From: Deltaproteobacteria bacterium
GTDB taxonomy: Bacteria; Desulfobacterota; Binatia; UBA12015
NCBI GenBank assembly: GCA_046583355.1
Contig: JAYGCM010000057.1
Location: 32,006 to 96,005 of the forward strand
Reading direction: 5' to 3'
DNA: 64,000 nt
The position numbers and the translations under genes were made by a program. Shown here piece after piece: positions 1 through 64,000 of the stretch. The stretch's first letter is position 1. Each line of letters starts with the position of its first letter. The notes beneath the pieces are model-generated. The model made no database searches, had not been told where the DNA came from, and saw only the letters and a list, made by a program, of their open reading frames with translations.

Positions 1-368
1 TCGGTGAGGCGGCGCGCCGCCGCCAGCAGCAGGAGCCAGGCCATATCGGCGGTCGGCTCGCGCACGGGATCGGGCGTATTGGTGACCAGCACGCCACGGC
101 GCCGTGCCTCGGCCAGGTCGATATTATCGACCCCGACCGCCGTATTCGCGACCACCCGCAGCCTCGGCCCGGCGGCCGCGAAGAATTCGGCATCGACACG
201 ATCGCCACCAAAGCTCAGCACGGCATCGACACCCACGACCATCGCCAGCAGATCCGCGCGCGTAAGCGGCCGACCGTGCGTGGTGCGGCGCAACTCCACG
301 CCGGGCAAGGCGTCCGCAAGGAGCGCGCCCGGGTCGACGATATACTCGGCCGTAAGAGCGACGATCAC
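1..368 (-). CDS. D-isomer-specific 2-hydroxyacid dehydrogenase, N-terminal part only; the gene continues beyond the window start
   Basis: Minus-strand translation reads [28 protein letters not shown]...[51 protein letters not shown]. This is the typical substrate-binding N-terminal domain with the VxNTPD motif. A GTG start at 368 overlaps the upstream stop (GTGA). Confidence 0.7.
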   Translation of the reverse strand, partial: [122 protein letters not shown]

Positions 369-1150
369 CAGAGTTGGTCGGCGTAGGTATCGGTGCCGGG
401 TACCGTCGGCAGCCAGGGGGAAGCAAAGACGACTTTTGCCAGGCCGCTCGCCTCGAGGTCAGCCGCGTAGCTGCGGAAGCGTTGCCACGAGTCGGCCGCC
501 GGCGTGTCGACGAAGAAGATCTGCATATCGAGGCAATCCGTTCGCTCGACCTTGGGGATCATCATCGGGGCCGAGGCCTGCTTGATCGGCGACCAGACCG
601 AACATTGGGCCACCGGCGAGCCCTCAAAGAAGCCGGGCAGATAATCCATCATCCATTTGTCGAGTTCGGCCTGCGCGACCCCATCATGGCGCTCGACTGC
701 GAGCGTCACCAACCCGGCGAAGCGATGGTCGAGGGCCAACTCGATCGGCACTGGGTCGTCATCGCGGTAGAAGGTCCAATCATGCGTGTAGAGCAAGGTA
801 TGGACGTGCGTGCGCTCGTTGAAGCCGCGGTTGTTCTCGTAGAGCGTGAAGGCCTGTTTATGGCTCCACGCATTCCACTCGTCATGCTTGCCGGCGGTAA
901 CCCAATACATCGCGAGGTAAGAGCCGTCGCGAACGCTGGGCTGTGCGAGAGTACTCGGCTCAGGGAAACGCAGATCTTTGATCGCGCCCGTGGAAACCCA
1001 GCGGCTGCCAGCGAGCAAATGCGGGCCCTGTAGGCAGCCGCCATAGAAATGATCGCGCTCGTACCAGCGATTGTACTCCACCTCTTTGCCCTTATGAGGG
1101 TCAACAACGGTGAAGAGCATGCTTCCAACGCGAACCGGGTATTCCTTCAT
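365..1150 (-). CDS. hypothetical protein (261 aa), translationally coupled to the downstream dehydrogenase
   Basis: ORF with high GC3. The likely start is the ATG of MKEYPVRVG at 1150, preceded by GGGAG at 8 nt. The stop overlaps the next gene start. I recognise no family. Confidence 0.55.
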   Translation of the reverse strand: MKEYPVRVGSMLFTVVDPHKGKEVEYNRWYERDHFYGGCLQGPHLLAGSRWVSTGAIKDLRFPEPSTLAQPSVRDGSYLAMYWVTAGKHDEWNAWSHKQAFTLYENNRGFNERTHVHTLLYTHDWTFYRDDDPVPIELALDHRFAGLVTLAVERHDGVAQAELDKWMMDYLPGFFEGSPVAQCSVWSPIKQASAPMMIPKVERTDCLDMQIFFVDTPAADSWQRFRSYAADLEASGLAKVVFASPWLPTVPGTDTYADQLW

Positions 1151-1266
1151 GACGGATAGTCTCCCTTGCGACAAAGTCTATGCGTACGGCCGCCCCTCTG
1201 CTTTGCACGACTGGCGGCGGAGGCCAAGTTGCGAAAAGCGGGCCCATCGGTCACCGCAAGGCTCGT

Positions 1267-1980
1267 TCAGGCAGAAGGTTCGTCGGCAACACCGGCCTCG
1301 GCGATGGCACGCGAAGCGAGGCGGGCCACGAAAATGGTTACGGCGAGCGTGGCCGCCGCACCGACGATATTGATCAGCGTGCGGGCCGAGTCGCCGCCGG
1401 TCGCAGCCCCGGCGGCGGCCATGCCGAGATAGACGTAGGCGAAAGTCCCCGGAATCATGCCAACGATAGAGGCCGCGACATATGGCAGCGTCGCCACGCC
1501 GGTCAGGCCAAAGGCATAATTCAGCCAGGTGAAGGGAAAGATCGGCGAGAGGCGAACGAGCAGGACGATCCGGGCGCCCTGCGCCGCGATGGCGCGGTCG
1601 AGCGCGAGAAAGCGCGCATTGCCAGCCGTCATCTCTTCGATACGCGAGCGCAAAAAAGTCCTGGCGAGCAGAAAGGAGAGCGTCGCGCCCAGGCTCGCCC
1701 CCACCAGCACCACGCCGACACCGACGCCGAGGCCGTAGACCGCACCTGCACCCAGCGTGAGAACGGAGGCCGGCACGAAGAAGACCACGCAGATGGCGTA
1801 GACCAGCGCGTAAACACCCCAGCCCAACGCACCGAGGCCACGCACCCATTGCTGGAAGGCGGCGAGCCACTCGGCCACCGGCAGTAGCCAGGAGGCCAAG
1901 ACCAGCGCCGCGACCACGGCCAGCGCGCCAAGCCAGAGTCCGATACGGGACGAAGATTGCGCGATTTTCGGCTCTTCCAT
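1267..1980 (-). CDS. DedA/TVP38/TMEM64 family membrane protein
   Basis: Polytopic hydrophobic protein carrying the LSPIFPFTWLNYAFGLT signature of the SNARE-associated/DedA family. Confidence 0.75.
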   Translation of the reverse strand: MEEPKIAQSSSRIGLWLGALAVVAALVLASWLLPVAEWLAAFQQWVRGLGALGWGVYALVYAICVVFFVPASVLTLGAGAVYGLGVGVGVVLVGASLGATLSFLLARTFLRSRIEEMTAGNARFLALDRAIAAQGARIVLLVRLSPIFPFTWLNYAFGLTGVATLPYVAASIVGMIPGTFAYVYLGMAAAGAATGGDSARTLINIVGAAATLAVTIFVARLASRAIAEAGVADEPSA

Positions 1981-2025
1981 CCGCCACCGCTACCACGGCC
2001 GACATCGGTCAGATAGGAATATGCC

Positions 2026-2952
2026 ATGGAGAAGATCCTGATCACGGGGATCGCGGGCGGCCTCGGCCGCCTGATCGCCGAGCGCCTCCTTGGCAGCGCC
2101 CGGCTGGTCGGCATCGACCACACCCCTTGGGTTGGCCATCCGCCGGAGATCAGCATCATCACGGCCGACCTGCGCAAACGGAAGGTCGAGGATGTTTTTC
2201 GCCGCGAACGCCCGGATGTAGTGGTTCATCTGGGCCTGGAGCGCCACAGTTTTGACGCCGGCTTGCGCCACGATGTGAACGTAATCGGCACCAAGCGATT
2301 GCTGGAATTCTGCGCTGCCTACGGCACCGCACGGGTCGTCATTCTCACCAGCTCCTACGTCTACGGTGCGCTCGCCGAGAATCCCTTTTATATGGACGAA
2401 GAAACCAGCCTCAATGTGAGCCGCCACTACCCGGAGATCCGCGACCTCGCCGAGGTCGACGCCCTCGCGACGAATTTCCTCTGGCGCTACCCCGAGATCG
2501 CCACCGCCGTCCTGCGCCCGGTCAGCACGCTCGGCCGTCATATGCGCAGCTCGCTAGCGACCTATCTCCGGCTCAGCGTCTCGCCCATGGTGATGGGCTT
2601 CGACCCGCTGATGCAATTCATCCACGAAGACGATCTCGCGGAGTCCATCATCCAGGCCATCGCGGCCGGCCTGCGCGGCGTGTTCAATATCGTCGGGCCG
2701 GGTGCCGTGCCGATCTCCACCGCAATCCGCGAAAGTGGCGGCACGGCCCTCGCCCTGCCCGAGACGGCCACTCGCTTCTTCCTCCAACGGCTCTTTGCTT
2801 GGGGGCTCTTTCCGCTACCGGCCGATGCCGTCGATTTCATCAAATTCCCCTGCACGATCGATGGTCGGCGCTTCCAGCATGCCACCGGCATGAGGCCCGC
2901 GCGCAGCCTCGACCAGGCTTTTGGCTGCGTGCGCCAACGGGACGCCGCCTAG
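2026..2952 (+). CDS. NAD-dependent epimerase/dehydratase family protein (extended SDR)
   Basis: N-terminal Rossmann motif ILITGIAGGLGRLIAERLL and an epimerase-like length of 308 aa. Confidence 0.75.
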   Translation: MEKILITGIAGGLGRLIAERLLGSARLVGIDHTPWVGHPPEISIITADLRKRKVEDVFRRERPDVVVHLGLERHSFDAGLRHDVNVIGTKRLLEFCAAYGTARVVILTSSYVYGALAENPFYMDEETSLNVSRHYPEIRDLAEVDALATNFLWRYPEIATAVLRPVSTLGRHMRSSLATYLRLSVSPMVMGFDPLMQFIHEDDLAESIIQAIAAGLRGVFNIVGPGAVPISTAIRESGGTALALPETATRFFLQRLFAWGLFPLPADAVDFIKFPCTIDGRRFQHATGMRPARSLDQAFGCVRQRDAA

Positions 2953-3940
2953 GGTGGCGCGTATCCACGGAATTCCTGCTGCGGGCAGGCGGCAGCGTCC
3001 GGGCGCCACCGGCACGCGGCAGCGGAGCGCCGGCCGCCGCCAGCGCCTGCCGCCACAGCCGCCGACCAGCCTGCTGGCCGGCCTGAGCGACCTCGGTTGG
3101 GATGTCAGCGCGGCAGCTTTCGATCGTCTGGCGCCGGCCGTCCTGCGCGAACTCGACGCCGAAATCGCCGAGCGCATCGGCGAGGCACCGCTCGCCACCA
3201 ACGATTACGGCTTCGACCCCTGGGGCTTCGAGGGCGATACGGCCCGGCGCTGCTTTCTCCTCTGCGGCCTGCTCTATCGCTACTACTTCCGGGTCCAGAC
3301 CCGCGGCATCGAGAACCTACCCGCCGGGCGTGTCCTGCTGATCGGCAACCACGCCGGCCAGATCGCGCTCGACGCGGCCATGATCGCCACCGCCGGATTG
3401 CTCGAAGCCCACCCGCCACGCATCATCCGCGGAATGGGCGAGTTCTGGCTCCCGCGCCTGCCCTGGATCAATATCCTCATGGTGCGCTTCGGCAGTGTCG
3501 TCGGCACGCGCAAGAATTGCGTCGATCTGCTCGAGCATGGCGAGGCCGTCATCGCCTTCCCCGAGGGCGTACGCGGCATGAATAAGGCCTTCGTCCAACG
3601 CTACCAATTGCAGGAATTCGGCCTCGGCTTCCTGCGCCTGGCGCTCCAAACAGGCACACCGATTGTCCCGGTGGCTACCGTTGGCTCGGAAGAACAGGTG
3701 CCCTCATTGGGCGATTTCAAGCCACTCGCCAACCTCCTGGGTATGCCGGCCTTCCCCCTGGTACTGGCGCCCCTGCCTCTGCCGGTGCGCTACCATGTCG
3801 AATTCGGCGAGCCGATGATCTTCGAGGGCGACCCCAACGACGAAGACCATATCATCCGCGCCAAGGTCGACACCGTAAAGGCGCGCCTCAACGCGATGCT
3901 CCGCGACGGTCTCGCGCGCCGCACCAGCATCTTCGGCTGA
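2921..3940 (+). CDS. lysophospholipid (1-acyl-sn-glycerol-3-phosphate) acyltransferase, PlsC family
   Basis: HX4D motif GNHAGQIALD and FPEG motif AFPEGVRG are present. The annotated 5' end is Gly/Arg-rich and overlaps the previous gene. The real start is probably between about 2954 (GTG) and 3065. Confidence 0.75.
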   Translation: MAACANGTPPRVARIHGIPAAGRRQRPGATGTRQRSAGRRQRLPPQPPTSLLAGLSDLGWDVSAAAFDRLAPAVLRELDAEIAERIGEAPLATNDYGFDPWGFEGDTARRCFLLCGLLYRYYFRVQTRGIENLPAGRVLLIGNHAGQIALDAAMIATAGLLEAHPPRIIRGMGEFWLPRLPWINILMVRFGSVVGTRKNCVDLLEHGEAVIAFPEGVRGMNKAFVQRYQLQEFGLGFLRLALQTGTPIVPVATVGSEEQVPSLGDFKPLANLLGMPAFPLVLAPLPLPVRYHVEFGEPMIFEGDPNDEDHIIRAKVDTVKARLNAMLRDGLARRTSIFG

Positions 3941-4104
3941 TCGACACCGCCCAGCCGCTTACCTTCCCCTATTTCGAATTTGCAACCACCGCCCGGCCTC
4001 GGTACTTTGCGGTGTCTCCTTCAGGCGAAGGATGACTCTGGTGGTGGGGACGCCACACAAGGCCGGCCAAAGGCCTGCTTGACGTCCCAAGTGGGGAGAA
4101 GAGG

Positions 4105-5565
4105 ATGGCAGGGCAACCAGGCTACGAGAGACTCTCAAGGCTCGACGCGGCGTTTCTTTCTTTTGAGACAGCGAATGCGCCGATGCATGTGGCGCTCACG
4201 CTCGTCTTTCAAAAGGGTCCGCTCGGGCGCGCCGGCGGCGGCGTCGATGTCGCCAGGATCCGTCGCCATGTGGGCGCGCGACTCTCGCGCGTACCGCGCT
4301 ACCGCCAGAAGATTCAGAAGGCGCGGCTCACCGGCGATTTCCTCTGGGTCGATGACCAGCATTTCGACCTCGACTACCACGTACGCCACACCTCCTTGCC
4401 GCAGCCGGGCAGCGATATCGAACTCAAAGAGCGCTGCGCGGAAATCCTCGAGCGACCGCTGAACCGGGCGCACCCACTCTGGGAAGCCTGGATCATCGAA
4501 GGTATAAGCGACGGCCGTTTTGCCCTGCTCTGCAAGGTGCACCATTGCATGGTCGACGGCGTCGGCGGCATGGCCCTGCTGCAGGCCCTGCTCTCGGTCG
4601 ACCCGGTGGAGCCCTCCGGCGTAATCGACGGCTGGCAGCCGCGCCCGGCACCCAGCGAAAGCGAATTGCTCGCCAGCGCGGTGAAACGCCGCCAGCGCCT
4701 GATCGCCGGAGCGCGCGACACGCTGATGGCCGCCGCGGCCGACCCGCAGAAGGCCCGCGAGTCCTTTGTAGAAGGCGCCACTGCCTTACTCGAATTCGCC
4801 CGTCGCGGCCTCAAGCTGCCCGAAACCGTCAGCTTCAACCAGCCCATCGGGCCCAACCGGCGCGTCGAGTGGCTTGCGCTCGATCTGGCACAGACCAAAT
4901 CCATCGGCACGCGCCTGGCAGCAACCGTCAACGACGTCGCCTTGGCGACCATCGCCGGCGGTTTCCGCCGTTTCCTCGAAGGGCGCGGGCAACTCGGCGG
5001 CGCCACCAGCCTGCGCACCGTGGTTCCCGTCAACCTGCGCCCCCCCGGCGAAGAGGCCAGCCTCGGCAATCAGGCCTCGTGCTGGATGATCGACCTCCCC
5101 GTTGACCAGATCGACCCACGCGAAACCCTGCGGCGCATCCACGCCCAGACCGTCGTGCATAAGAGCCAGCATTCCGCGCGCGGCGGCGAGCTCCTGACCA
5201 GCGCCGCCGAATGGGCCAATGCCGACATCATGCATACGGTGATCCGCGCACTCAGCTCGGCGCATCCCTACAATCTGATCATCACCAACGTGCCCGGCCC
5301 GCCAACACCGCTCTACCTCGCGGGCGCACCGATGCTGACCGCGCATCCGCACCTACCGCTCTTCGAATCGCAGGGCATCGGGTTGGCGATTTTCCGCTAT
5401 GTAGATCAGCTGCATATCGGGCTCGTGGGCGACCGCGACCAGATGCCCGATATCGGCGAGCTACGCTACGCGATCGACTACAGCTTCAAGGCATTGGTCG
5501 CAGCGGCCGAAGCCGCTGCTCCGGCAAAGAAGCAGGCCATGGCCGCGGGTAGCGGCGGCCACTGA
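4105..5565 (+). CDS. wax ester synthase/acyl-CoA:diacylglycerol acyltransferase (WS/DGAT family)
   Basis: HHxxxDG active-site motif HHCMVDGVGG, a family-typical length of 486 aa, and GGGGAGAAGAGG just upstream of the ATG. Confidence 0.85.
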   Translation: MAGQPGYERLSRLDAAFLSFETANAPMHVALTLVFQKGPLGRAGGGVDVARIRRHVGARLSRVPRYRQKIQKARLTGDFLWVDDQHFDLDYHVRHTSLPQPGSDIELKERCAEILERPLNRAHPLWEAWIIEGISDGRFALLCKVHHCMVDGVGGMALLQALLSVDPVEPSGVIDGWQPRPAPSESELLASAVKRRQRLIAGARDTLMAAAADPQKARESFVEGATALLEFARRGLKLPETVSFNQPIGPNRRVEWLALDLAQTKSIGTRLAATVNDVALATIAGGFRRFLEGRGQLGGATSLRTVVPVNLRPPGEEASLGNQASCWMIDLPVDQIDPRETLRRIHAQTVVHKSQHSARGGELLTSAAEWANADIMHTVIRALSSAHPYNLIITNVPGPPTPLYLAGAPMLTAHPHLPLFESQGIGLAIFRYVDQLHIGLVGDRDQMPDIGELRYAIDYSFKALVAAAEAAAPAKKQAMAAGSGGH

Positions 5566-5596
5566 CACAGGTGCCGCAACCAGCGCGGCGGCGCCG

Positions 5597-6568
5597 CTAA
5601 GCCGTCGCCAGAAGCCAGGTAATATAGCCCACGTACGCGGCAAGAAAGCCTATGCCTTCGCGGCGTGAGAGGCGGTGCCCCGACCAGAGAATCGGTAAAC
5701 AGGCCACCGAAGCGAGCAGGAGAATCGGCAGGTCGAAGACAAGAACCGGCGCCGGCATCATCAGGCCGCCGCTCGAAATCGCCGCCGTCAGACCCAGAAT
5801 CGCGAGCAGGTTCATGATATTCGAGCCGACCACATTGCCCACGGCGATATCGCTCTGGCCGCGCGAGGCGGCCACCAATGCCGTCACGAGCTCGGGCAGC
5901 GAGGTGCCGATGGCGACGATGGTGAGCGAGATCAGCAATTCGCTGACACCAAAGCTGCGCGCAATTCCCACAGCACCGTCGACGAAAATATCCGCGCCGA
6001 AGACGAGTAGAGCCAGGCCGAAGAGGATCGAGGCCGCCAGCCGGCCAAGCGAGGCCGAGTCGGCCTCAACGTCGCCGCCGAATTCTTCCTCGTATTCCTT
6101 CTGGACAGCCTCGCTCTCGCCGCCGCTCAGAACCACCGCGGCCACCAGGTAGACGACCACCAGGACCAGCAGAAGGATGCCGTCGAGCTGCGAGAGCCGC
6201 CCGTCCCAACCCAGGGCGAGGACCAGTGCCGTCGCACCGATCATAATCGGGATATCCCACCAGATCAGCCGCTGCGCCACGCGCAAGGGCATCAGAATCG
6301 CGGCCGCACCGAGCACCACCAAGAGGTTCAGCAGGTTCGAGCCTACGACATTGCCAACCGAGACGGCCTCTTGGCCCTGCATCGCCGCGTTCAAAGAAAC
6401 GGCCATCTCGGGGGCGCTGGTCCCGACGGCGACGACCGTTACGCCTACAATCAGAGGCGTGAGGCCGAGCAACCGGGCCAGCCGTGAGGCACCGCGGACC
6501 AGCGCCTCGCCGCCCACACCAAGCAAAACCAGGCCTGCGAGCAGCATAAACCAATCCCAGGCGTTCAT
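5597..6568 (-). CDS. Ca2+/Na+ antiporter (CaCA family, YrbG-like)
   Basis: Two alpha-repeat signatures, GTSAPEMAVS and GTSLPELVTA, inside a roughly 10-TM protein. Confidence 0.85.
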   Translation of the reverse strand: MNAWDWFMLLAGLVLLGVGGEALVRGASRLARLLGLTPLIVGVTVVAVGTSAPEMAVSLNAAMQGQEAVSVGNVVGSNLLNLLVVLGAAAILMPLRVAQRLIWWDIPIMIGATALVLALGWDGRLSQLDGILLLVLVVVYLVAAVVLSGGESEAVQKEYEEEFGGDVEADSASLGRLAASILFGLALLVFGADIFVDGAVGIARSFGVSELLISLTIVAIGTSLPELVTALVAASRGQSDIAVGNVVGSNIMNLLAILGLTAAISSGGLMMPAPVLVFDLPILLLASVACLPILWSGHRLSRREGIGFLAAYVGYITWLLATA

Positions 6569-6642
6569 TTGGCGACTTTCTCCATCGGGGCACGGCGCAG
6601 GGCCATAAGGTTGCTACGCAAGCAGATGCCCGCTGTCGAGAT

Positions 6643-8535
6643 TTGCGGGAGGATTCCCCGTCTGGCATCGATCTTCTTATGTCACCGCGTCCCGTTTGGC
6701 TCCTCAGCATGGACACCGAGCAATTCCATGCCCCCCCTATGACGACCGGCGCGCTGAAGGCTTTCTTCGAGCGCGACGGCCAGACTGCGCCCGAGACCGA
6801 AGTCGAACTGGTGCATTTCCTCGAGCGCGAATACGCCGAGACCTGGCTGCGGGAGACCTGGCCTGAGGAAATCCGCGCGCGTGCACAGGCGGCCGTCCAG
6901 GAAGGACACGCCCCGGTCATCGGCCTGAGTTGCTACACCTGGAACGCCGCGGAGTTCCTCGACATCGCTCGCCGCGTGAAACAGGACGTGCCCGGCGCGT
7001 TGGTGGTCGCCGGCGGACCGCATGTCCAGCGTGCGGCCGATTTCCTCTTCGACGAGGCGATTGATGTCGTCATTCTGGGCGAAGGCGAGATCACCTTCAC
7101 CGAGATGCTTGACCGCCCGCGTGCCGATTGGGGCACCATCGAAGGCATGGCCTGGCTCGAGGACGGCGTGCAGCGTGAGACGCCCACCCGCCCGCGCCGC
7201 GAGCAGTTGGATTTCTTCCCCTCCGCGCTCGACGTGATCGAGCTGCGCGACGACAAGGGCCAGCCCATCTACGGCCAGATCTCGTATGAGACCACCCGCG
7301 GCTGTCCCTACCGCTGCGCCTTTTGCGAATGGGGCACCGGTGCCATCGGCACCAAGATGTACCAATTCTCGCTGGCGCGTATCGAGAGCGACCTGCGCCG
7401 CGCCACCGAAGGAGGCATCAAGGATATCTGGCTGGCCGACTCGAATTTTGGTGCGCTACGCGAAGACGCCGAGAAGACCGAAATCGTCATCCGCCTGCGC
7501 AAGGAAACCGGCCTTCCCCAGACCTTTGCGACCTCGTGGTCGAAGAACCACAACAAGCGCGTGCAGGCCATCGTGCGCCGCCTGCACAAAGAAGGCCTGC
7601 TCTCGCATTACCACCTCGCGCTACAAACCTTGACGCCACTCGCGCTCGAGTTGAGCAATAGAAAAAATATGCGCGACAACGATTTCGAACATGTCGTGCG
7701 TGCGTGCGCCAACGAAGGCATCCCGATTGCCGCCGAGCTGATCTGGGGCCTGCCCGGCGACACCCTGGGCGAGTTCGAAACCAACCTCGACCGCCTGCTG
7801 CGAGTTTTCCCGAATATCAATATTTTCGGCTACACGCTGCTACCGGGCACGGAATTCTTCACGCGTAGGGAAGAGTACAAGCTCCAGACCATTCCGATAG
7901 CCGGCTACGGCAAGGCCAAGGGCGAATACGTCGTGGGCTGTCATACCTTCGATACCGACGAGGGCCAGGAAGGCTACTTCCTGATCTCGTCTTATATCGT
8001 GCTGGCACGCGGCCAGATCCTGCCTCTGACGGCGCAATTCCTCGCACTCGGCCAGCAGGTTCCGGTAGCGCCCCTGCTGCGCGCGACGATGCGTGCCTTG
8101 CTTGCGGAATTCCGCACGGAACTCGGCGAAGAAATCGCCAGCGATCGCATGATGGCCTATGAGCGCCGCTCGGAGATCTACCTGCGCTTGCTGGCGGAGC
8201 CGAAGCGGACCTATGCCGTGATCGCGCGGGTTTTCGGCGAGTGGCTGCGCGAGCATGGCGCCGCCGAACTCGCGCCGCGGGTCGAGCGGATCCTCGCGCT
8301 GGACCGGGCGCTCTGCCCGCGCTCAGGCAAAGCGCATAATGAAAAGCACGAATTCGACTTCGACGCGGCGGCGGCCCTCGCCGTCCTGGAGCGCATGGAG
8401 CACCCGGCCGACGCGCTGATCGATACGGCGCCTCTGGTCGAACTCGAGATCGCCTACCCCGGTGGCGTGGGTGAAGTCCTACATGACCCCGACGGCGGCT
8501 CCTGGGTACGCGGCAAGCTACGGGCCGGCGCATGA
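6643..8535 (+). CDS. B12-binding domain-containing radical SAM protein
   Basis: N-terminal cobalamin-binding region GLSCYTWNAAEFLDIARRV...VVAGGPHV followed by a CxxxCxxC radical SAM motif (CPYRCAFC). The start is ambiguous; the ATG at 6679 (MSPRPVWLL) is in frame and the most plausible. Confidence 0.8.
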   Translation: MREDSPSGIDLLMSPRPVWLLSMDTEQFHAPPMTTGALKAFFERDGQTAPETEVELVHFLEREYAETWLRETWPEEIRARAQAAVQEGHAPVIGLSCYTWNAAEFLDIARRVKQDVPGALVVAGGPHVQRAADFLFDEAIDVVILGEGEITFTEMLDRPRADWGTIEGMAWLEDGVQRETPTRPRREQLDFFPSALDVIELRDDKGQPIYGQISYETTRGCPYRCAFCEWGTGAIGTKMYQFSLARIESDLRRATEGGIKDIWLADSNFGALREDAEKTEIVIRLRKETGLPQTFATSWSKNHNKRVQAIVRRLHKEGLLSHYHLALQTLTPLALELSNRKNMRDNDFEHVVRACANEGIPIAAELIWGLPGDTLGEFETNLDRLLRVFPNINIFGYTLLPGTEFFTRREEYKLQTIPIAGYGKAKGEYVVGCHTFDTDEGQEGYFLISSYIVLARGQILPLTAQFLALGQQVPVAPLLRATMRALLAEFRTELGEEIASDRMMAYERRSEIYLRLLAEPKRTYAVIARVFGEWLREHGAAELAPRVERILALDRALCPRSGKAHNEKHEFDFDAAAALAVLERMEHPADALIDTAPLVELEIAYPGGVGEVLHDPDGGSWVRGKLRAGA

Positions 8536-9230
8536 GCCACGGCGAAGGCCCGTCAGCAACGAGCCTCGACGAGGTCTTCCCCTGGGGGCGTTGCTTCGAG
8601 GAATATTGCGAGATGTTCGCACTCAGCGAGGACGATCTGAACAAGAAGATCCTTGGCTGCGGCGACGGCCCGGCCAGCTTCAACCGCACGCTTACCGAAC
8701 GCGGCGGCAAGATCGTCTCCTTCGACCCGATCTACGAAGTCAGCGAAGAAGACCTGCACGCGCGGATCGACGCGACCTTCACGACCCTCATAGAGCAGGT
8801 CCGCGAGAACAAAGACCGCTTCGTGTGGCGGAACCTCGGCGACGTCGAGAACCTCGGGCGCATCCGCAACCAGGCGATGCATGATTTCCTCGAAGATTTC
8901 GAGCAGGGCAAAGCCGAAGGCCGTTATCTCGCCGAAGAGCTGCCCGAGACGCCCTTTCCCGACAAGAGCTTCGACCTCGCCATCTGCTCGCATTTCCTCT
9001 TCCACTACGGCGAGCATCTCTCCCTGGATTTCCACCGCGCCTCGATCGAAGAGATGTGCCGCGTGGCCAAAGAGGTGCGGATCTTCCCCCTACAAGAACT
9101 CTCCGGAGCCCCCTCGCCACACGTACCCGCGATTCGCGATGAGTTCACGAACCGAGGCTACGAGGTCGAAATCCGCGAAGTCGAATACGAGCTCCACCCC
9201 GGCGGCAACCGCCTATTGACGATCCGCTGA
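8532..9230 (+). CDS. class I SAM-dependent methyltransferase
   Basis: SAM-binding motif I ILGCGDGPASF. The start overlaps the upstream stop (ATGA). Confidence 0.65.
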   Translation: MSHGEGPSATSLDEVFPWGRCFEEYCEMFALSEDDLNKKILGCGDGPASFNRTLTERGGKIVSFDPIYEVSEEDLHARIDATFTTLIEQVRENKDRFVWRNLGDVENLGRIRNQAMHDFLEDFEQGKAEGRYLAEELPETPFPDKSFDLAICSHFLFHYGEHLSLDFHRASIEEMCRVAKEVRIFPLQELSGAPSPHVPAIRDEFTNRGYEVEIREVEYELHPGGNRLLTIR

Positions 9231-9253
9231 ACTGCGCCTGGGCGGCGCGGGCG

Positions 9254-9538
9254 TCAAGCCGGAATGAACTGAATATCCGGGGCGCCGGCGATCAGCGGCA
9301 TGAATTCCTTGCCAGCGGCACGGAAATAATCGGTCTTGCCGTGAGCGTCGAGAGACTCCTTGTCAGTATAGAGTTCGACAATGACATAATGGTCGGGGCG
9401 GTCGAGCGATTTGCAGACCTCGTAGCGTTGGCAGCCCTCTTCGTTGGCGCGCACTTTCTCGCCGAGCGCTTTGAAAATGGCTTCAAATTCTTCTGCCTTG
9501 CCCTCTTGGACCGGGATCGTAGCGATGACATGAATCAT
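9254..9538 (-). CDS. antibiotic-biosynthesis-monooxygenase (ABM) domain protein, YgiN-like (94 aa)
   Basis: MIHVIATIPVQEGKAEEFEAIF...YVIVELYTDKESLDAHGKTDYF matches the ABM ferredoxin-like fold. AAGGAGAG sits 6 nt before the ATG. The longer 183-aa ORF on this strand is a spurious 5' extension. Confidence 0.7.
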   Translation of the reverse strand: MIHVIATIPVQEGKAEEFEAIFKALGEKVRANEEGCQRYEVCKSLDRPDHYVIVELYTDKESLDAHGKTDYFRAAGKEFMPLIAGAPDIQFIPA

Positions 9539-9633
9539 ATGACTCTCCTTTGCTGCGGGATGTACCAGAGAGGGAAGCGACAGACACCACCTCTCCGGGT
9601 TGACCCGCGAGCGCTCGCGCGCAAAGAAACCCC

Positions 9634-10047
9634 ATGCTGACCACTGCCGAGAAGGTTCTCGCCTTCCTGCACCCGTTGATCGGATTGGTCGCGCTGGTGC
9701 TGCTCTTCCGCGCTGCCAGCCTCGGGCTGCGCTCGCGCGAACGGCGCGGAGCGCCCCTGCGCGCGCAGCACGCCAAGGCCGCGCCGCGTGCACTCGCGGC
9801 GACACTTCTCGCCTTCGTCATGGGCCTGGTCTCGACGATCCTTTGGCGTCCGGACCTGGAACTCGCCGGCGGCTGGCATTTCCGCATCGGCGCCGCGATT
9901 GTCCTGCTGCTCGGCGCCGGCGCTCTGCTCTCGCGCCATATTCACGACAGCCAGCGGGCGCGCCGCATCCACCCCCTGCTCGGCGCCACCGCATTGCTGC
10001 TGGCCGCCGTGCAGGTCTTCCTCGGCCTCCCGCTCCTGCGTTTCTAG
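9634..10047 (+). CDS. small integral membrane protein (DUF4079-like, 4 predicted TM helices)
   Basis: Four hydrophobic segments and high GC3. The family call rests on weak memory of the DUF. Confidence 0.5.
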   Translation: MLTTAEKVLAFLHPLIGLVALVLLFRAASLGLRSRERRGAPLRAQHAKAAPRALAATLLAFVMGLVSTILWRPDLELAGGWHFRIGAAIVLLLGAGALLSRHIHDSQRARRIHPLLGATALLLAAVQVFLGLPLLRF

Positions 10048-10051
10048 AGGC

Positions 10052-10492
10052 TTATTCCGGCGATTGGCGGGCGGCGGCCGCCGTCGCCAATGCGTCGGCG
10101 CGTTCGTTGTAGGGGTGGCCGGTGTGGCCGCGCACCCATGTCCACCGGACCTGATGACGGCCGACCTCATGGTCCAGGGCCTGCCAGAATTCGATGTTCT
10201 TGACTGGTTGTTTATTCGAGGTCTTCCAGCCGCGTTTCTTCCAGCCGTGGATCCAGGACTTCATCCCATCCATCACATATTTGGAATCGGTGACGACCTT
10301 GACCGCGCAAGGCTCCTTGAGCGCGCGCAGCCCTTCGATGACGGCCTGTAGCTCCATCTGGTTATTGGTGGTCGCCTCCAGGCCGCCCGAGAGCTCACGC
10401 TCCCGGCCTTCCCATGCGAGGATCGCCCCCCAGCCACCGGGACCCGGATTCCCCAGACAAGAGCCATCGGTATAAAGACAGATCTGTTTCAA
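10052..10492 (-). CDS. rnhA: ribonuclease HI
   Basis: [22 protein letters not shown] and [14 protein letters not shown] are the canonical RNase H catalytic motifs, in a protein of 146 aa. Confidence 0.95.
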
Positions 10493-10498
10493 AACGCG

Positions 10499-11338
10499 TC
10501 AGAGGTGCAGGGCTTGCGGGATGTCGAGCGGCGCAATGCGCACACCCACATAGAACTCGCCGAAGAGACCATAAAGCGTGCTGCCCTCGTCGTAGCGCAG
10601 CTCGTAGACGATATCGCGGACCGATTTCAGATTGTCCGCGAAGAGCGTCACGCCCCATTCCCAATCGTCTATGCCGGTAGCGGTGGTGATGAGTTGCTGG
10701 ATGCGGCCCGCATAGCGGCGCCCGGAGATCGCATGCGCGCCCATCAGCCGCTTGCGCTCCTCAAGCGAGAGAGCGTACCAGTTGTGGTTCTCGCCGCGCT
10801 GCTTGCTCATCGGGTAGAAGCAGATCACCGGCTTGTCGGGCCCGGGCAGCTGGGGGTAGATCCGCGCCCCGGCGTAATGATTCATACGCTCGGTGAAGGC
10901 GTCGAGTTTTTCCGTGAATTCCGCGGTGCCCGGCACCAGCCCCTCGTCGTCAATCAATTTGCGAGCCTGATCGCCGGTGCTCGACTGGTATTCGCTTACC
11001 TCCGAGAGCGAGAGAAAGGAATAAGTCGTGTCGAAACACGCGCCCAAAGTAGTGGCGATCACCTCCTGGGTGAAGCGCTGCACGCGCTCGAGCGAGGGGT
11101 GCACGACGATCAGCCCGATATCGGCCTTGCCGATGACTCCCTGCACGACCACCTGAAGGTCTTTCTCGTCCTCGGCCGCGACGATCATGGCCATGAACTC
11201 TTCGAGCCCGTCTTCCTGCTCCTTGTCGTCGAGACTCGACCAGAGCGCGCGATCGATGCGGTAATAAATATGCAGAACCGGCCAGCCCTCGGTGTGGACA
11301 TTGACGGGCGTTTTTGGGGAATCGGCGTTCTCTGACAT
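10499..11338 (-). CDS. chlorite-dismutase family protein (coproheme decarboxylase HemQ/ChdC-like)
   Basis: Cld/HemQ C-terminal signature WYALSLEERKRLMGAHAISGRRYAG. GGAGG lies 6 nt upstream of the ATG. Confidence 0.75.
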   Translation of the reverse strand: MSENADSPKTPVNVHTEGWPVLHIYYRIDRALWSSLDDKEQEDGLEEFMAMIVAAEDEKDLQVVVQGVIGKADIGLIVVHPSLERVQRFTQEVIATTLGACFDTTYSFLSLSEVSEYQSSTGDQARKLIDDEGLVPGTAEFTEKLDAFTERMNHYAGARIYPQLPGPDKPVICFYPMSKQRGENHNWYALSLEERKRLMGAHAISGRRYAGRIQQLITTATGIDDWEWGVTLFADNLKSVRDIVYELRYDEGSTLYGLFGEFYVGVRIAPLDIPQALHL

Positions 11339-11412
11339 CGGAGCCTCCTTGGCGACCGGTCGCGGCCGCCCTACGCTCCTCCGTAGACGCGCCCCGCCCC
11401 CCTCGCAAGCCG

Positions 11413-12489
11413 ATGCGAGTCACGCGGGGTTCCGATAGAAGCTGGGGAGCCATGCTACCTGCGGACAACCCTTTATTGCTGAGTGCGGCGGCCGACGTCA
11501 CGCCGCAGGAGCAGGCGGCCAGCGAGCGCGCGCTGCTGGCCGCGGCTGGCCTCGGCGCCCTGCACCTGCATATCTCCACGCTCAGTGGCGAGCGCCTCGG
11601 CCTGGGAGCGTTCCACGCAGCCCTGCCCGAGGCCGGCGAGCGGGTCTGGCGGCGCCATACCGGTGGCCGGGCGATTGCCGTAGGCGAGGGCTTTTTGCTG
11701 GTCTCGCTTTTTCTGCCCCATCGCAGCGCGCTGGTTGCCGCCGAGCGCTACGCGCTGCGCCCTGAGCAGGTGCTCAACCGCGGCGTGCGCGGCATTCTCG
11801 CCTGGCTGCGCACACTCGGACTCGACCCGGTGTACCCGGGGCTCGATTTTCTCACCGTCGGTGGCCGCCGACTCGCCCACCTGAGCTTCTGCGAATACCT
11901 TGCCGGGCCGACTCTGGTGCAGGCCGTGATCGCGCGGGAGACCAGCTTGGCCGAAACCATGTTGCGGCTGGACCGCTTCGACCCCACGGGAGTGATTCCG
12001 GCGCTTGCTTGGAGTCCAGACGAGTCCACCACGCTCGCGCGCCTGGGGCAAAGAGACGCGGCCACGCTCAGCCCCGGCGCGACGCTGGGCCCGCTGGCTG
12101 AAGGTTTCCGTTCCACCTTCGGGCTCGGTGTCGGACTGGCCGAGTTGCATCGCCTACAGGCCGCGAATGCCTCGCCGGCTATCTCCGCCATCCCAGCCGC
12201 GGCCCACGGCGCACAACAGGTACAGGTCGAGGGGCGACTCGGGCCTATCCTTGCTTGGATCGAAGAGAAAGAAGGCATCGTCAATCACGTATCCCTCGGT
12301 GGCGATCTCATCGCCCCGGAGGGGATGGCCGAGGCACTCCAAGCGGCACTCTGCGGCTCGCCTGCCGACCCAGCGCGGATCAAGGCGGCCGTAGAGAAAG
12401 TGTTTGATGGACAGCGTGGTTACGCGCTCGGTCTGGATCGTGCGGGACTCGAAGATCTCCTCGGGCGCGCCTGGCAGGCATGCCGATGA
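11413..12489 (+). CDS. lipoate-protein ligase-like protein (BPL/LPL catalytic domain)
   Basis: RRHTGGRAIAVGEGFLLVSLFLP matches the LplA RRxSGGGAVxHD motif region. The start is uncertain; the two in-frame candidates are 11413 and 11452. Confidence 0.6.
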   Translation: MRVTRGSDRSWGAMLPADNPLLLSAAADVTPQEQAASERALLAAAGLGALHLHISTLSGERLGLGAFHAALPEAGERVWRRHTGGRAIAVGEGFLLVSLFLPHRSALVAAERYALRPEQVLNRGVRGILAWLRTLGLDPVYPGLDFLTVGGRRLAHLSFCEYLAGPTLVQAVIARETSLAETMLRLDRFDPTGVIPALAWSPDESTTLARLGQRDAATLSPGATLGPLAEGFRSTFGLGVGLAELHRLQAANASPAISAIPAAAHGAQQVQVEGRLGPILAWIEEKEGIVNHVSLGGDLIAPEGMAEALQAALCGSPADPARIKAAVEKVFDGQRGYALGLDRAGLEDLLGRAWQACR

Positions 12490-13316
12490 GTCCCCTCCCG
12501 GAAGCCACCCGGCACGCCCTCCTCGAGTGCGCCAAAGGCGACCGAGCCGCCCGCGCCTCGGTCAGCACGAAAATTATCGAACTCGTCGAGGCGGGTGAGG
12601 CGGCCGCCGTCGATGCGGAACTCGCCACGGCCCTGGTCGCCCTCTTCGAGCAACCCGGCCGCACCCAGCAGCGCCACCTCGCCGACGCCCTCCAGCCCTT
12701 GGCCCGGCAAAATACGGCCGTATACGAGGCCCTGAAAGACGCGCTTGCCGCAAGCAATGATTCGCTGCGCTGGGGTGCTGCCTTCACCCTCGGCCACGCC
12801 TTTGGCCCCTCCCCAGCGATCGCAAGGACCATCCTGCAGGTACTCGGCCAGGAAGACGGCGACAGCCGCTGGGCGGCCGCCGAACTGGCCTGCGGGCTGG
12901 CGCGCCTCTCGGAGGATTTCACAAACGAGTTGCGCGCTGCCACGCGCGCCCAGACCGCGACCCTACGACGCATGGCCCTCTATTGCCTGCGCGATCTGAA
13001 GGTCCCGGATTTATGCGCACTCGCCCGCGAGGGCCTGAACGACCCCACTTCACACGGCCGCATGGCCGCGCTCTCTGCGCTGGTGGCTGCGGCCCCCGAT
13101 GCGATGGCGAACGAGGCCCTGGTTGGGCCCATCGGCCGGTTGATCGAGGACGACCCCGATCCCGGTGTGCGCCGCGCGGCCGCTGCCACCCTCGGGCGCC
13201 TCGGCGCCCCGGCGGCCCGCCGGATTCTCGAGCAAGCCTCTGCTTCCGCCGACCCGAGCCTGGCCCGCGCCGCAGCGGGCGCGCTGCGCAAGCTACCCTC
13301 GCTGCCGCCGCACTGA
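12486..13316 (+). CDS. HEAT/PBS-lyase repeat protein
   Basis: Repeated roughly 30-aa Ala/Leu-rich helical units with recurring RxAAAxALG patterns. The start overlaps the upstream stop (ATGA). Confidence 0.6.
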   Translation: MSPLPEATRHALLECAKGDRAARASVSTKIIELVEAGEAAAVDAELATALVALFEQPGRTQQRHLADALQPLARQNTAVYEALKDALAASNDSLRWGAAFTLGHAFGPSPAIARTILQVLGQEDGDSRWAAAELACGLARLSEDFTNELRAATRAQTATLRRMALYCLRDLKVPDLCALAREGLNDPTSHGRMAALSALVAAAPDAMANEALVGPIGRLIEDDPDPGVRRAAAATLGRLGAPAARRILEQASASADPSLARAAAGALRKLPSLPPH

Positions 13317-13352
13317 CTAGAGGCCCGGCCGAAAAGCAGGCCGGGCCTCTAG
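13317..13352. terminator. perfect 14-bp-stem palindrome (CTAGAGGCCCGGCC, 8-nt loop, GGCCGGGCCTCTAG) directly after the HEAT gene stop; possible terminator or repeat element
   Basis: The inverted repeat is seen directly in the sequence. No T-tract follows it. The arms share sequence with the promoter-like motif reported at 37146. Confidence 0.4.
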
Positions 13353-13389
13353 CGCAACTTGCCTGGGCTCTGGTAACCATGGAGGCATC

Positions 13390-14424
13390 ATGGAAACCAC
13401 GGAGACCTTGCCGACCGCGCCAACCGAGACCAACGCGGGCCGATTCCACGCCATCGCCGACCGGGTACTGGAAGGTACCGCTCCGACACGAGAGGAAGCA
13501 CACGCCATCCTGGGTGCGCCGGAGCCCGAGTTCGAAGAGCTTCTGGCCGCCGCCCTGCGCATCCGTGAGCGCCGTTGGGGCCGCGGCGTGAAGCTCTGCA
13601 TGCTGCAGAACGCACGCTCGGGACTCTGCCCCGAAGATTGCAGCTATTGCTCGCAATCCAAGGTCTCCAGCGCCGAGATCGACACCTACACGCTGCTCGC
13701 GCGCGGCCGGCTCATCGAGGGTGCCAAACAAGCGCAGCTGCGTGGTGCGCGGCGCTATTGCATGGTGACCAGCGGGCGCGGACCCAGCGACCGCGATATT
13801 GACGAATTCTGCGCCACCACCCGCGCGATCAAAAGCGAATACCCTGACCTGGAGATCTGCGTCTCCCTCGGCCTGATGGACGACGCAAAAGCCGTCAAGC
13901 TCAAGGAGTCCGGGGTCGGCTGGATCAACCACAACCTGAATACCAGCGAGCGCCACCACGACGCGATCTGCAGCACACATACCTACGCCGACCGCGTGGC
14001 AACCGTGCAGGCGGCCCAACGCGCGGGGATGAACACCTGCTGCGGCGGCATCATCGGCATGGGCGAGAACGACGAAGATATCGTCCAGCTCGGCTTCGCG
14101 TTGCGCGAGCTCAAGGTGGACTCTCTGCCGGTGAATTTTCTCCACGCCATCGACGGCACGCCGCTGGAAGGTGAGCCGAAGGTCAGCGCGGGACGCGCCT
14201 TGCGCGCACTCTGCCTGATGCGTTTTCTCAACCCCGATGCAGATATTCGCGCGGCCGGTGGCAGCGAACGCGCGCTCGGCGAGGACGAGCATCTGGCACT
14301 CAATGCCGCCAACTCAATTTTTGTTGCCGGCTACCTCACGACCTCCGGGCGCACTGCCGAAGCGGCGCATCGCATGATCGAAGAGCGCGGCTTCCACGTC
14401 GACGGAACGGAACTGGGCCTCTAG
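13390..14424 (+). CDS. bioB: biotin synthase
   Basis: Radical SAM motif CPEDCSYCSQS, the BioB NHNLNTS motif, the auxiliary-cluster Cys residues, and a C-terminal IRAAGGSE. GGAGG lies 5 nt before the ATG. Confidence 0.85.
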   Translation: METTETLPTAPTETNAGRFHAIADRVLEGTAPTREEAHAILGAPEPEFEELLAAALRIRERRWGRGVKLCMLQNARSGLCPEDCSYCSQSKVSSAEIDTYTLLARGRLIEGAKQAQLRGARRYCMVTSGRGPSDRDIDEFCATTRAIKSEYPDLEICVSLGLMDDAKAVKLKESGVGWINHNLNTSERHHDAICSTHTYADRVATVQAAQRAGMNTCCGGIIGMGENDEDIVQLGFALRELKVDSLPVNFLHAIDGTPLEGEPKVSAGRALRALCLMRFLNPDADIRAAGGSERALGEDEHLALNAANSIFVAGYLTTSGRTAEAAHRMIEERGFHVDGTELGL

Positions 14425-14435
14425 AGATCCGACAG

Positions 14436-15373
14436 TCAATCCCGGAGATGCCAGATCCACACCTGGTTGCGGAAACGCCCGCCCTGCAATGAGACCTCCA
14501 GGAAGGCCTCGCCGCGACCACCGAGGCGGGCGCCGACCGGGAAATGCCAATGATCGACGCCGCGCGCCACCACCTGGCCGCCGATCCGCCAGACCAGTGC
14601 GCGGCGGTCGCGGCGCTGCGCACTGCCAAGGTGGACGCGGAAGAAGCGCCCCTGCCCGTCGCCGACGCGAAGCATTGCGTCACGTGGCGAGGCCGCGGCA
14701 ATACCGGCATGCGGGCTCGGCTGGCCGCGTGCGGCGAAATACAGCGGCGCGGGCAGAAGCGGCGCGGGGCTCGGTCCGGGAATGCCGGCAACGGCAAAAA
14801 GAAGCCCCGCCAGCAGCCCCGCCGCAACCGAGGGGAGCAGCTCTGCCGCGACCGGCTTGCCCGGGAGCGGCGTCTCCGGAAGAGCCGAAATCGACCGGCT
14901 CTCCCGTGATCCGCGATAGATCGCTCGCGAGCCGAGCCACGGCGCGCCAGCGAGAGGCCGAACTCGAAGATGCGGGACGGCCCCAAGGGGTCGGCCGAGC
15001 GCATGCGGCTGCCCAGCCCCGAGCCGGATACCAGGTCGGTCGCCAGCACCGTCCCCAGCGTTGCATCCTGCAGGCGCGCGCGAAATCCAGCGACCGCCGG
15101 ATGACGAATGCGCTCCAGAAGCTCCCCCTCCAAGACAAAAGCCGCGCACGCACGGGTATCGTGCCTTTGTGCAGCGCCGAGAAAACGAAGCGCACAGGGC
15201 TCATTGCGAAGCTCATCAACCGCCGACGCGAGCCGTTGCGTCGCACCCGCCTGGAGCAGGCGCACGATGCGGAACCGACCGCCGACTCGCCGACCGACAA
15301 GCTCGTCCTTGCGAGCAGAATATTCGACGCTTGGACATCGACCGAAAACGCCGCAACCTGAGCATTTTCCCAA
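14436..15373 (-). pseudogene. Ser/Thr protein kinase-like gene remnant (degenerate catalytic motifs, internally frameshifted)
   Basis: From about 15370 to 14900, frame A reads GGRFRIVRLLQAGATQR...ALRFL...RIRHPAVAGF...LGTVLATDLVSG...SIADHGRAGRF. This is collinear with the kinase N-lobe through the catalytic loop, but the Gly-loop, the VAIK Lys and the HRD Asp are all replaced, and it then runs into Arg-rich nonsense. A different frame ending at 14436 encodes a Pro-rich linker, a TM helix and an 85-aa tail with good GC3. Confidence 0.4.
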
Positions 15374-15394
15374 CTACCCTGGACGCCGGCAAAT

Positions 15395-16915
15395 ATGGTA
15401 GCGTTGCCCGTCTTCGCAGGGTTGCGGAGCAGCCTTGTCGTGGCACAACTTCTCATTCCCATCCGACCCCATAAAAGGGTCCGCCTGCCGGTGACATTAG
15501 CGACCATCCTGGTGCCGCTGGTGGGCCTTTTCATCATCCTGAACGTGGCTCCCGTGCGCAGTCCGCTGACCGAAGCCGAAGCACCCTTGGCGCTGGCCGC
15601 GCGCTACCCCGACCGTATGCTGCTGGATGCGAGCACCTTGCCGCCCACAACGGCTGCCAGCGTAGCGTTAGCCAGCATCGGGCCGAAGCTGATCGGCACG
15701 AGCGAGTTCCATCTGCGTATTCTGGGCCTGCTTGCTGGACTCGGCGCCCTCGCGCTGATGATCCGGCTCGGCGAGCGACTCTTCTCGACGCGGGTCGGCA
15801 TCGTTGCCGCCTTGTTGCTTGTCGCGACGCCGGCGGGCCGCGCCCTGCTCGGCACGCAGCTCTCGGCCGAGCCTTTCTATCTGATCGCCACCTTCGCCGC
15901 GCTCGGAGCGGCGCGCAGCCTCGCAGTCTCGCGCTCCTCGGGCCTATGGGCCGGTATCGCCATCGGGGTTGCCGTAGCCCTGGCCGGCCCGCGTGCGCTC
16001 TGGCTTGTCGGCGTCGTGGGTTTCTGGCTCTGGCGCCTGCGCGGCCTCAATCTCCGTAGCGCCCTGACCGTATGCTTCGTGGTCGCGCTCTCCGCCGGCA
16101 CTACGGCCCTTCTCAGTGGGGCACTTCTGGTCGTGCTCCGGCCCGGACCTTTGCCGCCCCTGCTGCTGCAACCCTTTGCCGACGGCATCGCCTGGAACCC
16201 CGCACTCTTCCTGCTCGGCTTGCTCTTCTTCGCTCCCGTCGTACCCCTGGCGGTACTCGGCACCCTGCACCGCCCGGCGCTCTGGCGCCTGCGCGGTTCA
16301 CCTCGTTTCCTCGCCATCTGGCTATCCTTTGCTCTTGTCGAATTCATCATCTCCGGTCATGGCGCGAACCTCTATATCGGCCTCAGCTTTGGCGTCGCCG
16401 TCCCTGCGGTCTGGGCAATTGAGAACGCACCGCGGCGCACGGCGATTTTCGCGCTCACGGCCTCAGCCGTGCTCGCCATGGCCTTGATCACCGTGGCTCC
16501 CGAGAACGCCGAGCTCCGCTCGCGCGAGCGCTGGGCGGCACGCGAAACCAGCCGCTTCGTGCGCCGCACGGTACCCGAGGGAGCCACCCTTCTCGCCACC
16601 GACAGGCTGCGCGGCCGGATCGCGTATTACGCACGGCGCACGACGCGTCCGAGCCACGACGGCATGGATAGCGCCGCCGTGCATTGGGAAATCATCCCGC
16701 GCCATATCCTCACCACGGCCGGAGCCGACCTGGCCCTGCCGCGCAACCTCCAGGTCGAAGGAGAAGATGCCCGTATCCTTGCCGAGATCGGCCCCTATGT
16801 ACTGAGCCGCGTTGGGACACCTCCGCCGACTCCTGCGCCGGCCACCGATCCCCAGGCGCGGACTGCCTTGATCGGGAACCGACATTCTGGCAACGCGGTA
16901 GCTGTCTATGAGTGA
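15395..16915 (+). CDS. GT-C type membrane glycosyltransferase (ArnT/PMT family, GT39/GT83-like)
   Basis: Roughly 12-TM polytopic protein of 506 aa with ArnT-like loop organisation. The family call comes from overall architecture only. Confidence 0.5.
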   Translation: MVALPVFAGLRSSLVVAQLLIPIRPHKRVRLPVTLATILVPLVGLFIILNVAPVRSPLTEAEAPLALAARYPDRMLLDASTLPPTTAASVALASIGPKLIGTSEFHLRILGLLAGLGALALMIRLGERLFSTRVGIVAALLLVATPAGRALLGTQLSAEPFYLIATFAALGAARSLAVSRSSGLWAGIAIGVAVALAGPRALWLVGVVGFWLWRLRGLNLRSALTVCFVVALSAGTTALLSGALLVVLRPGPLPPLLLQPFADGIAWNPALFLLGLLFFAPVVPLAVLGTLHRPALWRLRGSPRFLAIWLSFALVEFIISGHGANLYIGLSFGVAVPAVWAIENAPRRTAIFALTASAVLAMALITVAPENAELRSRERWAARETSRFVRRTVPEGATLLATDRLRGRIAYYARRTTRPSHDGMDSAAVHWEIIPRHILTTAGADLALPRNLQVEGEDARILAEIGPYVLSRVGTPPPTPAPATDPQARTALIGNRHSGNAVAVYE

Positions 16916-17471
16916 AATCAGCAGCGAAACTCCGAAGGAAGAAACAACTCCTGAGGAGCCCCAGGTCCGCTGGTGGATCGATACCGGCAAGACCGGCGGA
17001 CGTGGCCGGCGGGGAGCGGCGCCTGAGATTCCGGCCGAACGTGTCCTCGGGGAGTCGATCTTCGCGGTTGGCGCCGGCTTCGACGAAGACCGCGCTCGTA
17101 CCCAGCTGACGGGTTCCAATATGAACCTGATCCGCGAAGCCAACCCGACGCCGGGAGAGTGGGCCTACCTCGCGCCCGTCGAGTCGACTTCGACGCCAGA
17201 ACAAATCGAAAAAACCAAGAAATTCCTTCACCTTCCCCAATGGGCGCTAGGCGTCTTGGTGGATTCCGGCATCTCGATCCGCGCGATCGCCACCGGCGAC
17301 CCACCCGGCGCACAAATCGTCGAACTGCGGCTGGGCAAGGACTCTTCTTTCGATGCCTGGCATGAAGGCGAATGGGTGCGCGAGCAGGTCTTTCGCGACC
17401 GCCACCGTGCACTCCGCGAGGGCTCTGGATTCTTGGAGCGTAATCTCGCTCGGCGCGATCGCCTCGGGTGA
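16908..17471 (+). CDS. hypothetical protein (187 aa)
   Basis: ORF with good GC3. Its start overlaps the upstream stop (ATGAGTGA). I recognise no domain. Confidence 0.5.
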   Translation: MSEISSETPKEETTPEEPQVRWWIDTGKTGGRGRRGAAPEIPAERVLGESIFAVGAGFDEDRARTQLTGSNMNLIREANPTPGEWAYLAPVESTSTPEQIEKTKKFLHLPQWALGVLVDSGISIRAIATGDPPGAQIVELRLGKDSSFDAWHEGEWVREQVFRDRHRALREGSGFLERNLARRDRLG

Positions 17472-17502
17472 TTTCCCGCCGGCCATGGAGTATCCCTGCT
17501 GA

Positions 17503-17850
17503 ATGGGAGACGCGCCGGACAAAGAAGACCTCTACGATGAGGGCCTCGACCTTGCCTTCGACGGCAAATACCACGAGGCGATTGGCAAATACCGCGAGGC
17601 CGTCGCACTCGACGCCACCTACGCCGATGCGATTCTCGGCATCGCGATGGCGCATGCCGAACTCGACGAACTCGACGAGGCAATCGAGGCCGCCAAGCAA
17701 CTCTGCGCGATCGACCCCGACGATATCCTCGCCCATACCAGCCTCTCGACGTTCTATATGCGCAAGGAAATGGTCCCCGAGGCCGAGGCCGAATCGGCCA
17801 AGGCGCGTATGCTCGATTGGAAGCGTCAACTCAAGGAAGGCAACTCATAA
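17503..17850 (+). CDS. tetratricopeptide-repeat protein (115 aa)
   Basis: Two to three TPR-like helical pairs (AIGKYREAVALDATYADAILGIAMAH...). Confidence 0.55.
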   Translation: MGDAPDKEDLYDEGLDLAFDGKYHEAIGKYREAVALDATYADAILGIAMAHAELDELDEAIEAAKQLCAIDPDDILAHTSLSTFYMRKEMVPEAEAESAKARMLDWKRQLKEGNS

Positions 17851-18125
17851 TGAGTGACGGAGAGAGGCCAGATGCCTATTATGTCGGGCGCCTGCTCGGC
17901 AAGCTCAAACTCCTCATCGCCACCGACGACGAAGTTCCGATGGATACCAAACTCGACACCCAGGCGATGATCAAGGAGTTCGCGCGCCACCTCTCCGCCC
18001 CGCTAGACGAGCAGGATGTGCCGACCTTGCAAGCACAGCATAACCACCTGCTTGTCGAGCTTGAGGACTTCCCCAACTGCGAGTCGCTGCTGCTTGCGCT
18101 GCCGAACTTCGCGCCCAACCTCTAG
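17850..18125 (+). CDS. hypothetical protein (91 aa), coupled to the TPR gene by a TAATG overlap
   Basis: An in-frame ATG at 17850 overlaps the TAA of the TPR gene. The sequence is MSDGERPDAYYVGRLLGKLKLL... Confidence 0.45.
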   Translation: MSDGERPDAYYVGRLLGKLKLLIATDDEVPMDTKLDTQAMIKEFARHLSAPLDEQDVPTLQAQHNHLLVELEDFPNCESLLLALPNFAPNL

Positions 18126-18142
18126 ACGCCGCCGATTGCGCC

Positions 18143-19243
18143 ATGACGGCTCGCGAACTCAGCCAGCGCGTGCGCGCTGCCATCGGAGAGACAGCGGCAG
18201 ACCCGCAGGCCCCCTTTGCCTTCGACGCACTCGCCGAGGAGATTTTCGCTTTCCAATTTTCTCATTGCGAAATCTATCGTCGTTTTTGTGAGCGACGAGG
18301 TATCCGGCCGGGAGATACCACGACCTGGAAGGAAATCCCGGCGCTGCCCACCAGCGCCTTCAAGGCGCTGGACCTCGCCTGTGGCGATGCCGAGCAGGTT
18401 TTCCTCACCAGCGGGACGACGCAAGGCGAGGAACGGCGGGGCCGCCACCTGATGCCCGATGTCGCACTCTACCGCGAGTCCGCGGTGGCACATTTCCGCC
18501 GCATGGTGCTGCCCGATGGAGCCCGGCCACGCATCGTCGGCCTTCTCGCCGGGCCGGCCGAGACACCCCAATCCTCGCTTATGCAAATGGTCGAATGGCT
18601 CCGCATTGAACTCGGTGACGACGCCCCCGAATACCTGGTCGATGCCGCGGGTTTCAATGCCGCGGCCGCCACTTCTCGCCTGCGCATACTTGCCGCCGAG
18701 GCGCGTCCTCTGTGCCTGATCGGCGTGCGCACGGTCTTTACCGCGCTGCTGGACCACCTCCGCGCCGCCGGAGAAGAGATCGAGTTTCCGGCCGATACCC
18801 GTATCGTCGAGACCGGCGGACCCAAAGGCGGCCGCACCCTCTCCGACAACGGGCTGCGCCGCTCGGCCTGGGACCTGCTCGGCGTACCCGGATATTATTG
18901 CCTCGGCGAATACGGCATGACCGAGCTCTCTTCCCAATATTACGACGATGTCCTGGAGCGCCGCTTTGCCGGCTCCAACGCAAAACGGCGCAAGCTCGCA
19001 CCGCCGTGGCTGCGCTCGGTGGCCGTCGACCCCGAAACCCTCGCCCCGCTACCCGATGGCGAAAAAGGCCTGCTACGACACGTCGACCTCGCCAACGCGC
19101 TCTCCGTGCTGGCCGTACAAACCGAAGACCTCGGCATCGTCACGGGCCCCTACCTCGAATTACACGGCCGCCAACCGGGGGCCGAGCCACGCGGTTGCGC
19201 GCTGGCCCTGGCGCACCTGCTCGAAGGCGAGACACGCGGTTGA
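18143..19243 (+). CDS. LuxE-family acyl-protein synthetase (fatty acid adenylating/transferring enzyme)
   Basis: VFLTSGTTQGEERRGRHL matches the LuxE FxTSGTTG nucleotide-binding motif, in a 366-aa protein. Confidence 0.75.
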   Translation: MTARELSQRVRAAIGETAADPQAPFAFDALAEEIFAFQFSHCEIYRRFCERRGIRPGDTTTWKEIPALPTSAFKALDLACGDAEQVFLTSGTTQGEERRGRHLMPDVALYRESAVAHFRRMVLPDGARPRIVGLLAGPAETPQSSLMQMVEWLRIELGDDAPEYLVDAAGFNAAAATSRLRILAAEARPLCLIGVRTVFTALLDHLRAAGEEIEFPADTRIVETGGPKGGRTLSDNGLRRSAWDLLGVPGYYCLGEYGMTELSSQYYDDVLERRFAGSNAKRRKLAPPWLRSVAVDPETLAPLPDGEKGLLRHVDLANALSVLAVQTEDLGIVTGPYLELHGRQPGAEPRGCALALAHLLEGETRG

Positions 19244-21669
19244 GCGCCGATGAATTCACGCGCTCGCTTGCCGAACTCATCCAGGCTGGACGTGCGTTAC
19301 GCGAGCAACCCCGCAGCGCCCGCATCCGCCGGCTGGGCACGATCCTCGAGGGCTTGCTCGCACCCCAAAGCGACCTCATAGGCTGGGCAAGCGAAATCGC
19401 CGAAAGCACCGGCTACGCCACCCCAATGGTCGAAGTCTGCCTGCGACGAAGCCTTGCGGCCTGGAACGACCCGGCTCTGACGGAGAATATCGCCACGGCC
19501 GAGAGCGCGCCGGGTGAGCATGCGGCGCCCGACCTCATCGCCGCCATTCTCGCGCAGAATACACCGGGGCTGGCGATCGGACCGATCGTAACCGCGCTGG
19601 CTCTGGGCTCCGCTGTGGTGGTGAAAAGTGCGCGCGGCGAGCCGCATTTCGCCGAGCGTTTCGTCGCGGCAATTCGCGCCAAGGACCCGATTCTCGGAGC
19701 GGCCTGTGCAGCGTGGGTCTGGCAGGGCGGCGACCCGGATTTCGAAAACCCGCTGGCCGAGGCCGCCGACCGCATCCTCGTCTACGGCGACAGGGCGACG
19801 ATCGCCTCCTGGCGCGAGCGCGCCGGCGAGCGCGTCGTCGCACACGGGCCGCGCATCAGTCTCGCCTTGGTCGGGGACGGACTCGATGCCGCGGGCCTCA
19901 CAGCATTGGCCGAGGATATCGCCTTTCTCGACGGACGCGGCTGCCTCTCGCCGCAGGCGATCCTGACAACACCGGAGGTCGACGCCACGCGGCTCGGCGC
20001 CGGACTCGCCCGCGAATTGGAACTCATTGCCCGACAATGGCCGCGGCGCCGCTTGGCAGGCAGCGCGGCCGCAGGCTTCCGCCAGGCTGTCGCCAGCGCC
20101 GAGATGGCGCTGGCCGCCGGCGCTGCCGGGGCTCTCTTCGGCGGGCACGCGGCGGGCTTCGCGATCGAAGTCCGCGCCGAGGCCCGAACCCCGGCGCGGG
20201 AATCCGCCTCGGCCCTGGAGCCGTCTCCGTTGGATCGCTTCATCCGTATCTATCCGCTGGCGGGTGCCGAAGCCCTGGCCGCCGCGCTCCGGCCACTGCG
20301 CGAGAATCTCGAATGCATCGGCGTAGGCGGTGCGATCGGCGCGCCCTTCGAGGCGACGCTGCGCCGCGCCGGCGTGCCACGAATCTGCCAAATCGGTTCG
20401 ATGCAAGACCCGCCGGCCGCCTGGCAGCCGGCCGGCCCCTTCCTGCACACGCGCCACGATGAGCGGCCCGGCGCGCCCGGCGACCTGCCCGAGCGCTTCC
20501 GCCGCGTCGTCGCACAGACCTCGGAGGCACCGCGCGCGCTTGAGGTCGTCCGTGCGCGCGGCGCCCATATCTTCACCAGCGACGGCCAGGCCCACCTCGA
20601 CCTGCTGGCAGGAATCGGCGTCGCATCGGTCGGCCACGCGCACCCGCGGGTCGCCGCAGCCGTCGCGCGCCAGGCCCGCCTCTATACCCACGTGATGGTC
20701 TACGGCGAAGACGCGCTGGCACCGCAGGTCGAACTGGCCGAGCGCCTCACGGCACGCCTGCCCGCGCATCTCGAAGCCGTCTACTTCACCAATAGCGGCA
20801 CCGAAGCGATCGAAGGTGCGCTCAAGCTGGTGCGCAAGGCCACCGGACGCACGCGAGTGCTCTCCTTTGAAGGTGCCTTCCACGGCGACACCACCGGCTC
20901 GGTCGCGCTTGGCGGCAACCCGCTCTACCGCGAGCCCTTCCGCCCGCTGATCGAAGGCATCGAGCAGATCCCCTGGAATGATGTCGACGCGCTGGCGCGC
21001 ATCGACGAGACCACCGCTGCCGTCTTTGCCGAACCCGTGCAGGCTGAGGCCGGCGTGCGCCTTCCTGCGGCGGATTTCCTGCCGCGCCTACGCGCGCGCT
21101 GCACCGAGGTCGGCGCCCTGCTGGTCTTCGATGAGGTCGTGACCGCCTTCGGCCGTACCGGCCGCTTCTGGGGTTTCGAGCATTGGCCCGAGGCGGCCCC
21201 CGACGTATTGGTGCTGGCAAAATCTCTCGGCGGCGGGCTGCCGCTGGGAGCCTTTATCGCCTCCCACCAACTACTCGCATCCCTCTCAAGCGATCCGCCG
21301 CTGGGCCATGTGACAACCTTCGGCGGCAACCCGGTCTGCTGCGCCGCAGCACTTGCCGCCTTGGACGTTCTTGAAGAAGAAGCATTGGTCGAGCGCAGCG
21401 CGCGTGTCGGTGCCCTCTTCCTTGAAGAGCTGCGCGCGCTGGTCGGCCACGGCGGCCTGGTAGAGGTCCGCGGCCTCGGCATGCTGCTTGGGCTGGAGTT
21501 CGCAACGCCACAGGCGTGCCTGGCGTTTGCCGAAGCCTGCCGCGCCCGCCACCTGCTGCTCGGCTGGACCCTGCACGAAGACCGCGTGATCCGGCTCGCG
21601 CCGCCTCTGATCCTCAGCGACCCCGAACGCAGACACGCCGTGACCGAAATCCGCGCCGCCCTCGCCTGA
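19240..21669 (+). CDS. fusion protein: LuxC-family acyl-CoA/acyl-protein reductase (N-terminal) and class-III PLP aminotransferase (C-terminal)
   Basis: The N-terminal half carries LuxC signatures ILAQNTPGLAIGPIVTALALG, VAHGPRISLALV and FLDGRGCLSPQAIL (active-site Cys). The C-terminal half carries aminotransferase-III signatures including LVFDEVVTAFGRTGRFWGFEHW and LAKSLGGGLPLGA (PLP Lys). There is no stop codon between the two halves. The probable start is a TTG at 19240 overlapping the luxE-like TGA. Confidence 0.75.
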   Translation: MSADEFTRSLAELIQAGRALREQPRSARIRRLGTILEGLLAPQSDLIGWASEIAESTGYATPMVEVCLRRSLAAWNDPALTENIATAESAPGEHAAPDLIAAILAQNTPGLAIGPIVTALALGSAVVVKSARGEPHFAERFVAAIRAKDPILGAACAAWVWQGGDPDFENPLAEAADRILVYGDRATIASWRERAGERVVAHGPRISLALVGDGLDAAGLTALAEDIAFLDGRGCLSPQAILTTPEVDATRLGAGLARELELIARQWPRRRLAGSAAAGFRQAVASAEMALAAGAAGALFGGHAAGFAIEVRAEARTPARESASALEPSPLDRFIRIYPLAGAEALAAALRPLRENLECIGVGGAIGAPFEATLRRAGVPRICQIGSMQDPPAAWQPAGPFLHTRHDERPGAPGDLPERFRRVVAQTSEAPRALEVVRARGAHIFTSDGQAHLDLLAGIGVASVGHAHPRVAAAVARQARLYTHVMVYGEDALAPQVELAERLTARLPAHLEAVYFTNSGTEAIEGALKLVRKATGRTRVLSFEGAFHGDTTGSVALGGNPLYREPFRPLIEGIEQIPWNDVDALARIDETTAAVFAEPVQAEAGVRLPAADFLPRLRARCTEVGALLVFDEVVTAFGRTGRFWGFEHWPEAAPDVLVLAKSLGGGLPLGAFIASHQLLASLSSDPPLGHVTTFGGNPVCCAAALAALDVLEEEALVERSARVGALFLEELRALVGHGGLVEVRGLGMLLGLEFATPQACLAFAEACRARHLLLGWTLHEDRVIRLAPPLILSDPERRHAVTEIRAALA

Positions 21670-21843
21670 GCCCGGTGGGGACGGAGCCCAGTCCTGTGGG
21701 GACGTGTGTTACCTATACTCCTCAGCTGCTGGTGCAGGAGTTGTTGGCCGCGCCGTCGTCGAGTTCGTCGCAGATCAGCTCGAGCCCCATGGTACCGTTC
21801 AGAGTACGGCAGGCCCGGATCGGCGGCGGATTCGCACCCAGCC

Positions 21844-22948
<1,105 letters not shown>

Positions 22949-23026
22949 GCGCGCTTGGATAACGAAGCCCGACGCGGGACGCATCCCGGCCATGCACTTT
23001 CGCCGCGAAACCGTAAGAATACCCCG

Positions 23027-24076
23027 ATGCCAACCAGAACCGAGCGTCGAGGTGCCGTGGGCATCCTCGTCAATCCCTCTTCCGGGCGTGACGTACGACG
23101 CCTGGCGGCGCGCGCCCGCCAGCAGACGATCGAAGCCAAGCGCAATCAGGTGGCGCGCATCGCCGTCGGGATTGCGGCCGCTGGCGCCCGCACGGCCGTC
23201 GTGATGCAGGACCCGATGCGGGCTGCCACCGCTGCGCTCGAGCATATCGGCATCGATATCGAGGTTGAGATTCTCGACGTCGGCGCCAGCCTCAAGGCCG
23301 CCGATACCGCTGCCGCCACCGAGAAGATGCGCGCCTTCGGCTGTGGCGCGATCGTGGTGCTCGGTGGCGACGGCACCAACCGGGTGGTCGCCGGCGCCTG
23401 GCCGGACGCACCTCTGGTCCCTCTCTCGACCGGCACCAATAATGTCTTCCCGGTCCTCGCAGAAGCGACCATGGCAGGTGCCGCCGCAGGCCTGATCGCA
23501 GCCGGCCGGCTACCCCTCGATTCTGTCTCGACACAGGCCAAGATCGTGCATATCGAGAGTGCTGCCGGCGAGACCATCGCGCTGATCGACGCCGTGCGCC
23601 TGGAGGGCGACCACAAGGGCAACCTCATGCCCTTCGACCCGCCGATGCTCCGCGATATCATCCTGACCCGCGCCGAACCCGCGGCCATCGGCATGTCGCC
23701 GATTGGCGGCCTGCTCCTACCATGTTCCCTCGACGACGATTTCGGCGTGCATGTGCGCTGCACCGACCACGCAGGCGGCGGCCGGCCGCTGCTCGCGCCG
23801 ATCTCACCGGGACTCTACGGGACGGTTCATATCGCCGATGTGCGACGCGTCGAGCTCGGCGAGCGAATCGCCATCTCGGGGCCCGGCGTGCTTGCCTTTG
23901 ACGGCGACCGCGAGCTTGTCCTGCGCGCCGGCGAACAGGCCTTCGCCACCATTCGGCGTGACGGCCCGCGCGTCATCGACGTCGGGCGGGCCTTGCACGA
24001 AGCCGCGCGGCTGGGCCTCTACGTTGACCGCGGCCCGTTTCACGATTCGCACGGCGACGCCCCGGGCTGCTGCTGA
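23027..24076 (+). CDS. ATP-NAD kinase / diacylglycerol-kinase-like catalytic domain protein
   Basis: GGDG motif IVVLGGDGTNRVVAG. The ORF's upstream extension from 22850 overlaps prfB, so I take the in-frame ATG at 23027 (MPTRTERRG). Confidence 0.55.
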   Translation: MPTRTERRGAVGILVNPSSGRDVRRLAARARQQTIEAKRNQVARIAVGIAAAGARTAVVMQDPMRAATAALEHIGIDIEVEILDVGASLKAADTAAATEKMRAFGCGAIVVLGGDGTNRVVAGAWPDAPLVPLSTGTNNVFPVLAEATMAGAAAGLIAAGRLPLDSVSTQAKIVHIESAAGETIALIDAVRLEGDHKGNLMPFDPPMLRDIILTRAEPAAIGMSPIGGLLLPCSLDDDFGVHVRCTDHAGGGRPLLAPISPGLYGTVHIADVRRVELGERIAISGPGVLAFDGDRELVLRAGEQAFATIRRDGPRVIDVGRALHEAARLGLYVDRGPFHDSHGDAPGCC

Positions 24077-24106
24077 GTCCGCGCCGCCGGAGGCCCAGCC
24101 GGACGT

Positions 24107-25306
24107 CTAAAGCCCCAGCGACTCCTCGACCAGACCGAGATGGACCTCGGCGCAATCGAGCCAGACCTTCTCGCTGATGAAGGCATGCTGCGAGCCGGTA
24201 TGGAGGTCGCGGAAGCAGCGCTCCAGCACGCTGCCCTTGCGGATCGCCGCTGTCCCCGCATAGCGGTGCGCGAATTCTGCTGCCTCGATCGCGGCCTCGG
24301 TTGCCAGGTTGGTTGCCAGCCGCACGTCCGCACGCTGCGCCAGCGTCGGCTCGGCGCCGGCGTCCGCCACCTGCTGCAATTCATCGAAGGTCGCAAAGAC
24401 GAAGAGACGCGCGGCGCGCAATTTCGCCTCGTGTACCATCAGCCCCTTCTGGAAGGTCGGTTTCTGCGCGATCGGCGCGGGGTCGCCCATTCGGACGCGG
24501 TCCCTGGCCAATGCGGCCACCTCGTCGAGCGCGCGGCGGCCAACGCCCAGCGCCCAGGCGGCGTGCCCCGAGGAGGTAAAGGGCATCATGCCGAGGCGGA
24601 AATGGGGATTGCCGCGTAGCGGCGTGCGCGAGAAGAGCGGGAAGGTGAACTCTGTGGGGACGAAGACGTCGCTGAGTTCGTAATCGTAGCTGCCCGTGCC
24701 CGCGAGCCCCATAACGAACCAGCCATCTTTGAAATCAACCTTGTCACGCGGCACCACCGCGACCATCATCTCCGGCAACCCACCCTCGGCCATGATCGGC
24801 TGACCGTCGGCGTCGAGCGGCATGAAGCCGGATGCGATATAATTCGAATGCCCCGAGCCACTGCCGAACGAATAGCTGCCGCTGACCCGGTAGCCACCCT
24901 CTTCCATCGTCGCGGTACCCCGCGGAAAGAGCTGCCCACCGAGAGTCGCGGCCGGGTTACCGGCAAAAATAGTCTCAACCGCGGCATCGGGCAGAAAAGC
25001 CGCCACCGCCGCGGCGCCAGCGCCATTGGCCATGGCCGTCCACCCCGCCGAACCATCGGCGCGCGAGAGCTCCTCCCAGACCTCCAGCACCTCGCGAAAC
25101 CCGCAGGCCTCGCCACCGAGCTCTTCGGGCAGGACAAAAGAGAAAAGCCCGGCGTCGGCAAGCGCCGTAACGCTCTCGGCGGGCAGCGTCCGCGCCGCCT
25201 CCGCCGCGTCTGCATTCGCTTCCAATACCGGAGAAATTTCACGCGCCCGCGCAAGCGGCGTCTTGGTGGCCAGATTCGTCACACTCATGCTCGGCGACAT
25301 TATCAC
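24107..25306 (-). CDS. acyl-CoA dehydrogenase-fold flavin-dependent monooxygenase (DszC/HsaA-like)
   Basis: ACAD fold with the C-terminal pattern LERCFRDLHTGSQHAFIS, typical of ACAD-like oxygenase components. Starts with GTG. Confidence 0.65.
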   Translation of the reverse strand: MIMSPSMSVTNLATKTPLARAREISPVLEANADAAEAARTLPAESVTALADAGLFSFVLPEELGGEACGFREVLEVWEELSRADGSAGWTAMANGAGAAAVAAFLPDAAVETIFAGNPAATLGGQLFPRGTATMEEGGYRVSGSYSFGSGSGHSNYIASGFMPLDADGQPIMAEGGLPEMMVAVVPRDKVDFKDGWFVMGLAGTGSYDYELSDVFVPTEFTFPLFSRTPLRGNPHFRLGMMPFTSSGHAAWALGVGRRALDEVAALARDRVRMGDPAPIAQKPTFQKGLMVHEAKLRAARLFVFATFDELQQVADAGAEPTLAQRADVRLATNLATEAAIEAAEFAHRYAGTAAIRKGSVLERCFRDLHTGSQHAFISEKVWLDCAEVHLGLVEESLGL

Positions 25307-25334
25307 CCGCCCAGCCAGCCGCCAGCTACACTTA

Positions 25335-25436
25335 ACCGGAGATCAGCCGCTCAATCCGGATCAATGACCAATGGCGCGTTGTTTTCCGCTGGCTTTCCGG
25401 CAACGCGCTCGACGTCGAAGTAGTCGATTACGATTA
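25335..25436 (+). pseudogene. higB (plasmid-killer/HigB toxin family) remnant: only the C-terminal ~31 codons survive
   Basis: The remnant translates EISRSIRINDQWRVVFRWLSGNALDVEVVDYD*. This is the conserved HigB C-terminus (SIRINDQWRxxFxW...DVEIVDYH). It is preceded by an in-frame TAA and has no start codon. It lies 20 nt upstream of higA. Confidence 0.6.
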
Positions 25437-25456
25437 GCGCGGTTGGAGAAGAGACA

Positions 25457-25723
25457 ATGAAAAGACCCAAAAATCCGTTCCATCCCGGCGAGATGCTCCT
25501 CAAGGAGTTTCTCATACCGGCGCAGATGGCGCAGGCTGCATTCGCGAAGAACGTGGGCTGGACACGCGCCCGGCTCAATGAATTGATCCGGGGCAAGCGT
25601 GGAGTCACCGCCGAGTCGGCCCTCGATCTCGCAGACGCCCTGGGAACCTCGGCCAAACTCTGGATGAACCTGCAGGCGACCTGGGATCTCGAGCAGGCCC
25701 GCAAGCGGCGTGACGCCGCCTGA
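25457..25723 (+). CDS. higA: HigA-family antitoxin (XRE helix-turn-helix)
   Basis: FHPGEMLLKEFLIP...AKNVGWTRARLNELIRGKRGVTAESALDLADALGTSAKLWMNLQ is the canonical HigA antidote sequence. Confidence 0.85.
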   Translation: MKRPKNPFHPGEMLLKEFLIPAQMAQAAFAKNVGWTRARLNELIRGKRGVTAESALDLADALGTSAKLWMNLQATWDLEQARKRRDAA

Positions 25724-25740
25724 GTGTCGCGCGGGGTTCT

Positions 25741-26157
25741 TCAGAGCATTCCGAGCGCGGTCGAAATCACCAGAGCCGCCAGGACGATCGTCGAGATCGA
25801 GAACACCGTAAAACGCATCAGCACGTTGTTCACCGTGCACTGGATGAGCGAGTGCACGACGCGGAGCCCGACGTAGCCCCAAGCGAGGCCCACCGCGAGC
25901 CCGTCGGCCTGACCCGCCACCTGAGCCGCGAGAGCTGTCGCGTAGAAAATCGTCGGCTGCTCCATCAGGTGGTTGTAGTTGTCCGAGATCTGCATGATCT
26001 CCGGCGGTAGGTTCAACTCGCGCGTCCGTGCCGCCTCTTGCGGGTCGATCTTCGCTTTGCGCAACGCCGGGATACGGGTGGCGTACATCCATAGCCAGAT
26101 CACCAACGTCCACAGCACCAGCGCCAGAATCGGCGCGACAAGTCCAGCTTGCTCCAT
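25741..26157 (-). CDS. MAPEG-family membrane protein (138 aa)
   Basis: Four-TM small protein. GGGAGG lies 8 nt upstream of the ATG at 26157. The longer 215-aa ORF is a 5' artefact. Confidence 0.65.
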   Translation of the reverse strand: MEQAGLVAPILALVLWTLVIWLWMYATRIPALRKAKIDPQEAARTRELNLPPEIMQISDNYNHLMEQPTIFYATALAAQVAGQADGLAVGLAWGYVGLRVVHSLIQCTVNNVLMRFTVFSISTIVLAALVISTALGML

Positions 26158-26288
26158 ATCGATATCCTCCCGCCCGAACGATAGGCCGAAGGAAGACGCG
26201 GAGGCAAACCGGGCACGCGAGCCGCATTTCGGGTTGATCAGGCGAGGTCGGCTGCGGTGATTCTTGCCGCCGTGCGAAAGTAGCCCGC

Positions 26289-26819
26289 CTAGAGGAACTC
26301 TGCGATAGTGGTTTGTTCCAGTTGGCAATCCGCGGCTTGGTCGCCGTGGACCACATTCAGATATCCCTCGGAGAGCGTGACCGCCCATTGGTTCTGCTTG
26401 CCAATTCCTTCAGCTAGCGCTGCCAGGAAGGGCGGGTCGAGGAGTACCAACTCTATCGCTTCGGCGCGGTGGATACGCTGCGCACGCCATTCTTTGCGAA
26501 GACCGACGGCATGCTTTCCGGTGAATACCGAGACGCGGTCGACCTGCTTGCTGGCGCGATGCAGTCTTTGCGCCGACGGCGCGCCTACATCGATCCAATG
26601 CTTGATATTGCCCTGAAGGTCCTTGGCCCAGAGGGCCGGCTCGTCCACATTGGCCAGGCCACGGCCGAACTCCAGACCTTCTTCATGCGCCAGGACCCTG
26701 GCCAGAACACGGACCACCAGACGGTCGGCATTCTCGGACGGATGCTGCGCCACGCGGAACTGGAGGGTCTCGTAGATATGGCTGTCGATATGAGCCAGCT
26801 CCACTACAAAGCTGCGCAC
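26289..26819 (-). CDS. YaeQ-family protein
   Basis: The N-terminal section, around ELAHIDSHIYETLQFRVAQHPSENADRLVVRVLARVLAH, and the protein length of 176 aa match YaeQ. Confidence 0.75.
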   Translation of the reverse strand: MRSFVVELAHIDSHIYETLQFRVAQHPSENADRLVVRVLARVLAHEEGLEFGRGLANVDEPALWAKDLQGNIKHWIDVGAPSAQRLHRASKQVDRVSVFTGKHAVGLRKEWRAQRIHRAEAIELVLLDPPFLAALAEGIGKQNQWAVTLSEGYLNVVHGDQAADCQLEQTTIAEFL

Positions 26820-27466
26820 GGTGGCTGAGATCGCGATGATAGGCTCCCGTCGATCCTGACCTGTTTTCCGGAGCGAGAAATACCGGTGTCAGGCTCCGGT
26901 CATGAAAGCAGTTACCGTCCGGGAAATGAAGGCGTGGCGGAGGCGTGCCTAGTGCCGCGAGGCTGCGACGAAAAGGGTGCGAGCAGCCCGACGATCATCG
27001 GGCGCTTGCGCTTTCGGGGCAGCTGCCGTTCACCTCGCCGTCGTCGCATTCCTCGCCGGCCTCAACCTCGGCGTTGCCGTATCTGCCTGCCTTGATCCAT
27101 CCGTGTCCTCCCAAAAAGAACACGGTCTACTGGTCAGGCTCGGCTCAAAACCAGACGGGCTGCGGCTGACACGTACCCTTTTGTGGGGTCAGGACTCACA
27201 GGGGGCTTTCGGCATCCAAGGATCCGCGCAGTTTCTGTATCTGGTTGTGGGAGAAACCGGCGCGCGCTGGGAGAAAACCGGCGCCAGCCGGATTCCGTGT
27301 GGACTTTGGCCCATCGTCCGAGAGTGCGCCTGACCGTGAGGACAGTCGCGGGCGCAAGACAGCGGGAACTTCCGTTGACTCCCCAAACTCAACAGCGGAT
27401 ATTCGTCCGAGAAGCGATTTGATTGATCGGCTGACTTGACCCCTCGGTCAGGGGAGCGGAGGCAGA

Positions 27467-28675
27467 ATGGAAGAGGCGAGCGCAACCGCAATCGGGCGGA
27501 TGCCACGGAGTGCAAGCGAGCTTTTCGGCGGCGGCATGATGAGTCCGATGCGTGACGTGCATTGCGTTTATGCGCGTCTGCGGCGCGAGCATCCCGCAGA
27601 ATGCATCAAGAGCGAGGGCGCCGAAACCTGGCTCATTACTCGTTACGACGATGTAAACCGTATTCTGAGCGACGCGCAGACCTTCTCCTCGGCGGCGAAC
27701 GCGCGCGGTATCGGCCTCGTCATGGGGCGCACGCTGATCGAAATGGACGGCGCGGAACACCTGCGCCAACGCCGCCTGGTCACGCCTTCTTTCTCGCCGC
27801 GTGCCGTGCGCGAACGAGCAACTTCGGTCATCGATGAGGCCATCGATACACTCATCGACGATTTTGTCCGCGACGGCCAGGCCGATCTCGTCAGCCAATT
27901 CACCTTCACCTTCCCCATCCGCGTCATCGCGAACCTGATCGGCGTACCAATCGAAGATTTTCATCAATTTCATACATGGGCACTCCAGCTCCTCAGCGTC
28001 CACGACGACCCCAACGCCGGCTTTGCTGCGGCCCGGCATATCGTCGAGCATCTCAAACCGGTCATTGAAGAGCGACGCCGCAAGCCCTGTGGCGACCTCC
28101 TCTCAACGCTCGCGAGTGCCGAGATCGAAGACGAGAAATTGGTCGAAGAAGAGATCCTCAGCTTCCTGCGGCTCTTGCTGCCCGCTGGCGCCGAGACCAC
28201 CTACCGCTTCACCGGGACAATCCTGCACGCGCTGCTGACGCACAGCGACGCGCGGCAGGCCGTGCAAAGGGACTCCGACCGGCTCGATGATGTACTCGAA
28301 GAAGCTCTGCGCTGGGAGGCGCCCGTGCAATTCGTGAGCCGCGAGACGACCTGCACGGTCGAGATCGGCGGCCGGTCCATTCCGGCCGGGGCGATGCTGA
28401 TGACGGCCATCGGCTCAGCCAACCGCGACGAATCCCGCTTCGCCAACCCGGATTGCTTCGACATCGACCGGCCCAACAACCATGAACATCTCGCCTTCGG
28501 CTTCGGTGCGCATTATTGCCTCGGCACCCACCTCGCCCGCCAAGAAGCGCGGCGTGCGGTCGCGCGCCTCCTTGCCAGGCTGCCCAACCTGCGACTCGCC
28601 CCCGAGGCGCAATCCAATATCGTCGGTGTCGCCTTTCGCTCCCCGGACCAGTTGCCGGTCGTCTTCGACACCTGA
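27467..28675 (+). CDS. cytochrome P450
   Basis: Heme-binding loop FGFGAHYCLGTHLAR, the ExxR motif EEALRWE, and GGAGG 5 nt before the ATG. Confidence 0.9.
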   Translation: MEEASATAIGRMPRSASELFGGGMMSPMRDVHCVYARLRREHPAECIKSEGAETWLITRYDDVNRILSDAQTFSSAANARGIGLVMGRTLIEMDGAEHLRQRRLVTPSFSPRAVRERATSVIDEAIDTLIDDFVRDGQADLVSQFTFTFPIRVIANLIGVPIEDFHQFHTWALQLLSVHDDPNAGFAAARHIVEHLKPVIEERRRKPCGDLLSTLASAEIEDEKLVEEEILSFLRLLLPAGAETTYRFTGTILHALLTHSDARQAVQRDSDRLDDVLEEALRWEAPVQFVSRETTCTVEIGGRSIPAGAMLMTAIGSANRDESRFANPDCFDIDRPNNHEHLAFGFGAHYCLGTHLARQEARRAVARLLARLPNLRLAPEAQSNIVGVAFRSPDQLPVVFDT

Positions 28676-28699
28676 TCCGTACGACAGCTCGAGCGCTCT

Positions 28700-29137
28700 T
28701 CAGTCGGCCGGCAGCAGCGCAAGAAGCTCGCGCTGGCGGCCGAGGTGGCGGCGCTCTTCGGCCGCCGAGACCTCGTGGTCATAGCCCAGGAGGTGCAGGA
28801 GGCCGTGTGCCAGAAGCTCGAGGAGTTCGGCCGCAAGCGTATGGCCGCGCTCGCGGGCCTGTCGCTCGGCGGTCGGTACCGAGAGGATCACATCGCCAAG
28901 CAAGGCATCGTCGATGGCGCCCTCGCCCTCGCGTTGCGCAAAGGAGAGGACATCGGTCGGGCGGTCGCGATCGCGGTAGTCGCGGTTCAGGACATGGATC
29001 TCGGCATCGTCCGTGAGCACGATCGAGAGCTCGGCCCCACTCTCGCCCAATGCCTCAAGCCAGAGCGAAGCCGCCGCTTCCAGAGCAGGCGCAAAATCCG
29101 CGAAGCCCTCGCGAGCCGTCAAGCATATTTCGGACAT
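28700..29137 (-). CDS. ybeY: endoribonuclease YbeY (rRNA maturation factor)
   Basis: [11 protein letters not shown] zinc-binding motif in a 145-aa protein. Confidence 0.9.
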
Positions 29138-30105
29138 CAGCTGCGGTCGTAGGCCGTGATGATTTTCTGCACCAGCGGGTGGCGCACCACATCCCGTTCG
29201 CTGAAGCTGCAGAAGCCGATCCCCTCGACCGAGTGCAGAAGCTCTTGTGCCTCGATCAGGCCGGAGCGTTTACCCGGGCCCAGGTCGATCTGGGTCACAT
29301 CGCCCGTGATGACGGCCTTGGAACCGAAGCCGAGCCGCGTCAGGAACATTTTCATTTGTTCGGGCGTGGTATTCTGCGCTTCGTCGAGCACAACAAAAGC
29401 GTCGTTCAGGGTGCGGCCGCGCATGAAGGCGAGCGGTGCGACCTCGATCGTGCCCCGGTCCATATATTTCTGCGCTCGTGCTGGGTCGACCATATCGTTC
29501 AGGGCGTCGTAGAGAGGCCGCAGATAGGGGTTCACCTTGTCGGCGAGATCGCCGGGCAGGAAGCCGAGCCGCTCGCCGGCCTCGACGGCCGGACGTGCCA
29601 GAACAATGCGCGTGACCTCGTTGGCCGCGAGTGCGGCGACGGCCATCGCCATGGCGAGGTAGGTCTTGCCGGTTCCGGCAGGACCGATTCCGAAGACGAT
29701 ATCTTTCTTGCGGATTGTATCGATATAATATTTCTGCGCGACGGATTTGGGTGCGATCGTGCGATTATGGGCCGAGATGAAAATCGCGTCGAGGAAGATC
29801 TCATGCAGCCGCGCCTTGGAATCCGCCGAGAGAATGCGCACGGCATAGCCGACATCGGAGGCGTAGAGCGGGTAGCCGCGCGCGAGCAAATCCAGCAATT
29901 GCGTAAAGACACGACCCGCCAGTTCGCTTTGCAGATCGTCGCCACGGACCTCGATGGTCGAGCCATGCACGATGGCGCGCACGCCCGTGGCATCTTCGAT
30001 CATTTTCAGATGCTCGTCGTGCTGGCCGAGCAACCCGGTCAGCAAAGTGGGGTCGGGCACCTCGATATGAAGCGACCCGCCGGCCTGCGTTGTAGCTTGT
30101 GTCAT
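29137..30105 (-). CDS. PhoH-like ATPase (YbeZ)
   Basis: Walker A motif [11 protein letters not shown] and PhoH family conservation. It sits in the conserved ybeZ-ybeY arrangement, with start/stop overlaps on both sides. Confidence 0.9.
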
Positions 30106-32726
30106 TCCTTGATCAGATCGTAGACCCGCGCCAGAGCTGCGTCGAGCCCCGATGCATCCTTGCCACCTGCCTGGGCGAAGTCCGGACGACCGCCGCCTTT
30201 GCCACCCACCAGCGGCGCAAGCGCGCCCACCAGCTTGCCGGCATGCACGCGCCCGGTCAGATCCTTGGTCACAGCGGCAAGCAAAAGAACCTTGCCCTTG
30301 TCTTCGCCACCCAGAACAATCACGCCGGAGCCCAGACGGTCGCGCAATTTGTCGGCCAAATCGCGCATGACCTTGGCATTGCCGCCTTCGACCTTCTGCG
30401 CCAGCACCTGAATGCCGTCGATCTCGCGCACTTCATCGAGTAGGTCGCGCGAGGTGCCGGCAGCCAGCTTGGCCTGTGCCGCCTCGAGCTGGCTTGCCAG
30501 TTTCTTGTTATGCGCGAGCAGCTTCTCGACCCGCGTGCCGGCTTCTTTTTCGTCGGCGCGCAACAGCAGAGCGATCCCCGCGAGCGCCGCCTCACCCACC
30601 CGCACCGCTGCCAGCGCCCCTATGCCGGTGAGAGCCTCGATGCGGCGCACACCAGCACCCACGGCCGACTCGGCGCGAATCTTGAAGAGACCGATATCGC
30701 CCGTGCGACTCACATGCGTGCCACCGCAAAGCTCGACGGAGAACTCGCCCATCCGCAGAACGCGGACGCGGTCGCCGTATTTGTCGCCAAAGAAAGCCAG
30801 TGCGCCGGCAGCGGTGGCATCGTCGATCGCCATCTCGGTCGCCGTGACCTCGGCATTCTCACGAATTCGGTCGTTGACCCAATCCTCGATCTGCACGAGC
30901 ATTCCGGCATCGACACGGCCGTCGTTGGTGAAGTCGAAACGCAGGCGCTCGGCCGTGACCAGCGAACCGGCCTGATGCACATCGGCACCGAGGAAGGTGC
31001 GCAGGGCCGCATGCAGAATATGGGTCGCGGAATGGTTGAGGCGGGTTGCCTCACGGCGCGCCGGATCGACCACGAAGGTCGCGGCCGCACCGGCCGATAT
31101 GGACCCGCGCACGACCCGAGCGCGGTGCACGATGAGATCGGCGCGCGGCTTCTGGGTGTCGAGGACCTCGACCAGACTGCCATCGGCAAGCTCGATTATG
31201 CCGCCGTCGCCGGCCTGACCACCCGACTCGCCGTAGAAAGGAGTCTGCGCGGCGACCAACTCTACTTCTTCGCCCTCGCGCGCCTCGGCAATAGCCTCGC
31301 CGTCGCGCGCGAGCGCCGAGACCGTAGACTCGGCGCGCTCGTCCTCGTAGCCGACGAAGGCCGATGTCGCGTCGCCGAAGCCGCCGCCGGTCACGGTGGC
31401 AAAACGAGCCGCGTCGCGACCGCGCGCGCGCTGCGCGCCCATGGCCGCATCGAAGCCTGCGCGGTCGACCGCCAGGCCATCACCGCGCAGGATGTCTTCG
31501 GTGAGGTCGAAGGGAAAGCCGTAGGTATCGTAGAGCTTGAAGGCGACCGCGCCGGTGAGCGTCTTCTCGCCCCGAGTCGCCAGCTTCGCCTGCTCGTCCT
31601 GCAAGAGCCCGAGGCCCTTTTCCAGGGTCTCGCCGAAGCGTTCTTCTTCGCCCGTCACGGTTTGGCGGATTCGGTCGCGGTGCTCTTCGAGTTCGGGGTA
31701 GGCCGAGCCGAGAATATCGACCGTACGGTCCGTGATCTTGCCGAGAAAGGGTCCGTCAAGGCCGAGAAGATGGGCTTGGCGCGCGGCGCGGCGCAGCAGC
31801 CGACGCAACACATAGCCGCGGCCGTCGTTGGACGGCAGGATGCCGTCGGCGATCATCACGGCGACCGCACGCGCGTGGTCGGCGATCACGCGGAAGGCGA
31901 CATCGGTCGCCTCGAAGCTGCCTTTGTAGGCCGTGCCCGAGAGTTCTTCCGCCACCGTGATCAGGCCGCGCAGCTGGTCACCATCGTAATTGCCATTGCC
32001 GCCTTGCAAGACCGAAACCACACGCTCGAGGCCCAGCCCGGTATCGACATGCTTCTGCGCAAGGTCGCCCAGGCTGCCATCGGCACGCCGATCGTTCTGG
32101 ATGAAGACCAGATTCCAGAGTTCCATGTAGCGCGCGCAGCCGGAGTTCACGCCGCAGACGTGGCCGGCCGGCTGGTCACAGGTGCCCGGTCCGCGGTCAA
32201 TATGAATCTCGGAGCAAGGACCGCAGGGGCCCGTCTCGCCCATCTCCCAGAAATTGTCTTTCGCGCCACAACGCAGGACGCGCTCGGGGTGAATATCGGT
32301 CACCTTCGGCCAAAGCGCGGCGGCTTCGTCATCGGTCTCAAAGACGGTCGCGTAGAGTTTGTCCTTGGGCAGCTCCCAGACTCCGGTGAGAAGCTCCCAG
32401 GCCCACTCGATCGCTTCGGGTTTGTAATAGTCGCCGAACGACCAATTGCCGAGCATCTCGAAGAAAGTCTGGTGGTAGACGTCCCGGCCGACGTCGTCGA
32501 GATCGTTATGCTTGCCCGAGATCCGCAGGCATTTCTGCGAGTTCGCCACCCGCGGCGACACCGGCGTCTCGGTGCCGAGGAATACGTTCTTGAACGGAAC
32601 CATGCCGGCATTGGTGAAGAGCAACGAGGGGTCGCTCTGCGGCACGATCCGATCGCTCGGCACGATCAGGTGGTCGCGCGCGGCAAAGAAATCAAGGAAG
32701 GATTGTCGGACCTCAGTTCCGGTCAT
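30102..32726 (-). CDS. alaS: alanine--tRNA ligase
   Basis: 874 aa with the FTNAGMVPFKNVFLG class-II motif region, the editing domain and a C-terminal DHHA1-like region. Confidence 0.97.
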   Translation of the reverse strand: MTGTEVRQSFLDFFAARDHLIVPSDRIVPQSDPSLLFTNAGMVPFKNVFLGTETPVSPRVANSQKCLRISGKHNDLDDVGRDVYHQTFFEMLGNWSFGDYYKPEAIEWAWELLTGVWELPKDKLYATVFETDDEAAALWPKVTDIHPERVLRCGAKDNFWEMGETGPCGPCSEIHIDRGPGTCDQPAGHVCGVNSGCARYMELWNLVFIQNDRRADGSLGDLAQKHVDTGLGLERVVSVLQGGNGNYDGDQLRGLITVAEELSGTAYKGSFEATDVAFRVIADHARAVAVMIADGILPSNDGRGYVLRRLLRRAARQAHLLGLDGPFLGKITDRTVDILGSAYPELEEHRDRIRQTVTGEEERFGETLEKGLGLLQDEQAKLATRGEKTLTGAVAFKLYDTYGFPFDLTEDILRGDGLAVDRAGFDAAMGAQRARGRDAARFATVTGGGFGDATSAFVGYEDERAESTVSALARDGEAIAEAREGEEVELVAAQTPFYGESGGQAGDGGIIELADGSLVEVLDTQKPRADLIVHRARVVRGSISAGAAATFVVDPARREATRLNHSATHILHAALRTFLGADVHQAGSLVTAERLRFDFTNDGRVDAGMLVQIEDWVNDRIRENAEVTATEMAIDDATAAGALAFFGDKYGDRVRVLRMGEFSVELCGGTHVSRTGDIGLFKIRAESAVGAGVRRIEALTGIGALAAVRVGEAALAGIALLLRADEKEAGTRVEKLLAHNKKLASQLEAAQAKLAAGTSRDLLDEVREIDGIQVLAQKVEGGNAKVMRDLADKLRDRLGSGVIVLGGEDKGKVLLLAAVTKDLTGRVHAGKLVGALAPLVGGKGGGRPDFAQAGGKDASGLDAALARVYDLIKE

Positions 32727-32760
32727 TGCGGACCTCTAGAGGTCAGACGCGAAAGTGCAA
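32727..32760 (-). promoter_or_regulatory. promoter-like element TTGCAC-N16-TAGAGG-N6-ATG (leaderless alaS start)
   Basis: The minus strand reads TTGCAC tttcgcgtctgacctc TAGAGG tccgca ATG. The spacer and geometry match the elements at 37146 and 38491. Confidence 0.45.
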
Positions 32761-32798
32761 TGACGCAGGAGAGGCGCCGGCGGCGCGGCGGCGATGCC

Positions 32799-33809
32799 TT
32801 ATTCACGCAGAATCACGTCGAGAGTGAAGCGAAGCTTCTTGAGAATCCGGCCGAGAAAATTCCCGTGGATATTCCGGCGCAGACGGATCAGGGTCTTGCG
32901 CTCCAGCGAGTAGCGCAGGGGCTGGCGCCGCTTGGCCGGCTTCTCGCCGCTGCTGGCGGCCTCATCGAGGTCGGCCAGGATCTCGCTGCGCGGATAGCCG
33001 AGGATTTCCAGATCGGCGTCTTCGAGTCGCTGGAGAATCTGCATCACGACATCGAGCGTCTCGGGTTTCGAGGCGATCTCCACGGCCCAGCGCTTGATCG
33101 AAGAGGTAACCGGCCGGTCGTGCTGGCCGACGCCGATCGGGTCGCCCAGCCCTTGGAACTCGTCGGACTTTTCCTTGTAATTGATCGCGCCGGCCTCGAA
33201 GGGGAGAGCAAGGTGATCGCAAATGGCACGGAAGCCAGCCTCTGGATCCTCAACGAATTCCTCGTAGCGCACATGTGCGAAGGGAACCGGCTTGTCGCGC
33301 AGCATTTTCGCCAGCGCCGGTACGTAGCGCTCCAAGATGGGATTATGCTCCATCGCCACTTCATAATCGCCATCAAAAAAAGAGTTGACGTAGGAAGAGA
33401 GGATGGCAAGCGGGTGGCGCGTCAGAATAACGTAGCCGGCCTTGGGATAGAGCCGCGACAAAAAAGGCAGCACCAGAGAATAGGCTGGTGTTTTGTCGAG
33501 GAAATATTTCTTGCCCGGTGTCGTCTCGAGCATCTGCCCGTAGAGAGAATCGGTGCAAGCCCGCAGAGCGTCGAGGTAGCCTTCCTCGCCGCGCGGCAGA
33601 TCCGAAACCACCTCATGGATGGCCTGCTGCACGTTGAAAGGGTCGTAGGGCGCCTTCTGCACGCTGCCGAAATAGCCGAGGTGGGCCAGCGGCGTAATCA
33701 GGTGCGGCTCGGCGCGGCTGGCGACCTCGGAATGGGCGCTCAGAATGCGCGCAAGCAATGTGGTGCCGGAACGGGGGGCTCCAACGAGGAAAATCAGGCG
33801 GTCCTGCAC
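32799..33809 (-). CDS. sulfotransferase family protein
   Basis: 5'-PSB motif PRSGTTLL and 3'-PB region ILTRHPLAILSS. Starts with GTG. Confidence 0.75.
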   Translation of the reverse strand: MQDRLIFLVGAPRSGTTLLARILSAHSEVASRAEPHLITPLAHLGYFGSVQKAPYDPFNVQQAIHEVVSDLPRGEEGYLDALRACTDSLYGQMLETTPGKKYFLDKTPAYSLVLPFLSRLYPKAGYVILTRHPLAILSSYVNSFFDGDYEVAMEHNPILERYVPALAKMLRDKPVPFAHVRYEEFVEDPEAGFRAICDHLALPFEAGAINYKEKSDEFQGLGDPIGVGQHDRPVTSSIKRWAVEIASKPETLDVVMQILQRLEDADLEILGYPRSEILADLDEAASSGEKPAKRRQPLRYSLERKTLIRLRRNIHGNFLGRILKKLRFTLDVILRE

Positions 33810-33976
33810 CCAACGAGTTTAGCCAAACCGCAGGCTCTGGGCTAGTCAGTATCGCGCGACCAACGCCAGCGCCGCGGGGATTGCCGCCTGCTTGGCGCGA
33901 CCAGTGACCGGGGCGCGGAAGCCGCGGCCTGCACTGCCTCATTGACACGAGGGCATCGGCGACAGGAAGAAGGGGA

Positions 33977-35998
33977 ATGGCGGGGCGAAAGCGAAAGAGT
34001 AAGTCGCGCAGGTCGAGCGCAGCCACGCCGCCGGCAATGCCGCTGCCGCGCTGGATGCCCCTTGCCTGCCTCGCCTTACTCCTCGTGCTCGCGTTGCCCG
34101 CGTGGCGCGCTCCCGCCAGGCTGGTGATCACGGGCGGCACCCCGCCTGCGGCCGAGGCGCGCGCCTTGACTCTGCTCGCCCAGGCCAGCGCGCGCCTGCT
34201 CTCGCCACTGGCCCCGGTGCCGGCACAGCCCGGCTTTCCCGCGGAAACCACAACACCCGCCGACGCGCCGGGATTGCTCGCCGGATTGCTGGCGCTGCCA
34301 GCCGTGGCCGCGGGCGAGCCGATTCTCGCCTGGAACCTGACCACCTTGCTGCTTGCCTGGCTCGCCGCCCTCGCCATGCTGGTCCTCGTGCATGCCGCCA
34401 CCGGCAGCCCGGTGGCGGCATTTGTGGCAGCCATCGCCTGGGCCATCCCGCCGGATTCCCTCGCAGCACCGCTGGCCGTGCTGCTGCGGGTCACCCCGCT
34501 GCTGCCCATGGCCGTGCTCGCCGGCGCCCGCCTGGCCGCCCGGCCGCGCCGCGTCGAGGTGGTCGCCGCAGGCGGCACCATGATTCTCATCGCCGCAGCG
34601 CCACCCGCTCTCGCGCTGGCCGCATTCTGCGTGGCCGGCCTGAGTGCCGGATTGGCGGGACGCCAAGACCGCCACGCACCGCTGCGGCTTGTCCTCATAG
34701 CCAGCCTCGCGGCAATGACCTGGATCTTGGCCGGCCATGGTCCCAGCTTCGCGCCGGGCGAGTTGCCCTTCTTCTATGGAGCCCTTCCCCTGCGGAGCTT
34801 TCTGCCCGGCGCCAGCAGCTTCCCCGGCGGCGCTTTGCTGCTCCTAGCCCTGGTCGGTGCCTTCTACCGGCGCGGCGCCGTCCGCCCCCGCGGCGGCCAC
34901 GATCCACGGACGCACCTCGCCGTTTTGATTGTCTTGATCGTGCCGGCACTCAGCGACTCGCTGGCTCTGCCCGACGGTGGCACCCTGCGGCTTCCTCTTG
35001 GCTGGCTGCGTGTGGCAGCGCCCGAGGCCGCCGCGATGCTCTCGGGACTGCGCCTACTGCTGCCCTTCGCCCTGGTCCTGCTCGCCGGCTACGGCACCGC
35101 CGCTCTCGCACGCGCCATGGCACCCGGTGCGCCGCGCAATATCCTGCTTGGCATCCTGGTCGGTCTGCTCCTCCTTGAAAACCTCCATCCGTCTCTCACC
35201 CAGGTCTCCTTCGGCCGCAGCAACCCCCGCGACGCTCTGCGGCTTACGCCGCCGGCCGAGGAAGCCCTGCTACTGCGCGGGGCTGCACCCGGGGCGCTTG
35301 TCGATCTGCCCGGCGGCGTCTACGACCCCGGCGCGCATCGCCTGCGCGCCGCCGCCTGGCACCTGCGCGCAACACCCGAGGGTCTCGCTCGGCCTGCGCA
35401 CGCGGCTGCCGCGCTGGCAGGTCTGCTCGCCGCACCGACGGAGAGTGCCCGCGCCGAGGCATTGGCCGCGCTCGGTGTCGGCAACCTCCTGGTGCATAAA
35501 CATGATTTCGCGCCCGACGAGTTCGCCGGGCTGCTGCGCGCACTGGCCCGCAGCGGTGGCGGTGGCGGGCGCCTGCGCACGCTCGGCGAGAGCCCGGCAC
35601 ACCTCCTGCTCGGGCTCACGGGCCAGTCCAGCACGTCGGAATCCTTGGATGCCTTGGAGTCCAACCTCCCGACCGAAACACGCCTGCGGCTACGCGGCCC
35701 GCAAGACCTCATCGTCTTCGAGCTCCACGCCGGTGGCAGCCAGAACTTCCGCCACCCGGAGCCCGAAAAGAGAACCCGGCTCACGATCCGCTTCTTCGAT
35801 GCCCATGGCCACCTCGTCAGCACCGAAACCGCGCGCGCGCTACTGCCGCTGGTAGTCGGGCGTGGCGGACGCGCCTATGTCGCCTTGCAAGTGAATCTGC
35901 CGGAGACGCCAGGCCACCACACGGCCACGCTTGCGCCAAGCAACGACCCGGCACTCACCCTCGCGATCCAACCAGTCGATATACAACAACTAGATTGA
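33977..35998 (+). CDS. large polytopic membrane protein (about 12 TM helices plus a C-terminal soluble domain); possible GT-C glycosyltransferase or polymerase
   Basis: 673 aa, Ala/Leu-rich, many hydrophobic helices, very high GC3. The overlapping ORFs on both strands are spurious. The function is guessed from context only. Confidence 0.5.
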   Translation: MAGRKRKSKSRRSSAATPPAMPLPRWMPLACLALLLVLALPAWRAPARLVITGGTPPAAEARALTLLAQASARLLSPLAPVPAQPGFPAETTTPADAPGLLAGLLALPAVAAGEPILAWNLTTLLLAWLAALAMLVLVHAATGSPVAAFVAAIAWAIPPDSLAAPLAVLLRVTPLLPMAVLAGARLAARPRRVEVVAAGGTMILIAAAPPALALAAFCVAGLSAGLAGRQDRHAPLRLVLIASLAAMTWILAGHGPSFAPGELPFFYGALPLRSFLPGASSFPGGALLLLALVGAFYRRGAVRPRGGHDPRTHLAVLIVLIVPALSDSLALPDGGTLRLPLGWLRVAAPEAAAMLSGLRLLLPFALVLLAGYGTAALARAMAPGAPRNILLGILVGLLLLENLHPSLTQVSFGRSNPRDALRLTPPAEEALLLRGAAPGALVDLPGGVYDPGAHRLRAAAWHLRATPEGLARPAHAAAALAGLLAAPTESARAEALAALGVGNLLVHKHDFAPDEFAGLLRALARSGGGGGRLRTLGESPAHLLLGLTGQSSTSESLDALESNLPTETRLRLRGPQDLIVFELHAGGSQNFRHPEPEKRTRLTIRFFDAHGHLVSTETARALLPLVVGRGGRAYVALQVNLPETPGHHTATLAPSNDPALTLAIQPVDIQQLD

Positions 35999-36089
35999 CG
36001 ATAGGCGATCAATGCCTGCGCTACAAAAGGCCCCGCGCGACGAAGCACCGTGCCTGCGGACGATCCTGCGCACGAAACACCATGCGGGT

Positions 36090-37145
36090 TCAGCCTGCGG
36101 GCTGCGCTGCGGCGCCTGCCTGCAAGGCGGCCTCGACCTCGGCGAAAACCTCGGCAACGCCGATCTCTGTCATTGCTGCGGCGCCGCCTGTGGCCGCGGC
36201 GCGCAAAACGCGATGGTCGCGCCCATAAGGGCGGTAGATTGCCGGATCCTTCGGGCCGAAGAGAGCCACGCAACGCACACCCTTTGCGGCCGCCAAATGC
36301 ATCGGTCCGGTATCGGCCGAGACAAAGACTGCCGCGCTTTCAATCAAGGCGGCCAGATCGAGCAGCGAGGTCGGCTGCGGACCAAGCACAGCAGCACCCT
36401 TGGCGGCGCGCAGGACTTCGCGGGCCAGACCTTCCTCGCCCGGCCCCCAAGTGACCAGCACGCGGCACTCCGCCTCGGCCTCGATGCGCGCGGCGAGGGC
36501 GCCGAAACGCTCGGCGGGCCAACGCTTGTCAGCGCCCTTATCGCTGGTGCCGGGGTGCAGGACGACAAAACGCCCTTGGTCACACCCGGAAGCCTCGCGG
36601 CAGGCTGCCGCGCGCGCCACGGCCGCGGCCGAATGCGGCAGGATATATTCACGCTCCTGCGAGTCGATCCCAAGCGGTCCGAGCAAAGAGCAGAATTTGT
36701 CGACCCGATGCGGCGACAAGGGCGGCGGGACGACGGTCTCGGTGGCAAAAAAACGGCTACCCTCGAGCGAATGCCCTTGCGCAAAAGCGATGCGCCGCGA
36801 CGCGCCCGAGAAGGCGGCATGAAATGCGCCCTTGAGGTTGCCTTGAAAATCGAGCGTCACATCCGGCGCACCCGCACGGATCTCGGCGGCGTAGGCACGA
36901 AACTCGCGGCGCAGCGTACCCCACGCGCGCGGGCCGGCGCGCAGCAACTCGCGGAAACGACAGCGCTCGAAGACATATACATGGTCGATACAGGGGTGCC
37001 CAATCAGGAGTTCCGCAGCGCGGTCTTCTACGACGAACGAGATCCTCGCCTCCGGCCGTGCCCGGCGCAGCAGCGTCAGGGCGGGCAGCGTATTGATCAC
37101 ATCCCCGATGGCGCTCAGGCGGATCAGCAGGAAACGATCGGGCAC
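36090..37145 (-). CDS. glycosyltransferase family 9 (ADP-heptose:LPS heptosyltransferase-like)
   Basis: N-terminal FLLIRLSAIGDVINTLPAL motif. The start is a GTG at 37145. Confidence 0.85.
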   Translation of the reverse strand: MPDRFLLIRLSAIGDVINTLPALTLLRRARPEARISFVVEDRAAELLIGHPCIDHVYVFERCRFRELLRAGPRAWGTLRREFRAYAAEIRAGAPDVTLDFQGNLKGAFHAAFSGASRRIAFAQGHSLEGSRFFATETVVPPPLSPHRVDKFCSLLGPLGIDSQEREYILPHSAAAVARAAACREASGCDQGRFVVLHPGTSDKGADKRWPAERFGALAARIEAEAECRVLVTWGPGEEGLAREVLRAAKGAAVLGPQPTSLLDLAALIESAAVFVSADTGPMHLAAAKGVRCVALFGPKDPAIYRPYGRDHRVLRAAATGGAAAMTEIGVAEVFAEVEAALQAGAAAQPAG

Positions 37146-37179
37146 GAGGCTTTCCTAGAGGTCCGGCCGAAAAGTGCAA
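37146..37179 (-). promoter_or_regulatory. promoter-like element TTGCAC-N16-TAGGAA-N6-GTG (leaderless start of the GT9 gene)
   Basis: The minus strand reads TTGCAC ttttcggccggacctc TAGGAA agcctc GTG. Confidence 0.45.
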
Positions 37180-37325
37180 CGAAGCACAAAACCGCGGGGT
37201 CCAACCGGCGCAGGAACCCGACCGAGAGCACAACGCCTGGAGGCCCGAGGAAACGCGGCCGCTTCCGGGTTGCGGCCCGCGCTGATACGCTACCCACGAA
37301 GCTGCGGTTCGACTGCGGCGCGACG

Positions 37326-38414
37326 ATGCCAGGAGCGCCGACCTTGAAAGCCCAGATCGACAGCCCGCATTTCGCCTCGCTCGACGGACTCCGCGGAGCG
37401 GCGGCCCTCATCGTGGTCTTCACGCATTGTTGTGGGGCCATCGCGCGGACACCGGAGATGGACTTCTGGATCTACCAAACGCCGCTGCGCATTCTCGCGG
37501 CCCCGGCAGGCGCGGTGCAGGTCTTCTTCGCGCTCAGCGGCTGGGTGCTGGCCTATTCGCTCTCGCGCCGCAGCCGACCGAGCGATACGGCACGCTATTA
37601 CCTGCGTCGCGTGCTGCGCATCCATCCGCCCTATATCGCCGCCGTACTGCTGGCCTGGGGCCTGAGCTTCCTCTATGTGGCCCTGCCCGATGCCGTCGGA
37701 TTGAACGGCTGGTTCAAGTCCAACCTCAAGGTTCACCTCTTGCCCGAGCAGGTAGCCATGGCCCTGCGCTTTCCCGGCTCAGCCAGCGGCCAACTGCCGA
37801 TCGGCTGGTCGCTGGCCGTCGAGATGATCTTCTCGTTTCTGATGCCGATCTTCTGCCTCGTTGCCACGCGGCTGCATTGGGCCGTGTTGGTGCCGGTGCT
37901 TGTCTATTCCTTCTCGAGCTCAAGCGAGTTCCCGGTGCTGCGTTGGTCTTTCGATTTCATTTTCGGAATGACGCTCTTCCTGGAACGCGAGCGCATCGCG
38001 GCCTTGGCGCGGCGCGTGCCGTCCTGGGGCCACGCCCTCTTCTTTGCCCTGACACTGGCCCTCTTTACGTGGCCAACCCAGATCTTCAAATCACCGCCGG
38101 AAATCCTGCGTGTCGCCATCGGCTCGGTCTTCTTCGTCGCCTCCGTGCTCTATATCCCTTGGGTCAGGCGGTTCTTTGCCACCAAGCCGATGACCGAATT
38201 GGGGCGGATCTCCTACAGCCTCTATCTCGTCCACTTCCCGATCCTGCTGGTGCTGGCGCCGCATCTCGTAGTGCCGGGCTGGCCCTGGCTGAGTCTCCTG
38301 ACAGTGCTTGTCGGTGTCGTCACCACCAGCCTGATCGCCGGCGATCTGGCCTGGCGGGCCGTCGAGCGGCCCTCCATGCACCTCGGCCGCTGGCTAGCGA
38401 AACGAATTCCTTGA
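37326..38414 (+). CDS. acyltransferase family 3 (OafA-like membrane O-acyltransferase)
   Basis: LDGLRGAAALIVVFTHC N-terminal signature and 10 TM helices. The 800-aa ORF starting at 36012 is an antisense artefact of the GT9 gene. Confidence 0.8.
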   Translation: MPGAPTLKAQIDSPHFASLDGLRGAAALIVVFTHCCGAIARTPEMDFWIYQTPLRILAAPAGAVQVFFALSGWVLAYSLSRRSRPSDTARYYLRRVLRIHPPYIAAVLLAWGLSFLYVALPDAVGLNGWFKSNLKVHLLPEQVAMALRFPGSASGQLPIGWSLAVEMIFSFLMPIFCLVATRLHWAVLVPVLVYSFSSSSEFPVLRWSFDFIFGMTLFLERERIAALARRVPSWGHALFFALTLALFTWPTQIFKSPPEILRVAIGSVFFVASVLYIPWVRRFFATKPMTELGRISYSLYLVHFPILLVLAPHLVVPGWPWLSLLTVLVGVVTTSLIAGDLAWRAVERPSMHLGRWLAKRIP

Positions 38415-38490
38415 AGCCTCCGGGTCCCGCACACCTCTCCCGCGCCGCCACCTCTCACTCAATTTGAGCCGCCTGGCCGCAGCCCGGATG

Positions 38491-38524
38491 TTGCACTTTT
38501 CTGCCCGGCCTCTAGAAGTGGCCC
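38491..38524 (+). promoter_or_regulatory. promoter-like element TTGCAC-N16-TAGAAG-N6-ATG (leaderless start)
   Basis: The plus strand reads TTGCAC ttttctgcccggcctc TAGAAG tggccc ATG. Confidence 0.45.
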
Positions 38525-38998
38525 ATGGTACGCAGGGACTTCCTTCAATCAGCATCCTCACTCGGGCTCGGGGCCGCCTTGGCCTCTCTCTTCGGCATAG
38601 GCGACGCCGAAGCGATGGCGACGGCAGACAGCAGGGAGGCCCGCCTGCGCGAGGACGACCTGATCTATCTCTCGACCCGCCGCAAAAGCGGCGCTTGGAG
38701 TTCGCAGGCGCCGATCTGGTTCTGGTTCGATGATCAGACGATCTACTTCAGCTGCTCGCCCGAGAGCTGGAAGGCGAAACGCCTGGGCGAAGGCGGCCCT
38801 GTCCGCATTCGCGTCGGCAGCGACGATGGCCCGGAGGTCATCGGCCAGGCCACACGCATCCACGACCTCGGCCTCGTGGACCGTCTCGGCGACGCTTGGT
38901 CCAACAAATACTGGGTTGCCTGGTTGGGCTTCTTTCGCCCCCGCCGCGACCGCATCGAAAGCGGCAAGACCTACGCCTACCAGGTCAAGATCGACTAG
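38525..38998 (+). CDS. twin-arginine (Tat) signal peptide protein with a possible split-barrel flavin-binding (PPOX-like) domain
   Basis: MVRRDFLQSASSLGLGAALA is a Tat signal. The mature part (LIYLSTRRKSG...WFWFDDQTIYFSCS...) resembles pyridoxamine-phosphate-oxidase-like folds. Confidence 0.55.
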   Translation: MVRRDFLQSASSLGLGAALASLFGIGDAEAMATADSREARLREDDLIYLSTRRKSGAWSSQAPIWFWFDDQTIYFSCSPESWKAKRLGEGGPVRIRVGSDDGPEVIGQATRIHDLGLVDRLGDAWSNKYWVAWLGFFRPRRDRIESGKTYAYQVKID

Positions 38999-39004
38999 AA
39001 GTCC

Positions 39005-39032
39005 GGCCGGGAAGCAGCGCTGCTTCCCGGCC
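39005..39032. terminator. bidirectional hairpin GGCCGGGAAGCAGC/GCTGCTTCCCGGCC between convergent genes
   Basis: Perfect 14-bp inverted repeat 6 nt after the TAG of the Tat-protein gene and before the nitroreductase stop. No T-tract follows it. Confidence 0.45.
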
Positions 39033-39049
39033 AGACCGCTCGCGCTGTC

Positions 39050-39709
39050 TCAGCTGCGGTGCGTGCCCCATTGGTTCCAATGCGTCAACTGGCCGGCCGG
39101 AAGGCGCTTGGCCTCCTTGAAATCGTCACCGGTATAATAGGCAACGGGGAAGAGGACGGCTTGGGTCACGTCGGCCGGAAGGCCGAGTAATTCGGCGACC
39201 TTGGCCTCCTCGAAAAGGTGAATCGTCGTCCAGGCCATGCCCAACCCGCGCGCGCGCCCGGCCAGCATGAACGACCAGGCCGCCGGAAGGATCGATCCGT
39301 AGATCGAGGCCTGCGCGGCCAGAGGTCCGGTCTCGACGCGCCCCTCAATGCAAAAGATCACCAATGCCGGCGCCTCCTGCATATGCTCGGCGAGGTAGCT
39401 TGCCGAACTGACGACCCGATCCATCTGGCCGGTGCGCATATCATCGCTGGCGAAGGGGGCCGGCATCGACTCGCGCATGGCGGCATAGCCCGCGAAGCCT
39501 TGGCGGTAGACATCGGCGATGGCCGCCTTCTTGTCGGCATCGGTCACGACGACCACGCTCCAGCCCTGCATATTCGAACCCGTAGGTGCCTGGAAGGCGA
39601 CCTCGAGGCATTCTTCGATCAACTCGGGAGCAACCGGCTTGTTGAAATCCAGGCGTTTGCGCACCGAGCGGGTGGTGCGCAGCATCTTGTCAGCAGAAAT
39701 CGTCGTCAT
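39050..39709 (-). CDS. nitroreductase family protein
   Basis: RRSVRKRLDFNKPV...FQAPTGSNMQGWS matches the FMN nitroreductase fold. Confidence 0.8.
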   Translation of the reverse strand: MTTISADKMLRTTRSVRKRLDFNKPVAPELIEECLEVAFQAPTGSNMQGWSVVVVTDADKKAAIADVYRQGFAGYAAMRESMPAPFASDDMRTGQMDRVVSSASYLAEHMQEAPALVIFCIEGRVETGPLAAQASIYGSILPAAWSFMLAGRARGLGMAWTTIHLFEEAKVAELLGLPADVTQAVLFPVAYYTGDDFKEAKRLPAGQLTHWNQWGTHRS

Positions 39710-39736
39710 CGAAAAATACCCTTGGGTTAGAAGCGT

Positions 39737-40261
39737 TCAATCCTGATCGGCGGGATCGTCTTGGGTGAGAACGCCAGTAAAAAGAAGCAGCACGACGCCT
39801 ATGCTGATGAAGGAATCGGCGACATTGAAGGCCGGCCAATGCCAATCACCGATATAGACATCGAGGAAATCGATCACCGAGCCATAGGCGAGCCGGTCAA
39901 TCGTGTTGCCCAGCGCGCCCCCCAGCACGAAGGCACATGCGATCAGCGTGCGCTTGTCCTGCGGCGGCGTCACGCGCACGAAATAGCCGATCGCGCCGAC
40001 CGCGATCACGGCCACGCCGAGAAAGAAGGGCTCGCGAAAGCTCGCGGGCAGGTCCGAGAACATGCTGAAGGCGGCACCGGTATTGCGCACATAGGTAAGC
40101 GAGAAGAAGCCGTCGATCACCGGAATCGATTGATAGAGCCGCATATCGGCGTCGATCCAGAGTTTGGTCCATTGGTCGGCGACGATGATCGCCAACGCGA
40201 GGATGCCGACCAGCGCGTATTTGCCGCCGCTGCCAGCCGACTCGGTATCGTCAGCCGGCAT
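39737..40261 (-). CDS. lspA: lipoprotein signal peptidase (signal peptidase II)
   Basis: WTKLW, FSLTYVRNTGAAFS and the conserved Asp residues are present. The start at 40261 (MPADDTE) lies just after the ileS stop, giving the conserved ileS-lspA order. Confidence 0.9.
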   Translation of the reverse strand: MPADDTESAGSGGKYALVGILALAIIVADQWTKLWIDADMRLYQSIPVIDGFFSLTYVRNTGAAFSMFSDLPASFREPFFLGVAVIAVGAIGYFVRVTPPQDKRTLIACAFVLGGALGNTIDRLAYGSVIDFLDVYIGDWHWPAFNVADSFISIGVVLLLFTGVLTQDDPADQD

Positions 40262-43100
40262 CGGGCTCACCTTCGACCTCAGCCGGACGCTCGATACGCG
40301 AGAGCACATCCGCACAACGTCCGCAGACTTCGCTGAACGCGGCCTCCGCACCGACATCGTCGCGGTAGATCCAGCAGCGCTCGCATTTCTCACCGCTGGT
40401 GCGGCGCACCGCTACTCCGAGGCCGGCGCAAAGATCACTCTCGGGCAGCCCCGCCTCGAGGCTCACGCTGGAGACGATCAACAACTCCGGCAACTGCTCC
40501 TCATGTTCGCGCAGCAGATCGCCCAAGGCGCCGTCCGCGCTCAGGGCGACATGTGCCTCGAGCGAATGGCCGAGGTGGCCGGCCTGACGCTCGGTCTCGA
40601 TGGCCTTGGTGGCCGCCGCACGCACCTCCAGCAAGCGATCGAAGGTCGCCGCAAGCTGGTCGTCGCGCCAGGCCGCGGGCGGCACCGGGAAGTCGAGCAA
40701 TAAGGCACTCTCGGGATCACCCTCGCGGTGCACCAGGGAGGACCAGACATCGTCGGCGAGAAAGGAGAGAATCGGTGCGGCCATGCCGACCAGGCCGCGC
40801 ACGATTTCATACATGACGGTCTGCGCGGCGCGGCGCTCGGCATCGTCCGGCGCGCTGCAATAGAGCCGGTCTTTGACCACATCGAGATAACGCGCGCTCA
40901 GATCGGTCGCGCAATAATTATTCAGCAGGTGGTAGACCGTGTGGAACTCGTAGGCCTCATAGCCGTTGCGCGCGCGCTCCTGGGCCCGCGAGAGGCGGTC
41001 CAGAGCCCAGCGTTCCAGCTCGGGCAGATCGGCGTAGTCCACGGCGTGCAGGGCGGGGTCGAAATCACCAAGGTTGCCCAGCAGGAAACGCGAGGTATTG
41101 CGCAGGCGTCGGTAGGCCTCGACGAGGTGACTGAGAATCTCTTCAGAGAAACTCACATCACTACGGTAATCCTCGGCAGCCACCCAAAGACGCAGGATAT
41201 CGGCGCCGAATTTCTTGATGATCTTGTCGGGCGAGAGCGCGTTGCCGACAGATTTCGACATCTTGCGGCCCTTGCCGTCAAGAATGAAGCCGTGTGTGAG
41301 GCACGCCTTGTACGGCGCCCGGCCACGGTTCGCGACCGAGGTCAGCAGCGAGGTATGAAACCAGCCACGGTGCTGGTCGGAGCCCTCAAGGTAGAGATCC
41401 GCCGGCACGCGCAAGGAATCCTTTTTCTCCAACACCGAGGCATGGCTCACACCGGAGTCAAACCACACATCGAGGATATCATTCTCCTTGATGAGCTTCG
41501 TGCTCTGACACGAGGGACAGACAAAACCCGGCGGCAACAATTCCGCCAACGGCCGCGCCCACCAGGCATCCGAGCCTTCGGTCTCCACGATATCGGCCAC
41601 ATGATCGGCCATCGCGCCGTCGAGGTGCGACGCCCCGCAATCTTCGCAATGCACGGCGACAATCGGCACGCCCCAGGAACGCTGGCGCGAAATGCACCAA
41701 TCCGGGCGCCCTTCGATCATGCCGCGAATCCGCGCGCGTCCCCACTCGGGGATCCATTGAACCTCGTCGATCTCGGCCAGGGCCTTCTTGCGCAGGTCGG
41801 CGTGCTCCATCGACACGAACCATTGCTCGGTGGCGCGGAAGAAAAGCGGCTTCCGGCAGCGCCAACAATGCGGGAAACTATGCTCCAGCGTCGCATGGGC
41901 CACCAGCGTGCCGGCCTTGGCCAGCGTCTCGATGACCAGAGGGTCGGCATCGCGAATCTTCACGCCGACGAATTCGGGGACTTCGTCCGTGAAGCAGCCT
42001 AAGGAGTCGACCGGCGAGTAGGCGTCTATGCCGTAGCGCAGGCCGATTTCGTAATCTTCCTGGCCGTGACCGGGAGCCGTATGCACGACGCCCGTGCCAC
42101 TCTCGAGCGTCACATGGTCGCCCAAGAGGACCGGCACTTTGCGCTCGAGCCAAGGATGGTCGAGTTGCATTTTCTCGAGCTTGCGCGGGTCGACCGCGAT
42201 GCGCTCGCTGCCGGCGTTCTCCGTAAGCCCGGCCTCCTTGAGGAAGGTCTCGGCCAAACCGGCCGCGACTACCAGGAGTTCGTCGTCGACCGAGAGCGCC
42301 ACGTATTCAAGCGCCGGGTTGAGCGAGATCGCCAACGAGGCAGGCAGGGTCCAGGGCGTCGTGGTCCAAGCGACCAACGAGACCTTCTCGCATGCGGCGA
42401 GTATCTCCTGGCCCTTGCCCGTCGCGCTGCGCGCCACGGCTTCGCGGTCGTAGACGCGGTAGCGGATCCAGATGCTCGGCGAGCGCTTGTCCTGGTACTC
42501 AACCTCGGCCTCGGCCAGCGCTGTGGCACACGACGAGCACCAATAGACCGGCTTCTTCTTGCGATAGAGCGAACCGGAGGCGGCGAGTTTGCCGAGCTCG
42601 CGGATTTCCTGGGCCTCGTAGGCGGGCGTGAGCGTCAGGTAGGGGTCTTGGAAATCACCGACCACGCCGAGTCGCTCGATGCCCTCGCGCTGCAAGCCGA
42701 CGAATTTCATCGCGTAGTCGGCACAGAGCCGGCGCACCTCGACGGCCGAGAGCTCAGCCTTTTTCTTGCGGCCGATTTCTTTTTCGACCTGAAGTTCGAT
42801 CGGCAAGCCGTGGCAATCCCAGCCCGGCGTAAACGGCGCGCGGTAGCCGGCCATGGTCCGGTATTTAACGACCAGATCCTTGAGCACGCGGTTCATCACA
42901 TGGCCCAGATGCATCACGCCGTTGGCGTAGGGCGGGCCATCATGCAGGACGAAAAGTGGTGCCTCGGCACGGTTCTCGAGCATCCGCTCGTAGAGGCGGC
43001 CCTCGGCCCAGGTCGCCAGGCGCTCGGGCTCGCGCTTGGCGGCATTGGCGCGCATGGGAAAATCGGTCTGCGGCAGGTTCAGGGTCGCACGGTAGTCCAT
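40251..43100 (-). CDS. ileS: isoleucine--tRNA ligase
   Basis: HMGH-type motif PPYANGVMHLGHVMN and KMSKS in a 949-aa protein. Confidence 0.97.
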   Translation of the reverse strand: MDYRATLNLPQTDFPMRANAAKREPERLATWAEGRLYERMLENRAEAPLFVLHDGPPYANGVMHLGHVMNRVLKDLVVKYRTMAGYRAPFTPGWDCHGLPIELQVEKEIGRKKKAELSAVEVRRLCADYAMKFVGLQREGIERLGVVGDFQDPYLTLTPAYEAQEIRELGKLAASGSLYRKKKPVYWCSSCATALAEAEVEYQDKRSPSIWIRYRVYDREAVARSATGKGQEILAACEKVSLVAWTTTPWTLPASLAISLNPALEYVALSVDDELLVVAAGLAETFLKEAGLTENAGSERIAVDPRKLEKMQLDHPWLERKVPVLLGDHVTLESGTGVVHTAPGHGQEDYEIGLRYGIDAYSPVDSLGCFTDEVPEFVGVKIRDADPLVIETLAKAGTLVAHATLEHSFPHCWRCRKPLFFRATEQWFVSMEHADLRKKALAEIDEVQWIPEWGRARIRGMIEGRPDWCISRQRSWGVPIVAVHCEDCGASHLDGAMADHVADIVETEGSDAWWARPLAELLPPGFVCPSCQSTKLIKENDILDVWFDSGVSHASVLEKKDSLRVPADLYLEGSDQHRGWFHTSLLTSVANRGRAPYKACLTHGFILDGKGRKMSKSVGNALSPDKIIKKFGADILRLWVAAEDYRSDVSFSEEILSHLVEAYRRLRNTSRFLLGNLGDFDPALHAVDYADLPELERWALDRLSRAQERARNGYEAYEFHTVYHLLNNYCATDLSARYLDVVKDRLYCSAPDDAERRAAQTVMYEIVRGLVGMAAPILSFLADDVWSSLVHREGDPESALLLDFPVPPAAWRDDQLAATFDRLLEVRAAATKAIETERQAGHLGHSLEAHVALSADGALGDLLREHEEQLPELLIVSSVSLEAGLPESDLCAGLGVAVRRTSGEKCERCWIYRDDVGAEAAFSEVCGRCADVLSRIERPAEVEGEPDAG

Positions 43101-43261
43101 CAGGAACGTCTCACGCGCTGATAGGGACCTTCATTGAGGCTCGAATCTCCGATTTGCACAGCAAATTGGGTCGTCGTTGGCGACCTCGATGTCAACTCCG
43201 GCCGGGCCTGCGCTGAGCCCGGCTGGACTTCAGGGTCCCGTGCGGAGAAAGCTCCGGGTGG

Positions 43262-45304
43262 ATGTTCAGACCACACCCCTTCTGCGAACGAGGCTCGCAC
43301 CGGCGCCTGGCACCACTTCTCGCCGGCCTCACCCTTGTCCTGCTGGGTGCGTGCCAGGCTTCCGAGCCGCGGCTCGCGCCCCTCTATTTTCTGGAGCAAG
43401 AGCTGGCCGGCGGGCTGCGAGCCGACGAGGTGCCGATCTGCGAGGTACGCAGCGAGCTGCGCCCATCCATCGGCTGTGGCAAGGCGCTCACCCTCGGGCG
43501 CCAGAAGCTCGCCTGGCCCGAAGGCGATTCAGCTCAGGCCAGCCACACCCTGCGTGCCCCTCTCACCATCCCCCTGCTGATCGCAGCCAAGCTCGGCGCG
43601 GCGCCGCTCACAGGCTCAATTCCCGTGGCCCCCTTTCGTCTCCCGGCAGGTACCGGCAACTTCACGCTCAGCCTGCCCGTGACAGACCTGGCCCCGCACG
43701 CGACGTTGCGCCTCAACGTCATCGCCTACCCGATCCACCCACGCCCCCGGCGCAAGACGCACTCGCTTGCCATCCCGGCGCGAGCCAGCCTGACGGTCAG
43801 CCTCGGCGTTCGTGAAGAAGCCCGTCAGGCCAAGCTCGGCACGATCCGCTTTCACCTCAGCGCGCACGACGAAGACGGCAACCAAATCTCTCTGCTCGAC
43901 GAAACGCTCACGCCCGAAGCGCTCCGCAGCGGATGGAACGACCGCCGGATCGACCTCGCCCACCTCGGCGGCCGTAAGGTAAGCTTTCATTTTGCCACCG
44001 AGGCCACCGAGGAATTCGCCGGCATGCTGCCGCTCTGGGGGGCACCGCAGGTCCTCGCACCCGTTGCCGATGCGAACGTACCCAATCTGCTCTTGATCTC
44101 GCTCGATACCATGCGTGCAGACATGATCGGCATGCAACTCGCCGGGCGACCCGTGACACCCTTTCTCGAGAGCCTGATCGCCCAGGGCACGCTCTTTTCC
44201 TCCGCGATCACCACCTTCTCCTCGACCACTGCCGCCCATATGAGCCTTTTCACCGGCGTCTACCCGCGCGTCCATGGCGTGGACTTCCCGACCCGCGTTC
44301 TCCCGCCGCAGATTCCCACGCTTGCGCGCCTGCTCGCGCAGCATGGGTGGGAAACTGCTGCGGTTACCGAGAACGGAATGATCGGCGCGCGCAGCGGCTT
44401 TGCGCGCGGCTTCCGCTTTTATCGGGAGAACCGGGAGAGCACGAGCTCATGGGTCCAGGCGAGCCTGATACGCAAAACCTTCGCGGACGGGCTCTCCTGG
44501 ATGCGCTCGCATGCCCACGACCGCTTCTTCTTCTTCCTCCATACCTACGAGGTCCACGACCCCTACCAGCCACCGCCCGAGCATGACCTCTTCCCCGCCC
44601 ACGGCGGCCAACTGCAATTTGCGAAGCATGCCGGCGAGGCACATTTCGTCGATGCCGAACTCGCGAAACTCTTCGCCGCCCTGCGCGATGCAGGAATTCT
44701 GGACCAGACGATCGTGATCATCACCTCCGACCACGGCGAGAGTTTCGGGGAAGGCGGCCACGTCGGCCATAGTGGCGCCATGGTGGAGAGCGTGATGCGA
44801 GTCCCGCTTCTCGTCTGGGCACCCGGCCGGGTGCCCGCAGGCCGGCGCATCGACACGCAGATCTCGATTGTCGATCTCATGCCGACCATTCTCGACCTGC
44901 TCGGTGCAGCGCCGCCATCGGTCTCCAACGGATATAGCCTCGCCGGATTTCTGCGCGGCGAGAAGACACCGGCGTTGCCGACGTTGCGCTTCGCCGAGGC
45001 GCCCAACGGGAAGAACCGGACCACCCGGATCGTGGCACGAAGGGCAGACCGTAAATGGGTGATCGACCCGCTTGCGGGCGGCGCCGTGGAGGCCTTCGAC
45101 CTGGGCCCCGACGGCCGCGAAAAGATCCGCGCAGCCGCGCAGACGGACACCACCGAGGGGCGGCTGCTGCAAAAGGCCTTCGAGCGTGAGGTCGCCGACA
45201 CGCGCCGCCGCTTCTCGCTCGAGACCGCTGCTGCGACCGTGCTCGACACAGAGCTCGACTCGATCACGGCAAAAAAACTCAAGGCCTTAGGCTATATCGA
45301 CTGA
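43262..45304 (+). CDS. sulfatase-family lipoprotein with an N-terminal non-catalytic domain
   Basis: Lipobox LLGAC. Sulfatase signatures LLISLDTMRADM and ...SSTTAAHMSLFTG (the AAH triplet standing in for the Cys/Ser-X-Pro-X-Arg formylglycine region), and a C-terminal metal-binding DHGE. Confidence 0.8.
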   Translation: MFRPHPFCERGSHRRLAPLLAGLTLVLLGACQASEPRLAPLYFLEQELAGGLRADEVPICEVRSELRPSIGCGKALTLGRQKLAWPEGDSAQASHTLRAPLTIPLLIAAKLGAAPLTGSIPVAPFRLPAGTGNFTLSLPVTDLAPHATLRLNVIAYPIHPRPRRKTHSLAIPARASLTVSLGVREEARQAKLGTIRFHLSAHDEDGNQISLLDETLTPEALRSGWNDRRIDLAHLGGRKVSFHFATEATEEFAGMLPLWGAPQVLAPVADANVPNLLLISLDTMRADMIGMQLAGRPVTPFLESLIAQGTLFSSAITTFSSTTAAHMSLFTGVYPRVHGVDFPTRVLPPQIPTLARLLAQHGWETAAVTENGMIGARSGFARGFRFYRENRESTSSWVQASLIRKTFADGLSWMRSHAHDRFFFFLHTYEVHDPYQPPPEHDLFPAHGGQLQFAKHAGEAHFVDAELAKLFAALRDAGILDQTIVIITSDHGESFGEGGHVGHSGAMVESVMRVPLLVWAPGRVPAGRRIDTQISIVDLMPTILDLLGAAPPSVSNGYSLAGFLRGEKTPALPTLRFAEAPNGKNRTTRIVARRADRKWVIDPLAGGAVEAFDLGPDGREKIRAAAQTDTTEGRLLQKAFEREVADTRRRFSLETAAATVLDTELDSITAKKLKALGYID

Positions 45305-45418
45305 GCTGGCATGCCCAGGCCAAGCGCCCGGGCCGGCACGGGTGCGAAGCTGCCAAACGTTTGGTTAGAGGGGGGGAGGAATCAACTCGGGCGACTGGCC
45401 CGAAAGGAGCACAAGGCA

Positions 45419-46507
45419 ATGAAGGCAGTCGTCTTTCGCGGTGAAGGAAAATACGGAGTCGAAGAGGTCCAGCTGGATCCGCCCCAAGCGGGCGAAGTTC
45501 GCATCAAGATGGGCGCCACCGGCGTCTGTCACTCGGACCTCTCGGTCATCAATGGCGTGCTGCCTCTGGCGCCGCCGCTGATCCTCGGTCACGAAGGTGC
45601 CGGGACCATTGCCGAACTCGGCGACGGCGTCGCCGACCTCGCCGTCGGCGACGCGGTGATTCTCTCCTTCATTCCGCAATGCGGAACCTGCAAGGAATGC
45701 CGCAACGGCCGTTACGTCTATTGTGAGACCAACCAGCCGCATGGCAAAATGCTCGACGGCACCGCCCGCGCACATGATGCCGACGGCGAGGAACTCGGCG
45801 TGATGCAATTCCTCGGCTGCATGGCCGAAGAAGCCATCGTCCCGGCGAGCTCGTGCGTCAAGGTCGACGGCTCGGTCCCCATGGACCGCTGCGCCCTGGT
45901 CGGCTGCGGTGTGACCACCGGCGTCGGCGCCGTATTCAATACGGCCGGGGTGACGCCGGGCTCGACCGTCGCGGTCTTCGGTTGCGGCGGCATCGGCCTC
46001 TCGATCATCCAGGGCGCGAAGCTCGCGGGTGCCAAGCAAATCATTGCGATCGACCTTGCCGACAACAAGCTGGAGATGGCCAAGAGCTTCGGTGCGACCG
46101 ATACCATCAACGGCGAAGACGGCATGGCCGTCATGAAGATCCACGAGCTCACCGGTGGCGGTGCCGATTTCGCCTTCGAAGCCGTCGGCGTACCCGCCTT
46201 GATGTCGCAGACCTATGACTGCGTCCGCCGCGGCGGCACGGCCACCATCGTCGGTGTCGGCAGCCTGACGGATAGCTTCCCTATCAATGCGTTGATGGTG
46301 TCGATGTCCGGCAAGGTGCTCAAGGGCAGCATGTACGGCGATGCCAACCCGCATGTCGACTTCCCGATGCTCCTGGACCTCTACCGCCAGGGCAAGCTGA
46401 ACCTGGACGATATGATCAGCTCGACCTATTCGATCGACGAGGCCGTGAAGGCCTTCGAGGATATGGAATCGAACAAAAACGCTCGCGGCGTCATCGTCTA
46501 CGAGTAG
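45419..46507 (+). CDS. zinc-dependent alcohol dehydrogenase (class III / formaldehyde dehydrogenase-like)
   Basis: GATGVCHSDLSV, GHEGAGTI and the structural zinc Cys cluster CGTCKEC. AAGGAG lies 10 nt before the ATG. Confidence 0.9.
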   Translation: MKAVVFRGEGKYGVEEVQLDPPQAGEVRIKMGATGVCHSDLSVINGVLPLAPPLILGHEGAGTIAELGDGVADLAVGDAVILSFIPQCGTCKECRNGRYVYCETNQPHGKMLDGTARAHDADGEELGVMQFLGCMAEEAIVPASSCVKVDGSVPMDRCALVGCGVTTGVGAVFNTAGVTPGSTVAVFGCGGIGLSIIQGAKLAGAKQIIAIDLADNKLEMAKSFGATDTINGEDGMAVMKIHELTGGGADFAFEAVGVPALMSQTYDCVRRGGTATIVGVGSLTDSFPINALMVSMSGKVLKGSMYGDANPHVDFPMLLDLYRQGKLNLDDMISSTYSIDEAVKAFEDMESNKNARGVIVYE

Positions 46508-46537
46508 CCTTCCCGCAACGCCTCCGGGCCGAGCCGA

Positions 46538-46571
46538 AGAGCCGTCACCCTTGGGTGGCGGCTCTTTTTTT
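46538..46571. terminator. Rho-independent terminator (bidirectional, between convergent genes)
   Basis: AGAGCCG - 13-nt loop - CGGCTCT followed by TTTTTTT. Confidence 0.75.
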
Positions 46572-46589
46572 GGCGCTGCTGCCGGCCTC

Positions 46590-47432
46590 TTAGAGATTCA
46601 GGCCGAGGCCGAAGATAACCGCGAGCGCCATCGTGACCAGCACGAATAGGGGCAGTAAAACGGCGAAGATCACACGCGGGACCGAGGTCTCTTGTGCCGC
46701 CGAAAGGCCGATGATCTGGACGATCAGCCCACCCCAGACAAAGACCAGAATCGGTCCGAGAACGGGCAGCAGACCCAGAACCGAAGCCGCGCCGGAGCTG
46801 TAGCAGGAGACCCGAAAGGTCGTCTCGAAGGGGTGATTCGCGCCGCCCACGAGCAGCAAGCAGAGGTGCGTGATCCCCGCGCCGAGGAACTGCCCCGCGA
46901 CCACGAAGAAGGGATAGAAGAAAACATAACTCATCCCGAGAAGAGTCGTATTCATCCCCCCCTCAAAGCCGCCCATGCTTCCGCCGAGGTCGAAATTGCC
47001 GGCGAAATCGAGCTCCGCACCGCGGAAAAGAAGGGTCGAGACGATGACCACCGGCCATCCGACCACCAGCATGAAGAAGATCGGCGTGCCGAAGCCGCCA
47101 CTGCGGCGCATGGTCGCGAAGGTCTCACGCGGCCGCGTCAGGACGAGGCTGATGGTCGTAAAGAGGCCGATCAGGAAGCCAAGTTCGGCGCGTTCCTCAA
47201 AGGGCGGGCCGGATTCCGCCACCGGACCCGCCTGGCCAAGCGGAGGCGGCCCACCCGCCGCAGCCGGTGGCATGAATTCCGCCATCGACTCGAGCGGGCA
47301 CCAATCGGCCATGCCTTCGGCCCAGGCCAAATCCCCCGGAAGGAAGCGGCCGGTCAAGAGCCCTTCGCGAATCTCATGCTCGGGGAAAACGCCCAGCGCT
47401 TCCCCGTCTCGACCCAGATGAAAATCCGCCAT
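46590..47432 (-). CDS. DUF4339 (GYF-like) N-terminal domain fused to a Yip1-type membrane domain
   Basis: N-terminal MADFHLGRDGEALGVFPEHEIREGL...WCPL, then five hydrophobic helices. Confidence 0.55.
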   Translation of the reverse strand: MADFHLGRDGEALGVFPEHEIREGLLTGRFLPGDLAWAEGMADWCPLESMAEFMPPAAAGGPPPLGQAGPVAESGPPFEERAELGFLIGLFTTISLVLTRPRETFATMRRSGGFGTPIFFMLVVGWPVVIVSTLLFRGAELDFAGNFDLGGSMGGFEGGMNTTLLGMSYVFFYPFFVVAGQFLGAGITHLCLLLVGGANHPFETTFRVSCYSSGAASVLGLLPVLGPILVFVWGGLIVQIIGLSAAQETSVPRVIFAVLLPLFVLVTMALAVIFGLGLNL

Positions 47433-47704
47433 CAGAACTCCGTTCCGCCCTCAGGCGCGACCTCAACCACGGCACCGCGCACAAGAACCGGCACGATACT
47501 CTTCCCCTTGGTGAGCTTGAGAAACTCCGTCAAAGCCTGCGGCGTCACCAGCAGATCTACCTCTTCGACCAACACGCCCTCGGCCGCAAGCCGCGCCCGA
47601 AGACGCTGCGAATGCGGGCATCCCGTTCGCGTATAAAGAAGCGCTCTCCCCACCTTCCGACGACGATAGACCGCGACGCCCCAAGTCGCCAGCCTTATCC
47701 TCAT
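47432..47704 (-). CDS. glutaredoxin-like small redox protein
   Basis: LLYTRTGCPHSQRLRARL matches the Grx/NrdH CPxC region (here CPHS). The stop overlaps the downstream start (TGATG). The start is uncertain. Confidence 0.55.
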   Translation of the reverse strand: MRIRLATWGVAVYRRRKVGRALLYTRTGCPHSQRLRARLAAEGVLVEEVDLLVTPQALTEFLKLTKGKSIVPVLVRGAVVEVAPEGGTEF

Positions 47705-47746
47705 TTCGGCGCCGCGCGGCAGCCATCCCTGGCCCCGGAACAAAGA

Positions 47747-48310
47747 TCAGCGATAGCCTCGCCACCGGCCGCGCAAGCGCAGCCAGCCGTTCGAGACCAG
47801 CAGAACCGCCAATGCCGCCACTGACACCAGAGGCATCCGAAGAACCTTGGCGGCGAAACGACGCAGCGAACCAAGAGACGAATTCCCGGCCCCGAAGATC
47901 CCCAGATGACTCGCGATGGCGGGCAGCCGCAGGAGAGTAACCGCACGGGCCTGCCCCTGATCGTCGAAGGCGACGATCGATCGGGTGCGCAGGAGAAAAG
48001 GCAATAGGCGCAATTCGCTGGTCGCGCCGCCCACCCGAATCGCGACGACATCATAAAGCTCCCGGCGCAGCTCGGGAAGCAAGGCGTAGCGCTCCTCCCA
48101 GCGAGCTACTCGCACGCGGGCGACATCGAGCGTCTCGCGCAGGTCCGCATCGGACTCGCGGAGCAGAATATCAATCCGCGCCTCGCCGAAAAGCCCGCGC
48201 ACCCGCTCGGTCAGATCCGCCATGGAGCTACCCTCGCCGGTCTGCACGATCAGCACCCGCGCCACCCCCAAGAGCGGAATCGGGCGCAGGAAGGTGAGCA
48301 GATTACTCAT
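47747..48310 (-). CDS. hypothetical protein (187 aa), last gene of the giant-GT operon
   Basis: ATG at 48310 (MSNLLTFLRP), 8 nt inside the upstream gene end, with GGAGGAGGG immediately upstream. The longer ORF to 48514 is an extension. Confidence 0.5.
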   Translation of the reverse strand: MSNLLTFLRPIPLLGVARVLIVQTGEGSSMADLTERVRGLFGEARIDILLRESDADLRETLDVARVRVARWEERYALLPELRRELYDVVAIRVGGATSELRLLPFLLRTRSIVAFDDQGQARAVTLLRLPAIASHLGIFGAGNSSLGSLRRFAAKVLRMPLVSVAALAVLLVSNGWLRLRGRWRGYR

Positions 48311-51300
48311 GGCCCTCCTCCCAGCCATAGGCGTTGAAGAGCCGCTGGCCGAGCAGCGGCCAATCATAATTGGCGGCAACAAAGCGCCGCGCCGCCTCGA
48401 CCTGCGCCCGCCGCCGGACCGGGTCGCGCAATAACCCGACGACCGCGTCCGCAAAGGCCTGCGCATCGTCGGCCAGCGCCACCGCCGAGGCGTCAGCGCC
48501 GAGGCCCTCGGCACCGATCGTCGTCGAGACGACAGCCGTACCGCTCGCCATGGCCTCGAGAATTTTCAACCGCGTGCCGGAGCCGCGCAATACCGGAGCG
48601 ACAAAGACCGGCGCGGCGCGATATTCCGGCCCCGTCTCTGGCACCCGCCCGCTCACCTCCACATGCGGATCGGCCGCAGCCAGATCGAGGATCGGTGCCG
48701 GTGGATACGCGCCGACAATCCGGAATTTCGCCTCCGGAATCTCTTCGCGCACCCGCGGCAGAACCTCCTGGGCGAAATACAGCGCTGCTTCGACATTCGG
48801 CTCATGGCGGTAGAAGCCGACGAAGAGAATGCAGGGCTCGGGTGTCTCCGCGGGCGCAAAGAAAAATGACTCGCAATCGACCCCATTGGGCACGACATGG
48901 AGCCGGCTGCGGTCGACATAGTTCGCCAATACATCACGGTCGATATCGCTCATCAGGATTGTGCGATCAGCGGCTTCGACGGCATGGATCTCGTGGCGAA
49001 AAGTCCGCAGCCCGTCCATCCAGAGGCCGAGCCAACGCAGCCAGGAGCCCGGCAGGCCGCGCGCGCGCGCCAGCGCCACAAAGCTCACATCATGTTCGAC
49101 CAGCACGCGCCGCACACCGTCGGTCGCCGGCGGCAGAAAATGCGCCATATGGGTGTACTCGACCTGCACGATATCGAAGGAGCGGCGCTCCATCCATTCA
49201 AAAATCTCGTCAGTGAGGCGCGGCGAGTGGAAACCACGCAACTTGCCCGGAGCGAGCCAGCCGCCACCGCGGCTATCCGGATCGCGCCGGATCAGCACGA
49301 CGTCGCGGCAGAGGAGGCCGAGCTCGCGCAGGCTCTCGGCGTCGGTCTCGGCATCCGTATCGGCCAGTGAGAGGAGCGTGATATCGGCCCGTTTTACCGT
49401 CTCCCGCAGAAGGTTCGAGATCCGCACGGCGCCACCATGCAGCGCCGGCACCGGACTCCAGGGCGAAATCACCAGAACCTGCGGACGCTCGGGCAGAGCG
49501 GGCTTGGGATGGAAGCGGCCCCGGTAGGCCGCGCGCGAACGCGAGAGCCGGAAGATATCGGCATCGGTCAGCGCGCGCTCGACATTGCGTTCGCGTCGGC
49601 GCGCGGCGAGCACCGCCGGCAGCTGGCGAAAAAGTCCGCGCAGAGTCGCAAACCCAGCAGCTGGGCCGATCTCGCCCAACACTCGCGTCGGCAGAATCGC
49701 CAGTCCAGCCAGATGCGGTAGCAGCAACCGCCAGGAGGAGACGTTTTTCCACACCAGCGCTGCCAGGTTCGTGACGAAAAAAGAGTGGATCGTCGCCTCG
49801 CTCCAGCGCCGCAGAGTCGTCCCACGATGTTTATGATGGACACGCGAGCGCGGCGCGAGCACGGAGGGCCAGCCGCGGCGCCAGGCGCGGTAGCCGAGGT
49901 CCGTATCCTCGATATAAACCGGCGAGAAAACCGCCTCGTCGAAACCACCGAGCGCGAGAAAACGGGCCCGATCATAGAGCGAGGCGCCGCCGCCGGCGAA
50001 GAAGACAGGGTAGAGAAGGTCGTCTTCAAAACGATCGAGGTGGAAGAGCCGCAGCGTGCCCCACTCGAAACGCGCGTGTACCTTGCCGGTCTCCCAGCGA
50101 GGCTTGTTCCGGTCGATGAAATCGATCTGGGCGGAGACGCCAAAGAGGTCGGGCTCTTCCCCGAAGGCGTCGAGCAGAGGCTGAAGGAAATCTGGCTCGA
50201 CGACCATATCGTTATTGAGCAGCAATAAGGCCGGGTTGCGCGCCTCCTGCGCGCCTCGATTGGTCGCACCGGCAAAGCCTTCGTTGCGCTCCATGCGCAA
50301 GCAACGCAACCAGGGCATCTCGCCCTGCAGCAAGTCGAGGTAGGCGATCGTATCGTCGTTGCTCGCATTGTCGACGACAATCACCTCGTCGTCGGGGTGG
50401 CCGTGGGCGCGGATGGCCGCGGCCAGAGGCGGCAGGCTCATTTCGAGCAGATCGCGGCCATTCCAGGTCGGGATGACAATCGAGACCGGATCCGAGGGCG
50501 CGACCCCGGCATCCGGCAAGGCTGCGGAGACCGCCGCGCCGCGGCGCGGCAGAAGGTCCACCACAAGGAGTCCGAGTGCGACGATCAGCGCCAGCGGCAG
50601 GCCGGCGAGAGCCAGCATCGCCAGCAGCATTCCCTGCACCAAGGCGCGTCCCGCATGCCGACTGAGTCGGCCCGCTCGCAGGACTTCCGAATAGAGCGAA
50701 AATGGCAGGCGACGGTGGTGCACGTCCGTGGGCGCGCTTTTCTGCACGGCCTCGCCAAGCCGCGCCTCCAGCTCGTCAATGCGTCTCTCGGTGGTGAGCA
50801 ATCGCCCCGTGGCGGTCGCGAGCGCTACACGCAGGCCGTCGGCGTCCGCGATCGGATCCCCATCAAGCACCGCGAGAGTCGGCGAGTCGGTGTCGCCGGG
50901 CAAAACCGGCAAGGTCGTATTATGCAGAAAGAGGAAGTCGTCCGGATCGGCCGCCGTCTCCTCCATCACGCCCGCGACCAGATAGCGGGCGATGAACGCC
51001 GGATGGCAACCGGCGTGGTCGTCGCCTGTGGCGTAGCTTGTATGGCGCGTATGGACGCGAGGCCCGACTGCGGCGGCCGTGTCGTGCGTCACACGCAGGG
51101 AAATCTGGAAATCACGGCCGCGCGATGCGAGGATCGGGCGGAACTCGAAGCGCTGCCAGCCCTCGCGAATGACCTGCCCCAGCGGTGCCGTCACACGGGC
51201 AATCCGCTTGCCGCCGTGGCGCAACTCGAAACAAAGATTGCCGGCACCGGCGACATTCTCCGTGCGCAGCCAGATATCGATTTGGGCGAGGCCATTGAAG

Positions 51301-52634
51301 GCGGCGCAGAAGCTCTGCCGGCACGCATGCCCTTCGCCCAGGCTCGGCGAGAACGCGGCCACCTGGCTGAAGAATTCATCGGCCACCAGCGCATCTTCCT
51401 TGGCCGGCGCATCCGCACGCGAGACGCCCGCGACCCAGGCCGAACGCCCGGCATCGCACGCCGGATGAGGGTCCGCACAGAAGTCGGCCAGCGGTTCCAC
51501 GACGCGATCCCAGGCCAGTTCCTGGCGCATCGTCGCGAAGGCCTCTCGGCGAGCGGTGGTTTCGCCCTCATCGAGCAACGACGCGATGGCCGACGCAATG
51601 GCGGCGCTCTCGCCCGGAGCAACGATCCGGCCGAGCCCGGCGGCGGCCACCCGCGCTGCCAGTTCGTCGCCTTCGGTGAGGACCATCGGGCGGCCGCACC
51701 AGATGTAGTCGAGAACACGGGTACGGAAAGCGAATTCCGACTCGACACCGGGCCGATGCAGGCTCACCCCCACATCACATTCAGCAAGGTAGAGATGGCG
51801 CTGTTCGTAGGGCACCCAATCGAGAAAGAAGAAGGCTTCGCCTGCCGGGTCGAGGCGCGAGGCGAGCTCACGCGCTTCGCGTGCCACCTGCATCTCGCCG
51901 ATCTCGGCATTGGGATGCCGCGCGCCCAGGAATACAGCCTTGACCTCCGGGCGTGTCTCGCGCAATTTCGCAACCGCGTGCACCAGGGTGATCGGGTCGA
52001 CCCAATTCCACATCCCACCCGCCCAGAGAACGATCTTGTCGGCAGCCCCGATACCCGCCGTTTCGCCGCGCAACACAGCCCGGCCGGGCGCGGGAGGCTC
52101 CTGCGGCAGGCCAAAGGGCACGATTCGCAAAAGGCGGCGCAACTCAGGGTCGTCGCGATAATTCGCGCGGTTCAGGCGCCCGGCCGAGGCCAGCATGCCG
52201 AGCCAGAAGCGACGCTGGATCGCGTTGGCGGCAAGAAAACAATCGCCGTTGGCGAGATGGTGCTGCAACCAGCGCAATGCCAGCAGCGCACGCGCGCCAC
52301 CGCGGTCGAAGCGCTCGCCGAAAAAATCGAGGTTCGAGAGGATGAAAGGGTCGTAGAGGTCGACGACCAGCGGCTTATGCAGCGCCGTCATCAGCTCCAT
52401 ACCGCCGGGCAGAAAGACGGAATCCGTGGCTGCGGCCGCCGACCGCGGCACGCCACCCTCTTCCAAGGCGATCAGCTCGACACCGGAGTTCTCCGGCAAT
52501 TCACTGCCCGCGGGCGCGGCGATCGTGACCTCGATGCCACGGCGCGCCACGGCGCGGGCCAACTCGAGCGAGCGGATGGCCGAGCCGGCCATCGAAGGAC
52601 CGATACGATCCCAGCTGAGAAACAAGCTCCTCAT
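48303..52634 (-). CDS. 1443-aa three-domain glycosyltransferase (GT4-like / GT2 / GT4)
   Basis: The N-terminal part is a GT1-fold domain. The central domain is VSIVIPTWNGRDLLE...VVDNASNDDT...LLNNDMVV (GT2 DxD). The C-terminal part is GT4 (VPNGVD, ...LEAMASGTAVVST). Confidence 0.85.
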   Translation of the reverse strand: MRSLFLSWDRIGPSMAGSAIRSLELARAVARRGIEVTIAAPAGSELPENSGVELIALEEGGVPRSAAAATDSVFLPGGMELMTALHKPLVVDLYDPFILSNLDFFGERFDRGGARALLALRWLQHHLANGDCFLAANAIQRRFWLGMLASAGRLNRANYRDDPELRRLLRIVPFGLPQEPPAPGRAVLRGETAGIGAADKIVLWAGGMWNWVDPITLVHAVAKLRETRPEVKAVFLGARHPNAEIGEMQVAREARELASRLDPAGEAFFFLDWVPYEQRHLYLAECDVGVSLHRPGVESEFAFRTRVLDYIWCGRPMVLTEGDELAARVAAAGLGRIVAPGESAAIASAIASLLDEGETTARREAFATMRQELAWDRVVEPLADFCADPHPACDAGRSAWVAGVSRADAPAKEDALVADEFFSQVAAFSPSLGEGHACRQSFCAAFNGLAQIDIWLRTENVAGAGNLCFELRHGGKRIARVTAPLGQVIREGWQRFEFRPILASRGRDFQISLRVTHDTAAAVGPRVHTRHTSYATGDDHAGCHPAFIARYLVAGVMEETAADPDDFLFLHNTTLPVLPGDTDSPTLAVLDGDPIADADGLRVALATATGRLLTTERRIDELEARLGEAVQKSAPTDVHHRRLPFSLYSEVLRAGRLSRHAGRALVQGMLLAMLALAGLPLALIVALGLLVVDLLPRRGAAVSAALPDAGVAPSDPVSIVIPTWNGRDLLEMSLPPLAAAIRAHGHPDDEVIVVDNASNDDTIAYLDLLQGEMPWLRCLRMERNEGFAGATNRGAQEARNPALLLLNNDMVVEPDFLQPLLDAFGEEPDLFGVSAQIDFIDRNKPRWETGKVHARFEWGTLRLFHLDRFEDDLLYPVFFAGGGASLYDRARFLALGGFDEAVFSPVYIEDTDLGYRAWRRGWPSVLAPRSRVHHKHRGTTLRRWSEATIHSFFVTNLAALVWKNVSSWRLLLPHLAGLAILPTRVLGEIGPAAGFATLRGLFRQLPAVLAARRRERNVERALTDADIFRLSRSRAAYRGRFHPKPALPERPQVLVISPWSPVPALHGGAVRISNLLRETVKRADITLLSLADTDAETDAESLRELGLLCRDVVLIRRDPDSRGGGWLAPGKLRGFHSPRLTDEIFEWMERRSFDIVQVEYTHMAHFLPPATDGVRRVLVEHDVSFVALARARGLPGSWLRWLGLWMDGLRTFRHEIHAVEAADRTILMSDIDRDVLANYVDRSRLHVVPNGVDCESFFFAPAETPEPCILFVGFYRHEPNVEAALYFAQEVLPRVREEIPEAKFRIVGAYPPAPILDLAAADPHVEVSGRVPETGPEYRAAPVFVAPVLRGSGTRLKILEAMASGTAVVSTTIGAEGLGADASAVALADDAQAFADAVVGLLRDPVRRRAQVEAARRFVAANYDWPLLGQRLFNAYGWEEGHE

Positions 52635-55429
52635 CGCGGCGACTCGGCAAAGGTTCGCAAAGAGAGCATCTCGCCTTCACAACTCTGCTGGCCGATCTTC
52701 AGTCCGCCGCGTCTATCCGGCGCGCGCCAGAGCAAGACCTCGTTGCCGGGCGCGGCGCCGCGGCTGCGCACGCAGATGGTCAACTCCTCGGGCGCCGTGC
52801 CGTCTGCCGACGCGGCAAGCTCGACACCGACAAAGGCGCGGTCGACCAACTCCTCGGCGCGAATCTCGCGCCCGCCGCGCAATTGCCCGGTGCGGTCGCG
52901 GACCTCGACCTCGATGATATGCTGGTTGCGGCGCGCGTAGGTGCCGAAACGTAAATCCACCCGGCGCAACTCGTTGCCGCGACAGAGAATCTCTTGGCGA
53001 AAAGGCGCGTCGTCGCGCAATGGCTCGCCGCTTTGCGCACGCAATTGGCAGGCGTCATAGAAAAGATCGGCCGGCTCCAGAGCCACATCGGCCGCAGCGC
53101 CAGCCTCCATCGCAATCGCTTCAGGCACGACGGCCTCCGAGGCGGGTACGCGGATAAGAATCTCCTCGAGAACATCGCCCCATAGCGGCGCTACAGCAAG
53201 CGTATCGTAGCTGCGGCGCACCATCGCGCCGGCGGCCGCGCCAAGCGCACGACAGCGCTCCTGATCTCCGCCCAAATGCACCAGAGCTTCCTCCCATGCC
53301 ACGCTGCCATCCGCCAGCCGCGCCAGACGTCCGTCGTCGCTAGCGGCGACAAGGGCGGGAAAGGGACTGCCAAGAGTCGGTACGCCAACCAAGGATGCCT
53401 CGAGAAATTTCACCGCGCTTTTGGCGCAGTTGAAATGGTTCTCCGTGACCAGAGGGGCCAGGTTCAGATCCACGCCGGCCAGCAGCGCCGGCAGGTCACT
53501 CCAGCCGACCAACTCGTGGCGTAGGATGCGCTCGGCAAAGCCCACCAACTCCGCCGGCAGGGCGACCGGGCCGCCCAGCACCAGTGTAAGTTCCGGAATC
53601 GCTGCCAGCGTACCCGCCAATGCCTTGGCTATCCGCTGGAGGTCGGCGTCATGCGTAGCGGTCCCCGTGAAGAACCCCAGCACTGGTGCGCTACGCGGCA
53701 ATGCGACGACCTGATCGGCGCAAGCCAGCTGCGCCTTGCCCACCACATTGGCAATGGTGAAGGCCGGCAGGCCGAGCGATTCGGCCGCATCTGCCAGCTC
53801 CGGCGTCGAGCCGATGAAGGCATCGCAGAGCGCTGCGCAGCGCGCATAGGCTCGATTGATGGCAGAGAACCCGCGCGCCATGACCGGATCGCCAGCAGCC
53901 AGCGCCGGTGCGTCACTCCCCAAATCCGGATGGAAAATCAGATCATCCACAGCAAAGACGACACGCAGGCCGCGACGGCGCGCCGCCGCCACCGCTTGCG
54001 CCACGCTCTGGCTGAAGGGCGTGCGAAAGAGAATCAGCAGGTCGGCCTGCTCGACTTCGGCCACCGCCCGCGGGTCGGCATGAAAAAGAACACGGCTATG
54101 GACGCCGAGCGCGGCCAGCGATTCCGCAGCGTGATGGACGCGGTAGCGCAGCGGCGCCAGGTCGCAGCCACAAAGAAAGAGTACCCGCGTTCCGTGCAGA
54201 ACCGGCCGCGCACGCGGCAGGCGTCGCCGAACCGCCGTGCGAACCACATCACGATAGATCTCCAATGTCTCGGCGCTCTGCTCCGCGAGCGAGCGGAACT
54301 CCCGCGCGCTTGCTCGCGCGGCTGTCGCAAACGAGGCCAGCTGGCCGCGGTCCGATGCCAAGCCCCGCAGCACCGCGGCTAGCGCGGCGGCGTCGCCCGC
54401 CTCTACAATCCGCCCGTTACGGCCATCCTCGATGACCTCCTGCGGGCCACCGCAATCGGTGGCGACAACCGCGACGCCATGCGCCATCGCCTCACGCGTG
54501 ACCAGCGAGAAAGACTCTCGCATGCGCGAGGGAACGACCAGGACATCGGCCGCGGCAAGCCGCGCACCGAGTTCCGCGCCACCAAAAGCAGGTGCCCGAT
54601 GAAGGTCGCGCCGCGCCGGCACGGATTCGTCCAGCGTCGCATGCAATATAAAATCACAAATGCCTTCGGGAATCGTCTCGACCGCCGCCAGCAAATCGCC
54701 GAGTCCCTTCGCACGATTTCCCGCACCGCCGAAGAACGCAACTCGCAGGGGCTGCTCGGGCGACAAAACGCCCGGGCGCTCGGCTATGAATTCGGGAAAA
54801 TCGATGCCATTGGGCGAGACAAGGATTCCATCGACCGGCCAGCCGCTGCGTTGCAGGTCGTCGCGAAGGAAGGCCGAGGGAACGAGCACTCGGTCGGCGA
54901 GAGACCATGCGGCGCGCAGCACCTCCTGGCGGCGTGCGAAATCAACCTCCGGGCAGGCCGCACATCCGGTGGCCGGAAGCGGCGACGGGCAGATCGCCAA
55001 GCTCGGTGTGAGACGAAAGAGGCACGGACAAAGCCACCACCAATCGTGCAGCGTGAGCACGACAGGAACCTTGCGCTCGGCAGCCGCTTCGAGCGGCCCC
55101 ACGCCGAGCCCCTGCAAGCCGTGCAAATGCAAAACGTCCGGGCGAAACGCATCGAGAAAGGCGGCGCAACCGGCACGCGCCGCCTCATTGCGGTAGCCTT
55201 CGGCCGAGAAAGGAGCGAGAGCGCCGCCGACATTCACCCGCCACAACGGCCCGCCGTCGACCTCCTCTTTGGCGATCTCCCCAAGCGGCACCTCCGCGCT
55301 GGCACGGCCGGCGAAGATCGAAACCGAATGCCCCGCGCGCCTTGCGGAGGCCGCAAGCCGGCGGCATACCTGGATAGCGCCGCCATAGAAATCGGGCGCG
55401 TAGAGCGGAGCTGCCATCGCAATATGCAT
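52631..55429 (-). CDS. 932-aa two-domain glycosyltransferase (tandem GT4/GT1-fold)
   Basis: N-terminal GT4 domain (LTLHDWWWLCP, SPNGID, ...TREAMAHGVAVVATD) and a second GT1-like Rossmann half. ATGA overlap with the downstream 1443-aa gene. Confidence 0.8.
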   Translation of the reverse strand: MHIAMAAPLYAPDFYGGAIQVCRRLAASARRAGHSVSIFAGRASAEVPLGEIAKEEVDGGPLWRVNVGGALAPFSAEGYRNEAARAGCAAFLDAFRPDVLHLHGLQGLGVGPLEAAAERKVPVVLTLHDWWWLCPCLFRLTPSLAICPSPLPATGCAACPEVDFARRQEVLRAAWSLADRVLVPSAFLRDDLQRSGWPVDGILVSPNGIDFPEFIAERPGVLSPEQPLRVAFFGGAGNRAKGLGDLLAAVETIPEGICDFILHATLDESVPARRDLHRAPAFGGAELGARLAAADVLVVPSRMRESFSLVTREAMAHGVAVVATDCGGPQEVIEDGRNGRIVEAGDAAALAAVLRGLASDRGQLASFATAARASAREFRSLAEQSAETLEIYRDVVRTAVRRRLPRARPVLHGTRVLFLCGCDLAPLRYRVHHAAESLAALGVHSRVLFHADPRAVAEVEQADLLILFRTPFSQSVAQAVAAARRRGLRVVFAVDDLIFHPDLGSDAPALAAGDPVMARGFSAINRAYARCAALCDAFIGSTPELADAAESLGLPAFTIANVVGKAQLACADQVVALPRSAPVLGFFTGTATHDADLQRIAKALAGTLAAIPELTLVLGGPVALPAELVGFAERILRHELVGWSDLPALLAGVDLNLAPLVTENHFNCAKSAVKFLEASLVGVPTLGSPFPALVAASDDGRLARLADGSVAWEEALVHLGGDQERCRALGAAAGAMVRRSYDTLAVAPLWGDVLEEILIRVPASEAVVPEAIAMEAGAAADVALEPADLFYDACQLRAQSGEPLRDDAPFRQEILCRGNELRRVDLRFGTYARRNQHIIEVEVRDRTGQLRGGREIRAEELVDRAFVGVELAASADGTAPEELTICVRSRGAAPGNEVLLWRAPDRRGGLKIGQQSCEGEMLSLRTFAESPR

Positions 55430-55538
55430 GAGAGGAGAAATGAGTCTTACGATTCGAATCTTGCCGACTCAACCTGGGCGGCGCCTCTGCGAGTGGCATA
55501 GCGTGGGCGCGGCCCATCCCATAGGATTCCGCACTGAG

Positions 55539-56123
55539 ATGAGCGGAATCTATTCCGGAAGTGGCCGACTCGGCCGCTGGCAACGGCTAGGATCCGAAAC
55601 CATCGCCAAAACGCGCGTCTTCGACGTGCACAAAGAGACCAAACGCTCACCGCGAACCGGCCAGAACCACGATTTCTTCGTGATTGAGGCCTCCGATTGG
55701 GTGAATATCGTGCCCCTCACGGCCTCGGGCGAGGTCGTGCTGATCCGCCAATACCGTCATGGCATAGCGGACTTCACCCTGGAGATTCCCGGCGGCATGA
55801 TCGACCCCGAGGATGCCTCGCCCGCCGCCGCCGCGCGACGCGAGATGCAGGAAGAGACTGGCTACGACTCCGAGGACATTCGCCCGCTTGGTTGGGTCCA
55901 TCCCAACCCCGCGATCCAGGGCAACCGCACTTTCATGTTCGCCGCCTATGGGGCCGAGCGCCGGATGGAGACCCATTTCGATACGACCGAGGAAATCGAG
56001 GTTATATGCGCCCCGCTCGGCAAAATTCCGCAGCTGATCCTGGAGGAGAAAATCTCGCATGCGCTGGTCATCAGCGCATTTCATCGCCTCGGTCTGCCGC
56101 CACAGCAAAGTGGCGGTTCATGA
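55539..56123 (+). CDS. NUDIX hydrolase (ADP-ribose pyrophosphatase-like)
   Basis: Nudix box IPGGMIDPEDASPAAAARREMQEETG. The start is uncertain (55440 or 55539). The stop overlaps the next start (ATGA). Confidence 0.8.
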   Translation: MSGIYSGSGRLGRWQRLGSETIAKTRVFDVHKETKRSPRTGQNHDFFVIEASDWVNIVPLTASGEVVLIRQYRHGIADFTLEIPGGMIDPEDASPAAAARREMQEETGYDSEDIRPLGWVHPNPAIQGNRTFMFAAYGAERRMETHFDTTEEIEVICAPLGKIPQLILEEKISHALVISAFHRLGLPPQQSGGS

Positions 56124-57730
56124 CCACGACGCATCCGTATGCCGATGCCGTCCTCGACTCGCTGACCGAAGCGGTCGCCGTGCTTGACGGAAAAGGATGC
56201 ATCCTTTCCACCAACGAAGCATGGCGCCGACTCGACGCGCTGGCCGGCCCGCAGGCCGCCGGAAGCGGAGACCTCGGCGACGATTATCTGGCGAGTTGGA
56301 GGAGCCACACGGACAACCTCCGCCAGGCCGAACTCGTCGTCAAGATACTGGAACAAGTGCTCGGCGGCGGCGCCTCGCATATGCATATCGAGTACCGCTG
56401 CCCTACCCCGCACGGGATCCGACATCTGCAAGTGCGCGTGTCTCCGCTCGATGCCGCCCCCGCTCGTGCCGTCGTGTCACGCGTCGACATTACCGAACAC
56501 CGACACACCGAAATTCGTGCACAGGCTCTGCTTGCCCTAGATGAAGCCGCTACCAGTGCCGAGACCCCGGAGGATATTTTCGCCATCGCGCTCCATGAAC
56601 TGCACTCCGCAGCCGAGGTCGATCTCGCCGTCGCCTTTTTCTGGAACGACACCGAGAGCGCCTACCTCGCGGAGACGATCGTCGGCGGAAGCGAAGAACA
56701 GCGGCGCCTGATCCATGCGACTCGTTTCAACAAGGGCCAGCCCTTCGATTCGATTGTGCAAAAGGGCAAGACGCTGGTGCTCCACGAGATGAAGGAACAG
56801 GGGTGGCTGCCACCCGCATTCTATCAGAAACTCAGCATCCAGCAGATGATCGTCACACCGATTGAGGCAGAAGGGCACCATGTCGGCAGCCTCGTTGTCG
56901 CTCATACCCGAAAAGAGGCGCCCTTTGACGCCTATCAGCTCGATCTCTGCCGCGCTGTCGCGCAGCGGGTCGCTTTCGCTGTCGAAAATTTGCGCCTGAT
57001 CCGCAAGCTCGAACAGGCCAATCGACTGAAGAGCGAGTTCGTCGCCACCATGTCGCACGAGTTGCGCACGCCGCTGCATGTGATGCTCGGCTACTCGGGC
57101 CTGCTGCTCGATGAGGCCTTCGGCGGCTTGACCGACGGGCAGCGCGATGGTCTGGAGCGCATCGAGCGTAACGGCTCCGCATTGCTTGAACTCATCAACG
57201 AGACACTCAGCCTCAGCCGCCTCGAGGCCGGCGAGTTACCCGTCAATATCGAAACGGTCGATCTGAAAGCGCTCTTCGAACAGGTCGCCAGCGAGGGGGC
57301 GGTGCCGATCGACACCCATGGCGTGACCTACCAAACCGAAATCGCAGAGAACCTCACGGCGGTCGAATCCGACCGGGGTAAATTGCAGATCGTCGTGCGC
57401 AACCTCCTCTCCAATGCCTTCAAGTTCACCAGTTCGGGGAGCGTAATGCTGCGCGCGTGCAACGTACCCGAAGGAGTCGAATTCTCCGTCACCGATACCG
57501 GCTCCGGGATCGAACCCGATATACAAAAGTTTGTCTTCGAGCCCTTCCGCCAAGGCGCCGATCCGCTGACGCGATTGGTCGGCGGCGTTGGCCTCGGCCT
57601 GCATTTAGTCAGGCGCTATCTTGAAATGCTTGGCGGAAGCGTGGCTCTCCAAAGCGTGCCCGATGTCGGCACCACCTTCACCGTTCGGCTGCCGACGTCC
57701 GGCCCGACACTTTCTTCTACGGAGCGTTAG
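56120..57730 (+). CDS. sensor histidine kinase (PAS - GAF - HisKA - HATPase_c), cytoplasmic
   Basis: H-box ATMSHELRTPLH, N-box LLSNAFKFT, and the DxGxG/GxGxG motifs VTDTGSGI...GGVGLGL. There is no TM segment. Confidence 0.85.
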   Translation: MTTTHPYADAVLDSLTEAVAVLDGKGCILSTNEAWRRLDALAGPQAAGSGDLGDDYLASWRSHTDNLRQAELVVKILEQVLGGGASHMHIEYRCPTPHGIRHLQVRVSPLDAAPARAVVSRVDITEHRHTEIRAQALLALDEAATSAETPEDIFAIALHELHSAAEVDLAVAFFWNDTESAYLAETIVGGSEEQRRLIHATRFNKGQPFDSIVQKGKTLVLHEMKEQGWLPPAFYQKLSIQQMIVTPIEAEGHHVGSLVVAHTRKEAPFDAYQLDLCRAVAQRVAFAVENLRLIRKLEQANRLKSEFVATMSHELRTPLHVMLGYSGLLLDEAFGGLTDGQRDGLERIERNGSALLELINETLSLSRLEAGELPVNIETVDLKALFEQVASEGAVPIDTHGVTYQTEIAENLTAVESDRGKLQIVVRNLLSNAFKFTSSGSVMLRACNVPEGVEFSVTDTGSGIEPDIQKFVFEPFRQGADPLTRLVGGVGLGLHLVRRYLEMLGGSVALQSVPDVGTTFTVRLPTSGPTLSSTER

Positions 57731-57733
57731 CCC

Positions 57734-58534
57734 ATGCCTCGCCGCCTCCTTTCGTTTCGCGACAAACGGGTTCTGATCACCGGGGCCTCGAGCGGGATTG
57801 GCCGTGCCTTGGCGCTCGATCTGGCCGGTCGCGGCGCTCGGCTGGGGCTGATCGCACGGCGGCGCGAAGAATTGGAAGTGCTTGCAACCGAGATCCGCGA
57901 TAGCGGCGGCGAGGCGTGTGTGGCCGTCGCCGATATCGCCGAACGTGCCGAGACTTTCGCCGCCTGCGCCGCGCTCAGTGAAGCTCTCGGCGGTATCGAC
58001 CTTCTGATCAACAATGCCGGCTACGGCCATCATCGACGCTTCCTCGACTGGGAGGTCGAAGATATCCAGCGCATGATGCAGGTCAATTATATGGGTGCCG
58101 TCCATGCCACCAAGGCCGTGCTGCCCGGCATGGTCGAGCGCGGCGAGGGCTTTCTCGTCTTCATTGCCTCGGTGGCTGGCAAGATCGCGCCACCAGACGA
58201 ATCGGCTTACGCGGCAAGCAAATTCGCCATGGTCGGCCTTGCGGAGTCCCTCTCGCTGGAAGTGGAGGAGCACGGCATCCACGTTCTTACGGTTTGCCCT
58301 GGTGCGATCCGTACCCCTTTCTTCGATGCGGAAGCGCTCACGCGCATGCCCGCGGTGGCGAAGAATACGATGGTGCCCGTGCAGGGACTCGTCGATGCCA
58401 TCGTGCGGGGCCTGCAGCGCGGCGCGCATGAGATCACCCACCCCCGCTTCATTCGCGCTGGCTACGTAGTCCGCGCCTTGGCCCCGAGCTTCATGCGCAC
58501 GCAGGTGCGGCGCACCACCAAGCGCCCCGACTGA
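57734..58534 (+). CDS. short-chain dehydrogenase/reductase (classical SDR)
   Basis: TGASSGIGRA, NNAG and YAASK catalytic motifs. Confidence 0.9.
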   Translation: MPRRLLSFRDKRVLITGASSGIGRALALDLAGRGARLGLIARRREELEVLATEIRDSGGEACVAVADIAERAETFAACAALSEALGGIDLLINNAGYGHHRRFLDWEVEDIQRMMQVNYMGAVHATKAVLPGMVERGEGFLVFIASVAGKIAPPDESAYAASKFAMVGLAESLSLEVEEHGIHVLTVCPGAIRTPFFDAEALTRMPAVAKNTMVPVQGLVDAIVRGLQRGAHEITHPRFIRAGYVVRALAPSFMRTQVRRTTKRPD

Positions 58535-58563
58535 GCGCTCGACCTGTTTTTTCTGCCGGAAGT

Positions 58564-59337
58564 TCAGCGGCCCCAGACGGCGGGGTCCTGCTTGTAGTAG
58601 AGCTGCAGCTCTTCGTAGAGTTCCGGGTGTTTGCGCCGCAGCTTCTTGGGCTTCTCGAAGAAGGCCTCGGTGATGACGGCGAAAAACTCGGCCGCATTGG
58701 TCGCGCCATAGGAATCGATATCGGTCCGGCGTCCGGCCTCGGCGTTCTCGCGCAACTCCTCGAACTCATGCCCGAGCACCCGTGCCCAGGCCACATATTG
58801 GCTGCGCTGGTCGAGGATCGGTGCGCCGTCGGAGGTGCCATCTTCCTGGTCGAGCTGATGCGCAAATTCATGCAGGACAACATTATGCCCGTCATTCGCA
58901 CACGAGGCGCCGGCCCGTGCATCGTCCCACGAGAGGACCACCACACCATCGACCCAGGACTCCCCCAACCGTGCCGAGGGCGTCTCCAGGACCAGGCCGC
59001 CGGCGATCACCTGACGCTGCGTGGCCACGTAGGCATGCGGGTAGACGAGAATGGCGTGCAAGCGCGGGTAGAAATGCGGCTCTTCCTGGTGCAGCATCAA
59101 GAGGCAGGCCTGGGCAGCGATGGTGACGCGAATCTCATCATTGAGCTCGAGGCCCCCGCAGCCTTCGAATTTCTTCTCGCCGAGGAAAACCTTCATCAAA
59201 TCAAAAAGATGCTCGCGGTCTGTAGGGTCGAGGTGCTCATAGAGGCCGAAATTTCGCTCCACGATCGCGCGAAACTCGTCCGGAAATGGCTGCTCGCGCA
59301 GCTTGCGACGCCGGCGTTTGCGCAGGAAGCCGAACAT
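58564..59337 (-). CDS. M90-family zinc peptidase (MtfA-like)
   Basis: HEFAHQLD HExxH motif with MtfA-like flanks, in a 257-aa protein. Confidence 0.75.
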   Translation of the reverse strand: MFGFLRKRRRRKLREQPFPDEFRAIVERNFGLYEHLDPTDREHLFDLMKVFLGEKKFEGCGGLELNDEIRVTIAAQACLLMLHQEEPHFYPRLHAILVYPHAYVATQRQVIAGGLVLETPSARLGESWVDGVVVLSWDDARAGASCANDGHNVVLHEFAHQLDQEDGTSDGAPILDQRSQYVAWARVLGHEFEELRENAEAGRRTDIDSYGATNAAEFFAVITEAFFEKPKKLRRKHPELYEELQLYYKQDPAVWGR

Positions 59338-59446
59338 CAGAGAAGGCCGCCGCGCGGCAACAGGCCAGACGCCCTCTGCTGCACCGCGTACAATCTATTT
59401 GCCCTCCTCATCGACAGAACCCGTCCCGGAAGAATAAACTATCAAG

Positions 59447-60835
59447 ATGAATTGCGAAAGACATAGCTACAAGGAAACGCGATGGCTTCCGTTGACGGGA
59501 GTCCTTGTGCTCGGTCTGCTTGCCGCCGCCTGTGGTGGCGGCTCTGGCGAGGCCAACGACACCAGCGATTGCCCGGAGGCCAGCGCCAAGGCCGACGTTC
59601 TCGGCATCATGGAGTCGGTCTATTTCTGGAACGACGAGCCGCTGCAGATAGAAAAATACCGCACGGTCGAACTGGCGCGCTTCACCGACGATAAAGAATT
59701 GCTCGACCCCCTGCGCTGGATCCCGGACAATTTCGACCGCGGCTTCACCTACATCACCTCGCCCGCGGCCGAGGCGCGGCAGAATGCCGGCCGCACCTTC
59801 AGCTACGGCTTTTTGCTCACGCGGATCGGCGCGAGCGACGAGATCCGCGTTCGCCAGACAATCGAAGGCGGTCCGGTCCACGCCGCCGGCGTACGCCGCG
59901 GCTGGCGTCTCCTCTCCATCGGTGGCCGCAGCATCGCCACCATCGACGCCAGCGACGGCATCAGCGCCGCACTCGGCTACCCCTACTCCGACTCCGGCAC
60001 CACACGCACGATGGAATTCCTCGACCGGGCCGGAGTGCATCGAGGGCCCTTTACGCTCACGGTCAGCGAATTCGATGTCGACCCGGTGCCGCTGGTGCGC
60101 GTCTTCGAGCGCGGCGGCCAAAAAATCGGCTACGTGCTGATGCGCTCCTTCGTCCCGCCCGCTGTCGCCGGCTTCGAGGCCGCAATCCGCGACTTCGACC
60201 GTGAAGGTGTACGACATCTGGTGGTTGACTTTCGCTACAACCTCGGCGGCGCCGTGCCGGTAGCCGAGGCGATCGGCGGCATGCTCGGCGGCGACGCTCT
60301 GGCCGGCGAGACCCTCTATCGGCTCGCCTTCAACAGCGCGAATTCCGGCCGCAACCAAACCGGGGCCTTCGATGCCCGCTACGAGGGCAACACGCTGAGC
60401 TCGGGTGCGTTTGACTCGATCGTCTTCCTGACAAGTTCGCTAACCGCGTCGGCCAGCGAATTGGTGATCCATGCTTTCGCACCCTTTGCCGACCGCATCG
60501 GCACGACTTCCATTGGCAGCCGGACCTACGGCAAACCAGTCGGCCAGATCGCCACCGATTATTGCTCCAACAAGCGCCGTTTACGTATCGTCGCCTTCGA
60601 GGTGCAGAACGCCGCCGGTGGCGGTGGCTATTTTGCCGGATTGCCGGTCGATTGCCCGGCCGCCGATGAGCTCGATACCGACCTCGGCGACCCGAGCGAG
60701 GCTTCGCTCGAAGCCGCCCTGGAATTCCATGCGACGGGACAATGCCCAAGCGCTACGGCTACCGCAGCAGCCGCGACATCTGCGCCGCCGCACCGCTCAC
60801 TCGGGATCACCCACCGCTTTGACGGCATTCTTTGA
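59447..60835 (+). CDS. S41-family peptidase lipoprotein (C-terminal processing protease-like) with a PDZ domain
   Basis: Lipobox LLAAAC. PDZ-like segment IRVRQTIEGGPVHAAGVRRGWRLLSIGG. S41 core VDFRYNLGG and the catalytic-Ser region FLTSSLTASASE. Confidence 0.75.
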   Translation: MNCERHSYKETRWLPLTGVLVLGLLAAACGGGSGEANDTSDCPEASAKADVLGIMESVYFWNDEPLQIEKYRTVELARFTDDKELLDPLRWIPDNFDRGFTYITSPAAEARQNAGRTFSYGFLLTRIGASDEIRVRQTIEGGPVHAAGVRRGWRLLSIGGRSIATIDASDGISAALGYPYSDSGTTRTMEFLDRAGVHRGPFTLTVSEFDVDPVPLVRVFERGGQKIGYVLMRSFVPPAVAGFEAAIRDFDREGVRHLVVDFRYNLGGAVPVAEAIGGMLGGDALAGETLYRLAFNSANSGRNQTGAFDARYEGNTLSSGAFDSIVFLTSSLTASASELVIHAFAPFADRIGTTSIGSRTYGKPVGQIATDYCSNKRRLRIVAFEVQNAAGGGGYFAGLPVDCPAADELDTDLGDPSEASLEAALEFHATGQCPSATATAAAATSAPPHRSLGITHRFDGIL

Positions 60836-62443
60836 AGACGCACCGACGGTAGCCGGCGCGGCAGACTCGAGGCCGCCGTATCCACCGCCGCCCGGTGTGC
60901 GGAGGACGAGCTGTGTCCCGGCCGGCAGCTGCTGCGTCGAGAGCGGCTGCCAGACGCGCTCCACACCCTCGGGTGTTCGGATACGATCCTCGCCCGGAGC
61001 ACCGGCTGCGCCCCCCGCCAGACCACGCGGCCCCATCGCCCGCCGCCCGGCGAGCAGGGTCACCTGGCTGTCTTCGAGCAAGCGCACGATGCGCTCGATT
61101 CCCTCACCGCCAGGATGCTCGCCGGCGCCGCCGCTGCCGGAGCGCAGCCGGTAGGCCTCGACGCGCAGCGGGTAGGCATGCTCGAGCGCCTCGATTGGCG
61201 TGTTCGCGGTATTGGTCATTCCGGTATGAATGCCGCTTTGTCCGGCCTGCCCGGGCCGGCCGCCCTGCCCGCCGCCAATCGTTTCGTAATAGACGAAAGG
61301 CTGGCCCGGACCCGGCACCGAACCGATCAGAAGATTGTTCATCGTGCCCTGCGAAGCCGCGCCGATCCGGGTGGGGAACGCGGGCGCCAGCGCGGCCAGC
61401 AGAACGTCGGCGATCCGCTGCGATGCCTCGACGTTGCCGGCACCGACGGGAACGGGTGCACGTGCATCGACTACGCTGCCCGGCTCGGTGCGCAGCCGCA
61501 GCACACGCGCCGCGCCGCCGTTGCGCGGGATATCGCCGGAAGTGATGGAACGCGCGGCGAACTCCAGGCAGGCCTGGGTTACGGCGCGCACGCCGCTCGG
61601 CACGCCGGGGCGAGCCCGTCCCGTGCCGCGGAAATCCGCTTCCATACCACCTTCGTCAATCCGCACGACGACCCGGATCGGAACCAGGCTACCGTCGGCG
61701 GCCTCGAGGAAATCCTCGCAGCTGAGCTCAGCCGCAAGCCCCTTCGATGCCGCGTGAAGCTCGACCCGCATGGCTTGCTCGGCATAATCACAAACCAGCC
61801 GCATGGCCCAGGCGAGGCTCTCCCGGCCGTGCTTGGCGGCAAGCTCGCCAAGCCGCCGCGCGCCCAACCGATTGGCACCCCATTGCGCATCGAGATCGCC
61901 CGCCCGCTCCTCCGGGGTACGCGTATTGGCGAGCAGCAGCGCTCGAATATCGCCATCCCAAGCGCCACCGCGCACCGCACGGATCGGCGGCAGGCAGAGC
62001 CCCTCGGCCACCGAATCCACCGCCGTCGCGCTCAGACTACCGGGCACCGAGCCACCCACATCGGCATGGTGTGCCCGATTGGCCACATAGCCCAGCAGCG
62101 CGCCGTCCTGCCCGCGCACGGCGGCGACGAAGGTGATGTCATTGAGATGCGTACCCCCGCAAAAAGGGTCGTTGACTAAAACCTGATCCCCTTCGGCCAG
62201 ATCTCCGAAGGCCTCGATCGCCGAGCGCACAGACGCGGCCATCGAACCCAGGTGCACCGGGATATGCTCGGCCTGGCCGATCAACTCGCCATCAGCGGCA
62301 AAGAGCGCGCAAGAATAATCTTCGCGCTCCTTCACATTCGGCGAGTAGGCGGCGCGCCGCAGGGCCGCGCCCATCTCGTCGCAAACGCCCGAGAAGCGAC
62401 TCTGCCAGATGCCGATTGCGGCCGCGGCGCGAGCATCATGCAT
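60797..62443 (-). CDS. hydantoinase B / 5-oxoprolinase subunit
   Basis: VLVNDPFCGGTHLND and overall conservation with HyuB-type enzymes. Confidence 0.9.
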   Translation of the reverse strand: MHDARAAAAIGIWQSRFSGVCDEMGAALRRAAYSPNVKEREDYSCALFAADGELIGQAEHIPVHLGSMAASVRSAIEAFGDLAEGDQVLVNDPFCGGTHLNDITFVAAVRGQDGALLGYVANRAHHADVGGSVPGSLSATAVDSVAEGLCLPPIRAVRGGAWDGDIRALLLANTRTPEERAGDLDAQWGANRLGARRLGELAAKHGRESLAWAMRLVCDYAEQAMRVELHAASKGLAAELSCEDFLEAADGSLVPIRVVVRIDEGGMEADFRGTGRARPGVPSGVRAVTQACLEFAARSITSGDIPRNGGAARVLRLRTEPGSVVDARAPVPVGAGNVEASQRIADVLLAALAPAFPTRIGAASQGTMNNLLIGSVPGPGQPFVYYETIGGGQGGRPGQAGQSGIHTGMTNTANTPIEALEHAYPLRVEAYRLRSGSGGAGEHPGGEGIERIVRLLEDSQVTLLAGRRAMGPRGLAGGAAGAPGEDRIRTPEGVERVWQPLSTQQLPAGTQLVLRTPGGGGYGGLESAAPATVGASSKNAVKAVGDPE

Positions 62444-64000
62444 GGCCGGACCTCGGCTGCTCCAAAATCAGATTCCGTGCTGCATCGAGGCGTACCGAGA
62501 AGCCCTCCGGCACCCAGGTCGTCGCCTCATCCTCGGGAAGCAGCAACGGCCCCTGGCGCGTCTCGCCGACCCGGAGTCCCGCGCGCCCCGATCCGGGCAA
62601 CGCCTGCAAGACGTCCTCCACCGCGATATCCGAGGCGACCTCGGCGCTCACCCGCAGCGTCACCACCTCGATGGCGGCCTCCGGGCGGCGGTAGCCATTG
62701 CGCTCTTCGTGAGCCTGATGGAAACGCGCCTGAAGGATCTCTGCGCCCTCGCCCTCATCGAGCGCAACGGCGAGCTCGTGGCTCTGCCCGACATAGCGGC
62801 AATCCGCCACCCGCCCGAGCCTCGCCGGCCCCGCCCAGGCTATACTCTCGCGTGCTTCGGCCACCAATCCGGTAAAGCAGGAGGGGTCGAAATATTTGCC
62901 TGCATTGATCTGCGTATGCGCGCGATCGACGCGGATGGGCGCGGCCAACAGGCCGACGGCCGAGAGCAAACCGGCGAGCGGCGGCACGATCACGCAGCGT
63001 GCACCAATGTTGCGGCAAAGCCGCGCGGCATGCAGCGCCCCGGCACCCCCGAAGGCGACAATCGCAACATCGGCCGGGTCCACTCCGCGCTCCACTGTCA
63101 CCTCGCGCAAGGCGCGCTCCATATTCGCTTCGACCACTGCCAGGATCGCCTCGGCCGCGCCGCGCCCGAGGCCGACTACGGCCGCGGCAGCAGCCACGTG
63201 ATCCACCGCCATGCGCCCACCCACGAGCTGCCGCACACGCCCCAGGGCCACATTCGCGTCCGTCACCGTCGGCTGCGTCCCGCCACGCCCGTAGGCGACC
63301 GGACCGGGCAGCGCGCCGGCCGACTCCGGACCGACCCGTAGCGCTCCGCCCGCATCGAGACGCGCCAGGCTGCCGCCGCCCGCACCGACAGTATGAATGG
63401 CGAGTGCCGGCGTGAGGCACGGCAATTCGTCAATCAACGTAAGCGGACGCAGCTCGGGTCGGCCATCGCGAATCAGCACGACATCGGTTGAGGTGCCGCC
63501 CATATCGAAACCAACGGCTGTCGGAAATCCGGCGCTCTGCGCCACGGCGGCCGCGGCAAGCGCACCGGCCGCCGGCCCTGAGAGGAGTGCGTCCGCAGGA
63601 CGCCGTGCGAGGTCGCGCACAGCGCCCAGCCCGCCCGAGGAGCGCATGACCAACAAAGCTTCGGGCAACTCCGGCACCGCCGCGAGACGCTCGAAGTAGC
63701 GCGCCGTGCCCGGACCGAGCCAAGCATGCATCACGGCCGTCGAAGTCCGCTCATATTCGCGGAATTCGCCGGCCACCTCGCTGGAACGAACCACCAGATA
63801 TTTCGCACCAAGCCGCGCGGCAACCGCTTCTTCATGCTGCGGATTCGCGTAGGAATGCAGCAGCGAGATGGCGACGGCCTCGGGCGCGCATGCGTCCAGA
63901 CGCGCTTCCAGATCGCCCAGATCGAGCGGTGCAAGCTCGGCGCCGTCGGGGCCGATGCGCCCACCGACCTCAAAGCGCCGCGCACGCGGCACGAGCGGCT
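62436..64000 (-). CDS. hydantoinase A / 5-oxoprolinase subunit (partial; the N-terminus lies beyond the window end)
   Basis: VGFDMGGTSTDV and conservation with HyuA-type enzymes. It is coupled to the B subunit by an 8-nt overlap. Confidence 0.85.
   Translation of the reverse strand, partial: PLVPRARRFEVGGRIGPDGAELAPLDLGDLEARLDACAPEAVAISLLHSYANPQHEEAVAARLGAKYLVVRSSEVAGEFREYERTSTAVMHAWLGPGTARYFERLAAVPELPEALLVMRSSGGLGAVRDLARRPADALLSGPAAGALAAAAVAQSAGFPTAVGFDMGGTSTDVVLIRDGRPELRPLTLIDELPCLTPALAIHTVGAGGGSLARLDAGGALRVGPESAGALPGPVAYGRGGTQPTVTDANVALGRVRQLVGGRMAVDHVAAAAAVVGLGRGAAEAILAVVEANMERALREVTVERGVDPADVAIVAFGGAGALHAARLCRNIGARCVIVPPLAGLLSAVGLLAAPIRVDRAHTQINAGKYFDPSCFTGLVAEARESIAWAGPARLGRVADCRYVGQSHELAVALDEGEGAEILQARFHQAHEERNGYRRPEAAIEVVTLRVSAEVASDIAVEDVLQALPGSGRAGLRVGETRQGPLLLPEDEATTWVPEGFSVRLDAARNLILEQPRSGHA

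Follow-up and report, generated by a model that had tools for sequence, protein, structure and literature searches.

An operon of multi-module glycosyltransferases in Binatia and its possible place in lipid-linked polysaccharide synthesis

Enzymes that carry several glycosyltransferase (GT) modules in one polypeptide are normal in the ABC-transporter-dependent pathway, as illustrated by WbdA, which comprises two or three such modules, WbbM, with two, and WbbB, in which three are combined with a coiled coil (PMC11231755). The modules of WbdA are of the GT4 type, one per linkage within a single polypeptide, and extend a lipid-linked acceptor on the cytoplasmic side, the enzyme being recruited by a separate membrane-associated protein (PMC11231755). 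WbbB of Klebsiella O12 and ORF6 of serotype O7 combine a coiled coil with several GT modules per protein, and two fused GTs yield a disaccharide repeat (PMC11231755).

Here, we describe an operon that we interpret as a fused version of this known mode of polysaccharide building. It lies in a 64-kb window (the whole stretch of DNA analyzed; contig JAYGCM010000057.1 of assembly GCA_046583355.1, positions 32,006 to 96,005, forward strand) from an uncultured Deltaproteobacteria bacterium (GTDB Desulfobacterota; Binatia; UBA12015). The first-pass annotation of this DNA had called its two giant GT genes an unusual way to encode an assembly line, a judgment that finds no support in view of WbdA, WbbB, and WbbM, which are also multi-module enzymes (PMC11231755).

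Gene layout and domain architecture

The operon contains three translationally coupled genes, all on the minus strand, as are the modules within them. P2 (52631-55429; 932 aa, ATG start) encodes three modules, a GT4, a second GT-B, and a beta-sandwich; P1 (48303-52634; 1443 aa, ATG start) encodes six, delimited with the help of Pfam and NCBIfam; and P3 (47747-48310) encodes 187 aa, counted from an ATG internal to a longer GTG ORF. The ORFs and the junction sequences confirm the overlaps that had been noted before: P2 and P1 share four nucleotides (52631-52634; ...GCCGCG ATGA GG...) and P1 and P3 share eight (48303-48310; ...GGCC ATGAGTAA TCTG...). The same three genes were picked by a gene caller that had been trained on codon usage in the window, and all three products have exact or near-exact database entries, P0001 and P0189 being identical over their full length (100%) and P0107 being a 928-aa entry that starts four codons downstream.

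The coupling of three genes stands, and the operon probably runs on through two more and comprises five. The first of these encodes a 90-aa glutaredoxin-like protein with a C-P-H-S motif (47432-47704, minus strand; NCBIfam UXX-star family 3, 98.4 bits against a cut-off of 97), and the second encodes a 280-aa membrane protein with Pfam GYF_2 and Yip1 domains (46590-47432, minus strand), the start of which overlaps the stop of the former (TGATG). In 10 Binatia loci the glutaredoxin-like gene comes after the P3 homolog, and the overlaps in one of these loci (L023) are of 4 nt; the GYF_2/Yip1 gene occupies the equivalent position in four loci. On the other side of the operon, the divergent Nudix gene most likely begins at 55539, about 110 bp upstream of P2, as reported; the gene caller preferred 55503.

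P1 consists, in this order, of a divergent GT-B module, a beta-sandwich, a putative helical linker, a predicted hydrophobic hairpin, a GT2 module, and a GT4 module, so that a single GT-A (the GT2, of inverting type) is combined with two GT-B modules; our alignment of 45 P1 sequences has a mean column identity of 57%. Module 1 (aa 1-395; 51450-52634) is GT4-like, with matches to Glyco_trans_1_4 (42.6 bits against a cut-off of 27; aa 200-355) and Glycos_transf_1 (29.2 bits), a WcaI-family match across aa 193-377, and a weak match to MshA (E 0.011) as its sole PDB match. It is among the best-conserved regions of P1 and includes long invariant stretches. The beta-sandwich (core aa 428-537; 51024-51353) is followed by the linker (about aa 595-650; 50685-50852), which was delimited from sequence and an alignment block. 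The linker differs in length by tens of residues among homologs, matches the coiled-coil DUF7310 weakly (E 0.11), and is possibly a coiled coil. The adjoining segment (aa 661-702; 50529-50654; Kyte-Doolittle maximum of 2.75) is the only one of such hydrophobicity in P1. At its center is a (V/I)-P-(L/F)-A, with basic residues on either side; the large majority of aligned homologs keep both this Pro and the flanking Arg/Lys, and we infer that the segment forms a re-entrant membrane hairpin.

The GT2 module of P1 (aa 716-946; 49797-50489) matches Glycos_transf_2 (PF00535) at 78.4 bits, against a cut-off of 23.3, and Glyco_tranf_2_3 at 68 bits, and it has the DxD-position and acidic residues of GT2 enzymes: D755/D760, N807-N808-D809 (the DxD position), and E909-D910 are invariant in the 45 sequences. 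Chondroitin polymerase K4CP, DPMS, and heparosan synthase are its PDB sequence matches. In synthase-dependent GT2 enzymes, several transmembrane helices form a channel and a QxxRW motif is present. We rejected this type (BcsA, PgaC, hyaluronan synthase) for P1, which has a single hydrophobic segment and, after E909-D910, a T-R-R-x-W-like string ending in W944 rather than QxxRW; no BcsA-type or HAS-type structure was among the PDB matches of P1. The C-terminal GT4 module (module 6, aa 1061-1430; 48345-49454) matches Glyco_trans_1_4 (132.8 bits), Glyco_transf_4 (56 bits), and Glycos_transf_1, as well as PimA and PimB (E 3e-21), and scores 170 bits with TIGR03087 (stp1), which is under the cut-off of that family. 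Its invariant residues are H1066-G1067-G1068, K1357, and E1360.

P2 has two GT-B modules, the first of which is a canonical retaining GT4 (aa 1-400; 54230-55429). Glyco_transf_4 and Glycos_transf_1 match this module (aa 15-372) at 95.3 and 81.9 bits, an insertion in it is rich in Cys (C134, C136, C147, C156, C159), and its structural neighbors include GlgM, glycogen synthases, sucrose-phosphate synthase, and a methylmannose-polysaccharide mannosyltransferase. The divergent second module (aa 412-765; 53135-54196), similar to Glyco_trans_1_4 and Glyco_trans_1_2, has a borderline Glyco_trans_1_4 match (aa 587-720; 27.8 bits against a cut-off of 27) and aligns to the first with an hhalign probability of 99.0. 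The AlphaFold2 model of P2 (pLDDT 90.9, pTM 0.90) is compact and has three domains; in it, the second module is a full GT-B with two Rossmann halves. R428, Y429, R430, D495, D496, H593, D596, K670, S671, K674, and E677 of this module are invariant. The C-terminal domain (aa 790-928; 52646-53062) is all-beta in the model and has no Pfam match and no PDB sequence relative. P2 has no hydrophobic segment of its own.

An EX7E motif in the C-terminal half is a hallmark of retaining GT4 enzymes. The canonical form occurs in P2 module 1 only, where it is intact and invariant (E305, E313). The three other GT-B modules deviate from it: P1 module 1 has a variant with a 2-residue insertion (E298/E300...D309), P1 module 6 keeps the second Glu (E1360) and has Ser in the first position, and P2 module 2 keeps E677 alone. 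Since positions in the EX7E region are conserved in all four GT-B modules, the modules are under selection, with the catalytic activity of each module of P1 and P2 being putative. The GT4-like modules have the two Rossmann-like halves and the inter-domain cleft of the GT-B fold, and all score above the GT4-like clan profile cut-off of 27 bits. The first-pass annotation was therefore right in placing five GT-fold domains in two polypeptides, as Pfam identifies all five and AlphaFold2 those of P2. Its GT4-GT2-GT4 and GT4-GT4 scheme, however, missed the non-GT modules that both giant proteins carry as well.

P1 and P2 each contain one copy of a beta-sandwich of about 110 aa, P1 aa 428-537 and the C-terminal domain of P2 being homologous (hhalign probability of 98.6, E 5e-16). 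The P1 copy has a weak, sub-cut-off match to DUF6212 (E 1.5e-4). A profile built from both copies matched 3126 protein clusters, and the domain is also found in GT4/WsaF_C, YfhO, DUF6541, GDSL, and methyltransferase proteins, all of which are glycan-handling enzymes.

P3 has a Rossmann-like alpha/beta domain (aa ~15-135), followed by a long C-terminal helix with a hydrophobic part at aa 152-179, and matches no Pfam or NCBIfam family, Alg14 included. Alg13/Alg14 and bacterial enzymes of the Cps14F/G type are split glycosyltransferases, to which the likeness of P3 is one of format alone. We rejected P3 as the Alg14-like anchor of a split GT-B, since all four GT-B modules of P1 and P2 have both halves and leave no orphan half for P3 to complete.

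Conservation and gene neighborhoods

Full-length P1 homologs form about 75 clusters in Binatia (47-66% identity) and span about 30 Binatia genomes at the species level; contigs as long as 7.0 and 8.1 Mb are among the sources. Synteny in relatives bears out the arrangement, as the P2>P1>P3 order was found again in independent Binatia genomes. Only P3 and, less strictly, P2 track P1 across Binatia, where gene content is graded, from P1 and P3 alone, through the addition of a short P2 with one GT, to the long P2 with two. The short P2 (530-640 aa) of other Binatia clades corresponds to module 2 plus the beta-sandwich, and in one case (P0060/L029) it is joined to P1 in a single 2074-aa protein, a fusion of the Rosetta-stone type. 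A fusion of the same type links a P3-like domain to a GT2-GT4 protein in Acidobacteriota (hhalign probability of 94.4, E 8.5e-8), and in Planctomycetota P3-like genes lie directly downstream of GT2-GT4 genes as separate neighbors. A methyltransferase gene follows P3 in L010, L020, L027, and the P0072 locus.

The evolutionary core is the hairpin-GT2-GT4 unit together with a P3-like domain. This core extends to at least three further phyla, where some of its occurrences are contiguous with Wzm/Wzt. GT2-GT4 fusions measure ~770-910 aa in Acidobacteriota, Planctomycetota, and Armatimonadota and 830-850 aa in Chloroflexota and Actinomycetota; no experimental study of them was found in the literature searched. 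They are true homologs of P1 (~650-1436), mostly at 30-38% identity, and share with the operon a P3-like gene or domain, but they are without the N-terminal GT-B, the beta-sandwich, and a P2 partner. Two of these loci include Wzt too: in L039, the GT2-GT4 gene is followed by genes for a 264-aa polytopic membrane protein and a Wzt homolog, with overlapping ends, and in L038 Wzt lies two genes downstream. In L081, unfused modules accompany a Wzt bearing a Wzt_C carbohydrate-binding domain, RmlC, an NDP-sugar dehydratase, and a methyltransferase.

In ABC-transporter-dependent assembly, the chain grows on an undecaprenyl-diphosphate-linked primer supplied by a phosphoglycosyltransferase, and its terminator often sits on a coiled-coil ruler. 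Within the 64-kb window and within 10 kb of P1 in 33 Binatia loci, Wzm/Wzt, Wzx/Wzy, an OPX protein, an initiating phosphoglycosyltransferase, and a chain terminator are absent, and a Wzt query found no ABC ATPase. No terminator module (methyltransferase, kinase, or Kdo transferase) occurs in P1, P2, or the operon of the window, nor is one attached to the P1 linker.

A proposed mode of action and competing explanations

We propose, at a probability of roughly 0.55, that the operon encodes a membrane-associated multi-module GT complex and that this complex, like ABC-transporter-dependent polymerases, most likely acts on the cytoplasmic side of the inner membrane, where it would extend a lipid-linked acceptor into a heteropolysaccharide or a long glycan of defined structure. 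As in those systems, several GT modules share a polypeptide (three in P1, two in P2). Because no exporter, initiator, or terminator was found near P1 in Binatia, the assignment to an ABC-type pathway rests on the relatives from other phyla (26-41% identity). P1 would be held in the membrane by its re-entrant hairpin, with all catalytic modules in the cytoplasm, and P3 would provide a second attachment to the membrane or a scaffold, the many arginines conserved in it being suited to binding a phosphate-bearing acceptor or a partner protein. Soluble P2 would be recruited to P1, possibly via the paired beta-sandwiches; alternatively, the beta-sandwiches may hold the growing glycan. The GT2-GT4 pair would generate the backbone, with beta and alpha linkages alternating, and P1 module 1 and both P2 modules would add further residues or branches, a role that fits the graded gene content in Binatia. 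Export would proceed via a transporter encoded elsewhere in the genome.

A less likely alternative, the picture given by the first-pass annotation, is an assembly line that is not processive: every one of the five modules would contribute one residue to a single defined oligosaccharide. This product could be a glycolipid head group, an LPS-core or lipid-anchored glycan, or a repeat unit flipped and polymerized by Wzx/Wzy. Five modules of differing types would allow as many linkages, the P1 C-terminal GT4 is closest to PimA/PimB, which glycosylate membrane lipid, and no linked transporter or terminator was found; in addition, a YfhO-type GT-C membrane protein is encoded divergently beside P1 in L002, and other large membrane proteins lie nearby in some loci. 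However, there is no conserved Wzx/Wzy candidate nearby, and disaccharide-repeat polymerases are usually built as a fusion of two GTs with opposite mechanisms (PMC11231755). Moreover, related GT2-GT4 genes of Planctomycetota are contiguous with Wzm/Wzt, and L081 has the unfused modules in a Wzt/RmlC/methyltransferase cluster, a context typical of processive cytoplasmic polymerization. The linkage to Wzm/Wzt also argues against an intracellular glycan (a storage or methylated polysaccharide) or protein glycosylation in place of an exported envelope polymer, which we regard as improbable. Glycogen-type and methylmannose-polysaccharide enzymes among the structural neighbors of P2 module 1, the lack of a linked exporter, and the methyltransferase after P3 in some loci would suit such a product, but such fold matches are shared by GT4 enzymes in general, and the conserved hairpin predicted in P1 and the hydrophobic helix of P3 point to the membrane.

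From the operon and its wider surroundings, the first-pass annotation had suggested a sulfated, possibly O-acylated, glycolipid or glycoprotein glycan; that they form one locus for a sulfated, O-acylated surface glycan is in our assessment unlikely. The genes in question encode a PAPS-type sulfotransferase (32799-33809; Sulfotransfer_3, 115 bits; NoeE-like), a polytopic membrane protein taken as GT-C-like (34037-35998), a GT9 (36090-37145, minus strand), an acyltransferase-3 (Acyl_transf_3; 37338-38414), and a "sulfatase" lipoprotein (43262-45304; Sulfatase Pfam domain, 147.6 bits). The first four are indeed present, 10-15 kb from the operon, and the sulfotransferase is a genuine PAPS-type enzyme; in relative L001, the distance between these genes and the operon is 2-7 kb, sulfatase-family genes occur near it in about eight loci, and Acyl_transf_3 does so in one distant locus. 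Between the clusters, however, are housekeeping and other genes (IleRS, LspA, a nitroreductase, a PNPOx-like protein, an alcohol dehydrogenase, and others), and the GT9 beside LspA is more simply explained by LPS core synthesis. The sulfotransferase always adjoins AlaRS and is found in the four closest loci only, which fits conserved genome order rather than function. Formylglycine-dependent sulfatases have C/S-x-P-x-R, which is converted to formylglycine, but the window protein has T-T-A-A-H at this position; among the sulfatase-family relatives near P1 elsewhere, one of the eight covering the motif has C-A-P-S-R (L009). The window protein and most counterparts have a Thr nucleophile (T-x-P/A-x-H) and, judging from this motif, probably belong among the phosphoesterases or transferases within the alkaline-phosphatase superfamily. 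Finally, that the long ORFs are artefacts, whether misassembled fusions, a possibility raised earlier, or pseudogene read-through, has a negligible probability: we looked for supporting points and found none, the same full-length architecture recurs in the independent P1 clusters from many assemblies and sources, codon-usage scores are even along both genes, and the P2 model is compact.

Comparison with known systems

In WbdA (E. coli O9a/O8, Klebsiella O3/O5; partner WbdD), as in the operon, one polypeptide carries several GT modules, and P2 likewise combines a GT4 with a GT-B and has no hydrophobic segment. WbdA, however, is without a GT2, a hairpin, or a beta-sandwich, and whereas WbdD joins kinase and methyltransferase functions to a coiled-coil ruler, P3 is a 187-aa Rossmann-like protein. 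The WbdA genes sit with wzm/wzt, none of which is linked to the operon in the window. We claim no sequence orthology. The modules of WbbB belong to GT99, GT102, and GT103, with chain termination by Kdo, whereas no terminator module was seen in P1 or P2, and a role of the short P1 linker as a ruler would be pure conjecture. In its overall plan, WbbB resembles P1, as it has three catalytic modules and a helical, coiled-coil spacer, and P1 has its variable-length linker between the N- and C-terminal modules.

A conserved operon of overlapping genes

Our analysis confirmed that the three minus-strand open reading frames encoding P2 (932 aa; 52631-55429), P1 (1443 aa; 48303-52634) and P3 (187 aa counted from its ATG; 47747-48310) are real genes, as the first-pass annotation had proposed; a gene caller based on codon-usage log-odds, trained on the window genes with firm Pfam support, selected exactly these. 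The P2 stop and P1 start have ATGA in common and the P1 stop and P3 start have ATGAGTAA in common, within a window whose G+C content is 61-71% in 2-kb steps. Identical database proteins cover the whole of P1 and P3 and P2 from its fifth residue on; their source is labelled a 'Deltaproteobacteria bacterium' MAG, and their relatives are labelled Candidatus Binatia. To our knowledge, the Binatia (phylum Binatota) have no cultured member, and we know of nothing reported on their cell-envelope glycans.

Full-length P1 proteins form about 75 clusters (47-66% identity), almost all of them from MAGs labelled Binatia or 'delta proteobacterium'. In a scan of species-representative genomes, which yielded 33 Binatia P1 loci, a P3 homolog lies directly downstream of P1 in 26 and a P2 homolog directly upstream in 25, with overlapping junctions as in the window. 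P2 occurs in a long form of ~930-1010 aa and in a short form of 530-640 aa that consists of the second GT-B and a beta-sandwich; one clade lacks it entirely, and in one genome P1 and the short form make up a single fused protein of 2074 aa with four glycosyltransferase (GT) modules. This conserved architecture and synteny, together with the P2-P1 fusion in another genome, exclude an assembly artefact.

The glutaredoxin-like gene (47432-47704, minus strand; 90 aa) 3' of P3 and the GYF/Yip1 gene that comes after it (46590-47432, minus strand) are probably further members of the operon, as in the closest clade the former follows P3 in 10 loci and the latter comes next in 4. The glutaredoxin-like protein narrowly passes the NCBIfam model 'UXX-star (seleno)protein family 3' (98.4 bits versus 97); it looks selenocysteine-free, because it ends in ...GGTEF, not in U-x-x-stop, and its TGA overlaps the ATG of the next gene. 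Scanning for promoters and terminators told us little: 16 terminator-like sites were counted versus 10.5 +/- 3.5 expected, and none at the operon ends was convincing. The nearby Nudix gene was considered as a hint of GDP-mannose hydrolysis and dismissed, being NudE/ADP-ribose-like and under every curated cut-off. The operon is among the largest dedicated glycan-building units of the window.

Binatia clades without the long P2 differ in their P1 neighbours. A divergent YfhO-type GT-C protein is encoded near P1 in L002 (7632-10013, minus strand), and L020 (17489-24003) holds a 754-aa protein without a Pfam match, an FG-GAP/ASPIC protein and a CBM96 protein. The proteins scanned in L016 were a DUF3473 polysaccharide deacetylase and an extra GT2; L030 has both families, and L010 and L014 have one each. 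These neighbours are features of exopolysaccharide loci.

Modules of P1 and P2 and a shared beta-sandwich

The proposal that two polypeptides carry five GT folds stands, on the basis of Pfam, NCBIfam and alignments, which together divide P1 into six modules, and of a confident AlphaFold2 model of P2 (pLDDT 90.9, pTM 0.90). What the first-pass annotation had missed is a beta-sandwich present in both proteins. P1 begins with a divergent GT-B (module 1, aa 1-395; Glyco_trans_1_4, 42.6 bits), which is highly conserved despite a weak match to its sole PDB relative by sequence, MshA (E 0.011). The beta-sandwich (aa ~428-537), which has no known Pfam domain, and a helical linker of variable length (aa ~595-650) precede the only hydrophobic segment of P1 (aa 661-702), whose central (V/I)-P-(L/F)-A is conserved and flanked by basic residues on both sides. 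We infer that this segment forms a re-entrant hairpin, which would leave both halves of the protein cytoplasmic. The GT2 module that follows (aa 716-946) has D755, D760, N807-N808-D809 and E909-D910 invariant, and its closest PDB entries are the chondroitin polymerase K4CP, DPMS and heparosan synthase. The C-terminal GT4 module (aa 1061-1430) is nearest to PimA and PimB and to the TIGR03087 family, with a score under the family cut-off.

P2 comprises a canonical GT4 (module 1, aa 1-400) with its EX7E motif intact (E305, E313), a complete second GT-B (module 2, aa 412-765; hhalign probability 99.0 versus module 1) and an all-beta C-terminal domain (aa 790-928). As three of the five GT modules of P1 and P2 depart from the canonical EX7E, catalysis by these three is only putative. 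Module 1 of P2 also carries a conserved Cys-rich insertion (aa 128-160; window ~54950-55048), H128-D129-W-W-W-L-C134-P-C136 ... C147 ... C156-A-A-C159, with C134 invariant and C147 and C156 almost invariant. This insertion may be a metal site, which is unusual for GT4 enzymes.

The beta-sandwich copies of P1 (aa 428-537; window 51024-51353) and P2 (aa 790-928; window 52646-53062) are homologous, P1 aa 428-537 aligning with P2 aa 800-908 at an hhalign probability of 98.6 (E 5e-16). Pfam has no adequate model for this domain of ~110 aa, and part of DUF6212 alone touches it. Searched against 1.84 billion representatives, a profile built from both copies matched 3126 clusters at E <= 1e-3, of which 772 reached E <= 1e-10. 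Some proteins carry the domain in tandem, with a maximum of 8 copies in a 3922-aa protein. Among 10 such proteins scanned with Pfam, 2 had no match and 8 had partner domains, namely GT4 with WsaF_C (one also with DUF6212), the GT-C types YfhO and DUF6541, GDSL-type or methyltransferase; all eight are glycan-handling enzymes. Searched against PDB sequences, the beta-sandwich profile found no relative at E <= 10, and a P3 profile returned only noise (DARPins). The domain is a Pfam-unannotated component of thousands of glycan enzymes and may be of wider use.

Relatives outside Binatia and the surrounding genes

The hairpin-GT2-GT4 part of P1 (aa ~650-1436) has homologs in Acidobacteriota, Planctomycetota and Armatimonadota, mostly at 30-38% identity. 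A P3-like gene comes directly after GT2-GT4 in the Planctomycetota loci L042, L062 and L041 and in L034, and one adjoins the Armatimonadia homolog in L074; in Acidobacteriota, proteins of ~900 aa have an N-terminal P3-like domain (hhalign probability 94.4, E 8.5e-8). Downstream of GT2-GT4 in L039, with overlapping ends, come genes for a six-segment membrane protein and a homolog of Wzt, part of the Wzm/Wzt ABC transporter for polysaccharide export, and in L038 Wzt lies two genes from GT2-GT4. A 502-aa Planctomycetota protein encoded just after the latter Wzt homolog (L038, 14462-15970) has an N-terminal P3-like domain (E 1.6e-5) and is a third format of this domain. In the Anaerolineales locus L081, GT-Bs like P1 module 1 and P2 module 2 and beta-sandwich modules are separate genes, in a cluster that also holds Wzt with a Wzt_C carbohydrate-binding domain, RmlC, an NDP-sugar dehydratase, a methyltransferase and GT2s. 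The formats include separate modules (Anaerolineales), GT2-GT4 with a small partner (Planctomycetota), a fused partner (Acidobacteriota) and three-, four- and five-GT assemblies (Binatia), a clean natural case of modular GT evolution.

The first-pass annotation had also read a sulfated, possibly O-acylated glycan from nearby genes. These genes exist: a sulfotransferase (32799-33809), a polytopic membrane protein of 653 aa (34037-35998), a GT9 heptosyltransferase (36090-37145, minus strand; Glyco_transf_9, 121.9 bits) and an acyltransferase-3 whose true extent is 37338-38414 (plus strand). An 800-aa reading frame at 36012-38414 (plus strand) was rejected as a gene, its first ~440 codons being antisense of the GT9 gene. 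The proposed product is nonetheless improbable and not supported, because IleRS, LspA and other unrelated genes stand between this cluster and the operon, because the sulfotransferase stays beside AlaRS and is present in the four closest loci only, and because the lipoprotein 'sulfatase' (43262-45304, plus strand; lipobox LLGAC, a 235-aa N-terminal domain with no family assigned, then a Sulfatase-family domain) has T-T-A-A-H where C-x-P-x-R is expected and so lacks the formylglycine motif. Most 'sulfatase' relatives near P1 elsewhere also lack C-x-P-x-R. Similar Thr-type Sulfatase-family enzymes of ~440 aa recur no more than a few kb from the P1 operon in several Binatia loci (L018, L020, L024, L027, L028, L031) and may be phosphoesterases or transferases acting on the same glycan.

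Two further clusters of the window appear to concern lipids. A same-strand run at 15395-21669 (plus strand) comprises a PMT_2-type GT-C membrane protein (15395-16915) followed by small ORFs, a LuxE-like acyl-protein synthetase (18143-19243) and an 809-aa fusion of a LuxC-like acyl-CoA reductase and a class-III aminotransferase (19240-21669), and resembles a route by which a fatty acid is turned via its aldehyde into a long-chain amine or amino lipid. The lipid-related cluster at 2026-9230 includes a wax-ester synthase/DGAT (4183-5565), a B12-binding radical SAM enzyme (6643-8535), an NAD-dependent epimerase, a PlsC-type acyltransferase and a methyltransferase.

A candidate membrane-associated polymerase complex

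Considering these data, our best reading, to which we give a probability of roughly 55%, is that the operon encodes a membrane-associated polymerase complex of the kind found in ABC-transporter-dependent pathways. The GT2-GT4 pair of P1 would make the backbone, and P1 module 1 and the P2 modules would add further residues. The hairpin of P1 and the helix of P3 would anchor the complex in the membrane, with P2, which has no hydrophobic segment, recruited to P1/P3, perhaps via the paired beta-sandwiches. A processive synthase like BcsA was rejected, as P1 has neither channel nor QxxRW, and so was P3 as an Alg14-type half-GT, the GT-B modules of P1 and P2 including no orphan half. Counting against a polymerase complex, neither the window nor the 10 kb to either side of P1 in each Binatia locus contains a transporter, an initiating enzyme or a terminator. 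The main rival, which we regard as unlikely, is that the modules work non-processively, as an assembly line that yields a defined oligosaccharide or a glycolipid.

We hold more doubtful still the broader view that P1 and P3 belong to a polysaccharide polymerase system that spans several phyla, is so far unstudied and has two new parts. Here the P3 family would be a small, membrane-anchored, Rossmann-like obligate partner of a hairpin-GT2-GT4 co-polymerase, and the beta-sandwich (>3000 clusters) would be a marker of many classes of glycan-building enzyme, in which it would bind glycans or serve for docking. The Binatia system would have grown by fusion to five GT modules, and six in one genome, and may operate without being tied to a dedicated Wzm/Wzt transporter; if so, hand-over to export would be different.

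A literature search on Binatota/Binatia with glycosyltransferase or exopolysaccharide, and on DUF6212, returned nothing relevant. This architecture, the family of P3 partners and the beta-sandwich common to P1 and P2 are all uncharacterised in the literature searched, and the P3 family, as a candidate accessory subunit, may be of wider use. The operon had been presented as an unusual way of encoding an oligosaccharide assembly line, a view we do not share, as several GT modules per polypeptide and coupled genes are a known format. Multi-module GTs are the norm in ABC-transporter-dependent pathways, with two or three modules in WbdA, three and a coiled coil in WbbB, and two in WbbM (PMC11231755). 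Our operon leaves current models in place and adds a new lineage and a new architecture to this known format of multi-module polymerases.
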